Below are positions 1 to 64,000 of a DNA stretch of 64,000 bases, piece after piece. A model generated the notes under the pieces. The model saw only the letters and a list, made by a program, of their open reading frames with translations, did not search any database and had not been told where the DNA came from. Source of the stretch: Pseudomonadota bacterium (lineage in GTDB: Bacteria; Pseudomonadota; Alphaproteobacteria; Rickettsiales; UBA1997); the NCBI GenBank assembly GCA_040386195.1, contig JAZKFV010000003.1, positions 2,029 through 66,028 on the forward strand. The letters run 5' to 3'. Within the stretch, counting starts at the first letter, position 1; each line of letters begins with the position of its first letter. Position numbers and translations under genes: made by a program.

Positions 1-103
1 CTTGCGTTAAAAACATTTCTTTGGCGGCTTTGCTAAAACTCAAATGTCGTGCCGAAGATTCAAACGCCCGAACTGCGCCTAAGGGGGGAAGTTTTTTTTG
101 CAT
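1..103 (-). CDS. LysR-family transcriptional regulator, 5' end only (continues off the window)
   Basis: Reverse translation from the ATG at 103 gives MQKKLPPLGAVRAFESSARHLSFSKAAKEMFLTQ, a typical LysR N-terminal wHTH signature. Truncated by the window edge, so absent from the ORF track. Confidence 0.6.
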   Translation of the reverse strand, partial: MQKKLPPLGAVRAFESSARHLSFSKAAKEMFLTQ

Positions 104-245
104 AGTTATGTATGAAATTTTCTCATAGAAAGGAGGAAAATAATTCGTTTGCGTGGAAGAATCAATATCTATTAGATTGAAGTTTTTACAAATTAGCCAA
201 CAGCCTTAGCTGTTCTTTTTGAACCTAAGTTAAATAATAATAAAT

Positions 246-3062
246 ATGAAAAAAACTTTAGAAGAAATTTTAAACAAGACCATAGAGAGTTTGAATGGTA
301 GTGATGATGAACGCGGTAAGAAGGTGAAGGCTTTTATTGAAGATTTAGAAGCAAATAACAAAACTCTTATCAGTCTTAACCTGTGGCATAATGCCATTGA
401 TAACAATGAAGCCATAGCTCTTGCTAAAGCTTTAGAAACAAATAAAACTCTCACCAGTCTTAGTCTGGCGTTTAGTGAAATTGGTGATAAAGGAGCGATG
501 GCTTTTGCCAAAGCTTTAGAAACAAATGAAACTCTTACCAGTCTTATTTTGGGGTTTAGTAAAATTGGTGACGAAGGAGCAAGGGCTGTTGCTAAAGCTT
601 TAGAAACAAACAAAACTCTTACCAGCCTTAGTCTTGAGCATAATCAAATTGGTGATGAAGGAGCGCAGGCTCTTGCTGAAGCTTTAAAAACGAATACAAC
701 CATTACCAATCTTTATCTGGATAAAAATCACATTACAGATGAAGGCTTTATAAAAATTCTTGTAGCTGTCGTAGAAAATCTAGAATCTCACATAAAAATA
801 TCTTTTAGTGACCCTTTACACCAAGAAGTTTTTGATAAATTGATGAGAATAAAAGCTGAGAATCTTATTGCTTTGGAGCACCAAGATCCGCACAAATTAT
901 CTAGTGATCAAGTGGTATTAATATTTAATCAAATAAAAGCAGAAAGATTAGAAGTAGAAATATCTTCAAGGATAAAAGTAATTACACATGATGGTGTTTG
1001 TAGATTGCGTGCTTACCATTTATTAGATCCTTATGGTTATAAAAAAGTGTTGAAAAATATTGCTAAAATTTTACAACCAAACACAACTCTTACCAGCCTT
1101 GATCTAACGCGGAATGAAATTGGTAATGAAGAAGTGATAGCTTTTGTTGAAACTTTAAAAACAAATACAGTTCTTACCCAACTTTGGCTGTCTGAAAATA
1201 AAATTGGCGATGAAGGAGTGATTGCTCTTGCTGACGCTTTAGAAACAAATACAACTCTTACCAGTCTTGGTCTGTCTGACAATGAAATTGGTGATGAAGG
1301 AGTGATTGCTCTTGCTGAAGCTTTAGAAAAAAATACAACTCTTACCTATCTTGGTCTTGGTCTGTCTAAAAATGAAATTGGCTATGAAGGAGCAAAGGCT
1401 CTCGCTAAAGCTTTGAAAACAAATACAACTCTTACCAAACTTAATCTAGATGGAAATAAACTTGGTGATGCAGGCTTTATAGCAATTTTTGTAGCTGTCG
1501 TAGCAAATCTAAAATCTCATATAGAAATATCTTTTGGTAATCTTTTCCACCGAGAAGTTTTTAATGAATTTATGAAAATAAAAGCTGAGAATCTTATTGC
1601 TTGGGAACAGCAATATCCACATAAATCACCTGGTGATCTGGTGGTATTAATATTTAATCAAATAAAAACAGAAGAACTAACCGATATAGCCAAAGGTTTG
1701 ATAGAAAAAGTTAAGTTAGAGCTTACACTGTCAAAATCTCCTGAACCTCAAACAGCAACCGAATCACCACTTCCCTTCCAGCCAAAGACAGATCAACAAC
1801 CATCATTAAAACTCACCGATATAACCAAAGATCAAATCCGAGTCATTTTACCAAATGAAGTTCTATTCTCAGAAAATCCAGATGAAGTTTTATTATCCGC
1901 CGTCTCCGATGACGGTGGAGGTAATGGTTATGTTGTTTCAATTAGGGATAATAAAAATCGTAATATAAGAGGCGTTGCCAATGTCGCTGGCCACCAATCA
2001 GAGGAGGGCTTTGCCAGATTAAAAACTGAATTCCTGAAAATAGATGGAAATCCATTAGATTGTACAGTAGTTTTTTTTGGTGGCTCGCCCGAGCTAAATT
2101 CTTATCGAGATTATTACGAGATGATGGCGGATAAACTTGAAACACTTTTTCCTGATGCTAGCTTAAAATATCAAGGACCCGGCACAAATAATGTGCTGAT
2201 CATATCTGGCGGCAACAAAACTATGATTGGAGATGGTAGACAAAATATTTGCAATTTATCATATCAAGATATTCTTGCTGGAAAGCATTTGGACGAATCT
2301 GAGAAGAAAAAAATCGAACTAAGATCAAGGGTGTGTGAGCGACAATTTGATTTAAAAACGCCGGAAGAATCATTGAATCTGGCCACGAATTATGAGATGC
2401 AAGAAACCGCAACAAATCCGGCAGAGACTGCTAAAAATCAATTGCTTGAAGAGTTTTATCATGAAATTACTAATGAGATGTCAGGAGATGAAGTGGTAGA
2501 AGTTCTTAAAAGATATCCAAATTTAAAATCTCTCACATTACCAGATATGCCCAATCTAAAAACCCTGGACCTTTCTTCTATGCCCAATTTAGAATTTATT
2601 AATCTTTCTTCTTGTAAAAATTTAATATCACTCAACTTATCAAATATGCCCGAACTTTTATATGTTAAAATTCCTGATTATTTGGTGTCGTTGACCTTGA
2701 TTGATCTGCCCAAAGCATCACTTAGTAGCAATGAAAGTAGCAATGAAACAAGAGTAAAATATTTGACTTTGGGTGGAAGGTTAAAAGAAAATGAAAAGAT
2801 GTTGAACGATTTTCCATTAATAAAAACTATCGCCGTGCATGCAGGATGCAAAGTATTTGGTTTTGAAGCTAAGAATGATGATGATTATGATTATGATTGG
2901 AAAAGTAGAAAGAACACTAAGCACAAAATTCAATGTCTGCTATCAGACAGCCAATCCAGCGCAGTGGTAACAATTTCACCTCCACCACCTTCAATCCATC
3001 CGAAAGAATCTAGCTCTTTGTCATCCGACAGCAAAAGCCCAGAAGAAAAAGGCCATGGTTAA
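246..3062 (+). CDS. Eukaryote-like RNI/NLR-type leucine-rich-repeat protein, putative secreted effector
   Basis: 938-aa ORF. Two blocks of 28-aa repeats (NKTLTSLSLxxSEIGDEGAxALAKALETN), each followed by a conserved helical tail (GFIxI..AVVxNL.SHI.ISF...EVF..LM+IKAENLIA). Then an unknown domain shared with 3665..5473, then short LRRs (MPNLKTLDLSSMPNLEFINLSSCKNL). Confidence 0.85.
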   Translation: MKKTLEEILNKTIESLNGSDDERGKKVKAFIEDLEANNKTLISLNLWHNAIDNNEAIALAKALETNKTLTSLSLAFSEIGDKGAMAFAKALETNETLTSLILGFSKIGDEGARAVAKALETNKTLTSLSLEHNQIGDEGAQALAEALKTNTTITNLYLDKNHITDEGFIKILVAVVENLESHIKISFSDPLHQEVFDKLMRIKAENLIALEHQDPHKLSSDQVVLIFNQIKAERLEVEISSRIKVITHDGVCRLRAYHLLDPYGYKKVLKNIAKILQPNTTLTSLDLTRNEIGNEEVIAFVETLKTNTVLTQLWLSENKIGDEGVIALADALETNTTLTSLGLSDNEIGDEGVIALAEALEKNTTLTYLGLGLSKNEIGYEGAKALAKALKTNTTLTKLNLDGNKLGDAGFIAIFVAVVANLKSHIEISFGNLFHREVFNEFMKIKAENLIAWEQQYPHKSPGDLVVLIFNQIKTEELTDIAKGLIEKVKLELTLSKSPEPQTATESPLPFQPKTDQQPSLKLTDITKDQIRVILPNEVLFSENPDEVLLSAVSDDGGGNGYVVSIRDNKNRNIRGVANVAGHQSEEGFARLKTEFLKIDGNPLDCTVVFFGGSPELNSYRDYYEMMADKLETLFPDASLKYQGPGTNNVLIISGGNKTMIGDGRQNICNLSYQDILAGKHLDESEKKKIELRSRVCERQFDLKTPEESLNLATNYEMQETATNPAETAKNQLLEEFYHEITNEMSGDEVVEVLKRYPNLKSLTLPDMPNLKTLDLSSMPNLEFINLSSCKNLISLNLSNMPELLYVKIPDYLVSLTLIDLPKASLSSNESSNETRVKYLTLGGRLKENEKMLNDFPLIKTIAVHAGCKVFGFEAKNDDDYDYDWKSRKNTKHKIQCLLSDSQSSAVVTISPPPPSIHPKESSSLSSDSKSPEEKGHG

Positions 3063-3301
3063 ATCCAGCGGCAGTTGGTAGAAAAATAAATGATATTGAT
3101 GGGAAAGAAAAGGAATTAGTTTTGTATAATTACCGTTGACTTTAAACTCTACGAATCAAAAGAATGTTGGACTAAAGCCCGTGATCTTTTTTGTGATTAT
3201 CCGTCGGTTAAAACCGACGGTAATTAAAAATTTAATTTAATCGAACCGAATTGGTAAATTTTTGAATTGGTGAATTTTTGCAGATTAGTAATTTGCATAA
3301 T

Positions 3302-3446
3302 TCAATTATAAAAAGTTTTTTGATTATTATAACAAATCGTCACTACCAGCGCATCCGCCTCATCTTCACTTTTCACAATCGCTTTAGAAAGTAAATATTT
3401 TATCATCACCCCAATTTGATTTTTTCTGCCCGCCCTACTCCTACAA
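3302..3446 (-). pseudogene. Duplicated 3' fragment of ruvC (about 48 codons)
   Basis: Near-identical at nucleotide level to the 3' end of the intact ruvC (5598..~5745), including the stop codon and the downstream flank gcagattagtaatttgcataa. Confidence 0.85.
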
Positions 3447-3502
3447 GTTACACGAAAGATTCAAATGCTTTAACTGCACCTAATGGGGAAAATTTTTTGC
3501 AT
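3447..3502 (-). pseudogene. Degenerate duplicated 5' fragment of the LysR gene
   Basis: Aligns with 43..103 (atgcaaaaaa..ttcccc..tta/aggtgcag..). The adjacent upstream block 3503..3560 aligns with 104..165 (ttatgtatgaaattttctcatagaaaggaggaaaataattcgtttg). Confidence 0.75.
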
Positions 3503-3664
3503 AATTATCTATGAAATATTCTCATAGAAAGGAGTAAAATAATTCGTTTGTGGATGAAAATTAATGTCTATAAAAATTAATTTATAAGAGAGGCAAGGAT
3601 GTTTTGTAAATTTGTATCAGATTCTTCTTACTAAATTTTAAATATTAATTAATTCGAAGAAAAT

Positions 3665-5473
3665 ATGGGATTAGCACAATCTACGGTACAGCAATCACCA
3701 AATGAGTTTCTCACCGGTATAACCCCAGATCAAATCAGAATCGTTTTGCCAAATGAATATTTATTTTCACAAGATCCAAATGAAGTTTTATTTTCCGCTG
3801 TCTCCAATAATGGTCATAGGAGTTATGTTGTTTTAATTAGCGATAATAAAAGACCCAATAAAAGAGTTGTTGCCAATTTCACTAATTTTGAATTGCGCTC
3901 AAAGGAGAGTTTTCCAAAATTAAAAACTGGATTTCAACAAATAGGAGGAAACCCACTAGATTGTAAAGCAGTTTTTTTTGGTGGCGCGCCTGATGGGTCT
4001 CATTTTAGATTGCGTGAGCACGATTTTTTTCAAGCATATATCTTGTCTATTACGGATGGACTTCAACAACTTTTTCCTGATATTAACGTACAATATCAAG
4101 GATCAGGCGCAAATTTATTAATATCTGGCGGCAACAACACTATTATTGAAAATGGCGAGCAAAATATTTGTAATTTTTCATATCAAGCCATTCTTGCTGG
4201 GGAGCATCTGGAAGATTATGAAAAGAGAAAAATAGAACTAAGGGCAACAATAGGTAATCTAGAACTTGATCTTAAAACGCCAGAAGAATCATTGAGTGTG
4301 GATATTAATCATAAAAATGAACAAGGCGAAACCATGCTTGATGCTCAATTAAAATTGTGGAGTGGATATGAATCTAATCAAGAAGTGATAATCGGATTAT
4401 TGTCTGCAGGAGCCGAGTTTGATATGCAGAAAGCTCAATTGGCTATCGTTAAAAGATTAAAATACTCAGCAGATGACACCATAAAATTTGTTGCAACGCT
4501 GTTAACCTATGGTGTTGAGATTTCAACCATTGACGACAATCCGCTGATACCTGAAAATATATTGTTTAATCAAGAAACTATACTGACTATACAAAAGGCA
4601 CTTAGAACCGCTCAAGATTTGTCAGAATCAACATTAAAAAATCTTCTCACAAAACAACGCCGCTCATTTGCAATGGGGACAATTCAGAAAAACCACCCTA
4701 TTGCAATGCTTCCTCCTGAAATTATTGATAAAATCACTTCCCAAGTAACAACTGATAAATACTTGAGAGAGCGGGCGGTAGAAAAAATTAAAGATATGGA
4801 ATTACTTTTAGCAAATTACACAAAGGATGGTGTTTGTGTGCTGAATGGGCAATTAAGGAGTTATGAGATTAAGGATATTGTTAAAGCTTTAGAAATCAAC
4901 ACAACCATTACCAGTCTTATTCTGGTTAGAAGTCAAATTGGCGATGAAGGAGCAAAAGCTCTTTCTGAAGTTTTAAAAACAAATACAACTCTTACCGATC
5001 TTAATCTGGCTGGAAATAAAATTGGCGATGAAGGAGCAAAAGCTCTTTCTGAAGTTTTAAAAACAAATACAACTCTTACCGATCTTAGTCTGGGGCAGAA
5101 TAAAATTGGCGATGAAGGTTTTATAGAAATTGCTAAAGCCGTTGTAACAAACCCAGAATTTAAGATAAAAATATTTTTTGATCATCCTGTACAACAACAA
5201 GTTTTTAATGAATTGATGAGAATAAAAGCTGAGAATCTTATTATTTTGGGGCACTCAGATCCGAAACATCCATTATCAAAATTACCTAGCGATGTAATGG
5301 CGTTGGTATTACAATTAGCATCTGATCAGCCAGAAGGAAAGCCCTTAAGCCGTGAAGCTCAAATATTAATAGAAAAAGTTAATTTAGCGCTTGCACCATC
5401 AAAATCTATTGGGGATCAAACAGGAACACCAATTTCTTCTGAAGCTCAAAACGAACCTAAACCACAACGTTGA
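3665..5473 (+). CDS. RNI-type LRR protein paralogue with domain order inverted relative to 246..3062
   Basis: 602-aa ORF. The N-terminal ~200 aa are homologous to aa ~520-715 of the first LRR protein (ITxDQIR+xLPNExLFSxxPxEVLxSAVS...NPLDCxxVFFGG...NICNxSYQxILAGxHL). The C-terminus has 3 LRR units plus the same helical tail. Confidence 0.85.
   Translation: MGLAQSTVQQSPNEFLTGITPDQIRIVLPNEYLFSQDPNEVLFSAVSNNGHRSYVVLISDNKRPNKRVVANFTNFELRSKESFPKLKTGFQQIGGNPLDCKAVFFGGAPDGSHFRLREHDFFQAYILSITDGLQQLFPDINVQYQGSGANLLISGGNNTIIENGEQNICNFSYQAILAGEHLEDYEKRKIELRATIGNLELDLKTPEESLSVDINHKNEQGETMLDAQLKLWSGYESNQEVIIGLLSAGAEFDMQKAQLAIVKRLKYSADDTIKFVATLLTYGVEISTIDDNPLIPENILFNQETILTIQKALRTAQDLSESTLKNLLTKQRRSFAMGTIQKNHPIAMLPPEIIDKITSQVTTDKYLRERAVEKIKDMELLLANYTKDGVCVLNGQLRSYEIKDIVKALEINTTITSLILVRSQIGDEGAKALSEVLKTNTTLTDLNLAGNKIGDEGAKALSEVLKTNTTLTDLSLGQNKIGDEGFIEIAKAVVTNPEFKIKIFFDHPVQQQVFNELMRIKAENLIILGHSDPKHPLSKLPSDVMALVLQLASDQPEGKPLSREAQILIEKVNLALAPSKSIGDQTGTPISSEAQNEPKPQR
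4937..5104 (+). repeat. Near-perfect tandem duplication of one 84-bp LRR unit inside the CDS
   Basis: attggcgatgaaggagcaaaagctctttctgaagttttaaaaacaaatacaactcttaccgatctta occurs at 4937 and again at 5021. Confidence 0.9.
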
Positions 5474-5505
5474 TGGGAAAGAACAAGGATTAGTTTTTTA
5501 TAATT

Positions 5506-5563
5506 GCAGATTAGTAATTTGCATAATTCAACTATAAAAAGTTTTTTGATTATTATGACAAAT
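5506..5563. repeat. Short extra copy of the ruvC 3' end and flank
   Basis: gcagattagtaatttgcataattcaactataaaaagttttttgattattatgacaaat repeats the sequence at 5584..5635, directly upstream of the real ruvC stop. Confidence 0.85.
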
Positions 5564-5597
5564 GACGCAGCCATTTTTGGCAAGTAATTTGCATAAT

Positions 5598-6074
5598 TCA
5601 ACTATAAAAAGTTTTTTGATTATTATGACAAATCGCTACTGCCAGAGCATCCGCCTCATCTTCACTTTTCACAATCGCTTTGGGAAGTAAATATTTTATC
5701 ATCACCCCCACCTGATTTTTCTCCGCCCGCCCTACTCCCACAACAGTTTTTTTGATTGAAGTGCTGGCATATTCAGAAATTTTTAGGCCGGCAACTGCGG
5801 CGCTGAGCATTAAAACTCCGCGGGCGTGACCAAGTTTTAAAGACGAAACTGCATTGGTGTTGACAAAAGTTTCCTCAATTGCCACCTCATCTGGTTTATA
5901 TTCAGCAATCACTGCACTGATTGATTTATAAATGTGATGCAATCTCAAATCTAAAGATTGTTTAGCGTCAGTTTTGATTGTGCCGCAAGCGATAAAATTA
6001 AGAGTATTTTTATGAGAAGAAATAATTCCCCAGCCAGTTTGAGTCAATGCTGGATCAATTCCTAGTATTATCAT
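5598..6074 (-). CDS. ruvC: Crossover junction endodeoxyribonuclease RuvC
   Basis: 158 aa. MIILGIDPALTQTGWGII...EVAIEETFVN...KKTVVGVGRAEKNQV...SEDEADALAVAICH matches the RuvC catalytic D/E/D/D layout. Confidence 0.95.
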   Translation of the reverse strand: MIILGIDPALTQTGWGIISSHKNTLNFIACGTIKTDAKQSLDLRLHHIYKSISAVIAEYKPDEVAIEETFVNTNAVSSLKLGHARGVLMLSAAVAGLKISEYASTSIKKTVVGVGRAEKNQVGVMIKYLLPKAIVKSEDEADALAVAICHNNQKTFYS

Positions 6075-6135
6075 TTAATGTTTAAATTTATTGGTTTAAA
6101 TTGAGTAAAATTTTTTTAAAAAAACTATAAAAAAT

Positions 6136-8058
6136 ATGAATGAACGCACTAGAGAGGAAGTTACAGAATCATTATATTCACTAGCACAAAAATTAAAAAT
6201 CATTCCTGCTAATTTTAGTAGATATGATTTTAAAGCAAGGTTTTTTTATTTTTTTATTGAGAGAGATCACAAGTATAGCCAACAAAGATTTACGGAGTAT
6301 TTATTTGACGAAAAGGAACCAAATTATTCCCAAGCAATGTTCATAGCTTTTGAAAATATGTTTCAAAAATTAATCGCCCACCAAGAATTGAGTCTAGAAT
6401 TAATAACCGAATTACACAAAATATCCACTGAGGGTGTTTTAAAGCCCAATATGATTAAATATAGAGATCAACGCTCCGTTGTTGGATTTTTTCCAAGACG
6501 AACTTCGCTACCATTTCTTAGAAAAATCGCAGCAGACAATTATGAAGCAAAACTAGATTTAATCGAACATTCAGCAGGAAAATATTCTCCTGCTTTTTCA
6601 CCAGATCCATTATCCATAATCTATGATGTTGGAATTAAAGAATATATGAGTCCAACCGATGTTGTTAGTCTTGAAAAAGTGATTAATGAGTTAATCGAAT
6701 GTTATAAAAATGAACTACAAAAAATTAAAGAAGATACATCAATATCAGCGGTTGAAAAAATTCATCAAAAAATAAATCTAATCGGTTTTTTTATTGGTGA
6801 TATGGATAGGCTTCACCCTTATAGAGATGGCAATGGAAGATTAGATGATTTTTTATTAGCTAATTATTTGCTGATTCAAGAAGGAATGTCTCCATGTATA
6901 ATTTTTCAACCTTGGCATTTTGGATATTTAAACGCCAAAGAAAGATTTTTTGCGATTATAGAAGGACAAATAGCCTATCAATATTATTTTTTGGGCGGCA
7001 ACAAAATTACTGATTCTTATGGATTATCATTGCGTGAGCCACTTACTGAAGAAATGAAATCTATTCCCATAAAACCACCAAAATCTATTTATAAAACTAT
7101 CATCAAAATTACTGATACATTTTTGCTCTATACTCAAATTCTTGCCGCAGAATCACTTAATCAGGATCCGGATTTTAGCCCCAAAATTGATATAACAAAA
7201 CTTAGAGAATCATTAGGTGAAGCGATAACTTTTTTAACTCAAGATCCCAACAATATTAAAGAATTAGATTCGTTTTGCTTACCTGTTTTATATAGCTCAA
7301 TTATCAGCAATATTACTTTGGCTGGCGCTTTATCATTTTTTGATCGTGATACCACTAGCTTGGGCGAATATGTGCGTCATAGTGTTTTACAACATCATTG
7401 CGAATTTGATATCGAGAAATATCGCACTGATCCAGAATACAAAGCTAGCACTTTAAAAAAATGCTTATCTAGAAATTTAAATAATCCTTATCAACATTCA
7501 CTATTCCTCGATTACGCTTCAGATCTTGATTATCAAAATAACGAAAAGGTTAGGAATGGAATTTTATTATCTCTAAAAGAACATATTGAAAACGAATCTG
7601 GCGCTGCAAAAGAATTGTTACCAGAAAATCTGAAAGCGGTATTAGAATATATTGAATCAGAACTTTTGCGTCCGGCTATTTTGGAAGATATAAATTTTGC
7701 ACATAAAGTAAGATATGGTTTGAAAGATTTGATTCTTTGTCTGGACTTAAGAGGATATAAAAATGAGCATATTGGTTGCAAGTTATCAGATGGTTTGGAA
7801 GGGGCGATAATAGAGAAACATCCTGATCTTGAAGATAAGATTAAAGCCCATTTTCAATCGGTTAGAGATTTGGAGCTTCTCTTGAATCATCCTAAAAGTG
7901 ATGATCCATTAAGCTTTGATAGCGGGTTAAGTTTTGCCGCCGTTGTTGAGTTTATTGAAACTCATTGCCTAGAAATGCTCAAACCAAAAACAAACCCCAC
8001 GCCAAATTTAGGAACCGCAGCAAGTCCAGAAACCAAAACACCCGAACTGCAACATTGA
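6136..8058 (+). CDS. Fic-fold protein with non-canonical motif HPYRDGNGRLDD, putative effector
   Basis: 640 aa. Fic-like core MDRLHPYRDGNGRLDDFLLANYLL, in which the second Arg of HxFx(D/E)GNGRxxR is replaced. Long unique N- and C-terminal regions with a Pro/Thr-rich tail. Confidence 0.7.
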   Translation: MNERTREEVTESLYSLAQKLKIIPANFSRYDFKARFFYFFIERDHKYSQQRFTEYLFDEKEPNYSQAMFIAFENMFQKLIAHQELSLELITELHKISTEGVLKPNMIKYRDQRSVVGFFPRRTSLPFLRKIAADNYEAKLDLIEHSAGKYSPAFSPDPLSIIYDVGIKEYMSPTDVVSLEKVINELIECYKNELQKIKEDTSISAVEKIHQKINLIGFFIGDMDRLHPYRDGNGRLDDFLLANYLLIQEGMSPCIIFQPWHFGYLNAKERFFAIIEGQIAYQYYFLGGNKITDSYGLSLREPLTEEMKSIPIKPPKSIYKTIIKITDTFLLYTQILAAESLNQDPDFSPKIDITKLRESLGEAITFLTQDPNNIKELDSFCLPVLYSSIISNITLAGALSFFDRDTTSLGEYVRHSVLQHHCEFDIEKYRTDPEYKASTLKKCLSRNLNNPYQHSLFLDYASDLDYQNNEKVRNGILLSLKEHIENESGAAKELLPENLKAVLEYIESELLRPAILEDINFAHKVRYGLKDLILCLDLRGYKNEHIGCKLSDGLEGAIIEKHPDLEDKIKAHFQSVRDLELLLNHPKSDDPLSFDSGLSFAAVVEFIETHCLEMLKPKTNPTPNLGTAASPETKTPELQH

Positions 8059-8140
8059 TGAGAAAGAAAAAGAATGTGGATTTTGCAGTTTTACCCCAAA
8101 CCAGAACATTGCAAATTTTTAAACAAACTGCAAAAAAAAT

Positions 8141-10021
8141 ATGAATGAACGCACTAGAGACGAAGTCAAGGAATCGTTATATTTACTAGCAAAAGAATTA
8201 AAAATCATTCCTGATAATTTTAGTGAAGATGATTTTAAAGCAAGGTTTTTTTATTTTTTTATTGAGAGGGATCATGGGTATTATAAACAACCATTTGAAG
8301 AAAATGTATTTGGAAAATCTTATGCGAGGCCAATGTTTTTTGCTTTTGAAAGTTCGTTTCAAAAATTAATCGCTGGTGAAGAATTAAGTTTAGCATTAAT
8401 AGAAGATCTACGCAGATTATCCTACATAGCAAGATTAGATACTCTTAACCCACTTCAATATAGAAAACGACTTAATTCACAATCATACATTCCAATTCAG
8501 CCACACAAAACTTCAAGTAAATTTCTTAAACAAATTATCGCAGATGATCACAAAACGAAGCTTGATTTGCTCGAATATTCAGTAGGAAAATATGTTCATT
8601 ATTTCATGTCTAATAAATTGATTTTAATTAAAGAGGTTACAGGTGACGTAGATGATCCTATTGAGCTTAAAAACATAATTAATGAGTTAATCGAATGTTA
8701 TAAAAATAAACTACAAAAAATCAAAGAAGATACATCAATATCAGCGGATGAACAATTTCATCAAAAAATAAATCTAATCGGTTTTTTTATTGGTGATATG
8801 GATAGGCTTCACCCTTATAGAGATGGCAATGGAAGATTAGATGATTTTTTATTAGCTAATTATTTGCTGATTCAAGAAGGAATGTCTCCATGTATAATTT
8901 TTCAACCTTGGAACTTTGCTTATGTAACCGCTGAGGAAAGATTTTTTGCGATTATAGAAGGACAAAGAGCTTATGAATATTATTTTTTAAATGGCCATAA
9001 AATTACTGACGATGCCGGATTGGTATTGCGTGAGCCGCTTACCGAGGAAATGAAATCCGTTCCTATAAAATTCATTGCCAATGATGAGGAAATCTACAAA
9101 AAAACTATCGATTTATTTCTATTTTATAATCAAATTACTGCCGCTGAATTACTCAACCAAAATCCAAATTATCATCCCAAAATTGATACAACAAAACTTA
9201 AAGAATCATTGAGCGAAACAATCACTTTTTTAACTCAAGATCCTCATAATATTGAAAATTTAGAATCATTTTGCGTGCCCATAAAGCATAAAGATATTAT
9301 CAGAATCGTTACTTTAGCTGGCGCTTTACCATTGTTTGATCGCGATACGGTCAGACAGGATGAAGCTGAAAAGTATGATTTTCTTAAAACTCATTATAAA
9401 TTTGATATAGAAAGATATCGCAGTGATGATCAATATAAAGATCAAATTTTAAAAGGATTGTTACCCAGAGTATATATTAATTTCAAACCATTTTGCAGAT
9501 ATTGGCCTCAAAATTATGAATATCAAACTGATGAGGTTGCTAGAGATGGGGTTTTATGGCAGATAAAAGAAAAGGCTAGATATATCACCTCAAAACCGAA
9601 GAAGGAAAAAATATTGAAACTCGTTAAATCAGAGTTTCTTTTGCCGGTTGTTCTGCAAGATAAAAATTATCGAGATGGGTTAAGATATGATTTAGTGGCT
9701 TTAAATCATCGCCTTAGATCAAGAGGATACAAATTTGATGACGAAAGATTACCTGATGATTTGCCGAAATTAACAATGGAAAAGCATCCTGATCTTACCG
9801 ATGAGATTAAAGCTCATTTCCGATCCGTTGCAAATTTTACGTGGAAATTAGGAAATCCAAATCAGCAAGAAGGTTGTGAATTTGGATTTGTTTCTTACTT
9901 TATTAAAAATTATTGCCTAGAAATACTAAAACCAAAAACAAGCCCCGAGCCAAATTTAGGAGCGGCGGCAAGTTTGCAAGTAACACAAGAAAGTGGACAG
10001 CAAGTTCCTGTGATTAGTTAG
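8141..10021 (+). CDS. Tandem paralogue of the Fic-like protein
   Basis: 626 aa, colinear with 6136..8058. Identical Fic-like core, with a 153-nt stretch (8759..8911) 100% identical to 6763..6915. Confidence 0.7.
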   Translation: MNERTRDEVKESLYLLAKELKIIPDNFSEDDFKARFFYFFIERDHGYYKQPFEENVFGKSYARPMFFAFESSFQKLIAGEELSLALIEDLRRLSYIARLDTLNPLQYRKRLNSQSYIPIQPHKTSSKFLKQIIADDHKTKLDLLEYSVGKYVHYFMSNKLILIKEVTGDVDDPIELKNIINELIECYKNKLQKIKEDTSISADEQFHQKINLIGFFIGDMDRLHPYRDGNGRLDDFLLANYLLIQEGMSPCIIFQPWNFAYVTAEERFFAIIEGQRAYEYYFLNGHKITDDAGLVLREPLTEEMKSVPIKFIANDEEIYKKTIDLFLFYNQITAAELLNQNPNYHPKIDTTKLKESLSETITFLTQDPHNIENLESFCVPIKHKDIIRIVTLAGALPLFDRDTVRQDEAEKYDFLKTHYKFDIERYRSDDQYKDQILKGLLPRVYINFKPFCRYWPQNYEYQTDEVARDGVLWQIKEKARYITSKPKKEKILKLVKSEFLLPVVLQDKNYRDGLRYDLVALNHRLRSRGYKFDDERLPDDLPKLTMEKHPDLTDEIKAHFRSVANFTWKLGNPNQQEGCEFGFVSYFIKNYCLEILKPKTSPEPNLGAAASLQVTQESGQQVPVIS

Positions 10022-12182
10022 AATAAAATTTCTGATTATCGTGATCCATTTTGATCAAGAGTGCGGCTGGCTCAAATCTAACTCCGTAAGCATTGTGAAA
10101 TTCTTTTAATCTAGAAACTACCACACCAACACCAATTTCATCAGCATATCTTAAAAGCCCGCCGCGGAAGGCTGGAAAGCCGGTGCCCATAATCATTGCC
10201 ATATCTAAATAACGGTGATTTTTGACGACATTTTCTTCTAAACATTTTGCCGCTTCATTGATCATAATTAAAATGCAGCGATCAATAATATCGTGATTGT
10301 TGATATAAGATTTATGTAAATGATCAGCGCTTCTAACTTTACTAACAATGTGGTTTACTTCAGAATTAAGACCTAAATTTTTGCCTTCTTTATTATATTT
10401 ATAAAAACCTTGTCCGGATTTTTTTCCAAGCAAAGTTTTGTTTTTAGCCATCTCGCTCAAAAGATGGCAAACATTCATACGCTCGCCATAGCTCTCATAC
10501 AAGCTTTTGGCAACTTTATAACCCACATCAATTCCAACTGTATCCGCTAAAATAAACGGGCCCATTGGCATGCCAAAATCTTCGATCAAATTATCGATGT
10601 TTTTTAAATCTGCACCTTCTTGCAATAAAAATCCGGCTTCGTTGATGTAAGGCAATAAAATTCTATTGACCAAAAACCCAGCAACATCTTTAACTACAAT
10701 TGGCGTTTTATTTAATTTTTTAGAAAGTTTAACGATGGTTGCCACCGCTAAATCAGAGGTTTTTTCACCGCGAATCACTTCCACCAACGGCATTTTATTG
10801 ACCGGATTAAAAAAATGCATTCCCACAAATCTTTGTGGATATTTTAAAGATGTTGCCATTTGAGTGATGGAAAGCGAAGAGGTGTTGCTGGCAATGATAG
10901 TTTCTTTTTTGATGTGATCTTCTAATTCGGCAAAAGAATCTTTTTTAACTTGAATGTTCTCAATGATTGCCTCTACCACAATATCAACATTGTTAAAGCC
11001 AGTGTAATCAGTAGTTGAAGAGATTTCGTCCATCTTCACGCTAATTTGATTATCCTTATATTTGCCAATTTTTTTGAGCTGTTTATAAATTTTTAAAACC
11101 TGATTAAACCCCAGCGCAATGCCGAATTGGGAAATATCTTTCATACGCACCGCAATGTCAGAATTGCTGAACAGCCAAGCAATGCCGCCGCCCATAATTC
11201 CGGCTCCCATTAGACCAACTTGTTTAACTTCTACAGCCTCAATTTCGCTATCTATGCCGTTATCTTTTTTAATTTCTTCATTGATAAAAAATAGTTCGAT
11301 TAAATTTTTAGCAATTTCACCAGCGGCTAGTTTGGAGAATTCTTCGGCTTCTATTTTTAATCCAGCACTATAATCCGAAGAGTGATAAGTTTTTTTAATA
11401 ACATCAAACGCAGCCAGTGGCGCCGGATATTTTCCTTTAGTTTTTGCCAGCAAATCTTTTTTGGCAAAATAATAAATTAAATGTTTTCCCGCCAAAACAA
11501 CTTCACCGATAAAGCGTTTTTTTCTAACCGAACATCGGCATCCTAATACTTGATTAGTGTGATTTTTAACAATCACTTCGGCGATAAAATCTTCTAAATC
11601 ATTACGCAAAAATTCTTCACGGATAATTTTGTCAACCAAACCAATTTTAAAAGCCTTTTTATAATCAACCGGCTTGCCTGATAAAATCATTTTTAAACTT
11701 TCTTGTAATCCTAGCAACCTAGGCAATCTCTGAGTTCCGCCAAAGCCAGGAATAATTCCTAAACTTACTTCGGGCAAACCCAAAATGGTTTTTTTGTTAT
11801 CAACCGCAATACGATAATTGCACGCCAAAGCCAACTCCAAACCGCCGCCCAAACAAGTGCCATTGATAAGAGCGATGGTTGTAATTTTTAAATCAGCAAT
11901 TTTGCCTAAAATTTCTTGCCCTTGTAAAACTTTTTTATAAGCATCAGATTCATTTTTAATTCCTCTAATTTCTTTAATATCAGCGCCGGCAATAAACACA
12001 TCTTTTTTACCGCTTTTAATCAATAAGAGATGAATATTTTTATTAGCTTCAATCTCATCTAAAGTGGCTTCCAACTCAAGTAAAACGGCGGCGCTAAGCT
12101 TATTAACTTTTTCGTTTTCTAGGTTAAAAACTAAAGTAGCAACGCCGTTGCTATCAATTGAAAAATTGAGTGATTCAGACAT
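10014..12182 (-). CDS. Fatty-acid oxidation complex alpha subunit (enoyl-CoA hydratase / 3-hydroxyacyl-CoA dehydrogenase, FadB/FadJ type)
   Basis: 722 aa. N-terminal crotonase fold (FIAGADIKEI, GGGLELALAC) and central Rossmann motif VGLMGAGIMGGGIA of 3HCDH. Confidence 0.9.
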   Translation of the reverse strand: MSESLNFSIDSNGVATLVFNLENEKVNKLSAAVLLELEATLDEIEANKNIHLLLIKSGKKDVFIAGADIKEIRGIKNESDAYKKVLQGQEILGKIADLKITTIALINGTCLGGGLELALACNYRIAVDNKKTILGLPEVSLGIIPGFGGTQRLPRLLGLQESLKMILSGKPVDYKKAFKIGLVDKIIREEFLRNDLEDFIAEVIVKNHTNQVLGCRCSVRKKRFIGEVVLAGKHLIYYFAKKDLLAKTKGKYPAPLAAFDVIKKTYHSSDYSAGLKIEAEEFSKLAAGEIAKNLIELFFINEEIKKDNGIDSEIEAVEVKQVGLMGAGIMGGGIAWLFSNSDIAVRMKDISQFGIALGFNQVLKIYKQLKKIGKYKDNQISVKMDEISSTTDYTGFNNVDIVVEAIIENIQVKKDSFAELEDHIKKETIIASNTSSLSITQMATSLKYPQRFVGMHFFNPVNKMPLVEVIRGEKTSDLAVATIVKLSKKLNKTPIVVKDVAGFLVNRILLPYINEAGFLLQEGADLKNIDNLIEDFGMPMGPFILADTVGIDVGYKVAKSLYESYGERMNVCHLLSEMAKNKTLLGKKSGQGFYKYNKEGKNLGLNSEVNHIVSKVRSADHLHKSYINNHDIIDRCILIMINEAAKCLEENVVKNHRYLDMAMIMGTGFPAFRGGLLRYADEIGVGVVVSRLKEFHNAYGVRFEPAALLIKMDHDNQKFYSN

Positions 12183-12194
12183 ATTTGATTTGAT

Positions 12195-12620
12195 TTATTT
12201 AATAACTGACGAGATAAAAAACCTAACATAAAGACCTTTGCTGGCATAACTAAATCTGATTTCCAACTTGTCGTCTTCTCTTTTAAAAGAAATTTGATCG
12301 GATTGATCATCAATCAGTTTCCAGCCTAATTGTGGTAACGCCGCGAGATAAAAATCTTTGACAAATTTTAATTTAGTGTCACCAATATATTTAGAGATAA
12401 CGATATTGCCGAGCATAGTATCAAAGCTGCTACTATCTTCTCCGATCAATTCTAATCCGGAAAATAACGGAACATCATCAGTGCCCATAACATATTGTTT
12501 TTCTGCAATAATTGACTCTTTTGTGGATTGATCAGGATTGGAAATAATAACTTTATAATAGTGGCAGGAAGTTGTGGCGGTAAGAAAAGTGATAGTGAAA
12601 AATATTTTGATTAACCTCAT
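12195..12620 (-). CDS. Hypothetical lipoprotein
   Basis: Start chosen at MRLIKIFFTITFLTATTSC (signal peptide plus lipobox). The ORF track start at 12647 is 9 codons upstream. Confidence 0.5.
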   Translation of the reverse strand: MRLIKIFFTITFLTATTSCHYYKVIISNPDQSTKESIIAEKQYVMGTDDVPLFSGLELIGEDSSSFDTMLGNIVISKYIGDTKLKFVKDFYLAALPQLGWKLIDDQSDQISFKREDDKLEIRFSYASKGLYVRFFISSVIK

Positions 12621-12671
12621 ATGTGCCTCGTTTAATGTTAATAACAAAACTTGTGCTAAATATAAATGGTA

Positions 12672-14783
12672 TTACTTAATATCGTCATAATTAACCCTAG
12701 ACATTAAATATTTATAAACTATTAAATTTTCCATAATTCTTTGCACATAATTTCTGGTTTCGGAATAAGTTATCAATTCTATCCAATCAACTACCCGATC
12801 TAAATCTTTAGTTTTTCTCGGATCATAAAATTCATTGATCCATCTTTTAGTAGCGCCAGGACCAGCGTTATATGAAGCAATTGCTAAAAGTTCAGAACCA
12901 TCAAAATCGTCAATCAAAGATTTAATATAAAACGATCCCAAAACCACATTATAATTCATATCAGTAGCTAATTTATGGCGGTTATATTTGATGCCAATTT
13001 TTTTACAAACTAACTCTGCGGTGGTTGGCATTAATTGCATAAAGCCAATTGCGCCAACTGAGCTTAAAGCTGAAGTAGCAAAGCCGCTTTCTTGCTTGAT
13101 GATGGCGTGAACCAAAGGCGCGTGGGAATCATTTTCAATTTCTTTAACAATTTGAAATTTATCTTTGATAAAAAAGACATTTTTCTTGGCAGCAGCTTTA
13201 GAAATTTTAACATCCAACTCTTTATTATTCATTTCATTAACCACCTTCATCACCACTGCAATTTCACCATCAGTTTTGGCACTCGCCACCACATATTCAA
13301 ATATTTTTGTTGAATTCTTTTTATCACCCATCAAAGCTAAAAGATAAGCAATTTTCAAAGAATCTTCTTTAGCAATTGATTTAATATCGCCAGGTAAAAT
13401 ATCTGGATCTTTGGGTAAAATAATATCGTTTTGCGAACCGACACTATCTAAAACTCGATGCTTATGAATGGCTAATTGACCATAAAAATAAGTTGGATAT
13501 TTGATTGCAACTTTATACCAATCAATTGCCTTTTTCTTATCACCCATCTCTTGCGCCGACATACCAAGCCAATAAGCAGCTCTGGAAATGCTGATTGGAT
13601 AGGTAACATTAACATATAGATTATTGAAATGATCATAAGCAATTTTTGGCTTATTTAAAAAACGTAGCGCAATCCAACCAGCCGTCCATTCGGCATCTGG
13701 AAAATCAACATTATTAACTTTCAAACCGTGGCTAGAAGCTAAAGCATAAGCCTTTTTATAGTTTTTGCTTTTAAGCATTTCTCTGGAATATAATTTTCTT
13801 AAACTCCACCATTTATCCGGATTACTAACATTGCCCGGTATATCCAAAAGCATATCAACAACCTCTGAAGCATCAACACCATTACCAATTCGCGCTTTTT
13901 TCCAGATAATTATTTTATAAGCTAAAATTTCACTACCCCGCACTGATCTTGGAATTGAGGTGATTATTTTATCAATATATTTTGGGTTGTGATCAATCTC
14001 GATTATGGCGTTAAATAATTTTTGATAATCCGCGCCAACTAGATAAAAAATTCTTTTCGCATCATCAGTTTTATTATCCCACAATAGGCGATTAATTCTG
14101 GCGATATGATTTTCTTCGGTTAATTTATCGCCATAATTTGACAAAAATTTTGCCTCTTTATCCGCAGAAAAATTTTCATTAATCCAAATATTAGTGGTTA
14201 ATTTATCAATCTCTTTTTGCAAATTATTTTGCTGATTCAAATCTTGTTGAACATCTTTTGAAGAGCTTAAATAATTAATCTCAGATTTTAATAAATAGAT
14301 TTTTGATTCAGTATTAGTGGCGGGAAAGTTTTGGAAATATTGTTTAGAAAATCGATAAGGAATATTATTTAAAACCGCAATCTTCTCAGCATTTTTTCTA
14401 AGCTCAGCAAGGTTAGGGAAAAATTGATTATCGTTAACAAATCTGGAAATATCATTAAAATTAACACTATTTAGATCAACGGCATTATTATCAATTTGGC
14501 TATATTTATTCCACAAAGCAATTTCAAGAGCCGCGTCAGCAAAGGCAGATTTTCCCTCTGCTCCATTCATTTTTTTGGCAATTTCTAAAGCTTTTTTATA
14601 ATTATCTTGATTAATAGCAGTGGAAAAATTTTTTAAATTTTCAACATCATCTTTCTTCAAACCACCCCACAATTTTTGACTCATTTGCTCCTTGCCCGCA
14701 TTAGCAAAAGAGCTATCCGGAAGCGTTGCAAAGCAAAACGATATTAACAAGAATTGATTGATGATTTTTAATTTTCTAAACAC
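12672..14783 (-). CDS. slt: Soluble lytic murein transglycosylase (Slt70-like)
   Basis: 703 aa with a signal peptide, a long helical superhelix region, and a C-terminal SLT domain (IIKQESGFATSALSSVGAIGFMQLMPTTA...ASYNAGPG). Confidence 0.9.
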   Translation of the reverse strand: MFRKLKIINQFLLISFCFATLPDSSFANAGKEQMSQKLWGGLKKDDVENLKNFSTAINQDNYKKALEIAKKMNGAEGKSAFADAALEIALWNKYSQIDNNAVDLNSVNFNDISRFVNDNQFFPNLAELRKNAEKIAVLNNIPYRFSKQYFQNFPATNTESKIYLLKSEINYLSSSKDVQQDLNQQNNLQKEIDKLTTNIWINENFSADKEAKFLSNYGDKLTEENHIARINRLLWDNKTDDAKRIFYLVGADYQKLFNAIIEIDHNPKYIDKIITSIPRSVRGSEILAYKIIIWKKARIGNGVDASEVVDMLLDIPGNVSNPDKWWSLRKLYSREMLKSKNYKKAYALASSHGLKVNNVDFPDAEWTAGWIALRFLNKPKIAYDHFNNLYVNVTYPISISRAAYWLGMSAQEMGDKKKAIDWYKVAIKYPTYFYGQLAIHKHRVLDSVGSQNDIILPKDPDILPGDIKSIAKEDSLKIAYLLALMGDKKNSTKIFEYVVASAKTDGEIAVVMKVVNEMNNKELDVKISKAAAKKNVFFIKDKFQIVKEIENDSHAPLVHAIIKQESGFATSALSSVGAIGFMQLMPTTAELVCKKIGIKYNRHKLATDMNYNVVLGSFYIKSLIDDFDGSELLAIASYNAGPGATKRWINEFYDPRKTKDLDRVVDWIELITYSETRNYVQRIMENLIVYKYLMSRVNYDDIK

Positions 14784-14940
14784 TTAAGAAAGGCAGATTT
14801 TAAAAGGTTATAAAGGATTTATTTTGGCGGATTATTCTTACAATAAAAAAATATTTTACAACTTAATAAAAATTCTTTAACTTTTAAAAAAACTAACTAT
14901 TCTACGGTCTTTTCCAACCTTGACCAAACCACTCAAACAA

Positions 14941-15291
14941 ATGGATTTAATCAGCAAAATTGCCATCAAAATTTCCTGCAACCAAGTTGGTGTTGATGAA
15001 TTTGGTAATCAATATTTTGAAGCAAAAAAAGCTCGAAATAATCACAAAAAAAGATCTGTAATCTATAATGGAATTGCCGAACCCAGCAAAATTCCCGCGC
15101 ATTGGCACGGCTGGCTTCACTACACTAGCGATAACATTCCTCAAAAAGTTCAAAAATATTCTTGGGAAAAAATCCACCTTCCCAATTTAACCGGCACAAA
15201 ATTTGCCCATTTTCCTTTAGGCAGCAAAATATCCGGCGGCAAAAGATCAAAAGTTAGTTCCGATTATCAACCTTGGCAACCAAATCAATAA
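14941..15291 (+). CDS. NDUFA12-like (NADH:ubiquinone oxidoreductase 17.2 kDa subunit family) protein
   Basis: VGVDEFGNQYFE...RSVIYNG..EPSKIPAHWHGWLHYT is the NDUFA12 family signature common in alphaproteobacteria. ATG at 14941 is preferred over the TTG at 14920 used in the ORF track. Confidence 0.85.
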   Translation: MDLISKIAIKISCNQVGVDEFGNQYFEAKKARNNHKKRSVIYNGIAEPSKIPAHWHGWLHYTSDNIPQKVQKYSWEKIHLPNLTGTKFAHFPLGSKISGGKRSKVSSDYQPWQPNQ

Positions 15292-15300
15292 ACATAATTT

Positions 15301-15765
15301 ATGAAGAATAATCTTTTTGAAGTAATCGTTGGCACTTTTGTTTTAGGCTGTGCAATTTATTTTTTCTTTTTCTCCTTCAACAAATCTGGTATCTCAACTT
15401 CCAAAACCTATCAAATTTTAGCCAAATTTGATAATATCGACGGCATCAGCTCAGGCAGCGACATTAAAATTTCTGGAGTAAAAGTTGGCGCTGTTGCTGG
15501 CGAAGCCATTGATCCTACAACCTATCAAGCAATTTTAAAATTAGACATCAACCAAGAAATTAAACTTCCTAAAGATTCTTCCGCCAAAGTTCTCAGCTCG
15601 GGTTTGCTTGGCGGCAAATATATTGGTCTAGAAATTGGCGCTGAAGATGAAATGTTAAAAAATGGCGAACAAATTCAGTTCACTCAATCCGGGATTAACT
15701 TTGAAGAACTTCTCGGTAAATTTATTTTTGGCGCAAAAAAAGAAAGTACTGATGAAAGCAAATAA
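15301..15765 (+). CDS. mlaD: Outer-membrane lipid asymmetry protein MlaD
   Basis: 154 aa. N-terminal TM helix plus an MCE domain (FDNIDGISSGSDIKISGVKVGAV...LSSGLLGGKYIGLE). Confidence 0.85.
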   Translation: MKNNLFEVIVGTFVLGCAIYFFFFSFNKSGISTSKTYQILAKFDNIDGISSGSDIKISGVKVGAVAGEAIDPTTYQAILKLDINQEIKLPKDSSAKVLSSGLLGGKYIGLEIGAEDEMLKNGEQIQFTQSGINFEELLGKFIFGAKKESTDESK

Positions 15766-16222
15766 TATAATTTTTACTCTAATTGTGGCGCTAACACTTA
15801 GCGCTAATCAATCTTTCGCTTTCAATTTTCTTGGCGATTCAAAAAAATCTGAGCCAAAAAATGCCGTTACTGAAGATCAAAATGATAATCAAAAATTAAC
15901 CATCGATAAAATTGATCAAAGCAACTTCTCGGGAACTGCAGTTTTACAAGGCCTAAACAAAGTTACCGCCAAAACTTTGGAGCTGAGAGTTAAGGTTGGT
16001 GGACAAATTGAATTTGGCAAATTGATCATCAAAGCCAAAAAATGCTGGAAATCTCCAGCTGATCAACGACCAGAAAATAAAATTCTTCTAGAAGTTGAAG
16101 AACTCAATGCTGACGGCACCAAAAAACCCATATTCTATGGCTGGATGTTTTCTTCCAGCCCTTCAATTTCAGGTCTGGAACATCCAATTTACGACATAAC
16201 TGCAATTGAATGTAAAAATTAG
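15752..16222 (+). CDS. DUF2155-like secreted protein
   Basis: Start at MKANNIIFTLIVALTLSANQSFA (signal peptide), overlapping the mlaD stop. LQGLNKVTAKT..L.V......FG.L.I....C and its position after mlaD are typical of alphaproteobacterial DUF2155. Confidence 0.65.
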   Translation: MKANNIIFTLIVALTLSANQSFAFNFLGDSKKSEPKNAVTEDQNDNQKLTIDKIDQSNFSGTAVLQGLNKVTAKTLELRVKVGGQIEFGKLIIKAKKCWKSPADQRPENKILLEVEELNADGTKKPIFYGWMFSSSPSISGLEHPIYDITAIECKN

Positions 16223-16360
16223 TCGTAAGTCATAAGTCGTAAGTATTTATTTCTTATGAAACTACTCTGGTAATATAACCAATTCATACCTTAAGACTTA
16301 CGACTTATGAAACTATAACCAATTCATACCTTATGACTCACGACTCACGACTCACGACTA
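16221..16360. repeat. Composite repeat: inverted heptamer arrays flanking a duplicated ~29-bp unit
   Basis: Left arm is agtcgtaagtcataagtcgtaagt. The right arm atgactcacgactcacgactcacgact is its near reverse complement. Internal direct repeat ttatgaaacta..taaccaattcatacctta occurs twice. Confidence 0.8.
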
Positions 16361-17004
16361 ATATCAAAATTTCCCCTTCAATTTTATCCGCTAATTTTGC
16401 CAATCTTGGTGAAGAAGTTCAAGCCATCTCTAAAGCTGGCGCCGATTATATTCATATTGATGTTATGGATGGCAGCTTTGTTCCTAATATCACCATTGGC
16501 TCAGATGTGGTAAAATCAATTCGTGGTTACAGCGATTTGCCTTTTGATGTGCATTTGATGATTCAAAACCCTGATTTACATTTAGAAAATTTTGCCAATG
16601 CTGGTGCCGACATTATCACCATTCACACCGAAGCGGCAACTCACTTGCATCGCAGCGTTGCTAAAATTAAATCTTTAGGCAAAAAAGCTGGCGTTTCAAT
16701 TGTGCCTTCAACTAATGAAAATGTTTTGGATTATGTTTTGGAAGATGTTGATTTAATTTTAGTGATGACTGTCAATCCTGGCTTTGGTGGGCAAAAATTT
16801 ATCTCTTCCCAGCTGAAAAAAATTGAAAATATCAGCAATAAAATTTCTAAACTGGGCAAAAAAATTGATCTTGAAGTTGATGGCGGAATCAATCAGGAAA
16901 ATGCTCGGCAAGTTATCAATTGTGGCGCCAATGTTTTAGTTGCCGGCTCTTTTATTTTTGGCAACAAAAACTACTCCGAAGCAATCACCAAACTGCGCTC
17001 TTAA
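16333..17004 (+). CDS. rpe: Ribulose-phosphate 3-epimerase
   Basis: 223 aa. [17 protein letters not shown]...[17 protein letters not shown]...DVHLM...[13 protein letters not shown]...EVDGGI. The first ~9 codons are encoded by the heptamer repeat. Confidence 0.93.
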
Positions 17005-17007
17005 CCA

Positions 17008-18336
17008 ATGACTAAACTATCTAAAGCTTTGAATAATCTGGGCTTTAGATCCCAAAACCATTCATCAACCATTCAATCTTCCGATCTCCAAATTCACCAA
17101 GCAATTATCGAAAACCTTTATTTTGCCGGTTATTTTAACGAACAATTAATTTGGCAGGCAATCAATCTGATTGGCTTTGATAAAAACAGCAAAAAAACTA
17201 ATCAAATTTGGAGCGAAACTCCTCAGCTGGCTTTTTTATTGATGTATAAAATCATCAAAAAATCCGGCGCTTTACAAGATAATCCCAAGCTGTTTGACTC
17301 CAAATATTTATTGAACCATCTTTTTGACGAAAATATTTTTGATATTCAAGATATTGAAGATTTTATGGTTTATTTAGTTTGTCAAAATGCCTTTGGCAGA
17401 ATTCCTAATCAAGAACGCAGTGAAATTGTACCGCAAGTTTGGATGCAAATTTATCAGCAACAATATTTAGAAAATGCTCAAAAAATTGGCTTGATTGCAG
17501 CGATAAATCCCAATTTCACCAAATATGACGAAAGCTGGGTAATGGGCGCTGGGCGCTATCGAACTACGACTCGCATCAAACATCTAAAACAATTAATCGA
17601 TTCTGGAATTGATGTTGGCAAAATTAGATTACTCAGCGGCAATCGTGAATTATGGGTTGAAATTGATAATATTGGTGATGTGGCTGAGGCTAAAAATTTT
17701 ATGATTAAACTTGCTGAAAAAAATCATATTAAAATTGATACAAAAAATCCTTTCATCACCAGAAATGTTCTTGATAGCCCGAGAACCTATATAAATTACC
17801 GCATTGGCGAAACTAAAAAACTCACCGAAACTTTAATGATGTGCGAAATTTATGAAAATATTTTTGGTAAAAGCCAAGCAACTTTGATCGACGATACCAG
17901 CAAAAAACATCGCCCCACCACTCAAAGCACTGTTGAAAATATCGCCAAATATATTTTTCAAAATCGTTTTGAAGAAGATGGCGATTTAAAAAACAAGCCG
18001 GAGGTGAAGGTGATGATTGTCAGCAATCAGCCTTATTGCGAGCGACAAAAGCTGACCACCAAAAGAGTTGTTGAAAAAATTATTCATCATCACATTAGCA
18101 AAAAAATTATTTTTGATGAAGTTGGCGGATCAGCTTTTAACAGCGCAGTTAAAAGTATTCATTCTGAATTTGCCGCTTTAATGGCGGAAAAATTTTGGCA
18201 ATACACCAAAAAAACCGCCCACAGCGCCAAGAGAAAACGCACTGCGCAGAGAATGATTTTCTCAGCTAGATTTAAAGACATCAGCTTTATTCCACCAATT
18301 CCAACTTCAATCATTCCGTCAATTTCTTATGACTAA
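17008..18336 (+). CDS. Hypothetical protein
   Basis: 442-aa ORF tightly packed between rpe and queH. No motif recognised with confidence; [13 protein letters not shown] and [13 protein letters not shown] are only faintly reminiscent of DUF218/YdcF. Confidence 0.4.
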
Positions 18337-19024
18337 AACAGAATATAATTATCAATTAGAACTCCCAGAAGTGAAAGATTCTGGCAATAAAGTTTTAATG
18401 CACAGCTGCTGCGCGCCTTGCGCCGGAGATTTGATGGAGAGAATGATTGAATCAAAAATTGACTTAACCATCTTTTTTTACAATCCCAATATCCATCCCA
18501 AAAAAGAATATGAAATTAGAAAAGAAGAAAATATTCGTTTCGCTGAAAAATTAAAAATTCCTTTTATTGATGCTGATTATGATGTGCAAAATTGGTTCTC
18601 TAGAGCCAAAGGTTTAGAGCGCGAGCCCGAACGCGGTGAACGCTGCACCAAATGTTTTGATATGCGCTTTGAACGCACCGCGCTTTATGCTTATGAAAAT
18701 AATTTCAAAATTATCACCTCGTCACTTGGTATTTCCCGCTGGAAAAATATGGAACAAATTAATGATTGTGGAATTCGTGCCGCTAAAAATTATGAAGGAA
18801 TTACTTATTGGGATTACAATTGGCGCAAAGCCGGCGGCGCAGCGCGCATGTATGAAATTGCTAAACGCGAAGAATTTTATAAACAAGAATATTGCGGCTG
18901 TATTTTTTCTTTGAGAGATTCCAACGATTGGAGAAAGCAAAATGGAAGAGAAGAAATTGCTATTGGTCAGGAATTTTATAAGGAAGTTGAGATTGATAAA
19001 AATTTAGTTGAGAACCAAAAATGA
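18329..19024 (+). CDS. queH: Epoxyqueuosine reductase QueH (DUF208)
   Basis: 231 aa. HSCCAPCAG...[12 protein letters not shown]......[10 protein letters not shown]...EYCGCIFS matches the QueH cysteine pattern. Confidence 0.85.
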
Positions 19025-19650
19025 AAAAATCCGACATCGATAAAATCTTCTCCATCTTCCAAAAACAAAATCCTCACCCTAAAACTGAATTAGAATATAA
19101 AAATAATTATACGCTTTTAGTCGCAGTAGTTCTATCGGCGCAAAGCACTGATGTTGGGGTGAATAAAGCAACTAAAAAACTTTTTGCTCTTGCTGATACG
19201 CCGGAAAAAATGATTAAAATTGGTGAGGAAAATCTCAAAAAATATATCAACACGATTGGGCTTTATAATGGCAAAGCTAAAAATGTGATTGCGCTGTCAA
19301 AAATTTTGGTGGAGAAATTTAATTCAGAAGTTCCGGAAGATTTGGAGATTCTGCAATCGCTTCCCGGAGTTGGTAGAAAAACCGCCAATGTGGTTTTGAA
19401 CTGCGCTTTTGGGCATCCAACTATTGGAGTTGATACTCATGTTTTTCGCGTTTCTAATCGCATTGGAATTGCCAATGAAAAAAATGTTTTAAAAACTGAA
19501 TTAGCATTACTCAAAAATATTCCCAAAAAATGGCAACTTCATGCTCATCATTGGTTGATTTTGCATGGTCGTTATATTTGCACCGCCAAAAAACCCAAAT
19601 GCGAAATTTGCCCAATTAATCAATATTGTCAATATGCCAACTCCAAATGA
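19021..19650 (+). CDS. nth: Endonuclease III
   Basis: 209 aa. HhH-GPD ([13 protein letters not shown]), catalytic VDTHVFRV, and a C-terminal 4Fe-4S cluster [17 protein letters not shown]. Confidence 0.93.
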
Positions 19651-20740
19651 AATATTTCGTCCAATCGCCAAAATTTCGGCTGCTAATTTGCTGCATAATT
19701 TAAAAACTCTACAAAGCCGCGCGCCACAAAGCAAAACCATCGCCATGGTTAAAGCTAATGGTTATGGACATTCAATTTGCCAAGTTGCTCAGTATTTAGA
19801 AAATCATCTTTATGGATTGGGAGTAGCGCGAATTGATGAAGCGTTGGCTTTAAGACAAGCTGGAATTCAAGCTCCAATTATGCTTGCCGAAGGAGTTTTT
19901 CAAAAAGATGATTTAGAAATTTGTGCGGCGCAAAATTTTGAGCCGGTCTTTCATAATTCTTTGCAGCTTGAATGGATTGAAAATTCTAAATTATCTAAGC
20001 CAATTAAAATTTGTCTAAAAATTAACAGCGGAATGAATCGTTTGGGCTTTGATTTTACTGAATCGAAAGCGGCTTATCAAATTTTATCTGCCAATAAAAA
20101 TATTATCCAACCAATTGGAATAATGTCGCATCTTGCTTGCGCTGACGATAAAAATCATCCGCTCAATAATTCTCAAATTGCTGCTTTCAAAAATTTTATT
20201 GCAAATTTAGCAGGAGAAAAAACTCTCAACAACTCAGCGGGAATAATTAATTTTCCAGAAAATAATTACGACATAATTCGCCCCGGACTTGCTTTATACG
20301 GCGCTTCGCCAGTTAATGATCAAAGTGCAGAAGAGTTAAATTTAAAACCAGTGATGACTTTACAAACCAAAATCATCGCTATTCACAATTTAAAAAAAGG
20401 CGAAACAATTGGTTATGGCGCAAGATTTATTTGTCCAAAAAATATGAAAATTGCCGTTGCTGCAATCGGCTATGGCGACGGCTATTCTCGCACTATTCAA
20501 GATGGCGCACCAATTTTAGTTGGTGGCAAAAAATGTTTTTTAGCGGGAAAAGTTTCAATGGACACCATCACAATTGATATTAGCAATAATGAAAATGCCC
20601 AAATTGGTGATGAAGTAATTTTGTGGGGCGATGGCTTGCCAATTGACGAGGTCAAAGAATTTAGCACCTGCTCTGCTTATGATTTATTCTGCGCGGTTCA
20701 GCAAAGGGTTGAGAGAGGGATTATGTTTAACAATCAATAA
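19634..20740 (+). CDS. alr: Alanine racemase
   Basis: AMVKANGYGH (PLP lysine motif) and later YGDGYSR. Start moved to the ATG at 19634 ([10 protein letters not shown]); the track start at 19565 would lie deep inside nth. Confidence 0.9.
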   Translation: MPTPNEIFRPIAKISAANLLHNLKTLQSRAPQSKTIAMVKANGYGHSICQVAQYLENHLYGLGVARIDEALALRQAGIQAPIMLAEGVFQKDDLEICAAQNFEPVFHNSLQLEWIENSKLSKPIKICLKINSGMNRLGFDFTESKAAYQILSANKNIIQPIGIMSHLACADDKNHPLNNSQIAAFKNFIANLAGEKTLNNSAGIINFPENNYDIIRPGLALYGASPVNDQSAEELNLKPVMTLQTKIIAIHNLKKGETIGYGARFICPKNMKIAVAAIGYGDGYSRTIQDGAPILVGGKKCFLAGKVSMDTITIDISNNENAQIGDEVILWGDGLPIDEVKEFSTCSAYDLFCAVQQRVERGIMFNNQ

Positions 20741-20746
20741 AATTTC

Positions 20747-22084
20747 TTAGACAATCTCCTTAGCAATCACTTCGGCAATCTGCTTAATCAAATTTTGATT
20801 TTTTCCTTCCACCATAATTCTAATCAATTTTTCAGTTCCGGATTTTCTAACCAAAACTCTGCCCTCGCCTTTGAGCTTTGATTCTGCTGCTTTTATGGCA
20901 TCTTGAACTTTTGGGTTTTCAAGTGGATTATCATTGCCTTGATATTTTACATTATGCAAAATTTGGGGCATCAATTCAAAAACATTAGCAATTTGGCTGG
21001 CGGATTTTTTTTGGGCGGACAAAATTTCTAGAACTTGCAAAGCGGCAATTAAACCATCTCCAGTTGTAGAATAATCGCCCAAAACTATGTGACCTGATTG
21101 TTCGCCGCCAAAATTATAGCCAGATTTTTTCATCTCTTCTAAAACATAACGATCACCAACATTGGCGCGCACCAAAGAGACTCCGAAATAGCGCAGATAT
21201 TCTTCCAAAGCTAAGTTCGACATTTGGGTTGCAACTACAGTATCTTTTTTCAAATTGCCTTCATTGTGCAATTTTTCAGCAATCAAACCGATAATTTTAT
21301 CACCATGAATTGCCGCACCATTTTCATCAACCACCAAAAGCCGATCTGCGTCGCCATCCAAAGCAATACCGATATCAGCTTTATTTTCTAAAACAGTTTT
21401 GCTTAAAAGTTCAGGATGATTTGAACCGCAATTTTCGTTGATATTAAATCCATCTGGCGAAACGCCAATAGAAATAACTTCTGCGCCCAGCTCCCACAAA
21501 ATGGTTGGCGCCATAGAATAAGCCGCGCCATTGGCGCAATCGATGACGATTTTTAAACCTTCTAAACTTTTATCTTTAGGAAAAGAATTTTTAACAAATT
21601 CCATATAGCGACCGCGCGCATCTTCAATTCTTTTCGCTTTACCAAGCATATCCGGCTTTGCCAAATGAGCGCTGATATCGTTATCAATCATCGCTTCAAT
21701 TTCTTTTTCAACTTCGTCATTTAGTTTATTGCCGTTTTTATCAAAAATTTTAATGCCATTATCATAAAACGGATTGTGCGATGCGGAAATCATAATGCCA
21801 ATATCGGCGCGCAAAGATTTGGTCAACATTGAAACTGCCGGAGTTGGAACTGGACCAACTAAAAACACATCCATTCCCACTGCTAAAAAACCAGCGGTTA
21901 AAGCTGATTCCACCATATAGCCGGAAAGCCGCGTGTCTTTGCCAATCACCACTCGATGACGATGTCCGCCATTGATAAATTTGGCGCCAACTGCCATTCC
22001 AACTTTCAAGGCAATTTCTGGAGTGATAGGAAATTTATTGGCCGTGCCTCTAATGCCATCAGTGCCGAAATATTTTTTAGTCAT
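20747..22084 (-). CDS. glmM: Phosphoglucosamine mutase
   Basis: 445 aa. MTKKYFGTDGIRG..., active-site SASHNP, GDGDADR and GGEQSGH motifs. Confidence 0.95.
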   Translation of the reverse strand: MTKKYFGTDGIRGTANKFPITPEIALKVGMAVGAKFINGGHRHRVVIGKDTRLSGYMVESALTAGFLAVGMDVFLVGPVPTPAVSMLTKSLRADIGIMISASHNPFYDNGIKIFDKNGNKLNDEVEKEIEAMIDNDISAHLAKPDMLGKAKRIEDARGRYMEFVKNSFPKDKSLEGLKIVIDCANGAAYSMAPTILWELGAEVISIGVSPDGFNINENCGSNHPELLSKTVLENKADIGIALDGDADRLLVVDENGAAIHGDKIIGLIAEKLHNEGNLKKDTVVATQMSNLALEEYLRYFGVSLVRANVGDRYVLEEMKKSGYNFGGEQSGHIVLGDYSTTGDGLIAALQVLEILSAQKKSASQIANVFELMPQILHNVKYQGNDNPLENPKVQDAIKAAESKLKGEGRVLVRKSGTEKLIRIMVEGKNQNLIKQIAEVIAKEIV

Positions 22085-22090
22085 AGTGAT

Positions 22091-25000
22091 TTATAGAATC
22101 ATTGTTTGTCCTACTATTTGTCCTACTAAAGGAGATTTTTTCTTCAACTTTGCTTGGTAGGATGTTGGCGACTCTCCTCCCACAGATTGAACATAGGTTT
22201 GAGCAGAATCTTTTTGCGCCAGCGGCTGAACTCTAGATCTTTTGTTGGTAATTTGAGCGGCAACTTGTGGAACATTTTCATCCTCAGCTTGAGGCTCAAC
22301 TTGAGCAGGTTCAGCTTGGGTTCTTTTACGACTTGTTGTAGGTTCTGGATTAGGCAGTTGATTTTCTTTATTTTCCTCAATCTCATCTTCCATTTCATCA
22401 TCTTCTACTTCTGGCTCCGCCATTTCTTCATCTTCTACTTCTGGCTCTGCCATTTCCTCATCTTCCTGTTCTAGCTCTGCCATTTCTTCATCTTCCTGTT
22501 CTGACTCCGTCATTTCTTTGTTTTCATCAACCTTAGCAGCTTCTTTTTGTTGAGCTGGAAATTTTTTTGCAACATATTTGGCGCCTTTAAAAGCTTTTCC
22601 ATAATGCTGCTCAACTTCTACAGAAATTGCCATTACCGCCATTTCTTTCTTGGTTTGATATTCTTCTTGAACTTCTTTTAATTTGGCAAATAAAGCATCA
22701 ATGTCATCATCAAAACCTTCATCAACCAAATATTCTTGCGCATCTTTTCTGGTTTTATTTTCATTTTTATTTTTCTCCAGATAATCCTCCATCACAATAA
22801 GCTGCGCGATTTTAATTGGTCGATAACGCTCTAGCATCTGCTGTTGCTTGGGTTGGCCAATGCCATTTTCTTCTAAAAAATCATTAAAATTAAAACCAGG
22901 ATCATCATAGCTCTCTTCCAAAAGCTGATCATATAAAGCAACATTTTCCTGAGAAATTATATCAACCAAAAGCATTCTTTTGATCATCTCTTCTCGGTTT
23001 TTTTCGTCAACATTTTGAGCATAAATACAGTTATTATCGTCAGCATAATAAGCCATATTTCTTTCCAACTCTTCGCGCATCAACTTATCACCTTGCGCCG
23101 GCAAATAATTATGTTTGATACCCAATTTACTTGCCTCATAAAAATAAAAATCACTCTCTTTTAAATCTTTAATCACAGCATCATAAGCCACATCTTTGGT
23201 TGCAGCGGCTATATTTTTTTTCTGCTCTTTTTCCAACTCGGCGATTTTTTTAGGAATGGCATTTACTTCAAACAAACCTTTTAATGTTGCTTCTGCCTGA
23301 GGATTATTTTGAACCTGATAATATTTTGGCTTGCCATCAACCACAACCTCCACAAGTGCATCAGCAAATTTTAAAGCTTTTTTATCATCCAAAAATTCGG
23401 CTTTAAATGTTTTGCCATCAGCTTCAAGAATGTCAGCAATTTTTATGAATTTTTCTTCCGCCTCACCTTCTTTCTTTTCTTTTTTATCTTGAAGTTTGTA
23501 TTTAGTTTTAAGCCTATCTAATTTGGCAATCTGACTATCTAAACCAAAAATTTTATCAACTTGATCACCATTTTTATCTTCAGCTGCTCTGATTTTATCA
23601 ACTTGATCACCATTTTTATCTTCAGCTGCTCTTAATTGAATCAATGATTTAAAGCCGGCTTCGCCTTTTAATTCAAAAAGTTTATCGAATGTTTTGCCTT
23701 TTTCTAAAGCTTTGCCTTTTTCTAAAGCGGCGATTAAATCCGGCGCTTTATTGCCAAAAATATTTTTCAGCAACATTGCACAAGATTTGGGATTGGCTTG
23801 ATATTTTCTTTGCAACCAATCCGCAGCTTTGGCGGCAACAAATAAATCTTTTCTTAAAGATAATTCATCACCACCATATTTCTTGCCTTGCTCTTTCAAC
23901 CTTTTTATTTCTGCTTCTCTTAATGCTTCATATTTCGCTTCAAAAGCCGCTTTGGCATCAGGCAAAATATCAGCAGCTTTTCTCATTCGCTCAATTTCTC
24001 TATTGGTGTAATTAGTTGCCACATCAAAAGCCATCATCAAAGCAAAGCCAGAAAGTGGTGAACCAGCAAAGCCACCACCAACTGAAGTCATAATTGGTGA
24101 AGTAATTGGATTGACCACCAGATTATTAACAATGCTAAGCGGACCACCAAATAAATTGCCGACCATTGTCATCAAATTATCCAAACCCATATGATCAGTA
24201 AGCCAAGCCGCATCACCAAAAGGACCGTTGACGCTAAAGAATGAGCCTAAAAAATGTGGAATATCTAAAGCGCCGCTTAAAAATGGTTGCAAAGCATTAA
24301 AAATAATTCCGGCAACTGGGATTGGCAAAAGTGGCGAGCAAAGCAGCAATAGTTGAATAATGCGATATTTATTTAGATCATCACCTTCAATTTGACCTTT
24401 TTCAATTTTATCTAAAATAGCTTTATTGGCTTCTATGACGGCATCTTGCAAACCTTTCAAATATTTTGCATGCTCAGCATCAAAAGTTTCTGCCTGTTTT
24501 TCATTAAATTTTAAAAGTTTTTGAAATTCTTCTTCATTAAGCAATCCAGCATCACGCTCATTTTGAAATCTCAATAATTGATCTTTCAAACCCTGATTAA
24601 GTTCAGGATCATTACAAGCTCTGTCCAATAGCTGATCGACAAACTTTCTAAAATCTTTCCAATCAGTGCTATCGGTGGGATTACTTGAAGTTAAAATTCC
24701 TTTAGTAAGCGGATGACAAACCGATCTAGTCAAAGCTCTGGAATATTGCAAAGTATCATAAAGTAAATTTTGCAACGGAGCGTGATCAGATTTTTTGCCT
24801 TTTTCACCAATATCACTTTTTGCAACAACACCACTTTCAAGAGTTTTCTGAAAATTATTTTTGTATCTCTCAACTCTTGCTTTGAAAAGTCTAAGCTTGC
24901 GCTCGGCTTTAAGTTCTTCGCTGATACTAACCGGATAATAAATTGGACCAGATTTCTTTTCGACCTGATCTTTCAGAGCTTTGGTAAGAATTTTGCTACC

Positions 25001-25513
25001 AACTTGAGCAGCTTCATCTTTATCTTTAGCGTTTTTGATTTTGGTATTACGATGTTGCGCCGCTTCCAAAAGTTCTTGCGCCTTATCAAGTCCTTTTAAA
25101 AATTGTAATTGACCAAAAAGCCAAGCCGCTCTTTGAAATTTAGAAAGATCTTCTTCATCAAAAGCACTGTCGCTATTCATAGCTGCCTGCTCTTCCAAAA
25201 GCATTTGCTGATTTTTGTCAGCAAATTCTTTAAGCATATCAGAATGATTGGTGAAATGTTTTTCTATCAAAGCTCGAACTTCTTTTTCGGCTTCCGCACT
25301 CTTAAATATTAGCTGGTCATTCTCATCATCAAATTCAAAATATTGATCATCACCGGCAATAGGGTTTCTGATTCGGTCTAAAAATAATTCAGCTGCCGAA
25401 ATATTTCCCTTACCAACATTAAATCCAAGATCTTTCTTTAAAGCTCTTTGCACCGTTTTACTTTTACTAAATGCTGGAACATTTGTTAAATTAACATCAA
25501 TCGTTTTAGTCAT
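22091..25513 (-). CDS. Large coiled-coil protein with a central Gly/Pro-rich hydrophobic region and an acidic repeat tail, putative secreted or membrane-inserted effector
   Basis: 1140-aa ORF with no recognisable enzymatic motif. Hydrophobic block IIQLLLLCSPLLPIPVAGIIFNALQPFLSG...GGGFAGSPLSGFALMMAF. Tandem coding repeats present. Confidence 0.6.
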   Translation of the reverse strand: MTKTIDVNLTNVPAFSKSKTVQRALKKDLGFNVGKGNISAAELFLDRIRNPIAGDDQYFEFDDENDQLIFKSAEAEKEVRALIEKHFTNHSDMLKEFADKNQQMLLEEQAAMNSDSAFDEEDLSKFQRAAWLFGQLQFLKGLDKAQELLEAAQHRNTKIKNAKDKDEAAQVGSKILTKALKDQVEKKSGPIYYPVSISEELKAERKLRLFKARVERYKNNFQKTLESGVVAKSDIGEKGKKSDHAPLQNLLYDTLQYSRALTRSVCHPLTKGILTSSNPTDSTDWKDFRKFVDQLLDRACNDPELNQGLKDQLLRFQNERDAGLLNEEEFQKLLKFNEKQAETFDAEHAKYLKGLQDAVIEANKAILDKIEKGQIEGDDLNKYRIIQLLLLCSPLLPIPVAGIIFNALQPFLSGALDIPHFLGSFFSVNGPFGDAAWLTDHMGLDNLMTMVGNLFGGPLSIVNNLVVNPITSPIMTSVGGGFAGSPLSGFALMMAFDVATNYTNREIERMRKAADILPDAKAAFEAKYEALREAEIKRLKEQGKKYGGDELSLRKDLFVAAKAADWLQRKYQANPKSCAMLLKNIFGNKAPDLIAALEKGKALEKGKTFDKLFELKGEAGFKSLIQLRAAEDKNGDQVDKIRAAEDKNGDQVDKIFGLDSQIAKLDRLKTKYKLQDKKEKKEGEAEEKFIKIADILEADGKTFKAEFLDDKKALKFADALVEVVVDGKPKYYQVQNNPQAEATLKGLFEVNAIPKKIAELEKEQKKNIAAATKDVAYDAVIKDLKESDFYFYEASKLGIKHNYLPAQGDKLMREELERNMAYYADDNNCIYAQNVDEKNREEMIKRMLLVDIISQENVALYDQLLEESYDDPGFNFNDFLEENGIGQPKQQQMLERYRPIKIAQLIVMEDYLEKNKNENKTRKDAQEYLVDEGFDDDIDALFAKLKEVQEEYQTKKEMAVMAISVEVEQHYGKAFKGAKYVAKKFPAQQKEAAKVDENKEMTESEQEDEEMAELEQEDEEMAEPEVEDEEMAEPEVEDDEMEDEIEENKENQLPNPEPTTSRKRTQAEPAQVEPQAEDENVPQVAAQITNKRSRVQPLAQKDSAQTYVQSVGGESPTSYQAKLKKKSPLVGQIVGQTMIL
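22391..22510. repeat. 4 x 30-nt tandem coding repeat (acidic decapeptides EMAEPEVEDE / EMAELEQEDE)
   Basis: The unit catttcNtcatcttcNNNttctNgctcNgc is repeated head to tail from 22391. Confidence 0.9.
23551..23634. repeat. 2 x 42-nt tandem coding repeat (IRAAEDKNGDQVDK)
   Basis: ttttatcaacttgatcaccatttttatcttcagctgctct occurs at 23551 and 23593. Confidence 0.9.
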
Positions 25514-25530
25514 TTGTATCTGAAATTTAG

Positions 25531-26178
25531 TTAATAGACAAATCGCTTTATAGGCTTACAAACTGCAGATTGCAAACATTTTTCAATAATCGCTTGAACC
25601 TGACGATAACAGAAGGCTTTACCAAGTCCGTTATGAATTAGAAAATCGGCTTGTTTTTTTCTTTGTAAATTATTGATTTGATGGGAAGTAATATTTTTGA
25701 ATTTTTTATAAACCTCATCGCGCTGCAGCCCTTGCGTAAGCGGAAAGCGGCTTTTAAAACGTTGAAATTGAACTGGTTTAGAAACAATAAGAGCAATGGT
25801 TTTATGACATCTTTTATAACCATCTTTTTCAAATAATAACGGAATATTGAGAACTGCAATTTTACGATGATTACGGCGGCAATTTTTGAGGAAAAGATTT
25901 TCTTGTTTGTGTAAATGCGGATAAATAATTTGTTCTAAATTTTGCAATTTTTCTTTATCAGCCAAAACTTCTGCACCCAATATTTTCCTATCTATTTTGT
26001 TATTTATAATTGCTTGCGGAAAATTCTTTTTCACCAATAAAAAAATCTCCAAATTATTCGCCAATAATTTATGCACTTCCAAATCCGCATCAAAAACCGG
26101 AATTTTTAATCTTTGTAATTGGCTAGAGGCAAAGCTTTTTCCACTCGCCACTCCACCAGTTAGTCCAATTATTAGCAT
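25531..26178 (-). CDS. coaE: Dephospho-CoA kinase
   Basis: 215 aa. MLIIGLTGGVASGKS P-loop followed by VFDADLEVHKLL. Confidence 0.9.
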   Translation of the reverse strand: MLIIGLTGGVASGKSFASSQLQRLKIPVFDADLEVHKLLANNLEIFLLVKKNFPQAIINNKIDRKILGAEVLADKEKLQNLEQIIYPHLHKQENLFLKNCRRNHRKIAVLNIPLLFEKDGYKRCHKTIALIVSKPVQFQRFKSRFPLTQGLQRDEVYKKFKNITSHQINNLQRKKQADFLIHNGLGKAFCYRQVQAIIEKCLQSAVCKPIKRFVY

Positions 26179-27602
26179 AATTCTTTAGGAAGAGAAATTT
26201 GATTAAAAATTAATTGCTCAGATAAATCTTTTTTTAATTTATCTAAATTTATCTCAGTCAAAGCTTCACATCTTGCTACCAAAACCGCGCCAGTGTTGGA
26301 AGCGCGCAGCAACCACCAACCATTTTCATTTTGCATTCTAATGCCATCAACATCGTTGAATGAAATATTTTTAGCCCGTAATTGTTTTTTAATTTCTTCA
26401 ACAATGACAAACTTTTTTTCTTCACTACATTCAATTCTAATTTCTGGAGTTGAAAAAGTTTTTGGCAGTGATTTTCTAATTTCTGATAAAGATTTTCCTT
26501 CTTTCAAAATAATATTAATGATTCTCACCGCCGCATAAATTCCATCATCAAAACCAAAATAACGATCAGCAAAAAAGATATGACCACTCATCTCGCCAGC
26601 CAATGGAGATTTGGTTTCTTTCATTTTAGCTTTGATCAAACTGTGACCAGTTTTCCACATCAAAGGCACACCGCCAAATTTTTTAATTTCGTCGAATAAA
26701 ACTTGGCTAGCTTTTACATCGGCAATAATTGTGGCGCCCGGATATTCTTCCAAAACATCTTTGGCAAATAAACACATTAGCTGATCGCCCCATAAAACTT
26801 CGCCCTGGTTATCAACCACGCCAATACGGTCGCCATCGCCGTCGAAAGCAACACCAATATCACATTCATTTTCTAAAACTGACTTTTTTAAATCGAGCAA
26901 ATTCGCCTCAACAGTTGGGTCGGGATGATGATTGGGAAAATTGCCGTCAATTTCTTCAAATAATAAAAAATGTTTGGCTTTAAGTTTATCAGTTAATTTG
27001 CGAACCACCTCGCCGGTTGCGCCATTACCAATATCCCAGCTAATTTTTAAACGTTGTTTTGTATCTTCCAAAAAGTGATCCAGCTCATCTAAAAGTTCAC
27101 TATCACTTTCAATGTCGCAATCATTGGCTAAATGATCGACATAATTTTCCATAATATGAACGTGATCAACATTGCCAGCTTCATCAACAAAATTTCCAAC
27201 TTCAGCAATTGCACCAAGATTGGCAATATCCGCGCCATAAAACGGGCGATCTTTCAACAAAAATTTAAAACCATTATGATTGGCTGGATTGTGCGAGCCA
27301 GTAATCATAATGCCCGCATCGGCTTGCAAATGATAAACTCCAAAATAAAGCATTGGCGTTGGGCACAAACCAATTTCTGAAACATTCATTCCCGAATCAA
27401 TCAAACCGCGAATCAAGCTATCCTTCAAATCTGGCGAACTCAATCTGCCGTCATAACCAACTACAACTTTATTTTTTTGTTCAGCACTTAAAAATTTGGC
27501 AAAAGCTTTGCCAATAAAATAAGCATCTTCTTCACTTAATGTTTCACCAATAATACCGCGAATATCATAAGCTCTTAAAATTGAAGGATGGAATTTGTAC
27601 AT
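26172..27602 (-). CDS. Phosphomannomutase/phosphoglucomutase (alpha-D-phosphohexomutase family)
   Basis: MYKFHPSILRAYDIRG..., TGSHNP active site, FDGDGDR, GEMSGH. Start set at 27602, because the 48 upstream codons in the track are read through a palindromic repeat element. Confidence 0.9.
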   Translation of the reverse strand: MYKFHPSILRAYDIRGIIGETLSEEDAYFIGKAFAKFLSAEQKNKVVVGYDGRLSSPDLKDSLIRGLIDSGMNVSEIGLCPTPMLYFGVYHLQADAGIMITGSHNPANHNGFKFLLKDRPFYGADIANLGAIAEVGNFVDEAGNVDHVHIMENYVDHLANDCDIESDSELLDELDHFLEDTKQRLKISWDIGNGATGEVVRKLTDKLKAKHFLLFEEIDGNFPNHHPDPTVEANLLDLKKSVLENECDIGVAFDGDGDRIGVVDNQGEVLWGDQLMCLFAKDVLEEYPGATIIADVKASQVLFDEIKKFGGVPLMWKTGHSLIKAKMKETKSPLAGEMSGHIFFADRYFGFDDGIYAAVRIINIILKEGKSLSEIRKSLPKTFSTPEIRIECSEEKKFVIVEEIKKQLRAKNISFNDVDGIRMQNENGWWLLRASNTGAVLVARCEALTEINLDKLKKDLSEQLIFNQISLPKELC

Positions 27603-27632
27603 AGTTAAGTTATTTCTAATTGTTAATAAAAC

Positions 27633-27726
27633 TGTCATCCTGAGTGTAGCGAAGGATCTCATGAGCCGCGCCGCGAACTTAAACCGAACTCGCCTCAAGA
27701 GATCCTTCGCTACACTCAGGATGACA
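27633..27726. repeat. MITE-like palindromic repeat element (family A)
   Basis: The arm tgtcatcctgagtgtagcgaaggatctcatgag pairs with ctcaagagatccttcgctacactcaggatgaca. A second copy lies at 29673..29766. Confidence 0.9.
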
Positions 27727-27729
27727 ACA

Positions 27730-28509
27730 TCAAGATATTTTTCCAATCACTGGACTACTCGCAACTGCAAATTGTTTCTTTTCCATTCTTCCAGCTAAAT
27801 AAGCCATTCTGCCCGCCTCAATTGCCAGCTTCATCGCCTTTGCCATTAAAATTGGATTTTGCGCTTTAGCAATTGCAGTGTTCATCAACACGCCATCACA
27901 GCCCAGTTCCATTGCAATTGCCGCGTCTGAAGCGGTTCCAACTCCGGCGTCAACTAAAACTGGAACTTTGCTTTGTTCAACAATAAAACGAATATTTAAT
28001 GCGTTTTGAATGCCCAAACCAGAACCAATTGGAGCCGCCAAAGGCATAATGGCGCAGCAGCCAATATCCTCTAATTCTTTAGCAACAATTGGATCGTCCG
28101 ATGTATAAACCATCACTTCAAAACCTTCTTTAATCAATAATTCCGCGGCTTTAATTGTCTCAACAACTTTTGGATATAAAGTTTTTTCATCCGCCAAAAC
28201 TTCTAACTTCACCAAATTCCACCCACCCGCAACCCGCGCCAAACGCAAAGTGCGCACCGCATCAAAGGCAGTGAAACATCCAGCAGTATTTGGCAAATAA
28301 GTATATTTTTTTGGATCAATAAAATCTTGCAGCATTGGCTCATTTTTATTTTCCACATTCACCCGACGCACCGCAACAGTGACAATCTCGGCGCCACTAG
28401 CTTCAATCGCCAATTTGGTTTCCTTAAAATCTTTATATTTGCCAGTTCCAACCAAAAGACGCGAATTAAATTTATGGCCAGCAACTTGAAAAAAATCTTG
28501 ATCAATCAT
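27730..28509 (-). CDS. thiG: Thiazole synthase ThiG
   Basis: 259 aa. [12 protein letters not shown]...LPNTAGC...[14 protein letters not shown]...[11 protein letters not shown]. Confidence 0.93.
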
Positions 28510-28576
28510 TTTAAAAATATTTAGTTTAGTTAAATTAACTACAGCAAATTCAATCTTAATCGAACTTTAAACTCAA

Positions 28577-29161
28577 ATGAATAAATCCACAATCAGACAA
28601 ATTTACAAACAAAAACGCGCCGAATTAAATGCGCAGCAAGTGCGAGAGGAATCAAAAATAATTGCTGATAATTTTATTAAAAATTTATTGCCAAAAATCG
28701 CAAATTTTTCTGATCAAAAATTAGCATTTTATATCGCCGCAAATAATGAAGTTGATCCGATTTTTATTTTGGAACATTGCCAGAAATTAGGAAATGTTAT
28801 TGCTCTGCCAAAAATTGTTCCTAATCAAAAAGTTCTCGAATTTAAATCCTATAAAATTGGCGACAAATTAATTGCTAACAATATTTATACAAAAATTTTA
28901 GAACCCGAAGAATCAAAGCCACAAATTATTCCTAATATTATTTTTGTACCATTAATTGCTTTTGACAAACAGCTCCATCGCCTTGGAATGGGCGGCGGCT
29001 TTTATGATGCTACCATAAAAAACTTACGCCAAAATTCTCAGCCAATGTTTATCGGACTAGGCTATGACTGGCAGGAATGCCCTCAAATTATTACTGAAAA
29101 TTGTGATCAAAATCTTGATTTTCTAATATCTGAAAATCACATACTGCCCGCCAATCAATAA
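28577..29161 (+). CDS. 5-formyltetrahydrofolate cyclo-ligase
   Basis: 194 aa. IRQIYKQKR..L.......S..I, and later VPLIAFDKQLHRLGMGGGFYD, typical of the MTHFS/YgfA family. Confidence 0.8.
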   Translation: MNKSTIRQIYKQKRAELNAQQVREESKIIADNFIKNLLPKIANFSDQKLAFYIAANNEVDPIFILEHCQKLGNVIALPKIVPNQKVLEFKSYKIGDKLIANNIYTKILEPEESKPQIIPNIIFVPLIAFDKQLHRLGMGGGFYDATIKNLRQNSQPMFIGLGYDWQECPQIITENCDQNLDFLISENHILPANQ

Positions 29162-29333
29162 AACCAATATTGTATCAATTTCTAAGATCCTAATAAAAAA
29201 AACAAATTAATGGTTGCTTTCATATTTTTTTATTATAATTTACGAGAAACTATGCGATTTCAAAGTGTCTTTGATACTTTAAAATAGCGTGTTACAAAGG
29301 TTTTTATAATATTAATTTTTTTGGAATTTCACA

Positions 29334-29606
29334 ATGCACAAAACAGACTTAATCAAAGAAATCGCTAACGCTGCCGGTTTATCTCAAAAAGATGCTGGTA
29401 ACGCTTTGGATTCAGCTTTAAAGATCATTACTAAAGCTTTAAAGAAAAAAGATTCAGTAACTTTAATCGGTTTCGGTACTTTCAAAACTGTTAAAACTGC
29501 AGCTAGAAAAGGTCGCAACCCACAAACTGGAAAAGAAATCCAAATCAAAGCTTCTAACAGAGTTAAATTCTCTGCTGGCAAAGCTTTGAAAGATGCTGTA
29601 AAATAG
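29334..29606 (+). CDS. hup: HU family DNA-binding protein
   Basis: 90 aa. MHKTDLIKEIA....LSQKDAGNALDS....IT.ALKK.DSVTLIGFGTF....AARKGRNPQTGKEI.I. Confidence 0.93.
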   Translation: MHKTDLIKEIANAAGLSQKDAGNALDSALKIITKALKKKDSVTLIGFGTFKTVKTAARKGRNPQTGKEIQIKASNRVKFSAGKALKDAVK

Positions 29607-29629
29607 TTTTTACAAATTCTAAAGAAAAA

Positions 29630-29663
29630 CCCTTACATCAAATTTTGGTGTAAGGGTTTTTTT
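29630..29663 (+). terminator. Rho-independent terminator of hup
   Basis: Stem cccttaca / tgtaaggg with an 11-nt loop, followed by a T7 run. Confidence 0.8.
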
Positions 29664-29672
29664 ATGTCTAAC

Positions 29673-29766
29673 TGTCATCCTGAGTAAAGCGAAGGATCTC
29701 ATGAGACGCGTTTGAACCCAAGACCGAATCCAACTCATGAGATCCTTCGCTTTACTCAGGATGACA
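29673..29766. repeat. MITE-like palindromic repeat element (family A), second copy
   Basis: The arm tgtcatcctgagtaaagcgaaggatctcatgag pairs with ctcatgagatccttcgctttactcaggatgaca. Confidence 0.9.
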
Positions 29767-29867
29767 ATGTATATTAAAGATATTGTTGGTGGAATAATTG
29801 TGAATTAATTATTGCAACTTATCTATTTAGTTTTTATAGTTCCGCCTCTAATTTTTTTGGCAGTCGC

Positions 29868-29943
29868 GGGTGATTAGCTCAGTTGGTAGAGCATCTCCCT
29901 TACAAGGAGAGGGTCGGCAGTTCGAGCCTGTCATCACCCACCA
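29868..29943 (+). tRNA. tRNA-Val (anticodon TAC)
   Basis: Hand-folded cloverleaf: acceptor GGGTGAT/ATCACCC, D arm GCTC-AGTTGGTA-GAGC, anticodon arm TCTCC-CTTACAA-GGAGA, T arm GGCAG-TTCGAGC-CTGTC, encoded CCA. Confidence 0.9.
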
Positions 29944-30041
29944 GCTTTCGTCCTTCGGACTACAGCTCGGCAAGCCAGTTTACGATTACAAATTTAGTTT
30001 AGGTTTTTTTACAAAATCAGATTTTCCCAGTCTTTTATTTT

Positions 30042-30118
30042 GGGGGTGTAGCTCAGTTGGTTAGAGCGCCTGCCTGTCACGCAGGAGGTCGCGGGTTCGA
30101 GTCCCGTCACTCCCGCCA
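30042..30118 (+). tRNA. tRNA-Asp (anticodon GTC)
   Basis: Hand-folded cloverleaf: acceptor GGGGGTG/CACTCCC, D arm GCTC-AGTTGGTTA-GAGC, anticodon arm CCTGC-CTGTCAC-GCAGG, T arm GCGGG-TTCGAGT-CCCGT, discriminator G plus CCA. Confidence 0.9.
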
Positions 30119-30160
30119 CCCAATCATTTTAAGAAGTCCAAAAACATCCAATTAGACCTT
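30105..30160 (+). repeat. attL: direct repeat comprising the last 14 nt of tRNA-Asp plus 42 nt downstream
   Basis: cgtcactcccgccacccaatcattttaagaagtccaaaaacatccaattagacctt recurs at 49442..49496 with a single 1-nt deletion. Confidence 0.9.
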
Positions 30161-30285
30161 GAAAATAAAGGTCTCTTATCTAAAATTAGTCCAAATTAGT
30201 CCGAAGAAGTTTGTTAAAATCCGCAAAAAAAGCGGGCACAAAAGCGGCTATATTTTATACCCTATCAAAAATATACCCACCTCTT

Positions 30286-30723
30286 ATGTTACTAACAGAT
30301 AGTTTGGTGAAGAACACCAAGCCAAAAGAAAAAGTAATAAGAATTTACGACACCAAAGGATTGTATCTAGAGATTAATCCAAGTGGTGGTAAATACTGGC
30401 GCGTAAAATGCCGCATTAATCGCAGAGAAAAAAGATTGGCAATTGGAACATATCCAGAGTTATCACTTGATGAAGCACGAAACAAAAGAGATGAAGCAAG
30501 ACATCAAATCAAAAACGGCATCAATCCAATAGAAGAAAAAAGATTAGCAAAAGCAAAGATGGTTGAAGAAGCGCAAAAAGATTTAGGTTTGCGATTATTT
30601 TTAGAAACCAACGGCGACCTAATCATAAAGAAAAAACTCACATCAATTCTGATTACAAAAGAAGAATTACAATCTTTAAAATATTTCCTGAGCCCAATAT
30701 CAACTACATCAAATCCACAATGA
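30286..30723 (+). CDS. Integrase Arm-type (DUF4102-like) N-terminal domain only; remnant or accessory protein
   Basis: LTDSLVKNTKPKEKVIRIYDTKGLYLEINPSGGKYWRVKCRINRREKRLAIGTYPELSLDEARNKRDEARHQIKNGINP parallels the N-terminus of the next gene. No catalytic domain. Its stop overlaps the next ATG (ATGA). Confidence 0.7.
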   Translation: MLLTDSLVKNTKPKEKVIRIYDTKGLYLEINPSGGKYWRVKCRINRREKRLAIGTYPELSLDEARNKRDEARHQIKNGINPIEEKRLAKAKMVEEAQKDLGLRLFLETNGDLIIKKKLTSILITKEELQSLKYFLSPISTTSNPQ

Positions 30724-31898
30724 TAAACGATATTACTATAAAAAATGCCAAACCAAAAGATAAACCATATAAATTAACTGACGGTGAAGGAATGTATTTA
30801 ATGGTACATCCAAACGGCGGAAAATATTGGAGATTAAGATATAAAATTTCTGGCAAAGAAAAAACTTTAGCACTCGGCACTTATCCAATGATTTCTTTGG
30901 GAGAAGCTAGAGATAAAAGATATATAGCCAAAAAACAGCTAAAAGATGGCATTGATCCATCAGAAGAAAAGAAGTTAATCAAATTAACTCGTATGATTAA
31001 CACTGATAATTCTTTTGAAAATGTTGCAAGAGAATGGCACGACAAACAAAAGGACAGATACACGCCGAAACATTACAGAATAGTTTTAAAAAGATTAGAA
31101 ACTGACATTTTCCCATTACTCGGCTCAAGACCAATTGGTCAAATCAAAGCACCAGAGCTTTTAGTTACAATTCAAAAAATCGAAAAAAGAGGAGCAATTG
31201 ATTTAGCTCATCGTGTAATGCAAACTGCTGGGCAAATCTTTCGATATGCAATTGCAACAGGAAGAGCGGAACGCGATATTTCTGCCGATTTACGAGGAGC
31301 TTTAACCGTTCGCAAAAAAGTTAATCACGCAAATTTAAAAGAAGATGATCTGCCAGAGTTTCTGCAAAGATTAAATCAATATCACGGTGAACCAAGAACC
31401 AAGCTTGCTTTGCAAATGTTAATTTTAACTTTTGTAAGAACTGCTGAGTTGCGTGGTATGAGATGGGAAGAAATTAATTTTGAAACCAAAGAATGGCACA
31501 TTCCAGCCGAGAGAATGAAAATGAGAGAAAAACATATTGTGCCATTGTCAAAACAAGTAATCGAATTGCTAAACCAAATCAGAAAATTACACAACAACCC
31601 CGATTTTGTTTTTCCAAGTCATATCAACCCAAACAAGCCAATCAGCGAAAACACTTTGATCTATGCAATCTACCGCATGGGCTATCACTCAAAAGCAACC
31701 GCTCACGGCTTCCGCGCCACTGCTTCAACAATATTGAATGAAAAAAATTTTCGTGCTGATGTTATAGAAAAACAATTAGCTCACGGCGAAAGAAATAAAG
31801 TTCGCGCTTCATATAATCACGCACAATATTTGCCAGAACGCAAAGAAATGATGCAATGGTGGGCAGATTATTTGGATAAGTTAAGAAGGGAAAAATGA
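30720..31898 (+). CDS. int: P4-type tyrosine recombinase/integrase
   Basis: 392 aa. Arm domain (KPYKLTDGEGMYLMVHPNGGKYWRLRYK), catalytic residues in context (TFVRTAELRG, HGFRATAST, LAHGERNKVRASY). Confidence 0.92.
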   Translation: MINDITIKNAKPKDKPYKLTDGEGMYLMVHPNGGKYWRLRYKISGKEKTLALGTYPMISLGEARDKRYIAKKQLKDGIDPSEEKKLIKLTRMINTDNSFENVAREWHDKQKDRYTPKHYRIVLKRLETDIFPLLGSRPIGQIKAPELLVTIQKIEKRGAIDLAHRVMQTAGQIFRYAIATGRAERDISADLRGALTVRKKVNHANLKEDDLPEFLQRLNQYHGEPRTKLALQMLILTFVRTAELRGMRWEEINFETKEWHIPAERMKMREKHIVPLSKQVIELLNQIRKLHNNPDFVFPSHINPNKPISENTLIYAIYRMGYHSKATAHGFRATASTILNEKNFRADVIEKQLAHGERNKVRASYNHAQYLPERKEMMQWWADYLDKLRREK

Positions 31899-32269
31899 AA
31901 AAGGTAGAAACCAAGCTAAATCACAAAATTCCTCAACTTTTATTGAGAAATTTTGCTTCTAGAAAAGTCATTAAAGAAAAGAAAAAAGATCAATACTATA
32001 TTTACCTCTTCAATAAGGAGAGTGGCAACAGTGGAGAACCAAATATAATTGGCGCGTGTTCAGAAAATAAATTTTATGATCTTCCCAATACCAATATTGA
32101 AGCATCATTTGAGCAGGTAGAGAGTAAAACTACTCCAATAATAAATAAAATCTTAGATGAAAAAACTATTGCCACTCTAACTTTTGATGAGAAGCAACAA
32201 CTTGCTTTTTTACTGTTTGCCAATGGGTTAGAACTGATGCATTCAGAAAAAATCAGCAAATTATGCTGA
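31895..32269 (+). CDS. DUF4238-like protein, N-terminal part (probably split by a frameshift)
   Basis: NHKIPQLLLRNFAS resembles the HxxPQFYLxxF start of DUF4238. The ORF ends 7 nt after the next ORF starts. Confidence 0.5.
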   Translation: MKKVETKLNHKIPQLLLRNFASRKVIKEKKKDQYYIYLFNKESGNSGEPNIIGACSENKFYDLPNTNIEASFEQVESKTTPIINKILDEKTIATLTFDEKQQLAFLLFANGLELMHSEKISKLC

Positions 32270-32979
32270 ACGCAGAGAAAGATTCTTTTGAAAGGCTTGC
32301 CTCCTCTGCGGGTATATCATTATCAGAAAATCAACACTATCAAAATCTCAAATTTTTTACGGAGACCGAAGAAGGAAAAAAATTATATCATATTTCAAGA
32401 TTCAGCCCTGAGATTTTATACTCATATTCATCAATGATTATGGATAAAGATTGGATATTGTTTGAAACCGACAATAACAATCCATTCATTATTGGAGACA
32501 ATCCCGCTGTTTTACACAACTCTAGCAAAACTTTTCCTTATCTAGGATTAGGAGTGCCCGAAATAGAGATGTATCTACCGATTAGTAACAAACTTACACT
32601 CGGTTTTTGGTGTAAATCTATAAATAAAAAACGAGAAGAAACTTACAAAGATACAGAAGAGAAAATGAGTTTTTTAAAGCAAGCTTATTACCAAAATTAC
32701 AGAAATTTAACTCTTGAACAAAGGCTGCCCGCAGAAATTACCATTAAGAGTTATGAAGATAATAAAGATCTGCATGAGAAAGAAAACAACATCACCATTT
32801 CTATAAAAAAGCAAAACCCCATAATTTCAGAACCCGATAAGGTCAGATTTTTTAATGAAAGACAAGCCATTTTTTCGGAGAAATTCGTTTATTCAAATAG
32901 GGATGACTTCACCGTAGTAAAAGAATTGATAGCAATAAATCCAGCTCACAAAAAAGGCTGGAATATTAAAACGAAATGA
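32263..32979 (+). CDS. DUF4238-like protein, C-terminal part
   Basis: 238-aa ORF overlapping the previous stop. Combined length (~360 aa) fits a single ancestral gene. Confidence 0.45.
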   Translation: MLNAEKDSFERLASSAGISLSENQHYQNLKFFTETEEGKKLYHISRFSPEILYSYSSMIMDKDWILFETDNNNPFIIGDNPAVLHNSSKTFPYLGLGVPEIEMYLPISNKLTLGFWCKSINKKREETYKDTEEKMSFLKQAYYQNYRNLTLEQRLPAEITIKSYEDNKDLHEKENNITISIKKQNPIISEPDKVRFFNERQAIFSEKFVYSNRDDFTVVKELIAINPAHKKGWNIKTK

Positions 32980-33093
32980 TTAGTTAAAAAATATTTTACA
33001 ATTTGTTTAGTTTATAGTTGACAGTTAATTTTAGTTGTTTAGTTTTTACTAAACATTGATACAAAATTATTTCAACACAAAACTAAACAAATT

Positions 33094-33336
33094 ATGCAAA
33101 ACCAATACTCACTTCCTGAAACTGGCTATTTAAGAATCTCCCAAATAATCGGTAATAACAAAATCAACCCGCCAATACCCGCAATTATTCCCGTTGGCAA
33201 ATCAACTTGGTGGCAAGGTGTTAAAGATGGTCGGTTTCCTAAGCCTGTAAAACTAGGAGCAAGAACAACTGCTTGGAGAGTGGAGGATATAAAGAATTTA
33301 ATTATAAATTATAACTATCAAACCTTACAAAACTAA
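33094..33336 (+). CDS. alpA: AlpA-family transcriptional regulator/excisionase-like protein
   Basis: 80 aa. YLRISQIIG......IPVGKSTWWQGVKDGRFPKPVKLGARTTAWRVEDI is the AlpA/Phage_AlpA signature. Confidence 0.8.
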   Translation: MQNQYSLPETGYLRISQIIGNNKINPPIPAIIPVGKSTWWQGVKDGRFPKPVKLGARTTAWRVEDIKNLIINYNYQTLQN

Positions 33337-33415
33337 AAATTGGTTGCTAAATTGACTTAATATCGTTAATTATTAACTTAACATTATTAATATCGCATCC
33401 AATTATAAAATTTCT

Positions 33416-33754
33416 ATGAACGATAAAAAAAATAGCAATATCAAATTCGGTGAATTTGTTAGAAAAACTCGTCTTAAATTAAATATTGGTCTTAGAGAAT
33501 TTGCCACACAAGTTGGCGTTAGCCCTGCTTATATCAGCAAAATGGAAATGGGCGATTTTTCTCCACCTAAAGAAGAAAACATTAAAAAGATGGCGCAAAT
33601 ATTAAAAGTTAATGAGGATAAATTATTATCTTTGGCTGACAAAATTTCTTCCGATATTAAAGACATCATCAATGATAAACCTGATCTATACGCTTCTTTT
33701 TTAAGACGGGTAAAAGCTAAAGATGTTGAGAAGTTCTTAAAAGACCTCAAGTAA
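33416..33754 (+). CDS. XRE-family HTH regulator
   Basis: 112 aa. FGEFVRKTRLKLNIGLREFATQVGVSPAYISKMEMG is an HTH_3 motif. Confidence 0.8.
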   Translation: MNDKKNSNIKFGEFVRKTRLKLNIGLREFATQVGVSPAYISKMEMGDFSPPKEENIKKMAQILKVNEDKLLSLADKISSDIKDIINDKPDLYASFLRRVKAKDVEKFLKDLK

Positions 33755-33756
33755 AT

Positions 33757-34347
33757 ATGGTTAAAGGTGTAAGATTTATACCAGAAGAAAAAATTGAACA
33801 AAAAGCAATTGCTGTTTTAGAAAAAGCTGAAAAACAAAAAATTTATCAATTCAAAAGCCACACCCCAGTTGATCTAATCGCTGAAAAAATCTTTAAACTA
33901 CACATTAGATTTACCAATTTGAATCAGGATTTAGAAGGAGTTTTGGGAGCACTCGACATCAACAACAAGATAATCTGGATAGATGATAGCCTAAATGGTG
34001 ATAACAAAAACTTTACCTTAAACGCCAGATGCAATTTCACCATCGCCCACGAATTTGGTCATTATGCCTTCCACAAAAAATTATATAACGAAGAAAATAT
34101 CCAGCTTTATCACTATGGCGATAACCAAAACAAAGCCATAAAAAATATGGAAACCCAAGCCGATCTTTTTGCTTCCCATATTTTAATGCCCACCGCTGTG
34201 CTAATGAAAAAACTAAGTTCTATCAGCCAATATCAACCTTTCAACCAAACTCTTTTTGAACTAACCAGATTTTTCAAAGTTTCAAAAGAAGCAATGGTAA
34301 TTAGGCTTAAAAAATTAGGGTTGGTGGATGAGGATTATCAGCTTTAA
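33757..34347 (+). CDS. ImmA/IrrE-family zinc metallopeptidase
   Basis: 196 aa. IAHEFGHYAFH (HExxH) and downstream EtQAdlFAshiLMP. Starts 3 nt after the XRE gene, the classical XRE-ImmA pair. Confidence 0.8.
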   Translation: MVKGVRFIPEEKIEQKAIAVLEKAEKQKIYQFKSHTPVDLIAEKIFKLHIRFTNLNQDLEGVLGALDINNKIIWIDDSLNGDNKNFTLNARCNFTIAHEFGHYAFHKKLYNEENIQLYHYGDNQNKAIKNMETQADLFASHILMPTAVLMKKLSSISQYQPFNQTLFELTRFFKVSKEAMVIRLKKLGLVDEDYQL

Positions 34348-34495
34348 ATATTGGCTTTAAAGCCAATTCTTGTTTTAAAAATGCTCAACAATTTAATTAA
34401 ATTTTAATCCAAATTTACTTTTATTAAATTTTGCCTAACATAAGGCGATTAGATTTTGGAAGCTCAACTTATTTAGCAAATCAAACAAATCACAA

Positions 34496-35374
34496 ATGAA
34501 AACAACCTTCCCAGAAAAATCCAAACCCTTTGAAGAAAAAATCCGTCAAATTTCTGACATCATCGTTAATTGCGGCAAAGACAAAATCGCTTTTGTTATT
34601 TTGTTTGGTTCGTTCGCCCGTGGCACTTGGGTTTTTGATAGATACAGTGAAGGCAATATTTTATATCAATATTCTTCCGATTATGATTTTCTAATTATCA
34701 CCAAAACCAGCAAACAAGCTGGCGGCACTTCTGCTTTTGATTTGGAGCGGGCAATTGATAAAGAGTTAGAAGCCAAAAATCTCATCAACAAATATCAAGG
34801 ACACAATCCGCACTTTGTTATTGAATCAATTGATTACATCAATTCTGAATTAGAAAAAGGAAAATATTTTTTCTCTGATATTAAGAAGGAGGGTATTTTG
34901 CTTTATGATTCTGGTGATTTTAAGTTGGCTGAAGCTAAGGAGCTGAGTGATGAGGAGAAAAGAAAAATAGCCGCAGAAGATTATGAGCACTGGTTTGGGA
35001 AGGCAGAGGATTTTCTATTAAAATTTAAAACACTTTTTGATGTTCAAAAATTTAATAGTGCCGCTTTCGATCTTCATCAAGCAACAGAAAGCCTTTACAA
35101 CTGCACCTTGCTAACTCTTGGCGGCTACAAACCAAAATCCCACGATCTAATCGAGCTAAACAAACTCTGCTGCGTCCATTCTCACGACTTCTTAACCACC
35201 TTCCCAACCGCGACCAAAGAACAACAAGATTGCTTCAACCTCCTACAAAAAGCCTATATCGATGCCAGATATAACAAGAGTTATATTATCACCAAAGATC
35301 AGTTGGAGTATTTGATTGGAAGGGTTGAGAAGTTGAAAGGGTTGGTTGAGATAGTTTGTAAGGAAAGAATCTGA
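34496..35374 (+). CDS. Fused nucleotidyltransferase (MNT-like) - HEPN protein
   Basis: 292 aa. N-terminal LFGSFARGTW....SDYDFLII (pol-beta NTase GS...DxD). C-terminal helical HEPN-like region (DLHQATESLYNCTLL...AYIDARYNKSY). Confidence 0.7.
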   Translation: MKTTFPEKSKPFEEKIRQISDIIVNCGKDKIAFVILFGSFARGTWVFDRYSEGNILYQYSSDYDFLIITKTSKQAGGTSAFDLERAIDKELEAKNLINKYQGHNPHFVIESIDYINSELEKGKYFFSDIKKEGILLYDSGDFKLAEAKELSDEEKRKIAAEDYEHWFGKAEDFLLKFKTLFDVQKFNSAAFDLHQATESLYNCTLLTLGGYKPKSHDLIELNKLCCVHSHDFLTTFPTATKEQQDCFNLLQKAYIDARYNKSYIITKDQLEYLIGRVEKLKGLVEIVCKERI

Positions 35375-35469
35375 TTTGTATAACAAATTTATAACTAAGA
35401 ACCTACTAACAAGTTCTTGCCATTATTTTTTTTAATGGATTGAGCATTTACATAATAACCTAATACAAA

Positions 35470-37785
35470 ATGCATATTAATAGAATTACTATAAATAACT
35501 TTAGGCTTTTACAAAATAGTACTCTTGATTTAGAGGATAAAAGGCTTTCTCTGTTGATTGGAAAAAATAATACTGGCAAAACATCTCTGATAGTTTTGTT
35601 TGAAAGATTTTTTCATCAGGAAAATAAATTTAATTATAATGACTTTTCGATGACCCTAAGAAAAGAGATTAATGATTTTAGTGATCTCACGAAAGTTGCT
35701 GACCTATCAATCAGAATGATTTTAGAAATTGAATATGATGAAAACGATAATTTAGAAAATTTATCAGATTTTATTTTAGACCTCGATCCAGATATAAAAA
35801 CTGTTAAAATTTTATTTGAGTGCACAATTGATAAAGAGGGATTGCTAAGGAAAATCAAAAATAGTGAAGGAGAGGAAAGAAAAAAACTGATTATTCAAAA
35901 CCTCGGTATGTATTTAAAAAAGAGTATATATTCGATAGATGATGATAAAAATATAGACTCTTTCGCAAAACGAGTGGTTAATCTCTTTTTATTTTTGTCA
36001 CCAAAAAATGATCAAGACACTTTATTTGGTAATGAACCAGAACTAAAAAAAACATTAGCACAGTACCAAGAAAACAATGATTTAAATCCTGAAGATGCTG
36101 TTAATGCTTTTAATAATTTACTAGCTTTTATCAAAAAAATAAATCCTTCACTGAGTATTGACCCAATATCTACAAATAGTACCCCTGAAGATCAAGGTAA
36201 TATTTTGAGTGCTTTCATTAAAGAGCTTGAAGAAAACAATACTTATCCACTGGTTTTGAAAAAGAACCAAAATATACAAAGAGGGAGACTCGTCGAAAAA
36301 AAATTACAGGATGTCAAAAAACTAATAAATCTACAAATTATTCATGCAAGACGTAATGTTGTGAGCTCAGAAGAGGGTAGTACAAATAAAAAACCTCTTT
36401 CTGTTTTAACAACAGATTTTTTTGATAGTGAAAGTGAAAATGAAAATGATATTTCGAATGAGTATATAACTAAAATTAATCAAGATTTGGCTAAAATGGA
36501 TGGTGAGTTAAATAAAAGTTATGAGTCATTTTTTGAAGGTTTTATGAGTAAATCTAAGGAATTTCTAGACCTCCCAAATCTTAATGTAAGATCAAATATC
36601 CAATCAAAAACATTACTGAAAAATTCATCACATGTAATTTACGGAGAAGACAATAACCATTTACCCGAAAACCTTAATGGTCTGGGACATATGAATATAC
36701 TTTACCTGTTGTTAACAATAGAAATTAAGAAAGCTGAAATTAATAAAGAAAATAAGGATATAAATTTATTATTTATAGAAGAACCAGAGGCTCATACCCA
36801 TCCCCAAATGCAATATATTTTTGCAGAAAAAATAGAGGAAATTTTAAATGATATAAAAAATTTACAAACCCTTGTCACATCTCATTCTCCACATATTGTA
36901 TTAAGATCAAATTTTGAAAATATAAGATATCTAAAACTTACACACGATAACAATGTTGAGATCAAAAATTTTCATACAGAATTGAAGAAAAAATACTCCT
37001 CAGAGTCAGAGAATTTTCAATTCTTAAAACAATATTTAAACATTCAGTCGGCAGAGTTATTTTTTGCTAATAAGGTTATTTTTATAGAAGGAATAACAGA
37101 GTGCATACTTTTGCCTTATTTCATAAAACAGATTGATGATGAAAATAAAGCTAAAGATAAAAAATACAAACCTCTAGCATCACAGAATATATCGATCTTG
37201 GAAGTTGGAACAAATGCAAAAGCGTTTGCTAAATTCCTTGAATTTTTAGATATAAAGACACTCATAATTACTGATATAGATACGACAGAGCCAAAAATAT
37301 CCGAAAAAAATACTATCAAATATAAGGCTTGTGAGGTTAAGAGTGATCAATGTTCAAACACGAGTAATTCAACATTGATGCACTTTTTTAATGCACCAGA
37401 AATTAGTGATGAAGGATTTAAAGATTGGTTTAATGATTTGGTTAAAAACAAACTAGAATGTAAATATAAAAATATAAAAATTTCTTACCAAACCGAAGAG
37501 AATAGCTATCATGCTAGAAGTTTTGAAGATGCGTTTGTAAATCTTAACCTTAATGAGATAAAGCGTAATAAGAAAAAATTGTGGGGGATAAAAAGTAAAG
37601 GCTCTTTAGAAAAAGAAATAAATATGTATAAACTTACCAATAAGATTTTAGATAAAAAATCAGATTTTGCATCCTCGCTATTGTTTATGGCTTTATCTAA
37701 ACAAGATGATAATACGGAAGATAATGTTCAATGGAAAATCCCTCTCTATATCAAGGAGGGATTGAAATGGATAGCAGAGCAATAA
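35470..37785 (+). CDS. gajA: OLD-family ATPase/TOPRIM nuclease, GajA-like (Gabija)
   Basis: 771 aa. INRITINNFRLL, Walker A GKNNTGKTS, LLFIEEPEAHTHPQMQ, TSHSPHIV, TOPRIM VIFIEGITECILLPYF and LIITDIDT. Followed by a UvrD-like helicase. Confidence 0.8.
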   Translation: MHINRITINNFRLLQNSTLDLEDKRLSLLIGKNNTGKTSLIVLFERFFHQENKFNYNDFSMTLRKEINDFSDLTKVADLSIRMILEIEYDENDNLENLSDFILDLDPDIKTVKILFECTIDKEGLLRKIKNSEGEERKKLIIQNLGMYLKKSIYSIDDDKNIDSFAKRVVNLFLFLSPKNDQDTLFGNEPELKKTLAQYQENNDLNPEDAVNAFNNLLAFIKKINPSLSIDPISTNSTPEDQGNILSAFIKELEENNTYPLVLKKNQNIQRGRLVEKKLQDVKKLINLQIIHARRNVVSSEEGSTNKKPLSVLTTDFFDSESENENDISNEYITKINQDLAKMDGELNKSYESFFEGFMSKSKEFLDLPNLNVRSNIQSKTLLKNSSHVIYGEDNNHLPENLNGLGHMNILYLLLTIEIKKAEINKENKDINLLFIEEPEAHTHPQMQYIFAEKIEEILNDIKNLQTLVTSHSPHIVLRSNFENIRYLKLTHDNNVEIKNFHTELKKKYSSESENFQFLKQYLNIQSAELFFANKVIFIEGITECILLPYFIKQIDDENKAKDKKYKPLASQNISILEVGTNAKAFAKFLEFLDIKTLIITDIDTTEPKISEKNTIKYKACEVKSDQCSNTSNSTLMHFFNAPEISDEGFKDWFNDLVKNKLECKYKNIKISYQTEENSYHARSFEDAFVNLNLNEIKRNKKKLWGIKSKGSLEKEINMYKLTNKILDKKSDFASSLLFMALSKQDDNTEDNVQWKIPLYIKEGLKWIAEQ

Positions 37786-39815
37786 ACACTGCATTTGGCA
37801 AAATAAAAGATTGTATTGATAGTAATCAAAATTTTGTTCTTCAAGGTGGTGCTGGTAGTGGAAAAACAGAAACACTTAAACAGACTCTTGAATTCATATC
37901 AAAAAATTATCCCAATAAAAAAATAGCCTGCATAACCCACACAAATCTTGCCGCGGATGAAATCAAATCACGCGTTGGGGAAGAATACACAATCAGCACC
38001 ATACACTCATTTTTGAATGAATTTATTAAAAACTATAAGAAGAATTTACATAAAGTAATTTATGAGTTGTTTCGGTTAGATTCAATTGAGCGTCAAGGAA
38101 CTGAGAAATATACCAATGAAAAAGAGCAAAAAGAAAAAGAACATGAGAAATATAAGAAAGTATACGAAAAATATGCATCTTTTTTATATAAAATAACTAA
38201 AGAACGTATGCCTAAGGTTGAAGGCAAAAGAGATTATGATAAAAGTCCTGAGGTATTTAATACTATTTTGAATGAAAAGATTAATGTGTTAAATACTGAC
38301 ATATTTAGGCAAATTGAAGCTAGGGATTATAATCAGATTGAATATAATGATACAAGTTTTAATAGTTTTTATGACTTAACTTTCGGTCACGATGGTCTAT
38401 TGGATATAACATCACTTTTGTTTGAGAAATACCCAATTCTTGGAAAAATTTTGCAAGACAAATTTGATTGTATACTCATTGATGAATATCAAGATACTAA
38501 TGAGAAAACGATTAAAATATTTTTAGAGAAACTTTCAACTCCAGATAAAACCTTAATTGGTCTTTTTGGAGATTCTATGCAGGCAATTTATTCAGATGGT
38601 ATAGGTGATAACATACAAAAATATATTGATAACAAAGTTTTAACCAAAATAAATAAGGAAGATAATTATAGATGTTCACAGCAGGTCATAGATTTTATAA
38701 ATCCTCTACGAAATGATTCATTAAAACAGGAAGTCGCTTTTAAGAATAAACTTGATGGCACTATGGAAGTTTTTGAAGATAGACAAGGTAGATCGGAATT
38801 TTATTATATGCTCTATGATAATAAGCCAAATCGTAATAGCGATAAACCAGAAAAAGATCGTTATATACAATTTCTTAATGCCCTAATTTCAAGAGCAATA
38901 GGAGACAAAAAAGATTTTAGGCAATTAAAACTTACTAATAAATCAATTGCTTCTGATGCGGGGTTTGGGAATTTATATGAAATATTTGATGAACGTTTTA
39001 CGGATAACAAAGAAGCTATGGACAGGGAGTTGAGAAAATTACAGATTAGTAGTCTATTTGAATTATGTAGCGCATATTATCCTCACCCCAATTCTGGCTT
39101 ATCACACAATTATAACTTAGTTTTATCCAAACTTAAAAAACAAAAATTTATTCTTAAAAAAATATCTGACAAACTCAAAATAAAGAATGGATTTGATTTG
39201 ATAATAAATTCTGAGTTAGGAGTTATTGAAACAATTAATAAAGCGTTTGAGTTAGGTTTATTAAAAAAGTCAGAGCAATATTCGAGCTATATAGAACAAA
39301 AAGACAGATTCTTTGATGGATTGTCCAAAGACGATAATTTTAAGGGTTTTAAAAAGTTGTATTTAGAGGGTAAAAATACCTTAAATAGAATCAGCAATGA
39401 CTTGCCAGAATTGGATCAATATGATTTTAATGAGTTACAAAAGAGTGTAAAAAAGGAAATTTTTTATAATGCTCTTTTTTCCAACGAATTAAAATTCAAA
39501 GAAATTATAAATTACTTCAATTACCAAAATGAATACACCCAGTTCATTACGATGCACAAAACAAAAGGATCTGAGATAAACAATGTATTGGTAGTGTTGG
39601 AAGAATATTTTTGGGGTGAATATGACTTTAGATCTATTTTTTCTGATACTAATGATTTGGAAAAAAGATATAAAAATCAAAAATTATTTTATGTTGCGTG
39701 TTCAAGAGCAAAAAATAATTTAAAATGTGTCAGGCTTATTAATGGTGAAGAGGAAGAAAAAATGTTGTTAAAATATTTTACAGACGCAATTAAAATAGAT
39801 AATCTTATTATTTAA
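37767..39815 (+). CDS. gajB: UvrD/PcrA/Rep-like SF1 helicase, GajB-like (Gabija)
   Basis: Walker A LQGGAGSGKT, motif II ILIDEYQDTN, NYRCSQQV, TMHKTKGSE, YVACSRAK. Start set at the ATG at 37767, preceded by aaggaggg; the track start is 37731. Confidence 0.8.
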   Translation: MDSRAINTAFGKIKDCIDSNQNFVLQGGAGSGKTETLKQTLEFISKNYPNKKIACITHTNLAADEIKSRVGEEYTISTIHSFLNEFIKNYKKNLHKVIYELFRLDSIERQGTEKYTNEKEQKEKEHEKYKKVYEKYASFLYKITKERMPKVEGKRDYDKSPEVFNTILNEKINVLNTDIFRQIEARDYNQIEYNDTSFNSFYDLTFGHDGLLDITSLLFEKYPILGKILQDKFDCILIDEYQDTNEKTIKIFLEKLSTPDKTLIGLFGDSMQAIYSDGIGDNIQKYIDNKVLTKINKEDNYRCSQQVIDFINPLRNDSLKQEVAFKNKLDGTMEVFEDRQGRSEFYYMLYDNKPNRNSDKPEKDRYIQFLNALISRAIGDKKDFRQLKLTNKSIASDAGFGNLYEIFDERFTDNKEAMDRELRKLQISSLFELCSAYYPHPNSGLSHNYNLVLSKLKKQKFILKKISDKLKIKNGFDLIINSELGVIETINKAFELGLLKKSEQYSSYIEQKDRFFDGLSKDDNFKGFKKLYLEGKNTLNRISNDLPELDQYDFNELQKSVKKEIFYNALFSNELKFKEIINYFNYQNEYTQFITMHKTKGSEINNVLVVLEEYFWGEYDFRSIFSDTNDLEKRYKNQKLFYVACSRAKNNLKCVRLINGEEEEKMLLKYFTDAIKIDNLII

Positions 39816-40210
39816 TCTCGCACACTAGTTAGTATTTGTGATGCCGATTTATTAAATTCTGATTTGTAAAAACTAATCAATACGTTTTTATTTTTAAGCA
39901 TCAAACTTTTCTCTTAAATTCTTCAATCGCCAAAATTCGCTTCGATAATCAAAGAACCAAATCCCAAATCAAAACTAAAAATCCCCTACAAAAAACACGG
40001 CAAAGCCGAAAAAAATTGACACACCCAACGCACCTTTTTAAAGGTGATGTTATTTTTGAATGAATCCAGTAATTATAAGGCTCAAACTCAGTCTGCCAAT
40101 GTCTGTCAGATAAGTTTGGCTTTTGGCTGTCAATGGCAGTCATAAAAATTGTAATCGCTTTGAAGGCAGTATTGGCGTGGCTTTGTCTGGCGGTCGTTTG
40201 GCTGACAAAG

Positions 40211-42997
40211 TTAACGGCTAAAATCCATTCCTTTGCTTTGATGGGTGGGTTGTGGTTGATGGTGAATTTGTGGTTGGTTTGGTTTGTGGTGATGTTGGTT
40301 AATGATTTGATGATTCTGATCTTTTAAATTTTGATGTTCTTTGGCACTAAGATCAAAGCCAGTTTCTTTTTTAATTTGGTTGATGGATTTGGTTTTATCG
40401 TCAGTAATAATAATCGCCCTTTCTTTTGCCCTTGAAATTTCTACATAAAAATTCTTTTGATTGGTCAGGTTCTTTCTGGTGCTGTCAACTATGGCAATCA
40501 CATTATTGCAAGTTAAACCTTGCGCTTTGTGAGTGGTGATGGCGTAAGAATGATCAAGATGTTTGCTGGCGTTGGAATTGTGGTTTAAATTGATTTTTCT
40601 GCCGTCTTCAAGGGTGATGGATATTTGGTTATTATCTAGGTGGTTAATTGTGCCTTGGCTGGAATTGAGAATTTTTAAATCCTCAATGCTTCTGGTAAAA
40701 GCGATTTTATCGCCTTCTTTAAAATTCCTGCTTTTTTTGGCAAAAACTTCAAAATAAATTTTATCAGCTTTGCCTTTAATTTGCTTGGGGTTAAAGGCGG
40801 TTAATTTTTCAGTTGTTAAGTTTTTAACAATTAATTGATTGGTTTTGGCTTCAATATTGATGATTTGGCAATAATCATTTTTCTTGATGTTTAAGTAATC
40901 ACGGTTTTTGTTGAAGAGCAAAATATTGCCCTTTTCAAAATGCGCGGTTCTGGTTTTTTGTTGTTCGGTTAAGTTGGTGTTTTCATAGATGGTGTGGGGT
41001 TGCTGATTTATTCTGGCTTGGTTTAGAGAATCGCTAATCATTTGATTAATCTTGATTCTGTCTTCATTGGCAGGCGCAATAATTAAAGTGGATTTTCTTT
41101 GTGCTTCAGATAGCAGCATAAATTCCTTAATTACTTTGCTGATAATTTCTTCTCTGGTTTCTTTGATGTTGATTTCAATTTTATCAAAGGCTTTGGCAAT
41201 GTCGTAATTGATTGCATCATAAACCGCTGATTTAAGATTGTTGTTATTTTGCCTGATAATTTCAGTCATCTGGGCGGTTGGCATTCCATTTTGTTGTAGT
41301 AAAGCAAAGGGAATTCCAGCTTCAACTGCGGGCAATTGATTTTTATCGCCAACCAAAACTAATCTAAAATTAAGCTGTTTGGATATGGTTAAAAGATTCT
41401 GCATTTGATGGTTAGAAATCATACTGGCTTCGTCCACTATCACTATTTTATCTCTAAATTCTCTTGCCATAATTTCTCTGCCGTGCGTTGTGCCTCTGCC
41501 TTTGGCAACGCCATCATATTGATTAAGAAACTTTTGTAAGGTGATTGATTTAATACCAGATTCCTGTTCTAAATTTTTGGTGGCAACTCCAGTTGGTGAA
41601 AGACCAATAAAATTATAATCCTGTTTTTTAACAATTTGATTGGCGCATTTAAGCATAAAGGTTTTGCCCACCCCAGCATATCCTTGAATGCCAATCACCC
41701 GATCTTTGCTGGTTAATATCAGTTCAACCGATTGCTTTTGCCCTAAGTTAAGATTGGTTAAAAGATCAGAATATTTATCAATATCATTAATTATTGGCTG
41801 ATGCTGATTTTTGCCATCTTGCATTATTTTGATAATGTTTAACTCTTGGTTTAGTAATGATTGAGTGGTGAAACTATCTGGCAATTGGTGATGCTTGCTT
41901 GGCAATAATTCTTTCTTCTGAATTAAGTGATTAATTTGGTGGTTAATATCTTCCAATCTAACTTGTGATAATTTGTCATTTAAAGCGGTGATGATTAGCT
42001 CTTGTTTGCTGAAAATTGTTTTGCGTTCTGATAAATGAAGAATGGCATAGTTAACTGCTTCTTTGGCAATTTCATTATTAGATTTTTGTTGATCAGAAAA
42101 TATTGGGTTTGGTTGTGGTGGAATAATTTGATGGGATAATTTTTGTTGGTGATAAAAATTATCGAGCTTTTCTTGCCAGATTGCTTTTAAATTATTTGGT
42201 TCTTGCTTTTTGCTTCTAGTAATTAAGGCTGCCTTTTCTAACTGCTTTTGACTGGCATTTTCTCCTGCTTTTTGTTTTATCTCTTTTGATCTGGTGCTAA
42301 AAATTTCAAGCAATTCGTGATTGACATTTTTTAACTCAAAAACTGCATCATTTCCTTTTATAATAATTTCATAGCCAAGCTGTTTAATCTGATAAGCCAG
42401 CTCACTTCTATAAATCGCCCCCAAAAGTTTTTTGTTATCGTAAATATCATCAAAAAAGGCTGATTTCCATTTGCCATTATTATCCCTAGTTGCATTGGCA
42501 ATAACGCAGTGAGTGTGAAGTTGTGGGTCAAGATTTCTGCTGGTGTGATGCTCAAAAGTTGCGGCGATTAAATTATTGGTGGTGATGGTGTTGGTGATTC
42601 CATCTTGTTTAATTCTAGTTTTAAGATAATTCTTTTCAATCTCATCAAGAGTTGATTTAACAGCTATTTTATGCGCTTCAATCAGTCTTTTGTCATTATA
42701 AATCAAAGCCATAATTGAAACTGACTTTGGTGCTGAAAAAGTTAAATCTCTTCCTGAATCATGAATGAACTCGCCATCTTTTATCAAGCCGATTTGCTTG
42801 CCATTTGGCAAATTGCCAGCGAGGATTTTCTCAAATATTTTTGGATTAACTTCGCCTGAAAGACCCAAGATTTTAGCACCTTTGCCATACCATCCGCTTA
42901 ATTGTTGGTGGTTTGGATCATCTTTGGCATAATAATCATCTTTAGCAAAATAATGTGATGCACCTTTAGAGTTTTTGATTTTGCTAACTGACAACAT
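40211..42997 (-). CDS. MobF-family (TrwC/TraA-like) conjugative relaxase with C-terminal SF1 helicase
   Basis: 928 aa. N-terminal MLSVSKI...ASHYF..DDYYAKD....SGWYGKGA..LGLSG, histidine triad HHTSRNLDPQLHTHCVIAN, helicase Walker A GYAGVGKTF and VVDEASM. His/Gln/Pro-rich tail. Confidence 0.88.
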   Translation of the reverse strand: MLSVSKIKNSKGASHYFAKDDYYAKDDPNHQQLSGWYGKGAKILGLSGEVNPKIFEKILAGNLPNGKQIGLIKDGEFIHDSGRDLTFSAPKSVSIMALIYNDKRLIEAHKIAVKSTLDEIEKNYLKTRIKQDGITNTITTNNLIAATFEHHTSRNLDPQLHTHCVIANATRDNNGKWKSAFFDDIYDNKKLLGAIYRSELAYQIKQLGYEIIIKGNDAVFELKNVNHELLEIFSTRSKEIKQKAGENASQKQLEKAALITRSKKQEPNNLKAIWQEKLDNFYHQQKLSHQIIPPQPNPIFSDQQKSNNEIAKEAVNYAILHLSERKTIFSKQELIITALNDKLSQVRLEDINHQINHLIQKKELLPSKHHQLPDSFTTQSLLNQELNIIKIMQDGKNQHQPIINDIDKYSDLLTNLNLGQKQSVELILTSKDRVIGIQGYAGVGKTFMLKCANQIVKKQDYNFIGLSPTGVATKNLEQESGIKSITLQKFLNQYDGVAKGRGTTHGREIMAREFRDKIVIVDEASMISNHQMQNLLTISKQLNFRLVLVGDKNQLPAVEAGIPFALLQQNGMPTAQMTEIIRQNNNNLKSAVYDAINYDIAKAFDKIEINIKETREEIISKVIKEFMLLSEAQRKSTLIIAPANEDRIKINQMISDSLNQARINQQPHTIYENTNLTEQQKTRTAHFEKGNILLFNKNRDYLNIKKNDYCQIINIEAKTNQLIVKNLTTEKLTAFNPKQIKGKADKIYFEVFAKKSRNFKEGDKIAFTRSIEDLKILNSSQGTINHLDNNQISITLEDGRKINLNHNSNASKHLDHSYAITTHKAQGLTCNNVIAIVDSTRKNLTNQKNFYVEISRAKERAIIITDDKTKSINQIKKETGFDLSAKEHQNLKDQNHQIINQHHHKPNQPQIHHQPQPTHQSKGMDFSR

Positions 42998-43005
42998 AAT
43001 CAGCC

Positions 43006-43326
43006 TTATTTAATTCTTACCTGCGATTCTTTTAAACCATTGGCAGTCATTATTTTTAATATTTCTTCATCAATGATTTTTTTGTCATTTGCAGATAAAG
43101 CTAATTTTAAATTCATCATTCCTCTAATTGCACCAACGCAGTAGCTGATTGATTTTAGCGTTTTAAATTCAAAAGAATTTTGCTCAATTTGCGGTGCATC
43201 AAAAAATATTCTTTCTCTTATATAAAGTGCCAAATCCATATTGCTGGATTTGGCTTGCTTGGATAAATCCCTATATTGTTCTTCAGAAAATCTGATGGTG
43301 ATTCTTCTGTTTTTGCTGTTGGTCAT
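43006..43326 (-). CDS. mobC: MobC-like relaxosome accessory protein (ribbon-helix-helix)
   Basis: 106 aa. RRITIRFSEEQYRDLSKQAKSSNMDLALYIRERI, directly upstream of the relaxase on the same strand. Confidence 0.65.
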   Translation of the reverse strand: MTNSKNRRITIRFSEEQYRDLSKQAKSSNMDLALYIRERIFFDAPQIEQNSFEFKTLKSISYCVGAIRGMMNLKLALSANDKKIIDEEILKIMTANGLKESQVRIK

Positions 43327-43341
43327 ATTGCAAAAATTAAG

Positions 43342-43971
43342 TTAAAAAAAGTCGTCGTTAATTTGTAATTTATTATCTGGTTTGATGCTTTGCTGAGCCC
43401 TGTTTTCTTTGGGTTTTATAGCGGGTTTTTGATTAATTTGACTTGATGATAAATTTTCTTTTGGCTCTATAAATTCCACTTTTTTTAACCAAGGATAAGG
43501 CAAGTTTGAATCCGATATTAACTTGTAACTGCCTCTTGTGGTGTGGCAAATTTCATAATTTTTTGGCTGAGGTTTGATGATTTGTTTTAGCGTTGGCGCT
43601 GGTTCTGAAACGGTGTTTATATTATTGGTATTAGGTGAATTAATTTGTGATGAGAAATGATTATCTTTTACAATTGATGTTGTGATTTCCTGATAATGCG
43701 TAGCTTCGCTAATGTTTTTAGGCTGGATGTCGGTTTGAAAAAATTTAGAAAAGAATTCAAAACAAGATAATATTACATCTAATAAAAACCCAAGAACCTC
43801 TATTATTATTGCAAAAAAAGAGGGGATTATTTCTTTAAAAAAATATGGTATTTCCTCACATAAAACTTCAAACAAAAACACCAATATTTTTCCGAAAAGC
43901 AATATCACTTTTTCAATAACAAACACTACTATGATCAGAGGTATGGCTAGAAGTGTAAATATAATACCCAC
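43342..43971 (-). CDS. Hypothetical membrane protein
   Basis: 209 aa. The N-terminal ~85 aa are strongly hydrophobic (2-3 TM helices), and the C-terminal half is polar and Pro/Asn-rich. Confidence 0.45.
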   Translation of the reverse strand: MGIIFTLLAIPLIIVVFVIEKVILLFGKILVFLFEVLCEEIPYFFKEIIPSFFAIIIEVLGFLLDVILSCFEFFSKFFQTDIQPKNISEATHYQEITTSIVKDNHFSSQINSPNTNNINTVSEPAPTLKQIIKPQPKNYEICHTTRGSYKLISDSNLPYPWLKKVEFIEPKENLSSSQINQKPAIKPKENRAQQSIKPDNKLQINDDFF

Positions 43972-44203
43972 TTTTCTTGATATTTTAAGTAATAAAACTC
44001 CTGCTATCGCAGGATTTAACTAATTACCGCCAATGCTGACTTTGTACATTTATCAGTTTTTTGGTTAGCAATAATTTATAAGTAATTGTTGAGTGAACAC
44101 TAATCACTTAAAAATAAATTGTCAATTAGTTAGTTAACGATTAAATAATATTTTTTGATAAGGTGAAAATTTGTTAGAAATTTAAAGCGAACAACCCCAA
44201 TTC

Positions 44204-44779
44204 TTATTTCTTAGGCTTACACTCTTTATCTTTTTCCTTAATAAATTTCTTTTCTTTTTCATCCATTTCCAACTTCCATTTCTTTTTAACTTCTTGCCAT
44301 AATTTTATATATTCGCAATTGTATTTTGTATTTGACGGAAGCCAGTCGGATGGGTCTTTATCGGCTTTGGAGCGGTTGGCGGATTTATCTACAGCAATTA
44401 AAGTTTCGGGATTAGTTAAATCATTGGCATATTGCATCTTTTTTTCTTTATCCCATTTATTGCCGCCACTTCTATCAACTTCTTTTAACGGAACAAAATG
44501 ATCAACATCTAAATCATTGGGATTGGTGAAATATTTATCGGTATAAGGGTCATACCATTTTCCTTTTACAACTTCACAACTTTTTTTATCTAAAGTTGGT
44601 TTTTCTAGGCTTTCTATAATCAAAACCTCTGTTCTGGTATCTTGGCAATCTTTGTCGGCATCAATCCAGTGTTTATAATCAGTTCGAGAATAACTGCCGT
44701 AGATTATTGAAGCTGAAACGGTGGCAACAATTGCGGCTTTGGTGAGTTTGGATTTAGTGGTGGAGGGTTTGGCTGTCAT
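44204..44779 (-). CDS. Secreted or anchored DUF1524-type (His-Me finger/HNH) nuclease
   Basis: 191 aa. N-terminal signal/anchor. DVDHFVPLKEVDRSGG...LIAVDKSANRSKADKDPSDWLP matches the GmrSD C-terminal/DUF1524 motif. Confidence 0.7.
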   Translation of the reverse strand: MTAKPSTTKSKLTKAAIVATVSASIIYGSYSRTDYKHWIDADKDCQDTRTEVLIIESLEKPTLDKKSCEVVKGKWYDPYTDKYFTNPNDLDVDHFVPLKEVDRSGGNKWDKEKKMQYANDLTNPETLIAVDKSANRSKADKDPSDWLPSNTKYNCEYIKLWQEVKKKWKLEMDEKEKKFIKEKDKECKPKK

Positions 44780-44953
44780 TTAATTCAGTTTAGTTGGTTA
44801 AAAAAATTGAATTGTCAATTTTGTGAGAATACAATCTAGCGGATGATATTTAAACCAAAAAAATAAATATGTTATATTGGTTTAATCTCTTAGGTTTTTT
44901 AATTTGTATCTAGTCATATAAACCACCTGATTCTGTTTTAAATTTTTTTAAAC

Positions 44954-46033
44954 ATGAGCTATACAATACCACAACTCCCACTAAACAAAGATTTCGACAC
45001 CAAAGAAATTCTAAAAAAACTTACAAAAGCTCACCAAGCTCTTGCTGAACTTAAAGGCGTTGCCGCCATTATTCCAAATCAGGGAATTTTACTAAATACT
45101 TTATCGCTTCAAGAAGCAAAAGACAGTTCGGCAATTGAAAATATTATTACCACTCACGATGAATTATACAAAAGTGATGCCTCTACTAATAGCTTCATAA
45201 CCCTTGCTACCAAAGAAGTTTATAATTATACCGCCGCTCTTAAAAGAGGTTTTGAAGAAATCAAAAGAACCGAACTCTTAACTAATCACACCATTTTAGA
45301 GATTCAGGCAAGATTAGAAGAAAATGATGCTGGTTTCAGAAAATTACCGGGCACAGCTTTAAAAAATGATAGAACTGGTGAAATAGTTTATATGCCGCCA
45401 CAAGATGCAGCTCAAATTCAATCTTTGATGTCTAACCTAGAAAATTTTTTAAATGATGACGAAATTTCTGACTTAGATCCTCTAATTAAAATGGCAATAA
45501 TTCACCACCAGTTTGAAACTATCCACCCCTTTTATGATGGAAATGGCAGAACTGGAAGAATCATCAATATTTTATATTTAGTTAAGCAAAAACTTTTAAA
45601 TAGCCCGATTCTTTATTTATCTCGCTATATCAACAAAAATAAAGCCGACTATTACAATCTTTTGCAAAAAGTCCGCAATCAAAATGCTTGGGAGGAATGG
45701 GTTTTATTTATGCTTGAGGGCGTAGAACAAACTTCACGCCAAACTACCTATTTGATTCAGAGCATGAAGAATATCATGCAGAATCACAAAGAAAAAATGC
45801 GGAAAGAATTACCAAAAATTTACAGTCAGGACTTAATCAATGTTATTTTTGGGCATCCTTACACAAAAATAGATTTTGTTGTTAGAGAAATTGGAGTTAG
45901 CCGTCTCACTGCAACCCGTCATTTAAATGAGCTGGTTAAAATTGGGTTAATGAAAAAAGAAAAGAAGGGTCGTGAAAGTTATTATATAAACATCGAACTT
46001 TTTAAACTCTTTAGCAGTTCAAATTTGGAATAA
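44954..46033 (+). CDS. Fic family protein (class II, auto-inhibited) with a C-terminal winged helix
   Basis: 359 aa. Canonical HPFYDGNGRTGR, an N-terminal inhibitory-helix-like SSAIEN ((S/T)xxxE(G/N)), and a C-terminal wHTH (VSRLTATRHLNELVKIGLM). Confidence 0.88.
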   Translation: MSYTIPQLPLNKDFDTKEILKKLTKAHQALAELKGVAAIIPNQGILLNTLSLQEAKDSSAIENIITTHDELYKSDASTNSFITLATKEVYNYTAALKRGFEEIKRTELLTNHTILEIQARLEENDAGFRKLPGTALKNDRTGEIVYMPPQDAAQIQSLMSNLENFLNDDEISDLDPLIKMAIIHHQFETIHPFYDGNGRTGRIINILYLVKQKLLNSPILYLSRYINKNKADYYNLLQKVRNQNAWEEWVLFMLEGVEQTSRQTTYLIQSMKNIMQNHKEKMRKELPKIYSQDLINVIFGHPYTKIDFVVREIGVSRLTATRHLNELVKIGLMKKEKKGRESYYINIELFKLFSSSNLE

Positions 46034-46248
46034 ATCTATACATATTTTTTTAATATGTATAGAAAAGTGGCTTTTTCTATACATATCATCTGGGTTATAT
46101 ATAGAAAACTGAGCTTTTCTATACTTTGCCTAAATAATCATACCTCACAAAAAAACATCAAAAAATCTGCGGATAAAAAGATTTTTTATACTGGCTTTGG
46201 GTCAATATCGATAAGTCTAAAAGACCTACAAAACAACCAAACCAAAAC

Positions 46249-46473
46249 TTATCCCAAAACCCTTCTATTAAAAATCTCCCGAACATTCTTAATATTGCGC
46301 TCCACCTCTTCAATCTGCCCAAGAATATTGGCGATTTGTTCAGCAGAGAAATATTTAGGTATTTGGTTAAAATATCTCAAATCTTCCACCAGCGCATTTG
46401 CTGATTTTCTGATTAGATGAAAGCCGATGATGATTTCGTTTTCTAAGTTTGAATTGAGGTTTTTTTCTGGCAT
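46249..46473 (-). CDS. Small conserved hypothetical protein (copy 1)
   Basis: 74 aa from MPEKNLNSNLENEIIIGFHLIRKSAN.... About 85% nucleotide identity to 55546..55770. Divergently paired with an XRE gene. Confidence 0.6.
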   Translation of the reverse strand: MPEKNLNSNLENEIIIGFHLIRKSANALVEDLRYFNQIPKYFSAEQIANILGQIEEVERNIKNVREIFNRRVLG

Positions 46474-46619
46474 AGATTTGGGGGTTTGAGTTTTTAAAAT
46501 ATTGCCTTTTGGCTCAGCAAATTTATTATCAAGATTGAACAATATAAATGATAACAAACAAAATTATCTTAAATAGATAAATTTATCTAGTCAAGATAAT
46601 TTTATTAACTCTTAACAAA

Positions 46620-46877
46620 ATGATTTACAACTATCATATCCGCCTTGCAAGATCAGCTTTAAACCTTACCCAAACAGAGCTAGCAGAAAAATCTGGCGTT
46701 TCTGCCCCAACTATTAAAAACATTGAATTATCAAAACCATATGAGGAACTTTCAAACAGCAAGATAGTAATAATGGCTTTACTAAGATTTTTTGAAGATA
46801 GTGGTATTAAATTTATTGATGAGAAAGATTTTATTGGAATAAAAATTGGTAAGAAAATTGTCAAGCAGAAGCTTTAG
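46620..46877 (+). CDS. XRE-family HTH protein (partner of small protein copy 1)
   Basis: 85 aa. RLARSALNLTQTELAEKSGVSAPTIKNIE is an HTH motif. Confidence 0.7.
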   Translation: MIYNYHIRLARSALNLTQTELAEKSGVSAPTIKNIELSKPYEELSNSKIVIMALLRFFEDSGIKFIDEKDFIGIKIGKKIVKQKL

Positions 46878-47005
46878 TTTTAAGGGATGAATAAAGCAGG
46901 AGTTATGTATACTGTCCCAGAATTACCCAGAATGATGAATGGCATCTAGATTCTTTAGAATAGGCCACAGATATAACAGTTAACTTGAATATCTAAATAT
47001 TTTCT

Positions 47006-48589
47006 CTACTGCTGTGATGGATAGCACGATTTTGCTCTAAGTCTCTTTAGATATAAAATATCCTTTGTGAAAGGTACATTAAAATACGGTCTGTGATAGC
47101 CTTTGGCTGTTATAAGAAACGGTGGTTTATAATTTGATCCAATTTCAATAATGATGCAATCATGTTCCCTCATTATAAAATTGTTGTTCTCGTAGATTAT
47201 AGTTCCGCTTTTATCAGATATTAAAAATTTCTCGAAGAATGATTCTTCTTTTTCAATTTCAGCGAGAGCAATTTTTGAAACTGATTTCTGAATTAAATGT
47301 TGATAGGTATTTAATGATTCAGAAAAAACCGTCTCTCCAAAGTAACGCCATTTTTTATCTGAATAAAGATAGATATGAGGACAACTCCCACACTCCCAAA
47401 ATCTATCCACAATAAATAGATTATTATTATCAAACTCATGGATTTTAATTAGTTGTCCGATCGCGCTTCCCTCCACATGATATTCTAAATGCTTTACAGC
47501 ACTCATAGAACCAAATTGAAGCTCTTGCCCCAATTTAGGTCCTTTAGATACATAGTTTAAACTTTGATGATATATCCAATCATCTTTAACTGGAAAATCT
47601 GAAACAGGATTAGACTCAGAATCAAAGTTTTCATTTTCGATAAATGCAAACTGTGGAATTACAACTACCTGATCTTTTTCTAATTTCACTTTTGGCATTT
47701 CTTGCAACTTACCAGTTTCCTGAAGAGCCACATAAGAAAGTTCATAGGAAAAGTCATTTTTGGTAATTGAATCTCCATAAGATTGAAGCGTTACTAGCTT
47801 ATCAGATACATTCTTAATAATTAAAAAAGTAAAAGCGATTTGCTTCAAAATAAACGATTCTGATATTAAATTCGGACCATTTCCACAGAGTACCCAATCA
47901 TAAGATACATCTGCAACTTGCTCTAACTTAGCACCATTTTTAACAAGGTTAATTGCAATTGGATCATCAATATATTTTATATCGCTTTCTTCTATATCTC
48001 GAAATGGAGCAAAGTTGTATTTTTCCTTCTCGCTTAATTCTCTATTAGGAATTCCTTTTATATTAGGCCTCTTATCAAAAAGATTCTTTATAGTCTCAAA
48101 TTCATTTCCAGCACAGACAACAGATCGATTACCTTTATAAAGTTTTGATAGTCGTTCGAAAAACTTAAAGGTTTCGTTTTTATAAACGATCACATTTTTT
48201 TCTGGAATTCCTGTGTAGTTTCCATTCACTATTTCCGTTAAAATTTCCCAGTTTTTCGTTTTTAAATGTTTGATTAAAAGTTCTTGAGCTGATTGTGCTG
48301 GCGTTTTCACGCCGCGAGTTTTTACTTGTTCGTACCAATTTGTTCTCGCTTTCTTTAGTTCTCCTACAGAGTACTTAGTTCCTCTTGGATGTTTTGGGTT
48401 ATAATGCCCTGCATTAGCATGACAATCGAAGCAAAGCGGAATTGCATTTTCGAATGAGTCATCACCACCTTGTTCCTTTGGAATCAGATGGTGGATTTCA
48501 ATACCAACTCCACAATATCTTTGGCATACGCAGCAATGCCTAGCACTAGATACCAAAACTTCCTCTTTTACTTTTGATGAAAAAGACAT
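47006..48589 (-). CDS. HNH endonuclease domain protein with a ~430-aa uncharacterised C-terminal region
   Basis: 527 aa. CCVCQRYCGVGIEIHHLIPKEQGGDDSFENAIPLCFDCH is a ββα-Me HNH motif. The rest has no recognised motif. Confidence 0.7.
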   Translation of the reverse strand: MSFSSKVKEEVLVSSARHCCVCQRYCGVGIEIHHLIPKEQGGDDSFENAIPLCFDCHANAGHYNPKHPRGTKYSVGELKKARTNWYEQVKTRGVKTPAQSAQELLIKHLKTKNWEILTEIVNGNYTGIPEKNVIVYKNETFKFFERLSKLYKGNRSVVCAGNEFETIKNLFDKRPNIKGIPNRELSEKEKYNFAPFRDIEESDIKYIDDPIAINLVKNGAKLEQVADVSYDWVLCGNGPNLISESFILKQIAFTFLIIKNVSDKLVTLQSYGDSITKNDFSYELSYVALQETGKLQEMPKVKLEKDQVVVIPQFAFIENENFDSESNPVSDFPVKDDWIYHQSLNYVSKGPKLGQELQFGSMSAVKHLEYHVEGSAIGQLIKIHEFDNNNLFIVDRFWECGSCPHIYLYSDKKWRYFGETVFSESLNTYQHLIQKSVSKIALAEIEKEESFFEKFLISDKSGTIIYENNNFIMREHDCIIIEIGSNYKPPFLITAKGYHRPYFNVPFTKDILYLKRLRAKSCYPSQQ

Positions 48590-48662
48590 TATTTTTTCTA
48601 TAAATTTTATATGAATTACTGCATAATTCTACCTTAATTAAATCGTTTGTGAAGTATTTGTA

Positions 48663-49358
48663 ATGGCATCAAAAAAATTTTTAAACAAAACATGCGTTTA
48701 TTGCAGAGTTCCTAGCTCTTCATCAACTAGAGATCACGTTTTTGCCGAATCATTTTTTGAAGGGGTGGTGAAACCAAGCAAATTACCTCAAGCTCCAGCA
48801 TGTAGCATATGCAATACTACCAAATCTAATTTAGAAACATATCTAGCAGCTGTTCTTCTCTTCGGATCAAGGCTTAAGAATTCAAAAAAAATCCTTTCTG
48901 AATCAGCTATAAAAAGATTAAGAAAAAATCATAAATTGCATAAAGAATTGGTTGTCGGCTCAACTACCAAATGGAAATTGAATCCGGCGAATGGATTAAT
49001 TTTGCCAGCCATAGAACATATTCCTTTCGATAATGAGAAATTTACCAAATGGCTGATTTATATTGTTCAGGGATTATCTTTCTGTTATTTTAAAACAATT
49101 CTTTTTGACAATGATGGTATTGGTATCAATATGTTACGAGCAATTGATAATCGTTGCTTGATATACGATGAAATTTTTAAACGATGTCCGATAGTTGAAG
49201 AAAATTTATCAGAAGTTTTTTGCTTTAGAGGGGTAGTAGCAGAAAATATAATAGTATGGGAATTGAAAATTCTTGGAGGATTAACTTTTGATGAAAGTAA
49301 TAAAGCTCCTGATAGAATTTTTGGAGTTGTAACAAAAAACCAGTTACAAAAATCTTAG
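48663..49358 (+). CDS. HNH-like (CxxC...DH...CxxCN) protein
   Basis: 231 aa. CVYCRVPSSSSTRDHVFAESFF....APACSICNTTKSN. Divergent from the 527-aa HNH gene, with a 73-bp spacer. Confidence 0.55.
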   Translation: MASKKFLNKTCVYCRVPSSSSTRDHVFAESFFEGVVKPSKLPQAPACSICNTTKSNLETYLAAVLLFGSRLKNSKKILSESAIKRLRKNHKLHKELVVGSTTKWKLNPANGLILPAIEHIPFDNEKFTKWLIYIVQGLSFCYFKTILFDNDGIGINMLRAIDNRCLIYDEIFKRCPIVEENLSEVFCFRGVVAENIIVWELKILGGLTFDESNKAPDRIFGVVTKNQLQKS

Positions 49359-49441
49359 AGGGCACAAATGGGGGCATATAAGATTTTTCTAAAACTCTAA
49401 GTCATTTATTTATAAGCCTTTAAAGCCCACAATATGTACGT

Positions 49442-49496
49442 CGTCACTCCGCCACCCAATCATTTTAAGAAGTCCAAAAACATCCAATTAGACCTT
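49442..49496 (+). repeat. attR: direct repeat of the tRNA-Asp 3' end plus flank
   Basis: cgtcactccgccacccaatcattttaagaagtccaaaaacatccaattagacctt matches 30105..30160 apart from one missing C. Confidence 0.9.
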
Positions 49497-49546
49497 AAAA
49501 GTAAATTCCTCATCCATATTAAGATTTATTTATTTTTCCGCGCGGT

Positions 49547-50149
49547 TTATAAGTTCCGAATAACTTGTTCAACCTTCCCCACAATAAAAACTTGATCCTC
49601 CGCGGAAAGTAGAATTGTTGGATGTTTTTTATTGAAAGATTTAAGCAAAACATTTCCATAAAGATCTTTAAAATATTCCTTAATAACCGCCACTCCATTG
49701 ATTGAGCAAACCACCATATCACTATTAAAAAATTCCTGCTTTTTCTGCGCGATCACCAAATCTCCTTCATAAATATTGGGTTCCATAGAATCACCTTTAG
49801 CTTTGATCATAAATGCATTCTCAGTTTTAAATTTTATTAATTGCGACGGCATAGGAATGCGATCTTGCGGCTCGCCATCAATAAAACAGCCTTCCGCCCC
49901 GCATCTGGCTTCACCATAAAAATTAATATAGCTAATCGGCTTTTCCGGAATAGTTAAAACTTGATAATCAGATTGGTTGTATTCATTTCGTTTTAAATAA
50001 CCTTTTTTCTCAAGCTGTTTTAAATGATGCAAAACTAAATTATTCGAGGAAGCATTAACTTCCCGAACCATCTGCGCCAAGGAAAGTGGATTGTTCTGAT
50101 TTTTTTCTAATATTGAAAGTAACTGTTCTTGTTTTGGATGAAGTTTCAT
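49547..50149 (-). CDS. LexA/CI-like repressor (wHTH + S24 peptidase)
   Basis: 200 aa. N-terminal LexA-type wHTH (LVLHHLKQLEKKGYLKRN). C-terminal KAKGDSMEPNIYEGDLVIAQK with a downstream Lys. Confidence 0.75.
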   Translation of the reverse strand: MKLHPKQEQLLSILEKNQNNPLSLAQMVREVNASSNNLVLHHLKQLEKKGYLKRNEYNQSDYQVLTIPEKPISYINFYGEARCGAEGCFIDGEPQDRIPMPSQLIKFKTENAFMIKAKGDSMEPNIYEGDLVIAQKKQEFFNSDMVVCSINGVAVIKEYFKDLYGNVLLKSFNKKHPTILLSAEDQVFIVGKVEQVIRNL

Positions 50150-50219
50150 TGATTTGAATAATAGTTTTGGTTTTCTTTTTGGTTTTAATCTTTGGAAAAC
50201 TTATATCAAATAAATTTGT

Positions 50220-50238
50220 AGTCAACAAATCGTTGACT
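50220..50238. promoter_or_regulatory. Candidate operator palindrome between the S24 repressor and the RhuM gene
   Basis: agtcaac-aaatc-gttgact is a perfect 7-bp inverted repeat in the 173-bp divergent intergenic region. Confidence 0.35.
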
Positions 50239-50322
50239 TATTTTTATGGAATAATAGCATAAATTTTGATTCAAATAAATTAGAATTTTAACCACCTTAT
50301 CAAAAACCAAAATCAAATCACA

Positions 50323-51345
50323 ATGAGCATTCAATTAGAAAAAACCGAGTTCTTATTATACAAATCAGATAACGGCGAGATTAAAATTGATGTCTTTTTG
50401 AAAGATGAAAATATCTGGCTGACGCAAAAGAAAATGGCGGAGCTTTTTGATACTTCTTCCGATAACATTAGCCTACATTTAAAAAATATTTATGCCGATA
50501 GAGAATTAGAAGAAAAATCAACTACCGAGGATTTCTCGGTAGTTCAAAATGAAGGTTCTCGTTCAGTAAAAAGATTAATTAAATTCTATAATCTAGACAC
50601 CATTATTGCCGTCGGTTATCGGGTTAATTCTAAAAGAGCCACGCAGTTTCGCATTTGGGCAACTAAGGTTTTAAAAGAGTTCATCATCAAAGGCTATGTG
50701 ATGGATGTTGAAAGACTAAAAAACCCTCACCCAGAATTTGGCAAAGATTATTTTGATGAACAGCTAGAAAAGATCCGCGATATTCGCTCAAGTGAACGCA
50801 GATTTTATCAAAAGATCACTGATATTTATTCACAGTGCAGCATCGATTACGACAAAGATTCACCAATCACCCAAGATTTCTTCGCCACCGTTCAAAATAA
50901 ACTTCACTTTAGCATCACCGGGCAAACCGCGGCAGAAATTATAAGTTCACGAGCTAATCATAAAAAGAAATATATGGGGCTTACCAATTGGAAAAATTCA
51001 CCAAATGGAGAGGTTAGAAAATCAGACGTTACAATTGCCAAAAATTATTTAAATGAAAAAGAATTAAAATCCCTAAATCGCATCGTTTCAATGTATCTAG
51101 ACTACGCCGAAGAGCAAGCTGAAAACAAAACCGCAATGACAATGAAAAATTGGGTTAAAAAACTTGATGCTTTTTTACAATTTAACGAAAAAGAAATTTT
51201 GCAAGATAACGGCAAAATATCAGCCCAGATTGCTAAATCTCTAGCGGAAGAGGAATTTGAGAAGTTTAGAACAATTCAAGATCAGAAATTTGAAAGTGAT
51301 TTTGATAGAAGGATTAAGAAGTTATTGGTGAAAGATAAAAAATAA
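50323..51345 (+). CDS. RhuM-family protein
   Basis: 340 aa. FLLYKSDNGEIKIDVFLKDENIWLTQKKMAELF......ISLHLKNIY...VKFYNLDTIIAVGYRVNSKRATQFRIWATKVLKEFIIKGY is the RhuM family signature. Confidence 0.75.
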   Translation: MSIQLEKTEFLLYKSDNGEIKIDVFLKDENIWLTQKKMAELFDTSSDNISLHLKNIYADRELEEKSTTEDFSVVQNEGSRSVKRLIKFYNLDTIIAVGYRVNSKRATQFRIWATKVLKEFIIKGYVMDVERLKNPHPEFGKDYFDEQLEKIRDIRSSERRFYQKITDIYSQCSIDYDKDSPITQDFFATVQNKLHFSITGQTAAEIISSRANHKKKYMGLTNWKNSPNGEVRKSDVTIAKNYLNEKELKSLNRIVSMYLDYAEEQAENKTAMTMKNWVKKLDAFLQFNEKEILQDNGKISAQIAKSLAEEEFEKFRTIQDQKFESDFDRRIKKLLVKDKK

Positions 51346-51386
51346 AATATGCATAAGAAAACTACACAACCCCAAAAAATAACCCT

Positions 51387-52052
51387 ATGAAATTTACAAA
51401 ATACTTCTCGTCATTTTTAATTATTATTTCCCTGTTTTTAAATTCATGCACCGTCACTTCTAATCTTTGGAAAAACAAGATTGAGCAGGACACAATAAAC
51501 CAATTTTTAATAAGCGAAGATGGAAAAGTTGCTTTTATTGGACAAAAATATCACTACATTTTTGACGATCAATCTGGCTTCGTAACGAATTTATTAGCGT
51601 GGAACAAAAAACCGAAGCTAGAAGTTACTATAAGCAAACTCAAGGTTAGCACCTCAAACGAAATTAGTGGAAATTTTATAATCAGCGTTAAAGCAGTTGA
51701 AGGTTCTCCTGATCACAAAAACATAACAATGCTAACCCAAAATGAATTGAGCTTTTTGAAAAATCTTGGCTTTCAAAGCCGTCAAAATGGTAACGATGTT
51801 TTGATGACAAAACAAATCACCCTAAAAGGAACTATCTATCTTCCCGACCCAAATGTTGATTACAAACTCAAGTCAAAACTCAGTAAAGATTATAAAGTGA
51901 CAGTTGAATTTGAGTCAAATTTAGGACAACGCGCTGGAAAAATTGCCATAACTCCAATTACCGTAACAGCCGATGCTATTTTTATTGGTGGAGTAGCGGT
52001 TCTTGTGGTTTTCTTTGCTGTTCTTTGGAATGTTGTGATGATAATTGAATAA
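51387..52052 (+). CDS. Hypothetical lipoprotein with a C-terminal TM anchor
   Basis: 221 aa. Signal peptide plus lipobox (LFLNSC) and a C-terminal hydrophobic helix. Confidence 0.45.
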   Translation: MKFTKYFSSFLIIISLFLNSCTVTSNLWKNKIEQDTINQFLISEDGKVAFIGQKYHYIFDDQSGFVTNLLAWNKKPKLEVTISKLKVSTSNEISGNFIISVKAVEGSPDHKNITMLTQNELSFLKNLGFQSRQNGNDVLMTKQITLKGTIYLPDPNVDYKLKSKLSKDYKVTVEFESNLGQRAGKIAITPITVTADAIFIGGVAVLVVFFAVLWNVVMIIE

Positions 52053-52055
52053 GGT

Positions 52056-52253
52056 TCAAGACAACTTAAGCGGTCTTTTTTTAATAACATTCAGCAATAA
52101 TTTATACAAATCTTGCTTACGATAATTGTATCTAAACTCACACTCTTTCAAATGCAGATAAAAAGTGCCTTTATGTATTCCTCTAAATCTAACCAATTTA
52201 ACTTTGCAGAGTCCCCAGAAGTTCTCAAAAGCAAATCTGGGACAGTATGCCAA
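52056..52253 (-). pseudogene. IS1595-family transposase C-terminal remnant
   Basis: ENFWGLCKVKLVRFRGIHKGTFYLHLKECEFRYNYRKQDLYKLLL matches the conserved C-terminus of ISXO2-like/IS1595 transposases. Only 65 codons remain. Confidence 0.65.
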
Positions 52254-52407
52254 TTAGTCTTCAAACTTTGATATAATTTAATTTATATAGCGTCCCTAGA
52301 TTTTCTATCTATTTTTTAAGAGGGTTGAACCGACCACATTTTTTAAAATCTTTTCCTTTCTAAATTGGATTGGTTCAGACTGTTATTAGCGTATTCTACC
52401 AAACTCA

Positions 52408-53634
52408 CTAAACCCAACTAACCGGAATAGCATCCAAATTCTTAGATAACGGAAGGACGGAATCGACAAAACAAATAACACCTCCATGCCCAATATCCAC
52501 TTGTAATTTTTCCAAAACCGCAAGGTTGGGTAATTTTAAATTTTGAATTGAAGCAGTCTTTTTAATCTCAATTGGATATAATTTATTATTAGACTCAATT
52601 AATAAATCGATCTCGTTTTTTTCTTTATCCCGATAAAAATAAATATGAGGATTATGACCCTGATGAATATAAGACTTAACTATTTCTGAAACGACATAAG
52701 TTTCTAGAATCGCACCAGACATCGCACCTCTTTCCAGCACATCAGAATTAAGCCACCCGGCCAGATAAGAACAAAGACCAGTATCCATAAAATAAAGTTT
52801 TGGAGTTTGAATTAATCGTTTGGTTTTGTTATTAAAATAAGGCTGCAATAGATAAATAATTCCAGAAGCATGAAGTGCCGATAGCCATGTTTTAATTGTT
52901 GGTTCACTTATTCCTCCACCCACATCACGCGCCATATCAGAATAGTTTACAAGTTGGCCAGTGCGAACTGCGGCAATTTGCATAAATTTAAAGAAAGATA
53001 TTTGACTGGAAATTTTTAGATATTCTCTGATATCGCGCTGGATATAAGTTGTGACGTAAGAGTCGTAAAATTGTTCCCAATTTTTTCCATCATTACTAAC
53101 AATATCTGGAAATGAACCACGCCAAATTTTGTGATAAACTTTTGGCAAGGTTAAATAAACTGCATTTTTTTGGCGTAATTTAATAGTTTTTAAGTCTGGT
53201 AAAAAAGGCTTACTATTCAAGCGTCCTTGTTCTTCCGCCAAAGAGATTCCTTGCAGTTTCAAAATTCCCACCCGACCCGCCAAAGATTCATTAACATTTT
53301 TCATCATATCAAATTGCTGTGAACCAGTAAGCCAAAAAAGTCCACGTTCTTTTCTTGCATCGACAGTCATTTTTATATAAGAAAAGAGCTCTGGCGCATA
53401 TTGCACTTCGTCAATTAGAACTGGCAATTTCAAACGTTGAATAAATCCAGCAGGATCTGATATAGCAATTGATCGCATACTTAAATCATCAAGCGTAACA
53501 TAAGAACGACTCCCTTTTTGCGCTTCCTTCAATAAAGTAGTTTTACCAACTTGCCTAGGACCAGTTAATAACAACACCCGAAAGTCTTCACTAGTCTTTT
53601 TTATTATTGATTTTAAAGTGCGAGGAATATGCAT
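52408..53634 (-). CDS. AAA+ ATPase with a DUF4143 domain
   Basis: 408 aa. LLLTGPRQVGKTTL Walker A, IDEVQ Walker B, then a DUF4143-like region (LYFMDTGL...YFYRDKEKNEIDLL). Confidence 0.75.
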   Translation of the reverse strand: MHIPRTLKSIIKKTSEDFRVLLLTGPRQVGKTTLLKEAQKGSRSYVTLDDLSMRSIAISDPAGFIQRLKLPVLIDEVQYAPELFSYIKMTVDARKERGLFWLTGSQQFDMMKNVNESLAGRVGILKLQGISLAEEQGRLNSKPFLPDLKTIKLRQKNAVYLTLPKVYHKIWRGSFPDIVSNDGKNWEQFYDSYVTTYIQRDIREYLKISSQISFFKFMQIAAVRTGQLVNYSDMARDVGGGISEPTIKTWLSALHASGIIYLLQPYFNNKTKRLIQTPKLYFMDTGLCSYLAGWLNSDVLERGAMSGAILETYVVSEIVKSYIHQGHNPHIYFYRDKEKNEIDLLIESNNKLYPIEIKKTASIQNLKLPNLAVLEKLQVDIGHGGVICFVDSVLPLSKNLDAIPVSWV

Positions 53635-53846
53635 AAATAATTAAATTAATTTCTGACTAATCTAAAATTAAACTTTACTTAAGTCAAAGTTATATAAAAT
53701 GCAATATTTATTATACCATTTCCCACTTCTAATTACTTAGAACCTGACATAAGTTTTTTTTAAAAACTAAGTTATGAAAAATTCTCAATCTTGGGTAAAG
53801 CAATGATAAAAATTAACACTCATTTGTTTTGTGTGCTGAGACAAGA

Positions 53847-54743
53847 TCAATAAACACAGATAACCCTCACAATCATATTATCGTTCTGCAATTCCTTGTT
53901 AAGATTTTCATAGTTTTCTAAATCAACCTGAATTCTTTTAACATTATTTTCATTTTGAACAATTTGATAATTATCGATTATGTGTTTGTTAGTTTGTGAA
54001 TCTGAACTATAAGCCCTGCCTCGGCGAAGAGATCCGGCAATACTTACTCCCACTAATACACCATCCTGATTAAAAACGGGTCCTCCACTTATTCCCGACA
54101 AAATTTCATTGGATTGCTTCTCTACTGACCACACCAAAATATTCTCATCAACCTTGTATCCCTTTGAATTCATCATTCTAGTCTGACCTAAAAAATGTGA
54201 ATAAGCCTGACCCAACTTTTCTCCCGGAAATCCAAAGTGAAATCCATTCTGATTACTACTTACATCAACATTATTAACCGAGAAAAAATTGAGCGATAAA
54301 GGCTTTTGAACATAAAGCAAAGCAACATCAGTGCCTTCCTGAATTTCGGTTTTTACGATAGGAATTGAATTATTTTTTGAATCAACAACATAACTCCTGC
54401 GACAACCATTTATAACATGCCTTGCTGATAATAAGATTTTTTTATCAATAACGAATGCCGTGCCCAAAGTTGCACTTCCTCTCGGATGAGTAGTATCAAA
54501 ATCAACATATGTGTTTTCTATAGAAGGATGGTGCCGATATCTTTTTTCTATCCCCAATTCCTGATTTTTTGACCCGTTTTGATTATTTTCTTGATAGGGT
54601 ATTTTAGTTTTACTGCAGTTGCCTCGATAACAATTTTGAGAAAAATTTTTACGAATGTTTATTTTCCCAGATTTTATATCATACACCAAAACAACGCCAA
54701 TCAAAGCTACAGCAAACAATACATCTCTAAGGCCACTATTCAT
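53847..54743 (-). CDS. Membrane-anchored trypsin-like (S1) serine protease
   Basis: 298 aa. N-terminal TM helix, with His (LLSARHV), Asp (GTDVALLYV) and Ser (GISGGPVF) catalytic contexts. Confidence 0.75.
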   Translation of the reverse strand: MNSGLRDVLFAVALIGVVLVYDIKSGKINIRKNFSQNCYRGNCSKTKIPYQENNQNGSKNQELGIEKRYRHHPSIENTYVDFDTTHPRGSATLGTAFVIDKKILLSARHVINGCRRSYVVDSKNNSIPIVKTEIQEGTDVALLYVQKPLSLNFFSVNNVDVSSNQNGFHFGFPGEKLGQAYSHFLGQTRMMNSKGYKVDENILVWSVEKQSNEILSGISGGPVFNQDGVLVGVSIAGSLRRGRAYSSDSQTNKHIIDNYQIVQNENNVKRIQVDLENYENLNKELQNDNMIVRVICVY

Positions 54744-54746
54744 AAT

Positions 54747-55160
54747 TTAACCAACAATAGTTGCAGACAATATAATTGCGGACGAGATTTTGCTCATACT
54801 ATATAACAAAGTCGCGGCAATATTATCTTCCTGAACTTTTTGGGAAATATCTTTCAAAATTTTATCCATTAAAAAAAACATCAAGATCTGCACTATAAGA
54901 GAAACAAAGCCCCAAATTATTAAATCATAAATATTGACACTGCTCGCCAAACAAAAAGCAATTGGCAAAGTTATTCCAATTATTGTCGCCGAAAGAGAAA
55001 TTGAGGCTGATATATTACGTTTCTTAATCAGCTCTAGCTCATCATAAGGAGTTATTCTGCTATATACCCAAACCCCCAAAAAAACTATTGCCAATGCGGT
55101 AAGTAAAAATGACAGAAAATAGGGAATTCCTGATATTAAAGTTATCAATATAAGTTTCAT
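54747..55160 (-). CDS. DUF350 family membrane protein
   Basis: 137 aa, 4 TM helices, ITPYDELELIKKRNISASISL motif. Ends 3 nt before the protease gene. Confidence 0.7.
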   Translation of the reverse strand: MKLILITLISGIPYFLSFLLTALAIVFLGVWVYSRITPYDELELIKKRNISASISLSATIIGITLPIAFCLASSVNIYDLIIWGFVSLIVQILMFFLMDKILKDISQKVQEDNIAATLLYSMSKISSAIILSATIVG

Positions 55161-55322
55161 TTGATCTCCAAAAATTAGTTCAAAACATTAATAGACGATA
55201 GTTCTGTAATCATACACAAGATTATTTCCAATGCTGATCGATATATAATCTTTAAACTAGGCATAATTTCAACTACATACTAAACCAAGGCCATTTTTGA
55301 TACCACTGCACAAGTCCAAACT

Positions 55323-55440
55323 GGATTGCCACGTCGCTAAAGCTCCTCGCAATGACGGTGTAAAGTTTTAACATAAATTCACCAACACCGTCATTGCGAG
55401 GAGCGTGCGCAGCCAGCTTTGCTGCAATCCAGCGAAGCCT
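55323..55440. repeat. Palindromic repeat element (family B)
   Basis: The arm ctcctcgcaatgacggtg pairs with caccgtcattgcgaggag. The outer arms ggattgc/gcaatcc and gctaaagct/agctttgc also pair. Confidence 0.85.
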
Positions 55441-55545
55441 GAGTTTATCTCACCAACTTATATTAATTTCAAAAATCTGTCATTGCTTATCTGGACTACT
55501 ACATAGATGAATTAAATATCTTAACCCAAGACATTCCAATTCACC

Positions 55546-55782
55546 CTACCCCAAAACCCTCTTATTAAAAATCTCCCGAACATTTTTAATATTACGCTCC
55601 ACCTCTTCAATCTGCCCAAGAATATTAGCAATTTGCTGGGCAGAAAAATATTTAGGGATTTGGTTAAAATATTTTAAATCATCCAATAACGAATTGGCCG
55701 ATTTTCTGATTAAATGAAAGCCGATGATTATTTCGTTTTCTAGATTGGGGTTTAGGTTTTTTTCGGGCATGGGTTTGTTCAT
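55546..55782 (-). CDS. Small conserved hypothetical protein (copy 2)
   Basis: 78 aa (or 74 from MPEKNL at 55770). Paralogue of 46249..46473. Confidence 0.6.
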   Translation of the reverse strand: MNKPMPEKNLNPNLENEIIIGFHLIRKSANSLLDDLKYFNQIPKYFSAQQIANILGQIEEVERNIKNVREIFNKRVLG

Positions 55783-55999
55783 TTAGTTGTATAGTTATTG
55801 AAAGCATTATACTAAATATTGCTTTTTAGCATTACGAACAGATAATAAATTTGGTTCTAACAGCTAGTTACAAGCAAAAAACACGGTTGCGCTGTCTCTT
55901 AGCTATCCTTAATTATAAGTTAGTTATACTAATGCAAACAATAGATAATATATCTAAAGTAGTAGTATAACTATTATTAGTCAATAGAAAATAATAGTT

Positions 56000-56239
56000 A
56001 TGATAAATAAAGTAATAATCACCAACAAACAATGCCGCGCGGCAAGAGAATTGTTGGAATGGAAACAAAACGACCTCGCAGAAAAATCAAAAATATCATC
56101 TGGCACAATTGCAGATTTTGAAAGAGGAGTTAGAGAATTGAGAGTTTCAACTTTGGAAAAGTTGATAGCTACTTTTGAAAAAGCTGGGATTAGGTTTGAG
56201 AATAATAGTGTGAAATATAGTGTTGAGCTTTTGAAGTGA
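56000..56239 (+). CDS. XRE-family HTH protein (partner of small protein copy 2)
   Basis: 79 aa. QCRAARELLEWKQNDLAEKSKISSGTIADFERG is an HTH motif. Its C-terminus (FEKAGIRFEN) parallels FEDSGIKFID in 46620..46877. Confidence 0.7.
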   Translation: MINKVIITNKQCRAARELLEWKQNDLAEKSKISSGTIADFERGVRELRVSTLEKLIATFEKAGIRFENNSVKYSVELLK

Positions 56240-56326
56240 TTGGATTTGTAGCTAGCGAAGGTTACCCAAACCCTTTTCTTTTTTTATAACAAACAACTAA
56301 ATAAATTCTTATAGCTGGTCAACAAT

Positions 56327-64000: not shown

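What the first reader, a model, noticed from the sequence alone, without database searches (positions are those of the whole stretch)
46249..46877. Duplicated small-protein/XRE divergent module placed in front of two different cargo cassettes
The 74-aa protein MPEKNLN.NLENEIIIGFHLIRKSAN...YFNQIPKYFSA.QIANILGQIEEVERNIKNVREIFN+RVLG occurs twice, at 46249..46473 and 55546..55770. By eye the copies share about 85% nucleotide identity.

Each copy is divergently paired with a small XRE HTH gene (46620..46877 and 56000..56239). The XRE partners are far more diverged, at roughly 30% amino-acid identity.

Each module sits immediately upstream of a candidate effector cassette: the divergent HNH pair at 47006..49358, and the ASCH/PIN-GNAT/kinase operon at 56327..58844.

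This pattern suggests a portable regulatory or sensor module that switches adjacent cargo, comparable in logic to the regulator genes that accompany many defence systems. The two copies are also long enough to act as recombination substrates between the island and the neighbouring block.
Basis: seen in the sequence. Interest (0 to 1): 0.65.

Follow-up and report, generated by a model that had tools for sequence, protein, structure and literature searches.

The report
Controller-plus-hairpin module fronting defence cassettes
A small gene pair, made of a restriction-system-type controller repressor and a divergent 74-residue two-helix protein of unknown family, occurs twice in this Rickettsiales genome and recurs in relatives in front of many different anti-phage cassettes, so it looks like a reusable control unit for mobile immune genes.

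Summary
The 74-aa ORF occurs at 46249-46473 and 55546-55770 (both on the minus strand). The copies share 86% nucleotide and 68/74 amino-acid identity, with dN/dS 0.05 and dS 0.86. This is a real, strongly constrained protein, not a recent duplication, and only the CDS is shared.

Each copy faces a small XRE gene. The two XREs are 31% identical to each other. Both are 35-40% identical over their full length to the solved R-M controller protein C.Kpn2I. Each has its own unique perfect palindrome at or near its start codon.

In about 30 related loci, all freshwater Rickettsiales MAGs, the pair is nearly always intact. The cargo behind the XRE changes exactly at the XRE stop codon. Cargoes include type IIG, type III and type I R-M, a Gabija-like pair, DRT UG13, a SIR2-like gene, an Mrr-helicase and PDC-M11.

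The small protein is an orphan helical hairpin. It does not co-vary with the XRE type. In sister modules its slot, promoter and first 11 codons belong to a sensor-less histidine kinase.

The XRE as an autoregulating controller is well supported. The hairpin as a trans-acting input or antagonist is inference. Copy A's HNH genes are not operonic with its XRE.

The parts
46249..46473 (-). Small gene, copy A: 74-aa helical-hairpin protein of an orphan family
   Evidence: dN/dS 0.047 against copy B. 55 homologue clusters, none annotated. AF2 model with helices 8-37 and 44-73, pLDDT 87. No Pfam, NCBIfam, PADLOC, PHROG, PDB or BFVD match.
46474..46619 (.). Shared control region A. It holds two perfect TTATCT-N5-AGATAA operators at 46564-46580 and 46583-46599, which form a 50-bp composite palindrome at 46557-46606, 14 nt before the XRE-A ATG.
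   Evidence: These are the only perfect sites in the 64 kb. Four sites with at most 1 mismatch were found against 0.58 expected. The palindrome is conserved in L008/L009.
46620..46877 (+). XRE-A: 85-aa C.Kpn2I-like controller-type HTH protein
   Evidence: HTH_3 at 3.5e-7. 35% identity to C.Kpn2I (PDB 4YBA) over residues 7-74. Orthologues in L008 (87%), L003 and L004.
47006..48589 (-). 527-aa HNH-domain protein, convergent with XRE-A. It is an adjacent cargo gene but not operonic with the XRE.
   Evidence: PF01844 HNH at 7e-8, residues 19-60. Orientation.
48663..49358 (+). 231-aa protein with a weak HNH-like N-terminus; the last gene before attR
   Evidence: PHROG 2214 HNH endonuclease at 7e-4; no Pfam hit.
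49449..49505 (+). attR of the 19.3-kb island. It is a 57-nt direct repeat of 30113-30169, which begins in the last 6 nt of tRNA-Asp. Copy A lies inside the island and copy B outside it.
   Evidence: 48 nt identical, 96% identity over 57 nt.
55546..55770 (-). Small gene, copy B
55771..55999 (.). Shared control region B. A perfect palindrome AACTATTATT-N11-AATAATAGTT at 55969-55999 abuts the XRE-B ATG. A TATAAT box and a CTAAA..TTTAG inverted repeat lie near the small-gene end.
   Evidence: The palindrome is the only match in the window, against 0.04 expected.
56000..56239 (+). XRE-B: 79-aa C.Kpn2I-like controller-type HTH protein, leading the cargo operon
   Evidence: HTH_3 at 5.9e-10. 40% identity to C.Kpn2I. 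36-43% identity to HTH genes of phiCbK-like Caulobacter phages.
56327..56746 (+). Cargo B gene 1: ASCH-domain protein, PDC-M11B
   Evidence: PADLOC PDC-M11B at 1.3e-33; Pfam ASCH.
56743..58284 (+). Cargo B gene 2: PIN-like plus GNAT protein, PDC-M11A. It overlaps gene 1 by 4 nt.
   Evidence: PADLOC PDC-M11A at 5.4e-115. Pfam Acetyltransf_1 and a weak PIN_12 match.
58284..58844 (+). Cargo B gene 3: P-loop (adenylate-kinase-like) protein. It overlaps gene 2 by 1 nt.
   Evidence: AAA_17 at 4.9e-19, NF003122 at 1.4e-19, weak PADLOC VakA match.

Best explanation
The window carries two independently assembled copies of a mosaic control module. This module is typical of mobile defence islands in freshwater Rickettsiales.

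Component 1 is a small XRE protein of the C.Kpn2I / alphaproteobacterial PraR-RtrA type. By homology it most likely binds as dimers to the palindrome(s) at or next to its own start codon. In that way it would autoregulate, and set the expression of, the genes that follow it. In copy B these are the PDC-M11-like ASCH / PIN-GNAT / kinase operon. In copy A the original cargo appears to have been replaced, and the XRE now stands alone beside two HNH genes. The two XREs have different operators, so the two switches should not cross-talk.

Component 2 is the divergent 74-aa gene. It encodes a strongly constrained two-helix hairpin, probably a dimeric four-helix bundle, and is transcribed from the other side of the same control region. 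It occupies an exchangeable partner slot. In sister modules that slot holds a sensor-less histidine kinase with the same promoter and the same first 11 codons. The hairpin tracks the host lineage rather than the XRE subtype. It therefore most likely acts in trans on something common to all modules: a conserved surface of this XRE family (anti-repressor logic, as in CinS-PraR or SinI-SinR) or a host component. In that role it would modulate when the cassette is switched on.

Shown: the anatomy, the purifying selection, the family placement of the XRE, the operators, the portability and the exact exchange breakpoints.

Inferred: repression by the XRE, control of the small gene by the XRE, and any activity of the hairpin.
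For: Small gene.
- It is a real CDS under purifying selection.

XRE family.
- The best PDB match is 4YBA (C.Kpn2I), E 3.4e-15, covering the C-terminal G-I/L-x-F extension as well as the HTH. Identity is 40% for XRE-B and 35% for XRE-A.
- C.Kpn2I is transcribed divergently from a gene it represses. It binds at the start of its own ORF. C.Kpn2I-like XREs are often not linked to R-M (PMC6237814).
- Unique perfect palindromes abut or lie near each XRE start codon.

Pair architecture.
- The divergent pair is present in 20 of 21 informative loci, plus L028 and L037.
- It persists without an adjacent integrase, for example L003/L010 between nrdB and rlmE, and L013 next to recN.

Cargo.
- Cargo exchanges exactly at the XRE stop codon.
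- The cargo lies on the XRE strand, ranging from a 17-nt overlap to a 114-nt gap.
- Cargoes are defence systems.

Partner slot.
- A histidine kinase sits in the same slot in L033-36, L040, L041-45 and the P0185 contig.
- It shares the intergenic region and the first ~40 nt of the ORF with the small-gene modules.

Precedent.
- A small-protein anti-repressor is known in this alphaproteobacterial XRE family: CinS-PraR (PMC4149787, PMC10688885). XRE-B hits the phiCbK-like phages that the second paper names.
Against: - There is no expression or binding data. No RNA run holds the locus.
- The hairpin does not co-vary with the XRE subtype. This argues against a specific one-to-one protein contact.
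- The hairpin has no detectable relative of known function by sequence or by fold.
- hhalign finds no homology between the hairpin and the DHp domain of the kinase that replaces it: probability 1%, aligning only residues 1-11.
- Copy A's XRE is followed by a convergent gene, so 'controller of the adjacent cargo' fails for that copy.
- Promoter scans are at chance level in this AT-rich DNA.
Confidence: 0.55

Rival explanations
1. The small gene is a backbone or anchor gene of the mobile elements and has no regulatory tie to the XRE. Under this reading, XRE-cargo cassettes are simply exchanged next to a conserved resident gene, which serves as a homologous flank. The hairpin has an element-level role, such as maintenance, excision or transfer control.
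For: - The small gene tracks the host lineage, not the XRE.
- L003 and L010 lie at the same chromosomal site. They differ in everything from the end of nrdB to 4 nt before the small-gene ATG.
- Cassettes also swap on the 3' side of the small gene: Fic in the window against AbiEi/AbiEii in L005, within 95%-identical flanks.
- In L001, L004, L008, L012 and L016 a tyrosine recombinase abuts its 3' end, followed by AlpA in L001 and L004. L040 shows the same backbone after the kinase.
Against: - The pair persists where no integrase is near (L003, L010, L013, L021, L024).
- The XRE-intergenic-small block is conserved as one unit at 79-94% in L001, L002, L007, L010, L019 and L024.
- Every XRE of this family whose upstream neighbour was recovered had a hairpin or a kinase facing it. 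This suggests the architecture itself is selected.
- No att-type duplication of the small gene was found.
Confidence: 0.25
2. The pair is a toxin-antitoxin-like addiction module that stabilises the islands. One of the two would act as the toxin and the XRE as the antitoxin/repressor, as in HipB- or HigA-type systems.
For: - The XREs give sub-threshold matches to HipB/Y4mF-type antitoxin models (TIGR03070, 1.6e-7 to 4.5e-8, far below the cutoff).
- The module sits among TA-like genes: Fic, AbiE and HEPN-NT.
- In L003 the pair survives after its cargo was deleted.
Against: - The genes are divergent, not co-transcribed.
- The hairpin matches no toxin or antitoxin family.
- There is no co-variation between the partners.
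- The hairpin is replaceable by a histidine kinase.
Confidence: 0.07
3. The hairpin is a stand-alone DHp-like (histidine-kinase dimerisation/phosphotransfer) domain. It would be a cut-down version of the kinase found in sister modules, acting on the same unknown signalling partner.
For: - It has the same slot, promoter and first 11 residues as the kinase.
- It is a two-helix hairpin of DHp length, with a His (H19) about 11 residues into helix 1, in an H-x-x-R-K-S context. The kinase has H-E-T-R-N-P at the matching place.
Against: - hhalign probability is 1%. There is no HisKA Pfam hit. hmmsearch and BLASTP are not significant.
- H19 is replaced by Y, Q, N or L in more distant members.
Confidence: 0.13

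Closest known systems
C.Kpn2I and C.Kpn2I-like controller (C) proteins of restriction-modification systems (PDB 4YBA; Klimuk et al. 2018, PMC6237814)
   Same: - Small XRE protein with the same full-length architecture, 35-40% identical.
- Gene transcribed divergently from a neighbour out of a shared control region.
- Palindromic site at or next to its own start codon.
- Carried on horizontally moving cassettes near tRNA and integrase genes.
- In relatives it leads type IIG, type III and type I R-M genes.
   Different: - In the window the cargo is not R-M: PDC-M11-like genes for copy B, HNH genes for copy A.
- The divergent neighbour is not a methyltransferase but an orphan 74-aa hairpin, or a sensor-less kinase in sister modules.
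- Operator sequences differ from the Kpn2I C-box.
- Regulation is untested.
PraR-CinS (Rhizobium) and SinR-SinI (Bacillus): XRE repressors antagonised by a small protein
   Same: A small XRE repressor plus a small helical protein that could relieve repression. XRE-B belongs to the alphaproteobacterial group that includes the phiCbK phage homologues discussed together with PraR, RtrA and CdxA.
   Different: - No sequence relation of the hairpin to SinI was found. CinS was not available to compare.
- cinS and sinI are not divergently paired with their repressor in this way.
- The hairpin does not co-vary with the XRE subtype.
- Binding is untested.
Regulator-led defence cassettes in general (BrxR/CapW WYL regulators, CapH-CapP); from my own knowledge, not checked here
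   Same: A compact transcription-factor gene placed in front of interchangeable immune operons on mobile islands.
   Different: The protein families differ: here an XRE of the C-protein type, with no WYL domain and no protease partner. There is also a second, divergent component with two alternative forms.
PADLOC candidate system PDC-M11 (cargo of copy B)
   Same: Both signature genes are present, in order and overlapping (PDC-M11B at 1.3e-33, PDC-M11A at 5.4e-115).
   Different: A third, translationally coupled P-loop kinase gene and an upstream XRE are attached.

Membership tests
C.Kpn2I-like controller / XRE family | Cro/C1-type HTH (HTH_3) domain | tested here: met
   PF01381 at 3.5e-7 for XRE-A and 5.9e-10 for XRE-B.
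C.Kpn2I-like controller / XRE family | Full-length similarity to C.Kpn2I, including the C-terminal extension after the HTH | tested here: met
   The profile of 12 module XREs against PDB gives 4YBA at E 3.4e-15, aligning profile positions 7-78 to chain residues 6-78. Pairwise identity is 40% and 35%.
C.Kpn2I-like controller / XRE family | Inverted-repeat binding site at or just upstream of, or inside, its own ORF start | tested here: met
   Copy B has a perfect 10-N11-10 palindrome ending at the base before the ATG. Copy A has two perfect 6-N5-6 palindromes 20-56 nt upstream of the ATG. Protein binding was not tested.
C.Kpn2I-like controller / XRE family | Genetic linkage to a restriction-modification system | tested here: not met
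   The window cargoes are PDC-M11-like genes and HNH genes. The feature is met in the relatives L001, L008, L017, L019, L024, L035 and L041. The proteins are therefore filed as C.Kpn2I-like XREs, not as R-M C proteins.
C.Kpn2I-like controller / XRE family | Demonstrated transcriptional control of the neighbouring genes | not testable with these tools
   No RNA runs hold the locus.
XRE repressor / small anti-repressor pair (SinR-SinI, PraR-CinS) | Small partner homologous to SinI or CinS | tested here: not met
   The hairpin gives no SinI hit, nor any other hit, in Pfam, NCBIfam or PDB sequences. No CinS sequence was available for a direct comparison.
XRE repressor / small anti-repressor pair (SinR-SinI, PraR-CinS) | Partner-specific co-evolution or physical binding | tested here: not met
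   XRE and hairpin identities are discordant across loci. Binding cannot be tested with these tools.
Type II toxin-antitoxin module | Two co-transcribed genes, one from a recognised toxin family | tested here: not met
   The genes are divergent. There is no toxin-family hit.
Histidine-kinase DHp (HisKA) domain | Profile similarity to HisKA or to the kinase that occupies the same slot | tested here: not met
   No HisKA hit. hhalign of A2 against A4 gives probability 1% and aligns residues 1-11 only. hmmsearch scores are negative.
Histidine-kinase DHp (HisKA) domain | Two-helix hairpin with an invariant phospho-accepting His in helix 1 | tested here: inconclusive
   The hairpin is predicted at pLDDT 87. 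H19 is invariant among the 30 close members but replaced in distant members.
PADLOC PDC-M11 (cargo B) | Adjacent PDC-M11A and PDC-M11B genes | tested here: met
   Scores of 5.4e-115 and 1.3e-33, with a 4-nt overlap between the genes.

The most novel reading that the evidence does not exclude
The divergent partner slot, filled by either the hairpin or a sensor-less histidine kinase, is a generic signal-input device. Together with a C-protein-type XRE it would form a plug-and-play 'sensor plus controller' cassette. Such a cassette could put any immune operon (R-M, Gabija-like, DRT, SIR2, PDC-M11) under the same infection- or host-state-dependent switch. The hairpin would then be a minimal DHp-like or anti-repressor element that has diverged beyond sequence recognition.
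Probability: 0.15. Interest if true: 0.8.

Novelty: new variant of a known kind. Interest (0 to 1): 0.55.

Why it matters
How bacteria keep costly or self-toxic immune genes silent until they are needed is known for only a few systems. How newly acquired cassettes are made safe on arrival is equally poorly understood.

This locus shows one compact control unit attached to at least nine unrelated defence cargoes in an under-studied clade, the freshwater Rickettsiales. The exchange breakpoints fall exactly at gene boundaries. A second component comes in two forms, an orphan hairpin or a bare kinase core.

If the partner slot is a signal input, this would extend controller-protein logic from R-M systems to immunity in general. 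It would also give a small two-gene switch that is easy to test.

If the partner is only a backbone gene, the locus remains a clean example of modular cassette exchange.

Tried and rejected
- Non-coding repeat or RNA element: rejected. Differences are biased to third codon positions, dN/dS is 0.047, and synonymous-site conservation is no higher in the first 12 codons than elsewhere.
- Recent duplication of the whole module: rejected. dS is 0.86, the flanks are unrelated and the XRE subtypes differ.
- Known family for the hairpin: none found in Pfam, NCBIfam, PADLOC, PHROGs, a PDB profile search, or Foldseek against PDB and BFVD. An exhaustive HMMER profile search found only 20 representative clusters among 1.84 billion proteins, with no informative fusions.
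- Class I Fic antitoxin for the neighbouring Fic gene: considered and dropped. That Fic protein carries its own Fic_N domain, and L005 has AbiE in the same place.
- Hairpin as the DHp domain of the replacing kinase: not supported by hhalign, hmmsearch, tblastn or BLASTP.
- att-type partial duplication of the small gene beyond the abutting integrase: none found.
- Conserved att-like motif at the cargo junction after the XRE stop codon: none seen.
- Transcription evidence: only DNA metagenome runs hold the sequence.
- Promoter and terminator scans: at chance level.
- A linker-fused AF2 'complex' of hairpin and XRE: not attempted.

Full report
OBSERVATION

The 74-aa ORF is present on the minus strand at 46249-46473 and 55546-55770. 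The copies share 194/225 nt (86.2%) and 68/74 residues. Of 31 differing bases, 22 are at third codon positions. NG86 gives dN 0.041, dS 0.858 and dN/dS 0.047.

This is a translated gene under strong purifying selection, and the two copies are old. Similarity is confined to the CDS: the 100 nt after the stop codon are 26% identical, and the repeat finder reports a 231-nt family. The longest identical run is 32 nt.

Each copy faces a small HTH_3 gene, at 46620-46877 and 56000-56239. These two are 31% identical to each other.

Copy B's XRE is followed after 87 nt by three overlapping genes. They match the PADLOC candidate system PDC-M11 (B at 1.3e-33, A at 5.4e-115), plus a P-loop kinase. Copy A's XRE is followed by a convergent 527-aa HNH protein and then a 231-aa protein with a weak HNH-like match. 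That arrangement is adjacent but not operonic.

SETTING

tRNA-Val and tRNA-Asp lie at 29868-30118. A 57-nt direct repeat (30113-30169 and 49449-49505; 48 nt identical) bounds a 19.3-kb integrative, mobilisable island. In order, the island carries:
- a P4-type integrase;
- an AlpA-like gene;
- an M78 peptidase;
- a HEPN/nucleotidyltransferase protein;
- an OLD-type ATPase plus a UvrD helicase (Gabija-like);
- a TrwC relaxase;
- a GmrSD_C nuclease;
- a Fic protein;
- module A and the HNH genes.

Module B lies 6 kb beyond attR. Between attR and module B are a LexA-like S24 protein, RhuM, a DUF4143 ATPase, a trypsin-like protease and a DUF350 protein. Core genes (ndk, rpsD, secF) resume at about 60.5 kb.

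Genome hits place the family in Rickettsiales MAGs. The window is found in a watershed metagenome.

THE XRE

A profile of 12 module XREs finds the solved controller protein C.Kpn2I (4YBA) as its best PDB match, at E 3.4e-15. The match covers the whole length, including the C-terminal G-I/L-x-F segment. Pairwise identities are 40% for XRE-B and 35% for XRE-A. Both are higher than the identity of A to B.

The family is large: more than 4,991 clusters at E below 1e-5. XRE-B also hits HTH genes of phiCbK-like Caulobacter phages and of Brevundimonas phage Bajun at 36-43%. McLaughlin et al. (PMC10688885) name phiCbK and Bajun among the phages that carry homologues of the RtrA/CdxA/PraR group. That my hits are those same genes is an inference.

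Klimuk et al. (PMC6237814) report four relevant points about C.Kpn2I:
- it is transcribed divergently from the methyltransferase gene that it represses;
- it binds at the start of its own ORF and acts there as a roadblock;
- C.Kpn2I-like XREs are often not R-M-linked;
- an XRE that binds its own gene suits horizontal transfer.

In the window, each XRE has its own unique perfect palindrome. XRE-A has two TTATCT-N5-AGATAA sites, 2 nt apart, at 46564-46599 (4 sites with at most 1 mismatch against 0.58 expected). XRE-B has AACTATTATT-N11-AATAATAGTT, ending at the base before its ATG (0.04 expected). Neither site recurs at the other copy. Two independent autoregulated switches are therefore the simplest reading.

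COMPARATIVE ANATOMY

The small protein has only 55 clusters at 90% identity. It has 20 representative clusters among 1.84 billion proteins. None is annotated.

In 20 of 21 related loci with enough upstream DNA, a divergent XRE of this family lies 100-250 bp upstream. The exception, L020, is a decayed copy.

Pairwise blastn shows that the conserved block runs exactly from the XRE stop codon to the small-gene stop codon. It is about 0.68 kb, at 79-94% identity among L001, L002, L007, L010, L019 and L024. Everything beyond the XRE stop is unrelated.

| Cargo behind the XRE | Loci |
|---|---|
| Type IIG-like R-M | L001, L008, L024 |
| Type III R-M | L017, L019 |
| OLD + UvrD | L002 |
| Mrr-helicase | L004 |
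| DRT UG13 reverse transcriptase | L010 |
| SIR2-like | L007 |
| RhuM | L013 |
| PDC-M11 | window copy B |

L003 keeps only the first ~60 nt of the L024-type cargo gene, which is a deletion scar.

Exchange also occurs at the other two boundaries:
- L003 and L010 lie at the same site, between nrdB and rlmE, in 96%-identical flanks. They differ in XRE subtype and cargo. The breakpoint is 4 nt before the small-gene ATG.
- L005 is 95% identical to window 41994-44771 and 91% identical over the small gene. It carries AbiEi/AbiEii where the window has Fic.

XRE and hairpin identities are discordant.

| Pair | XRE identity | Hairpin identity |
|---|---|---|
| L010 vs L003 | 39% | 97% |
| L010 vs L028 | 94% | 53% |
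| window A vs window B | 38% (global) | 91% |

THE HAIRPIN

AlphaFold2 with 30 sequences gives two long helices, 8-37 and 44-73, with mean pLDDT 87. No family, PDB sequence, PDB fold or viral fold matches.

Conserved polar residues lie on both helices (E13, H19, K23, D31, Q46, N49, E58, R65). H19 is lost in distant members.

THE PARTNER SLOT

When I looked up XRE homologues, several loci showed a ~220-aa sensor-less histidine kinase (HisKA + HATPase_c) in the place of the hairpin:
- L033/L034, leading DUF4238;
- L035/L036, leading type I R-M with Fic;
- the P0185 contig, leading DUF4062;
- L040, leading several genes, including an ankyrin-repeat protein and a Schlafen/AlbA_2-domain protein;
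- L041-45, leading an EcoRI-like methylase plus GmrSD_N-HNH.

This kinase family has at least 396 clusters, and every organism name the sources give for it is a Rickettsiales or Rickettsiaceae MAG.

blastn shows that L035's XRE, its intergenic region and the first 42 nt of the kinase gene match the XRE, intergenic region and first ~40 nt of the small gene in L002, L010 and L024, at 74-77%. The N-terminal peptide M-x-K-x-N-L-N-x-N-L-D/E is common to both protein families. Beyond residue 11 no homology is detectable: hhalign probability is 1%.

L040 shows the kinase near the same integrase-177 aa-AlpA backbone (one 147-aa gene lies between kinase and integrase) that follows the hairpin in L001 and L004. 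A 63-aa divergent partner in L037 is a distant hairpin homologue (13.7 bits).

The module therefore has three exchangeable parts: partner, XRE and cargo. The architecture is kept even where no integrase is near.

MECHANISM

Well supported by homology and operator placement: the XRE is an autoregulating controller of the genes on its strand.

Inferred: it also influences the divergent promoter, as C.Kpn2I does.

For the hairpin I commit to a trans-acting modulator or input of the switch. It could be an anti-repressor acting on a conserved surface of this XRE family, with CinS-PraR as a precedent in the same broad family (PMC4149787). Alternatively it could be an adaptor to a host component.

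Three arguments favour this reading: the pair is selected as a pair, the slot can hold a signalling enzyme, and the protein is highly constrained. The lack of co-variation with the XRE is real evidence against a specific contact. It keeps the backbone-gene rival alive at about 0.25.

VERDICT

This is a new variant of a known kind: controller-protein-led defence cassettes, here with an orphan or kinase partner and non-R-M cargo.

There is no functional data. The interest lies in the portability, the exact modular breakpoints and the hairpin/kinase alternation.

Noticed in passing
window 30113-49505: A 19.3-kb integrative mobilisable island sits at tRNA-Asp, bounded by a 57-nt direct repeat (30113-30169 and 49449-49505). 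It carries a P4-type integrase (30720-31898), an AlpA-like gene (~33.2 kb), an M78 peptidase (33757-34347), a HEPN/nucleotidyltransferase protein (34496-35374), a Gabija-like OLD ATPase plus UvrD helicase (35470-39815), a TrwC relaxase (40211-42997, minus strand), a GmrSD_C nuclease (44204-44779, minus strand) and Fic (44954-46033).
   Followed up: partly
L041-L045 (about 9.3-kb contigs from several samples): These contigs have the same gene content but rotated start points. Their terminal direct overlaps equal the assembler k-mer (141 nt in L041). This indicates a ~9.2-kb circular element. It carries the kinase-XRE pair, an EcoRI-like methylase, a GmrSD_N-HNH nuclease, a DUF8370/8371 protein, a large serine recombinase and a tyrosine recombinase.
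   Followed up: partly
L033-L036, L040-L045 and the HK family: A family of ~220-aa histidine kinases with no sensor or membrane domain. It has at least 396 clusters, and all source names are Rickettsiales MAGs. In every context examined the kinase lies divergent from a C.Kpn2I-like XRE that leads defence genes. No response regulator is adjacent.
   Followed up: partly
L005:336-2316 vs window 44772-46240: In an otherwise ~95%-identical element, the Fic gene of the window is replaced by an AbiEi (DUF6088) / AbiEii pair. The breakpoints lie at the GmrSD_C gene and 8 nt past the small-gene stop codon.
   Followed up: yes
L003:4000-4130 (downstream of its XRE): Only the first ~60 nt of the type IIG-like R-M gene seen in L024 and L008 remain. 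This is a deletion scar showing that cargo can be lost while the XRE-hairpin pair is kept.
   Followed up: partly
Intergenic regions of L001, L002, L010, L011, L024 (about 80-110 nt upstream of the small-gene ATG); weaker in window 55870-55900: A conserved element CAGGCAAACCGyTTTTTCTGCCTG lies in the middle of the type-B control region. It has a 6-7-bp stem and, on the XRE-sense strand, is followed by a T-run, so it looks like a terminator or attenuator. A separate conserved palindrome, CTAAATA-N7-TATTTAG, overlaps the putative -35 of the small gene. Their roles are unknown.
   Followed up: no
window 49547-51345: Immediately after attR lie a LexA-like protein (LexA_DNA_bind + Peptidase_S24, minus strand) and a divergent RhuM-family gene. 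RhuM also follows an XRE in L013.
   Followed up: no
window 59010-59366: Two tandem 21-nt repeats (59016-59057) lie at the start of an ORF whose product ends in a Cys/Gly-rich tail (CCSHHGGVCGCGCCDGSS...). It sits between the PDC-M11 cassette and an ankyrin-repeat gene (59591-60511).
   Followed up: no
L027:6359-6886 and L013:5352-5510: Some modules carry two tandem XRE genes, or an XRE fragment behind the first XRE. This suggests repeated cassette insertion at the same junction.
   Followed up: no
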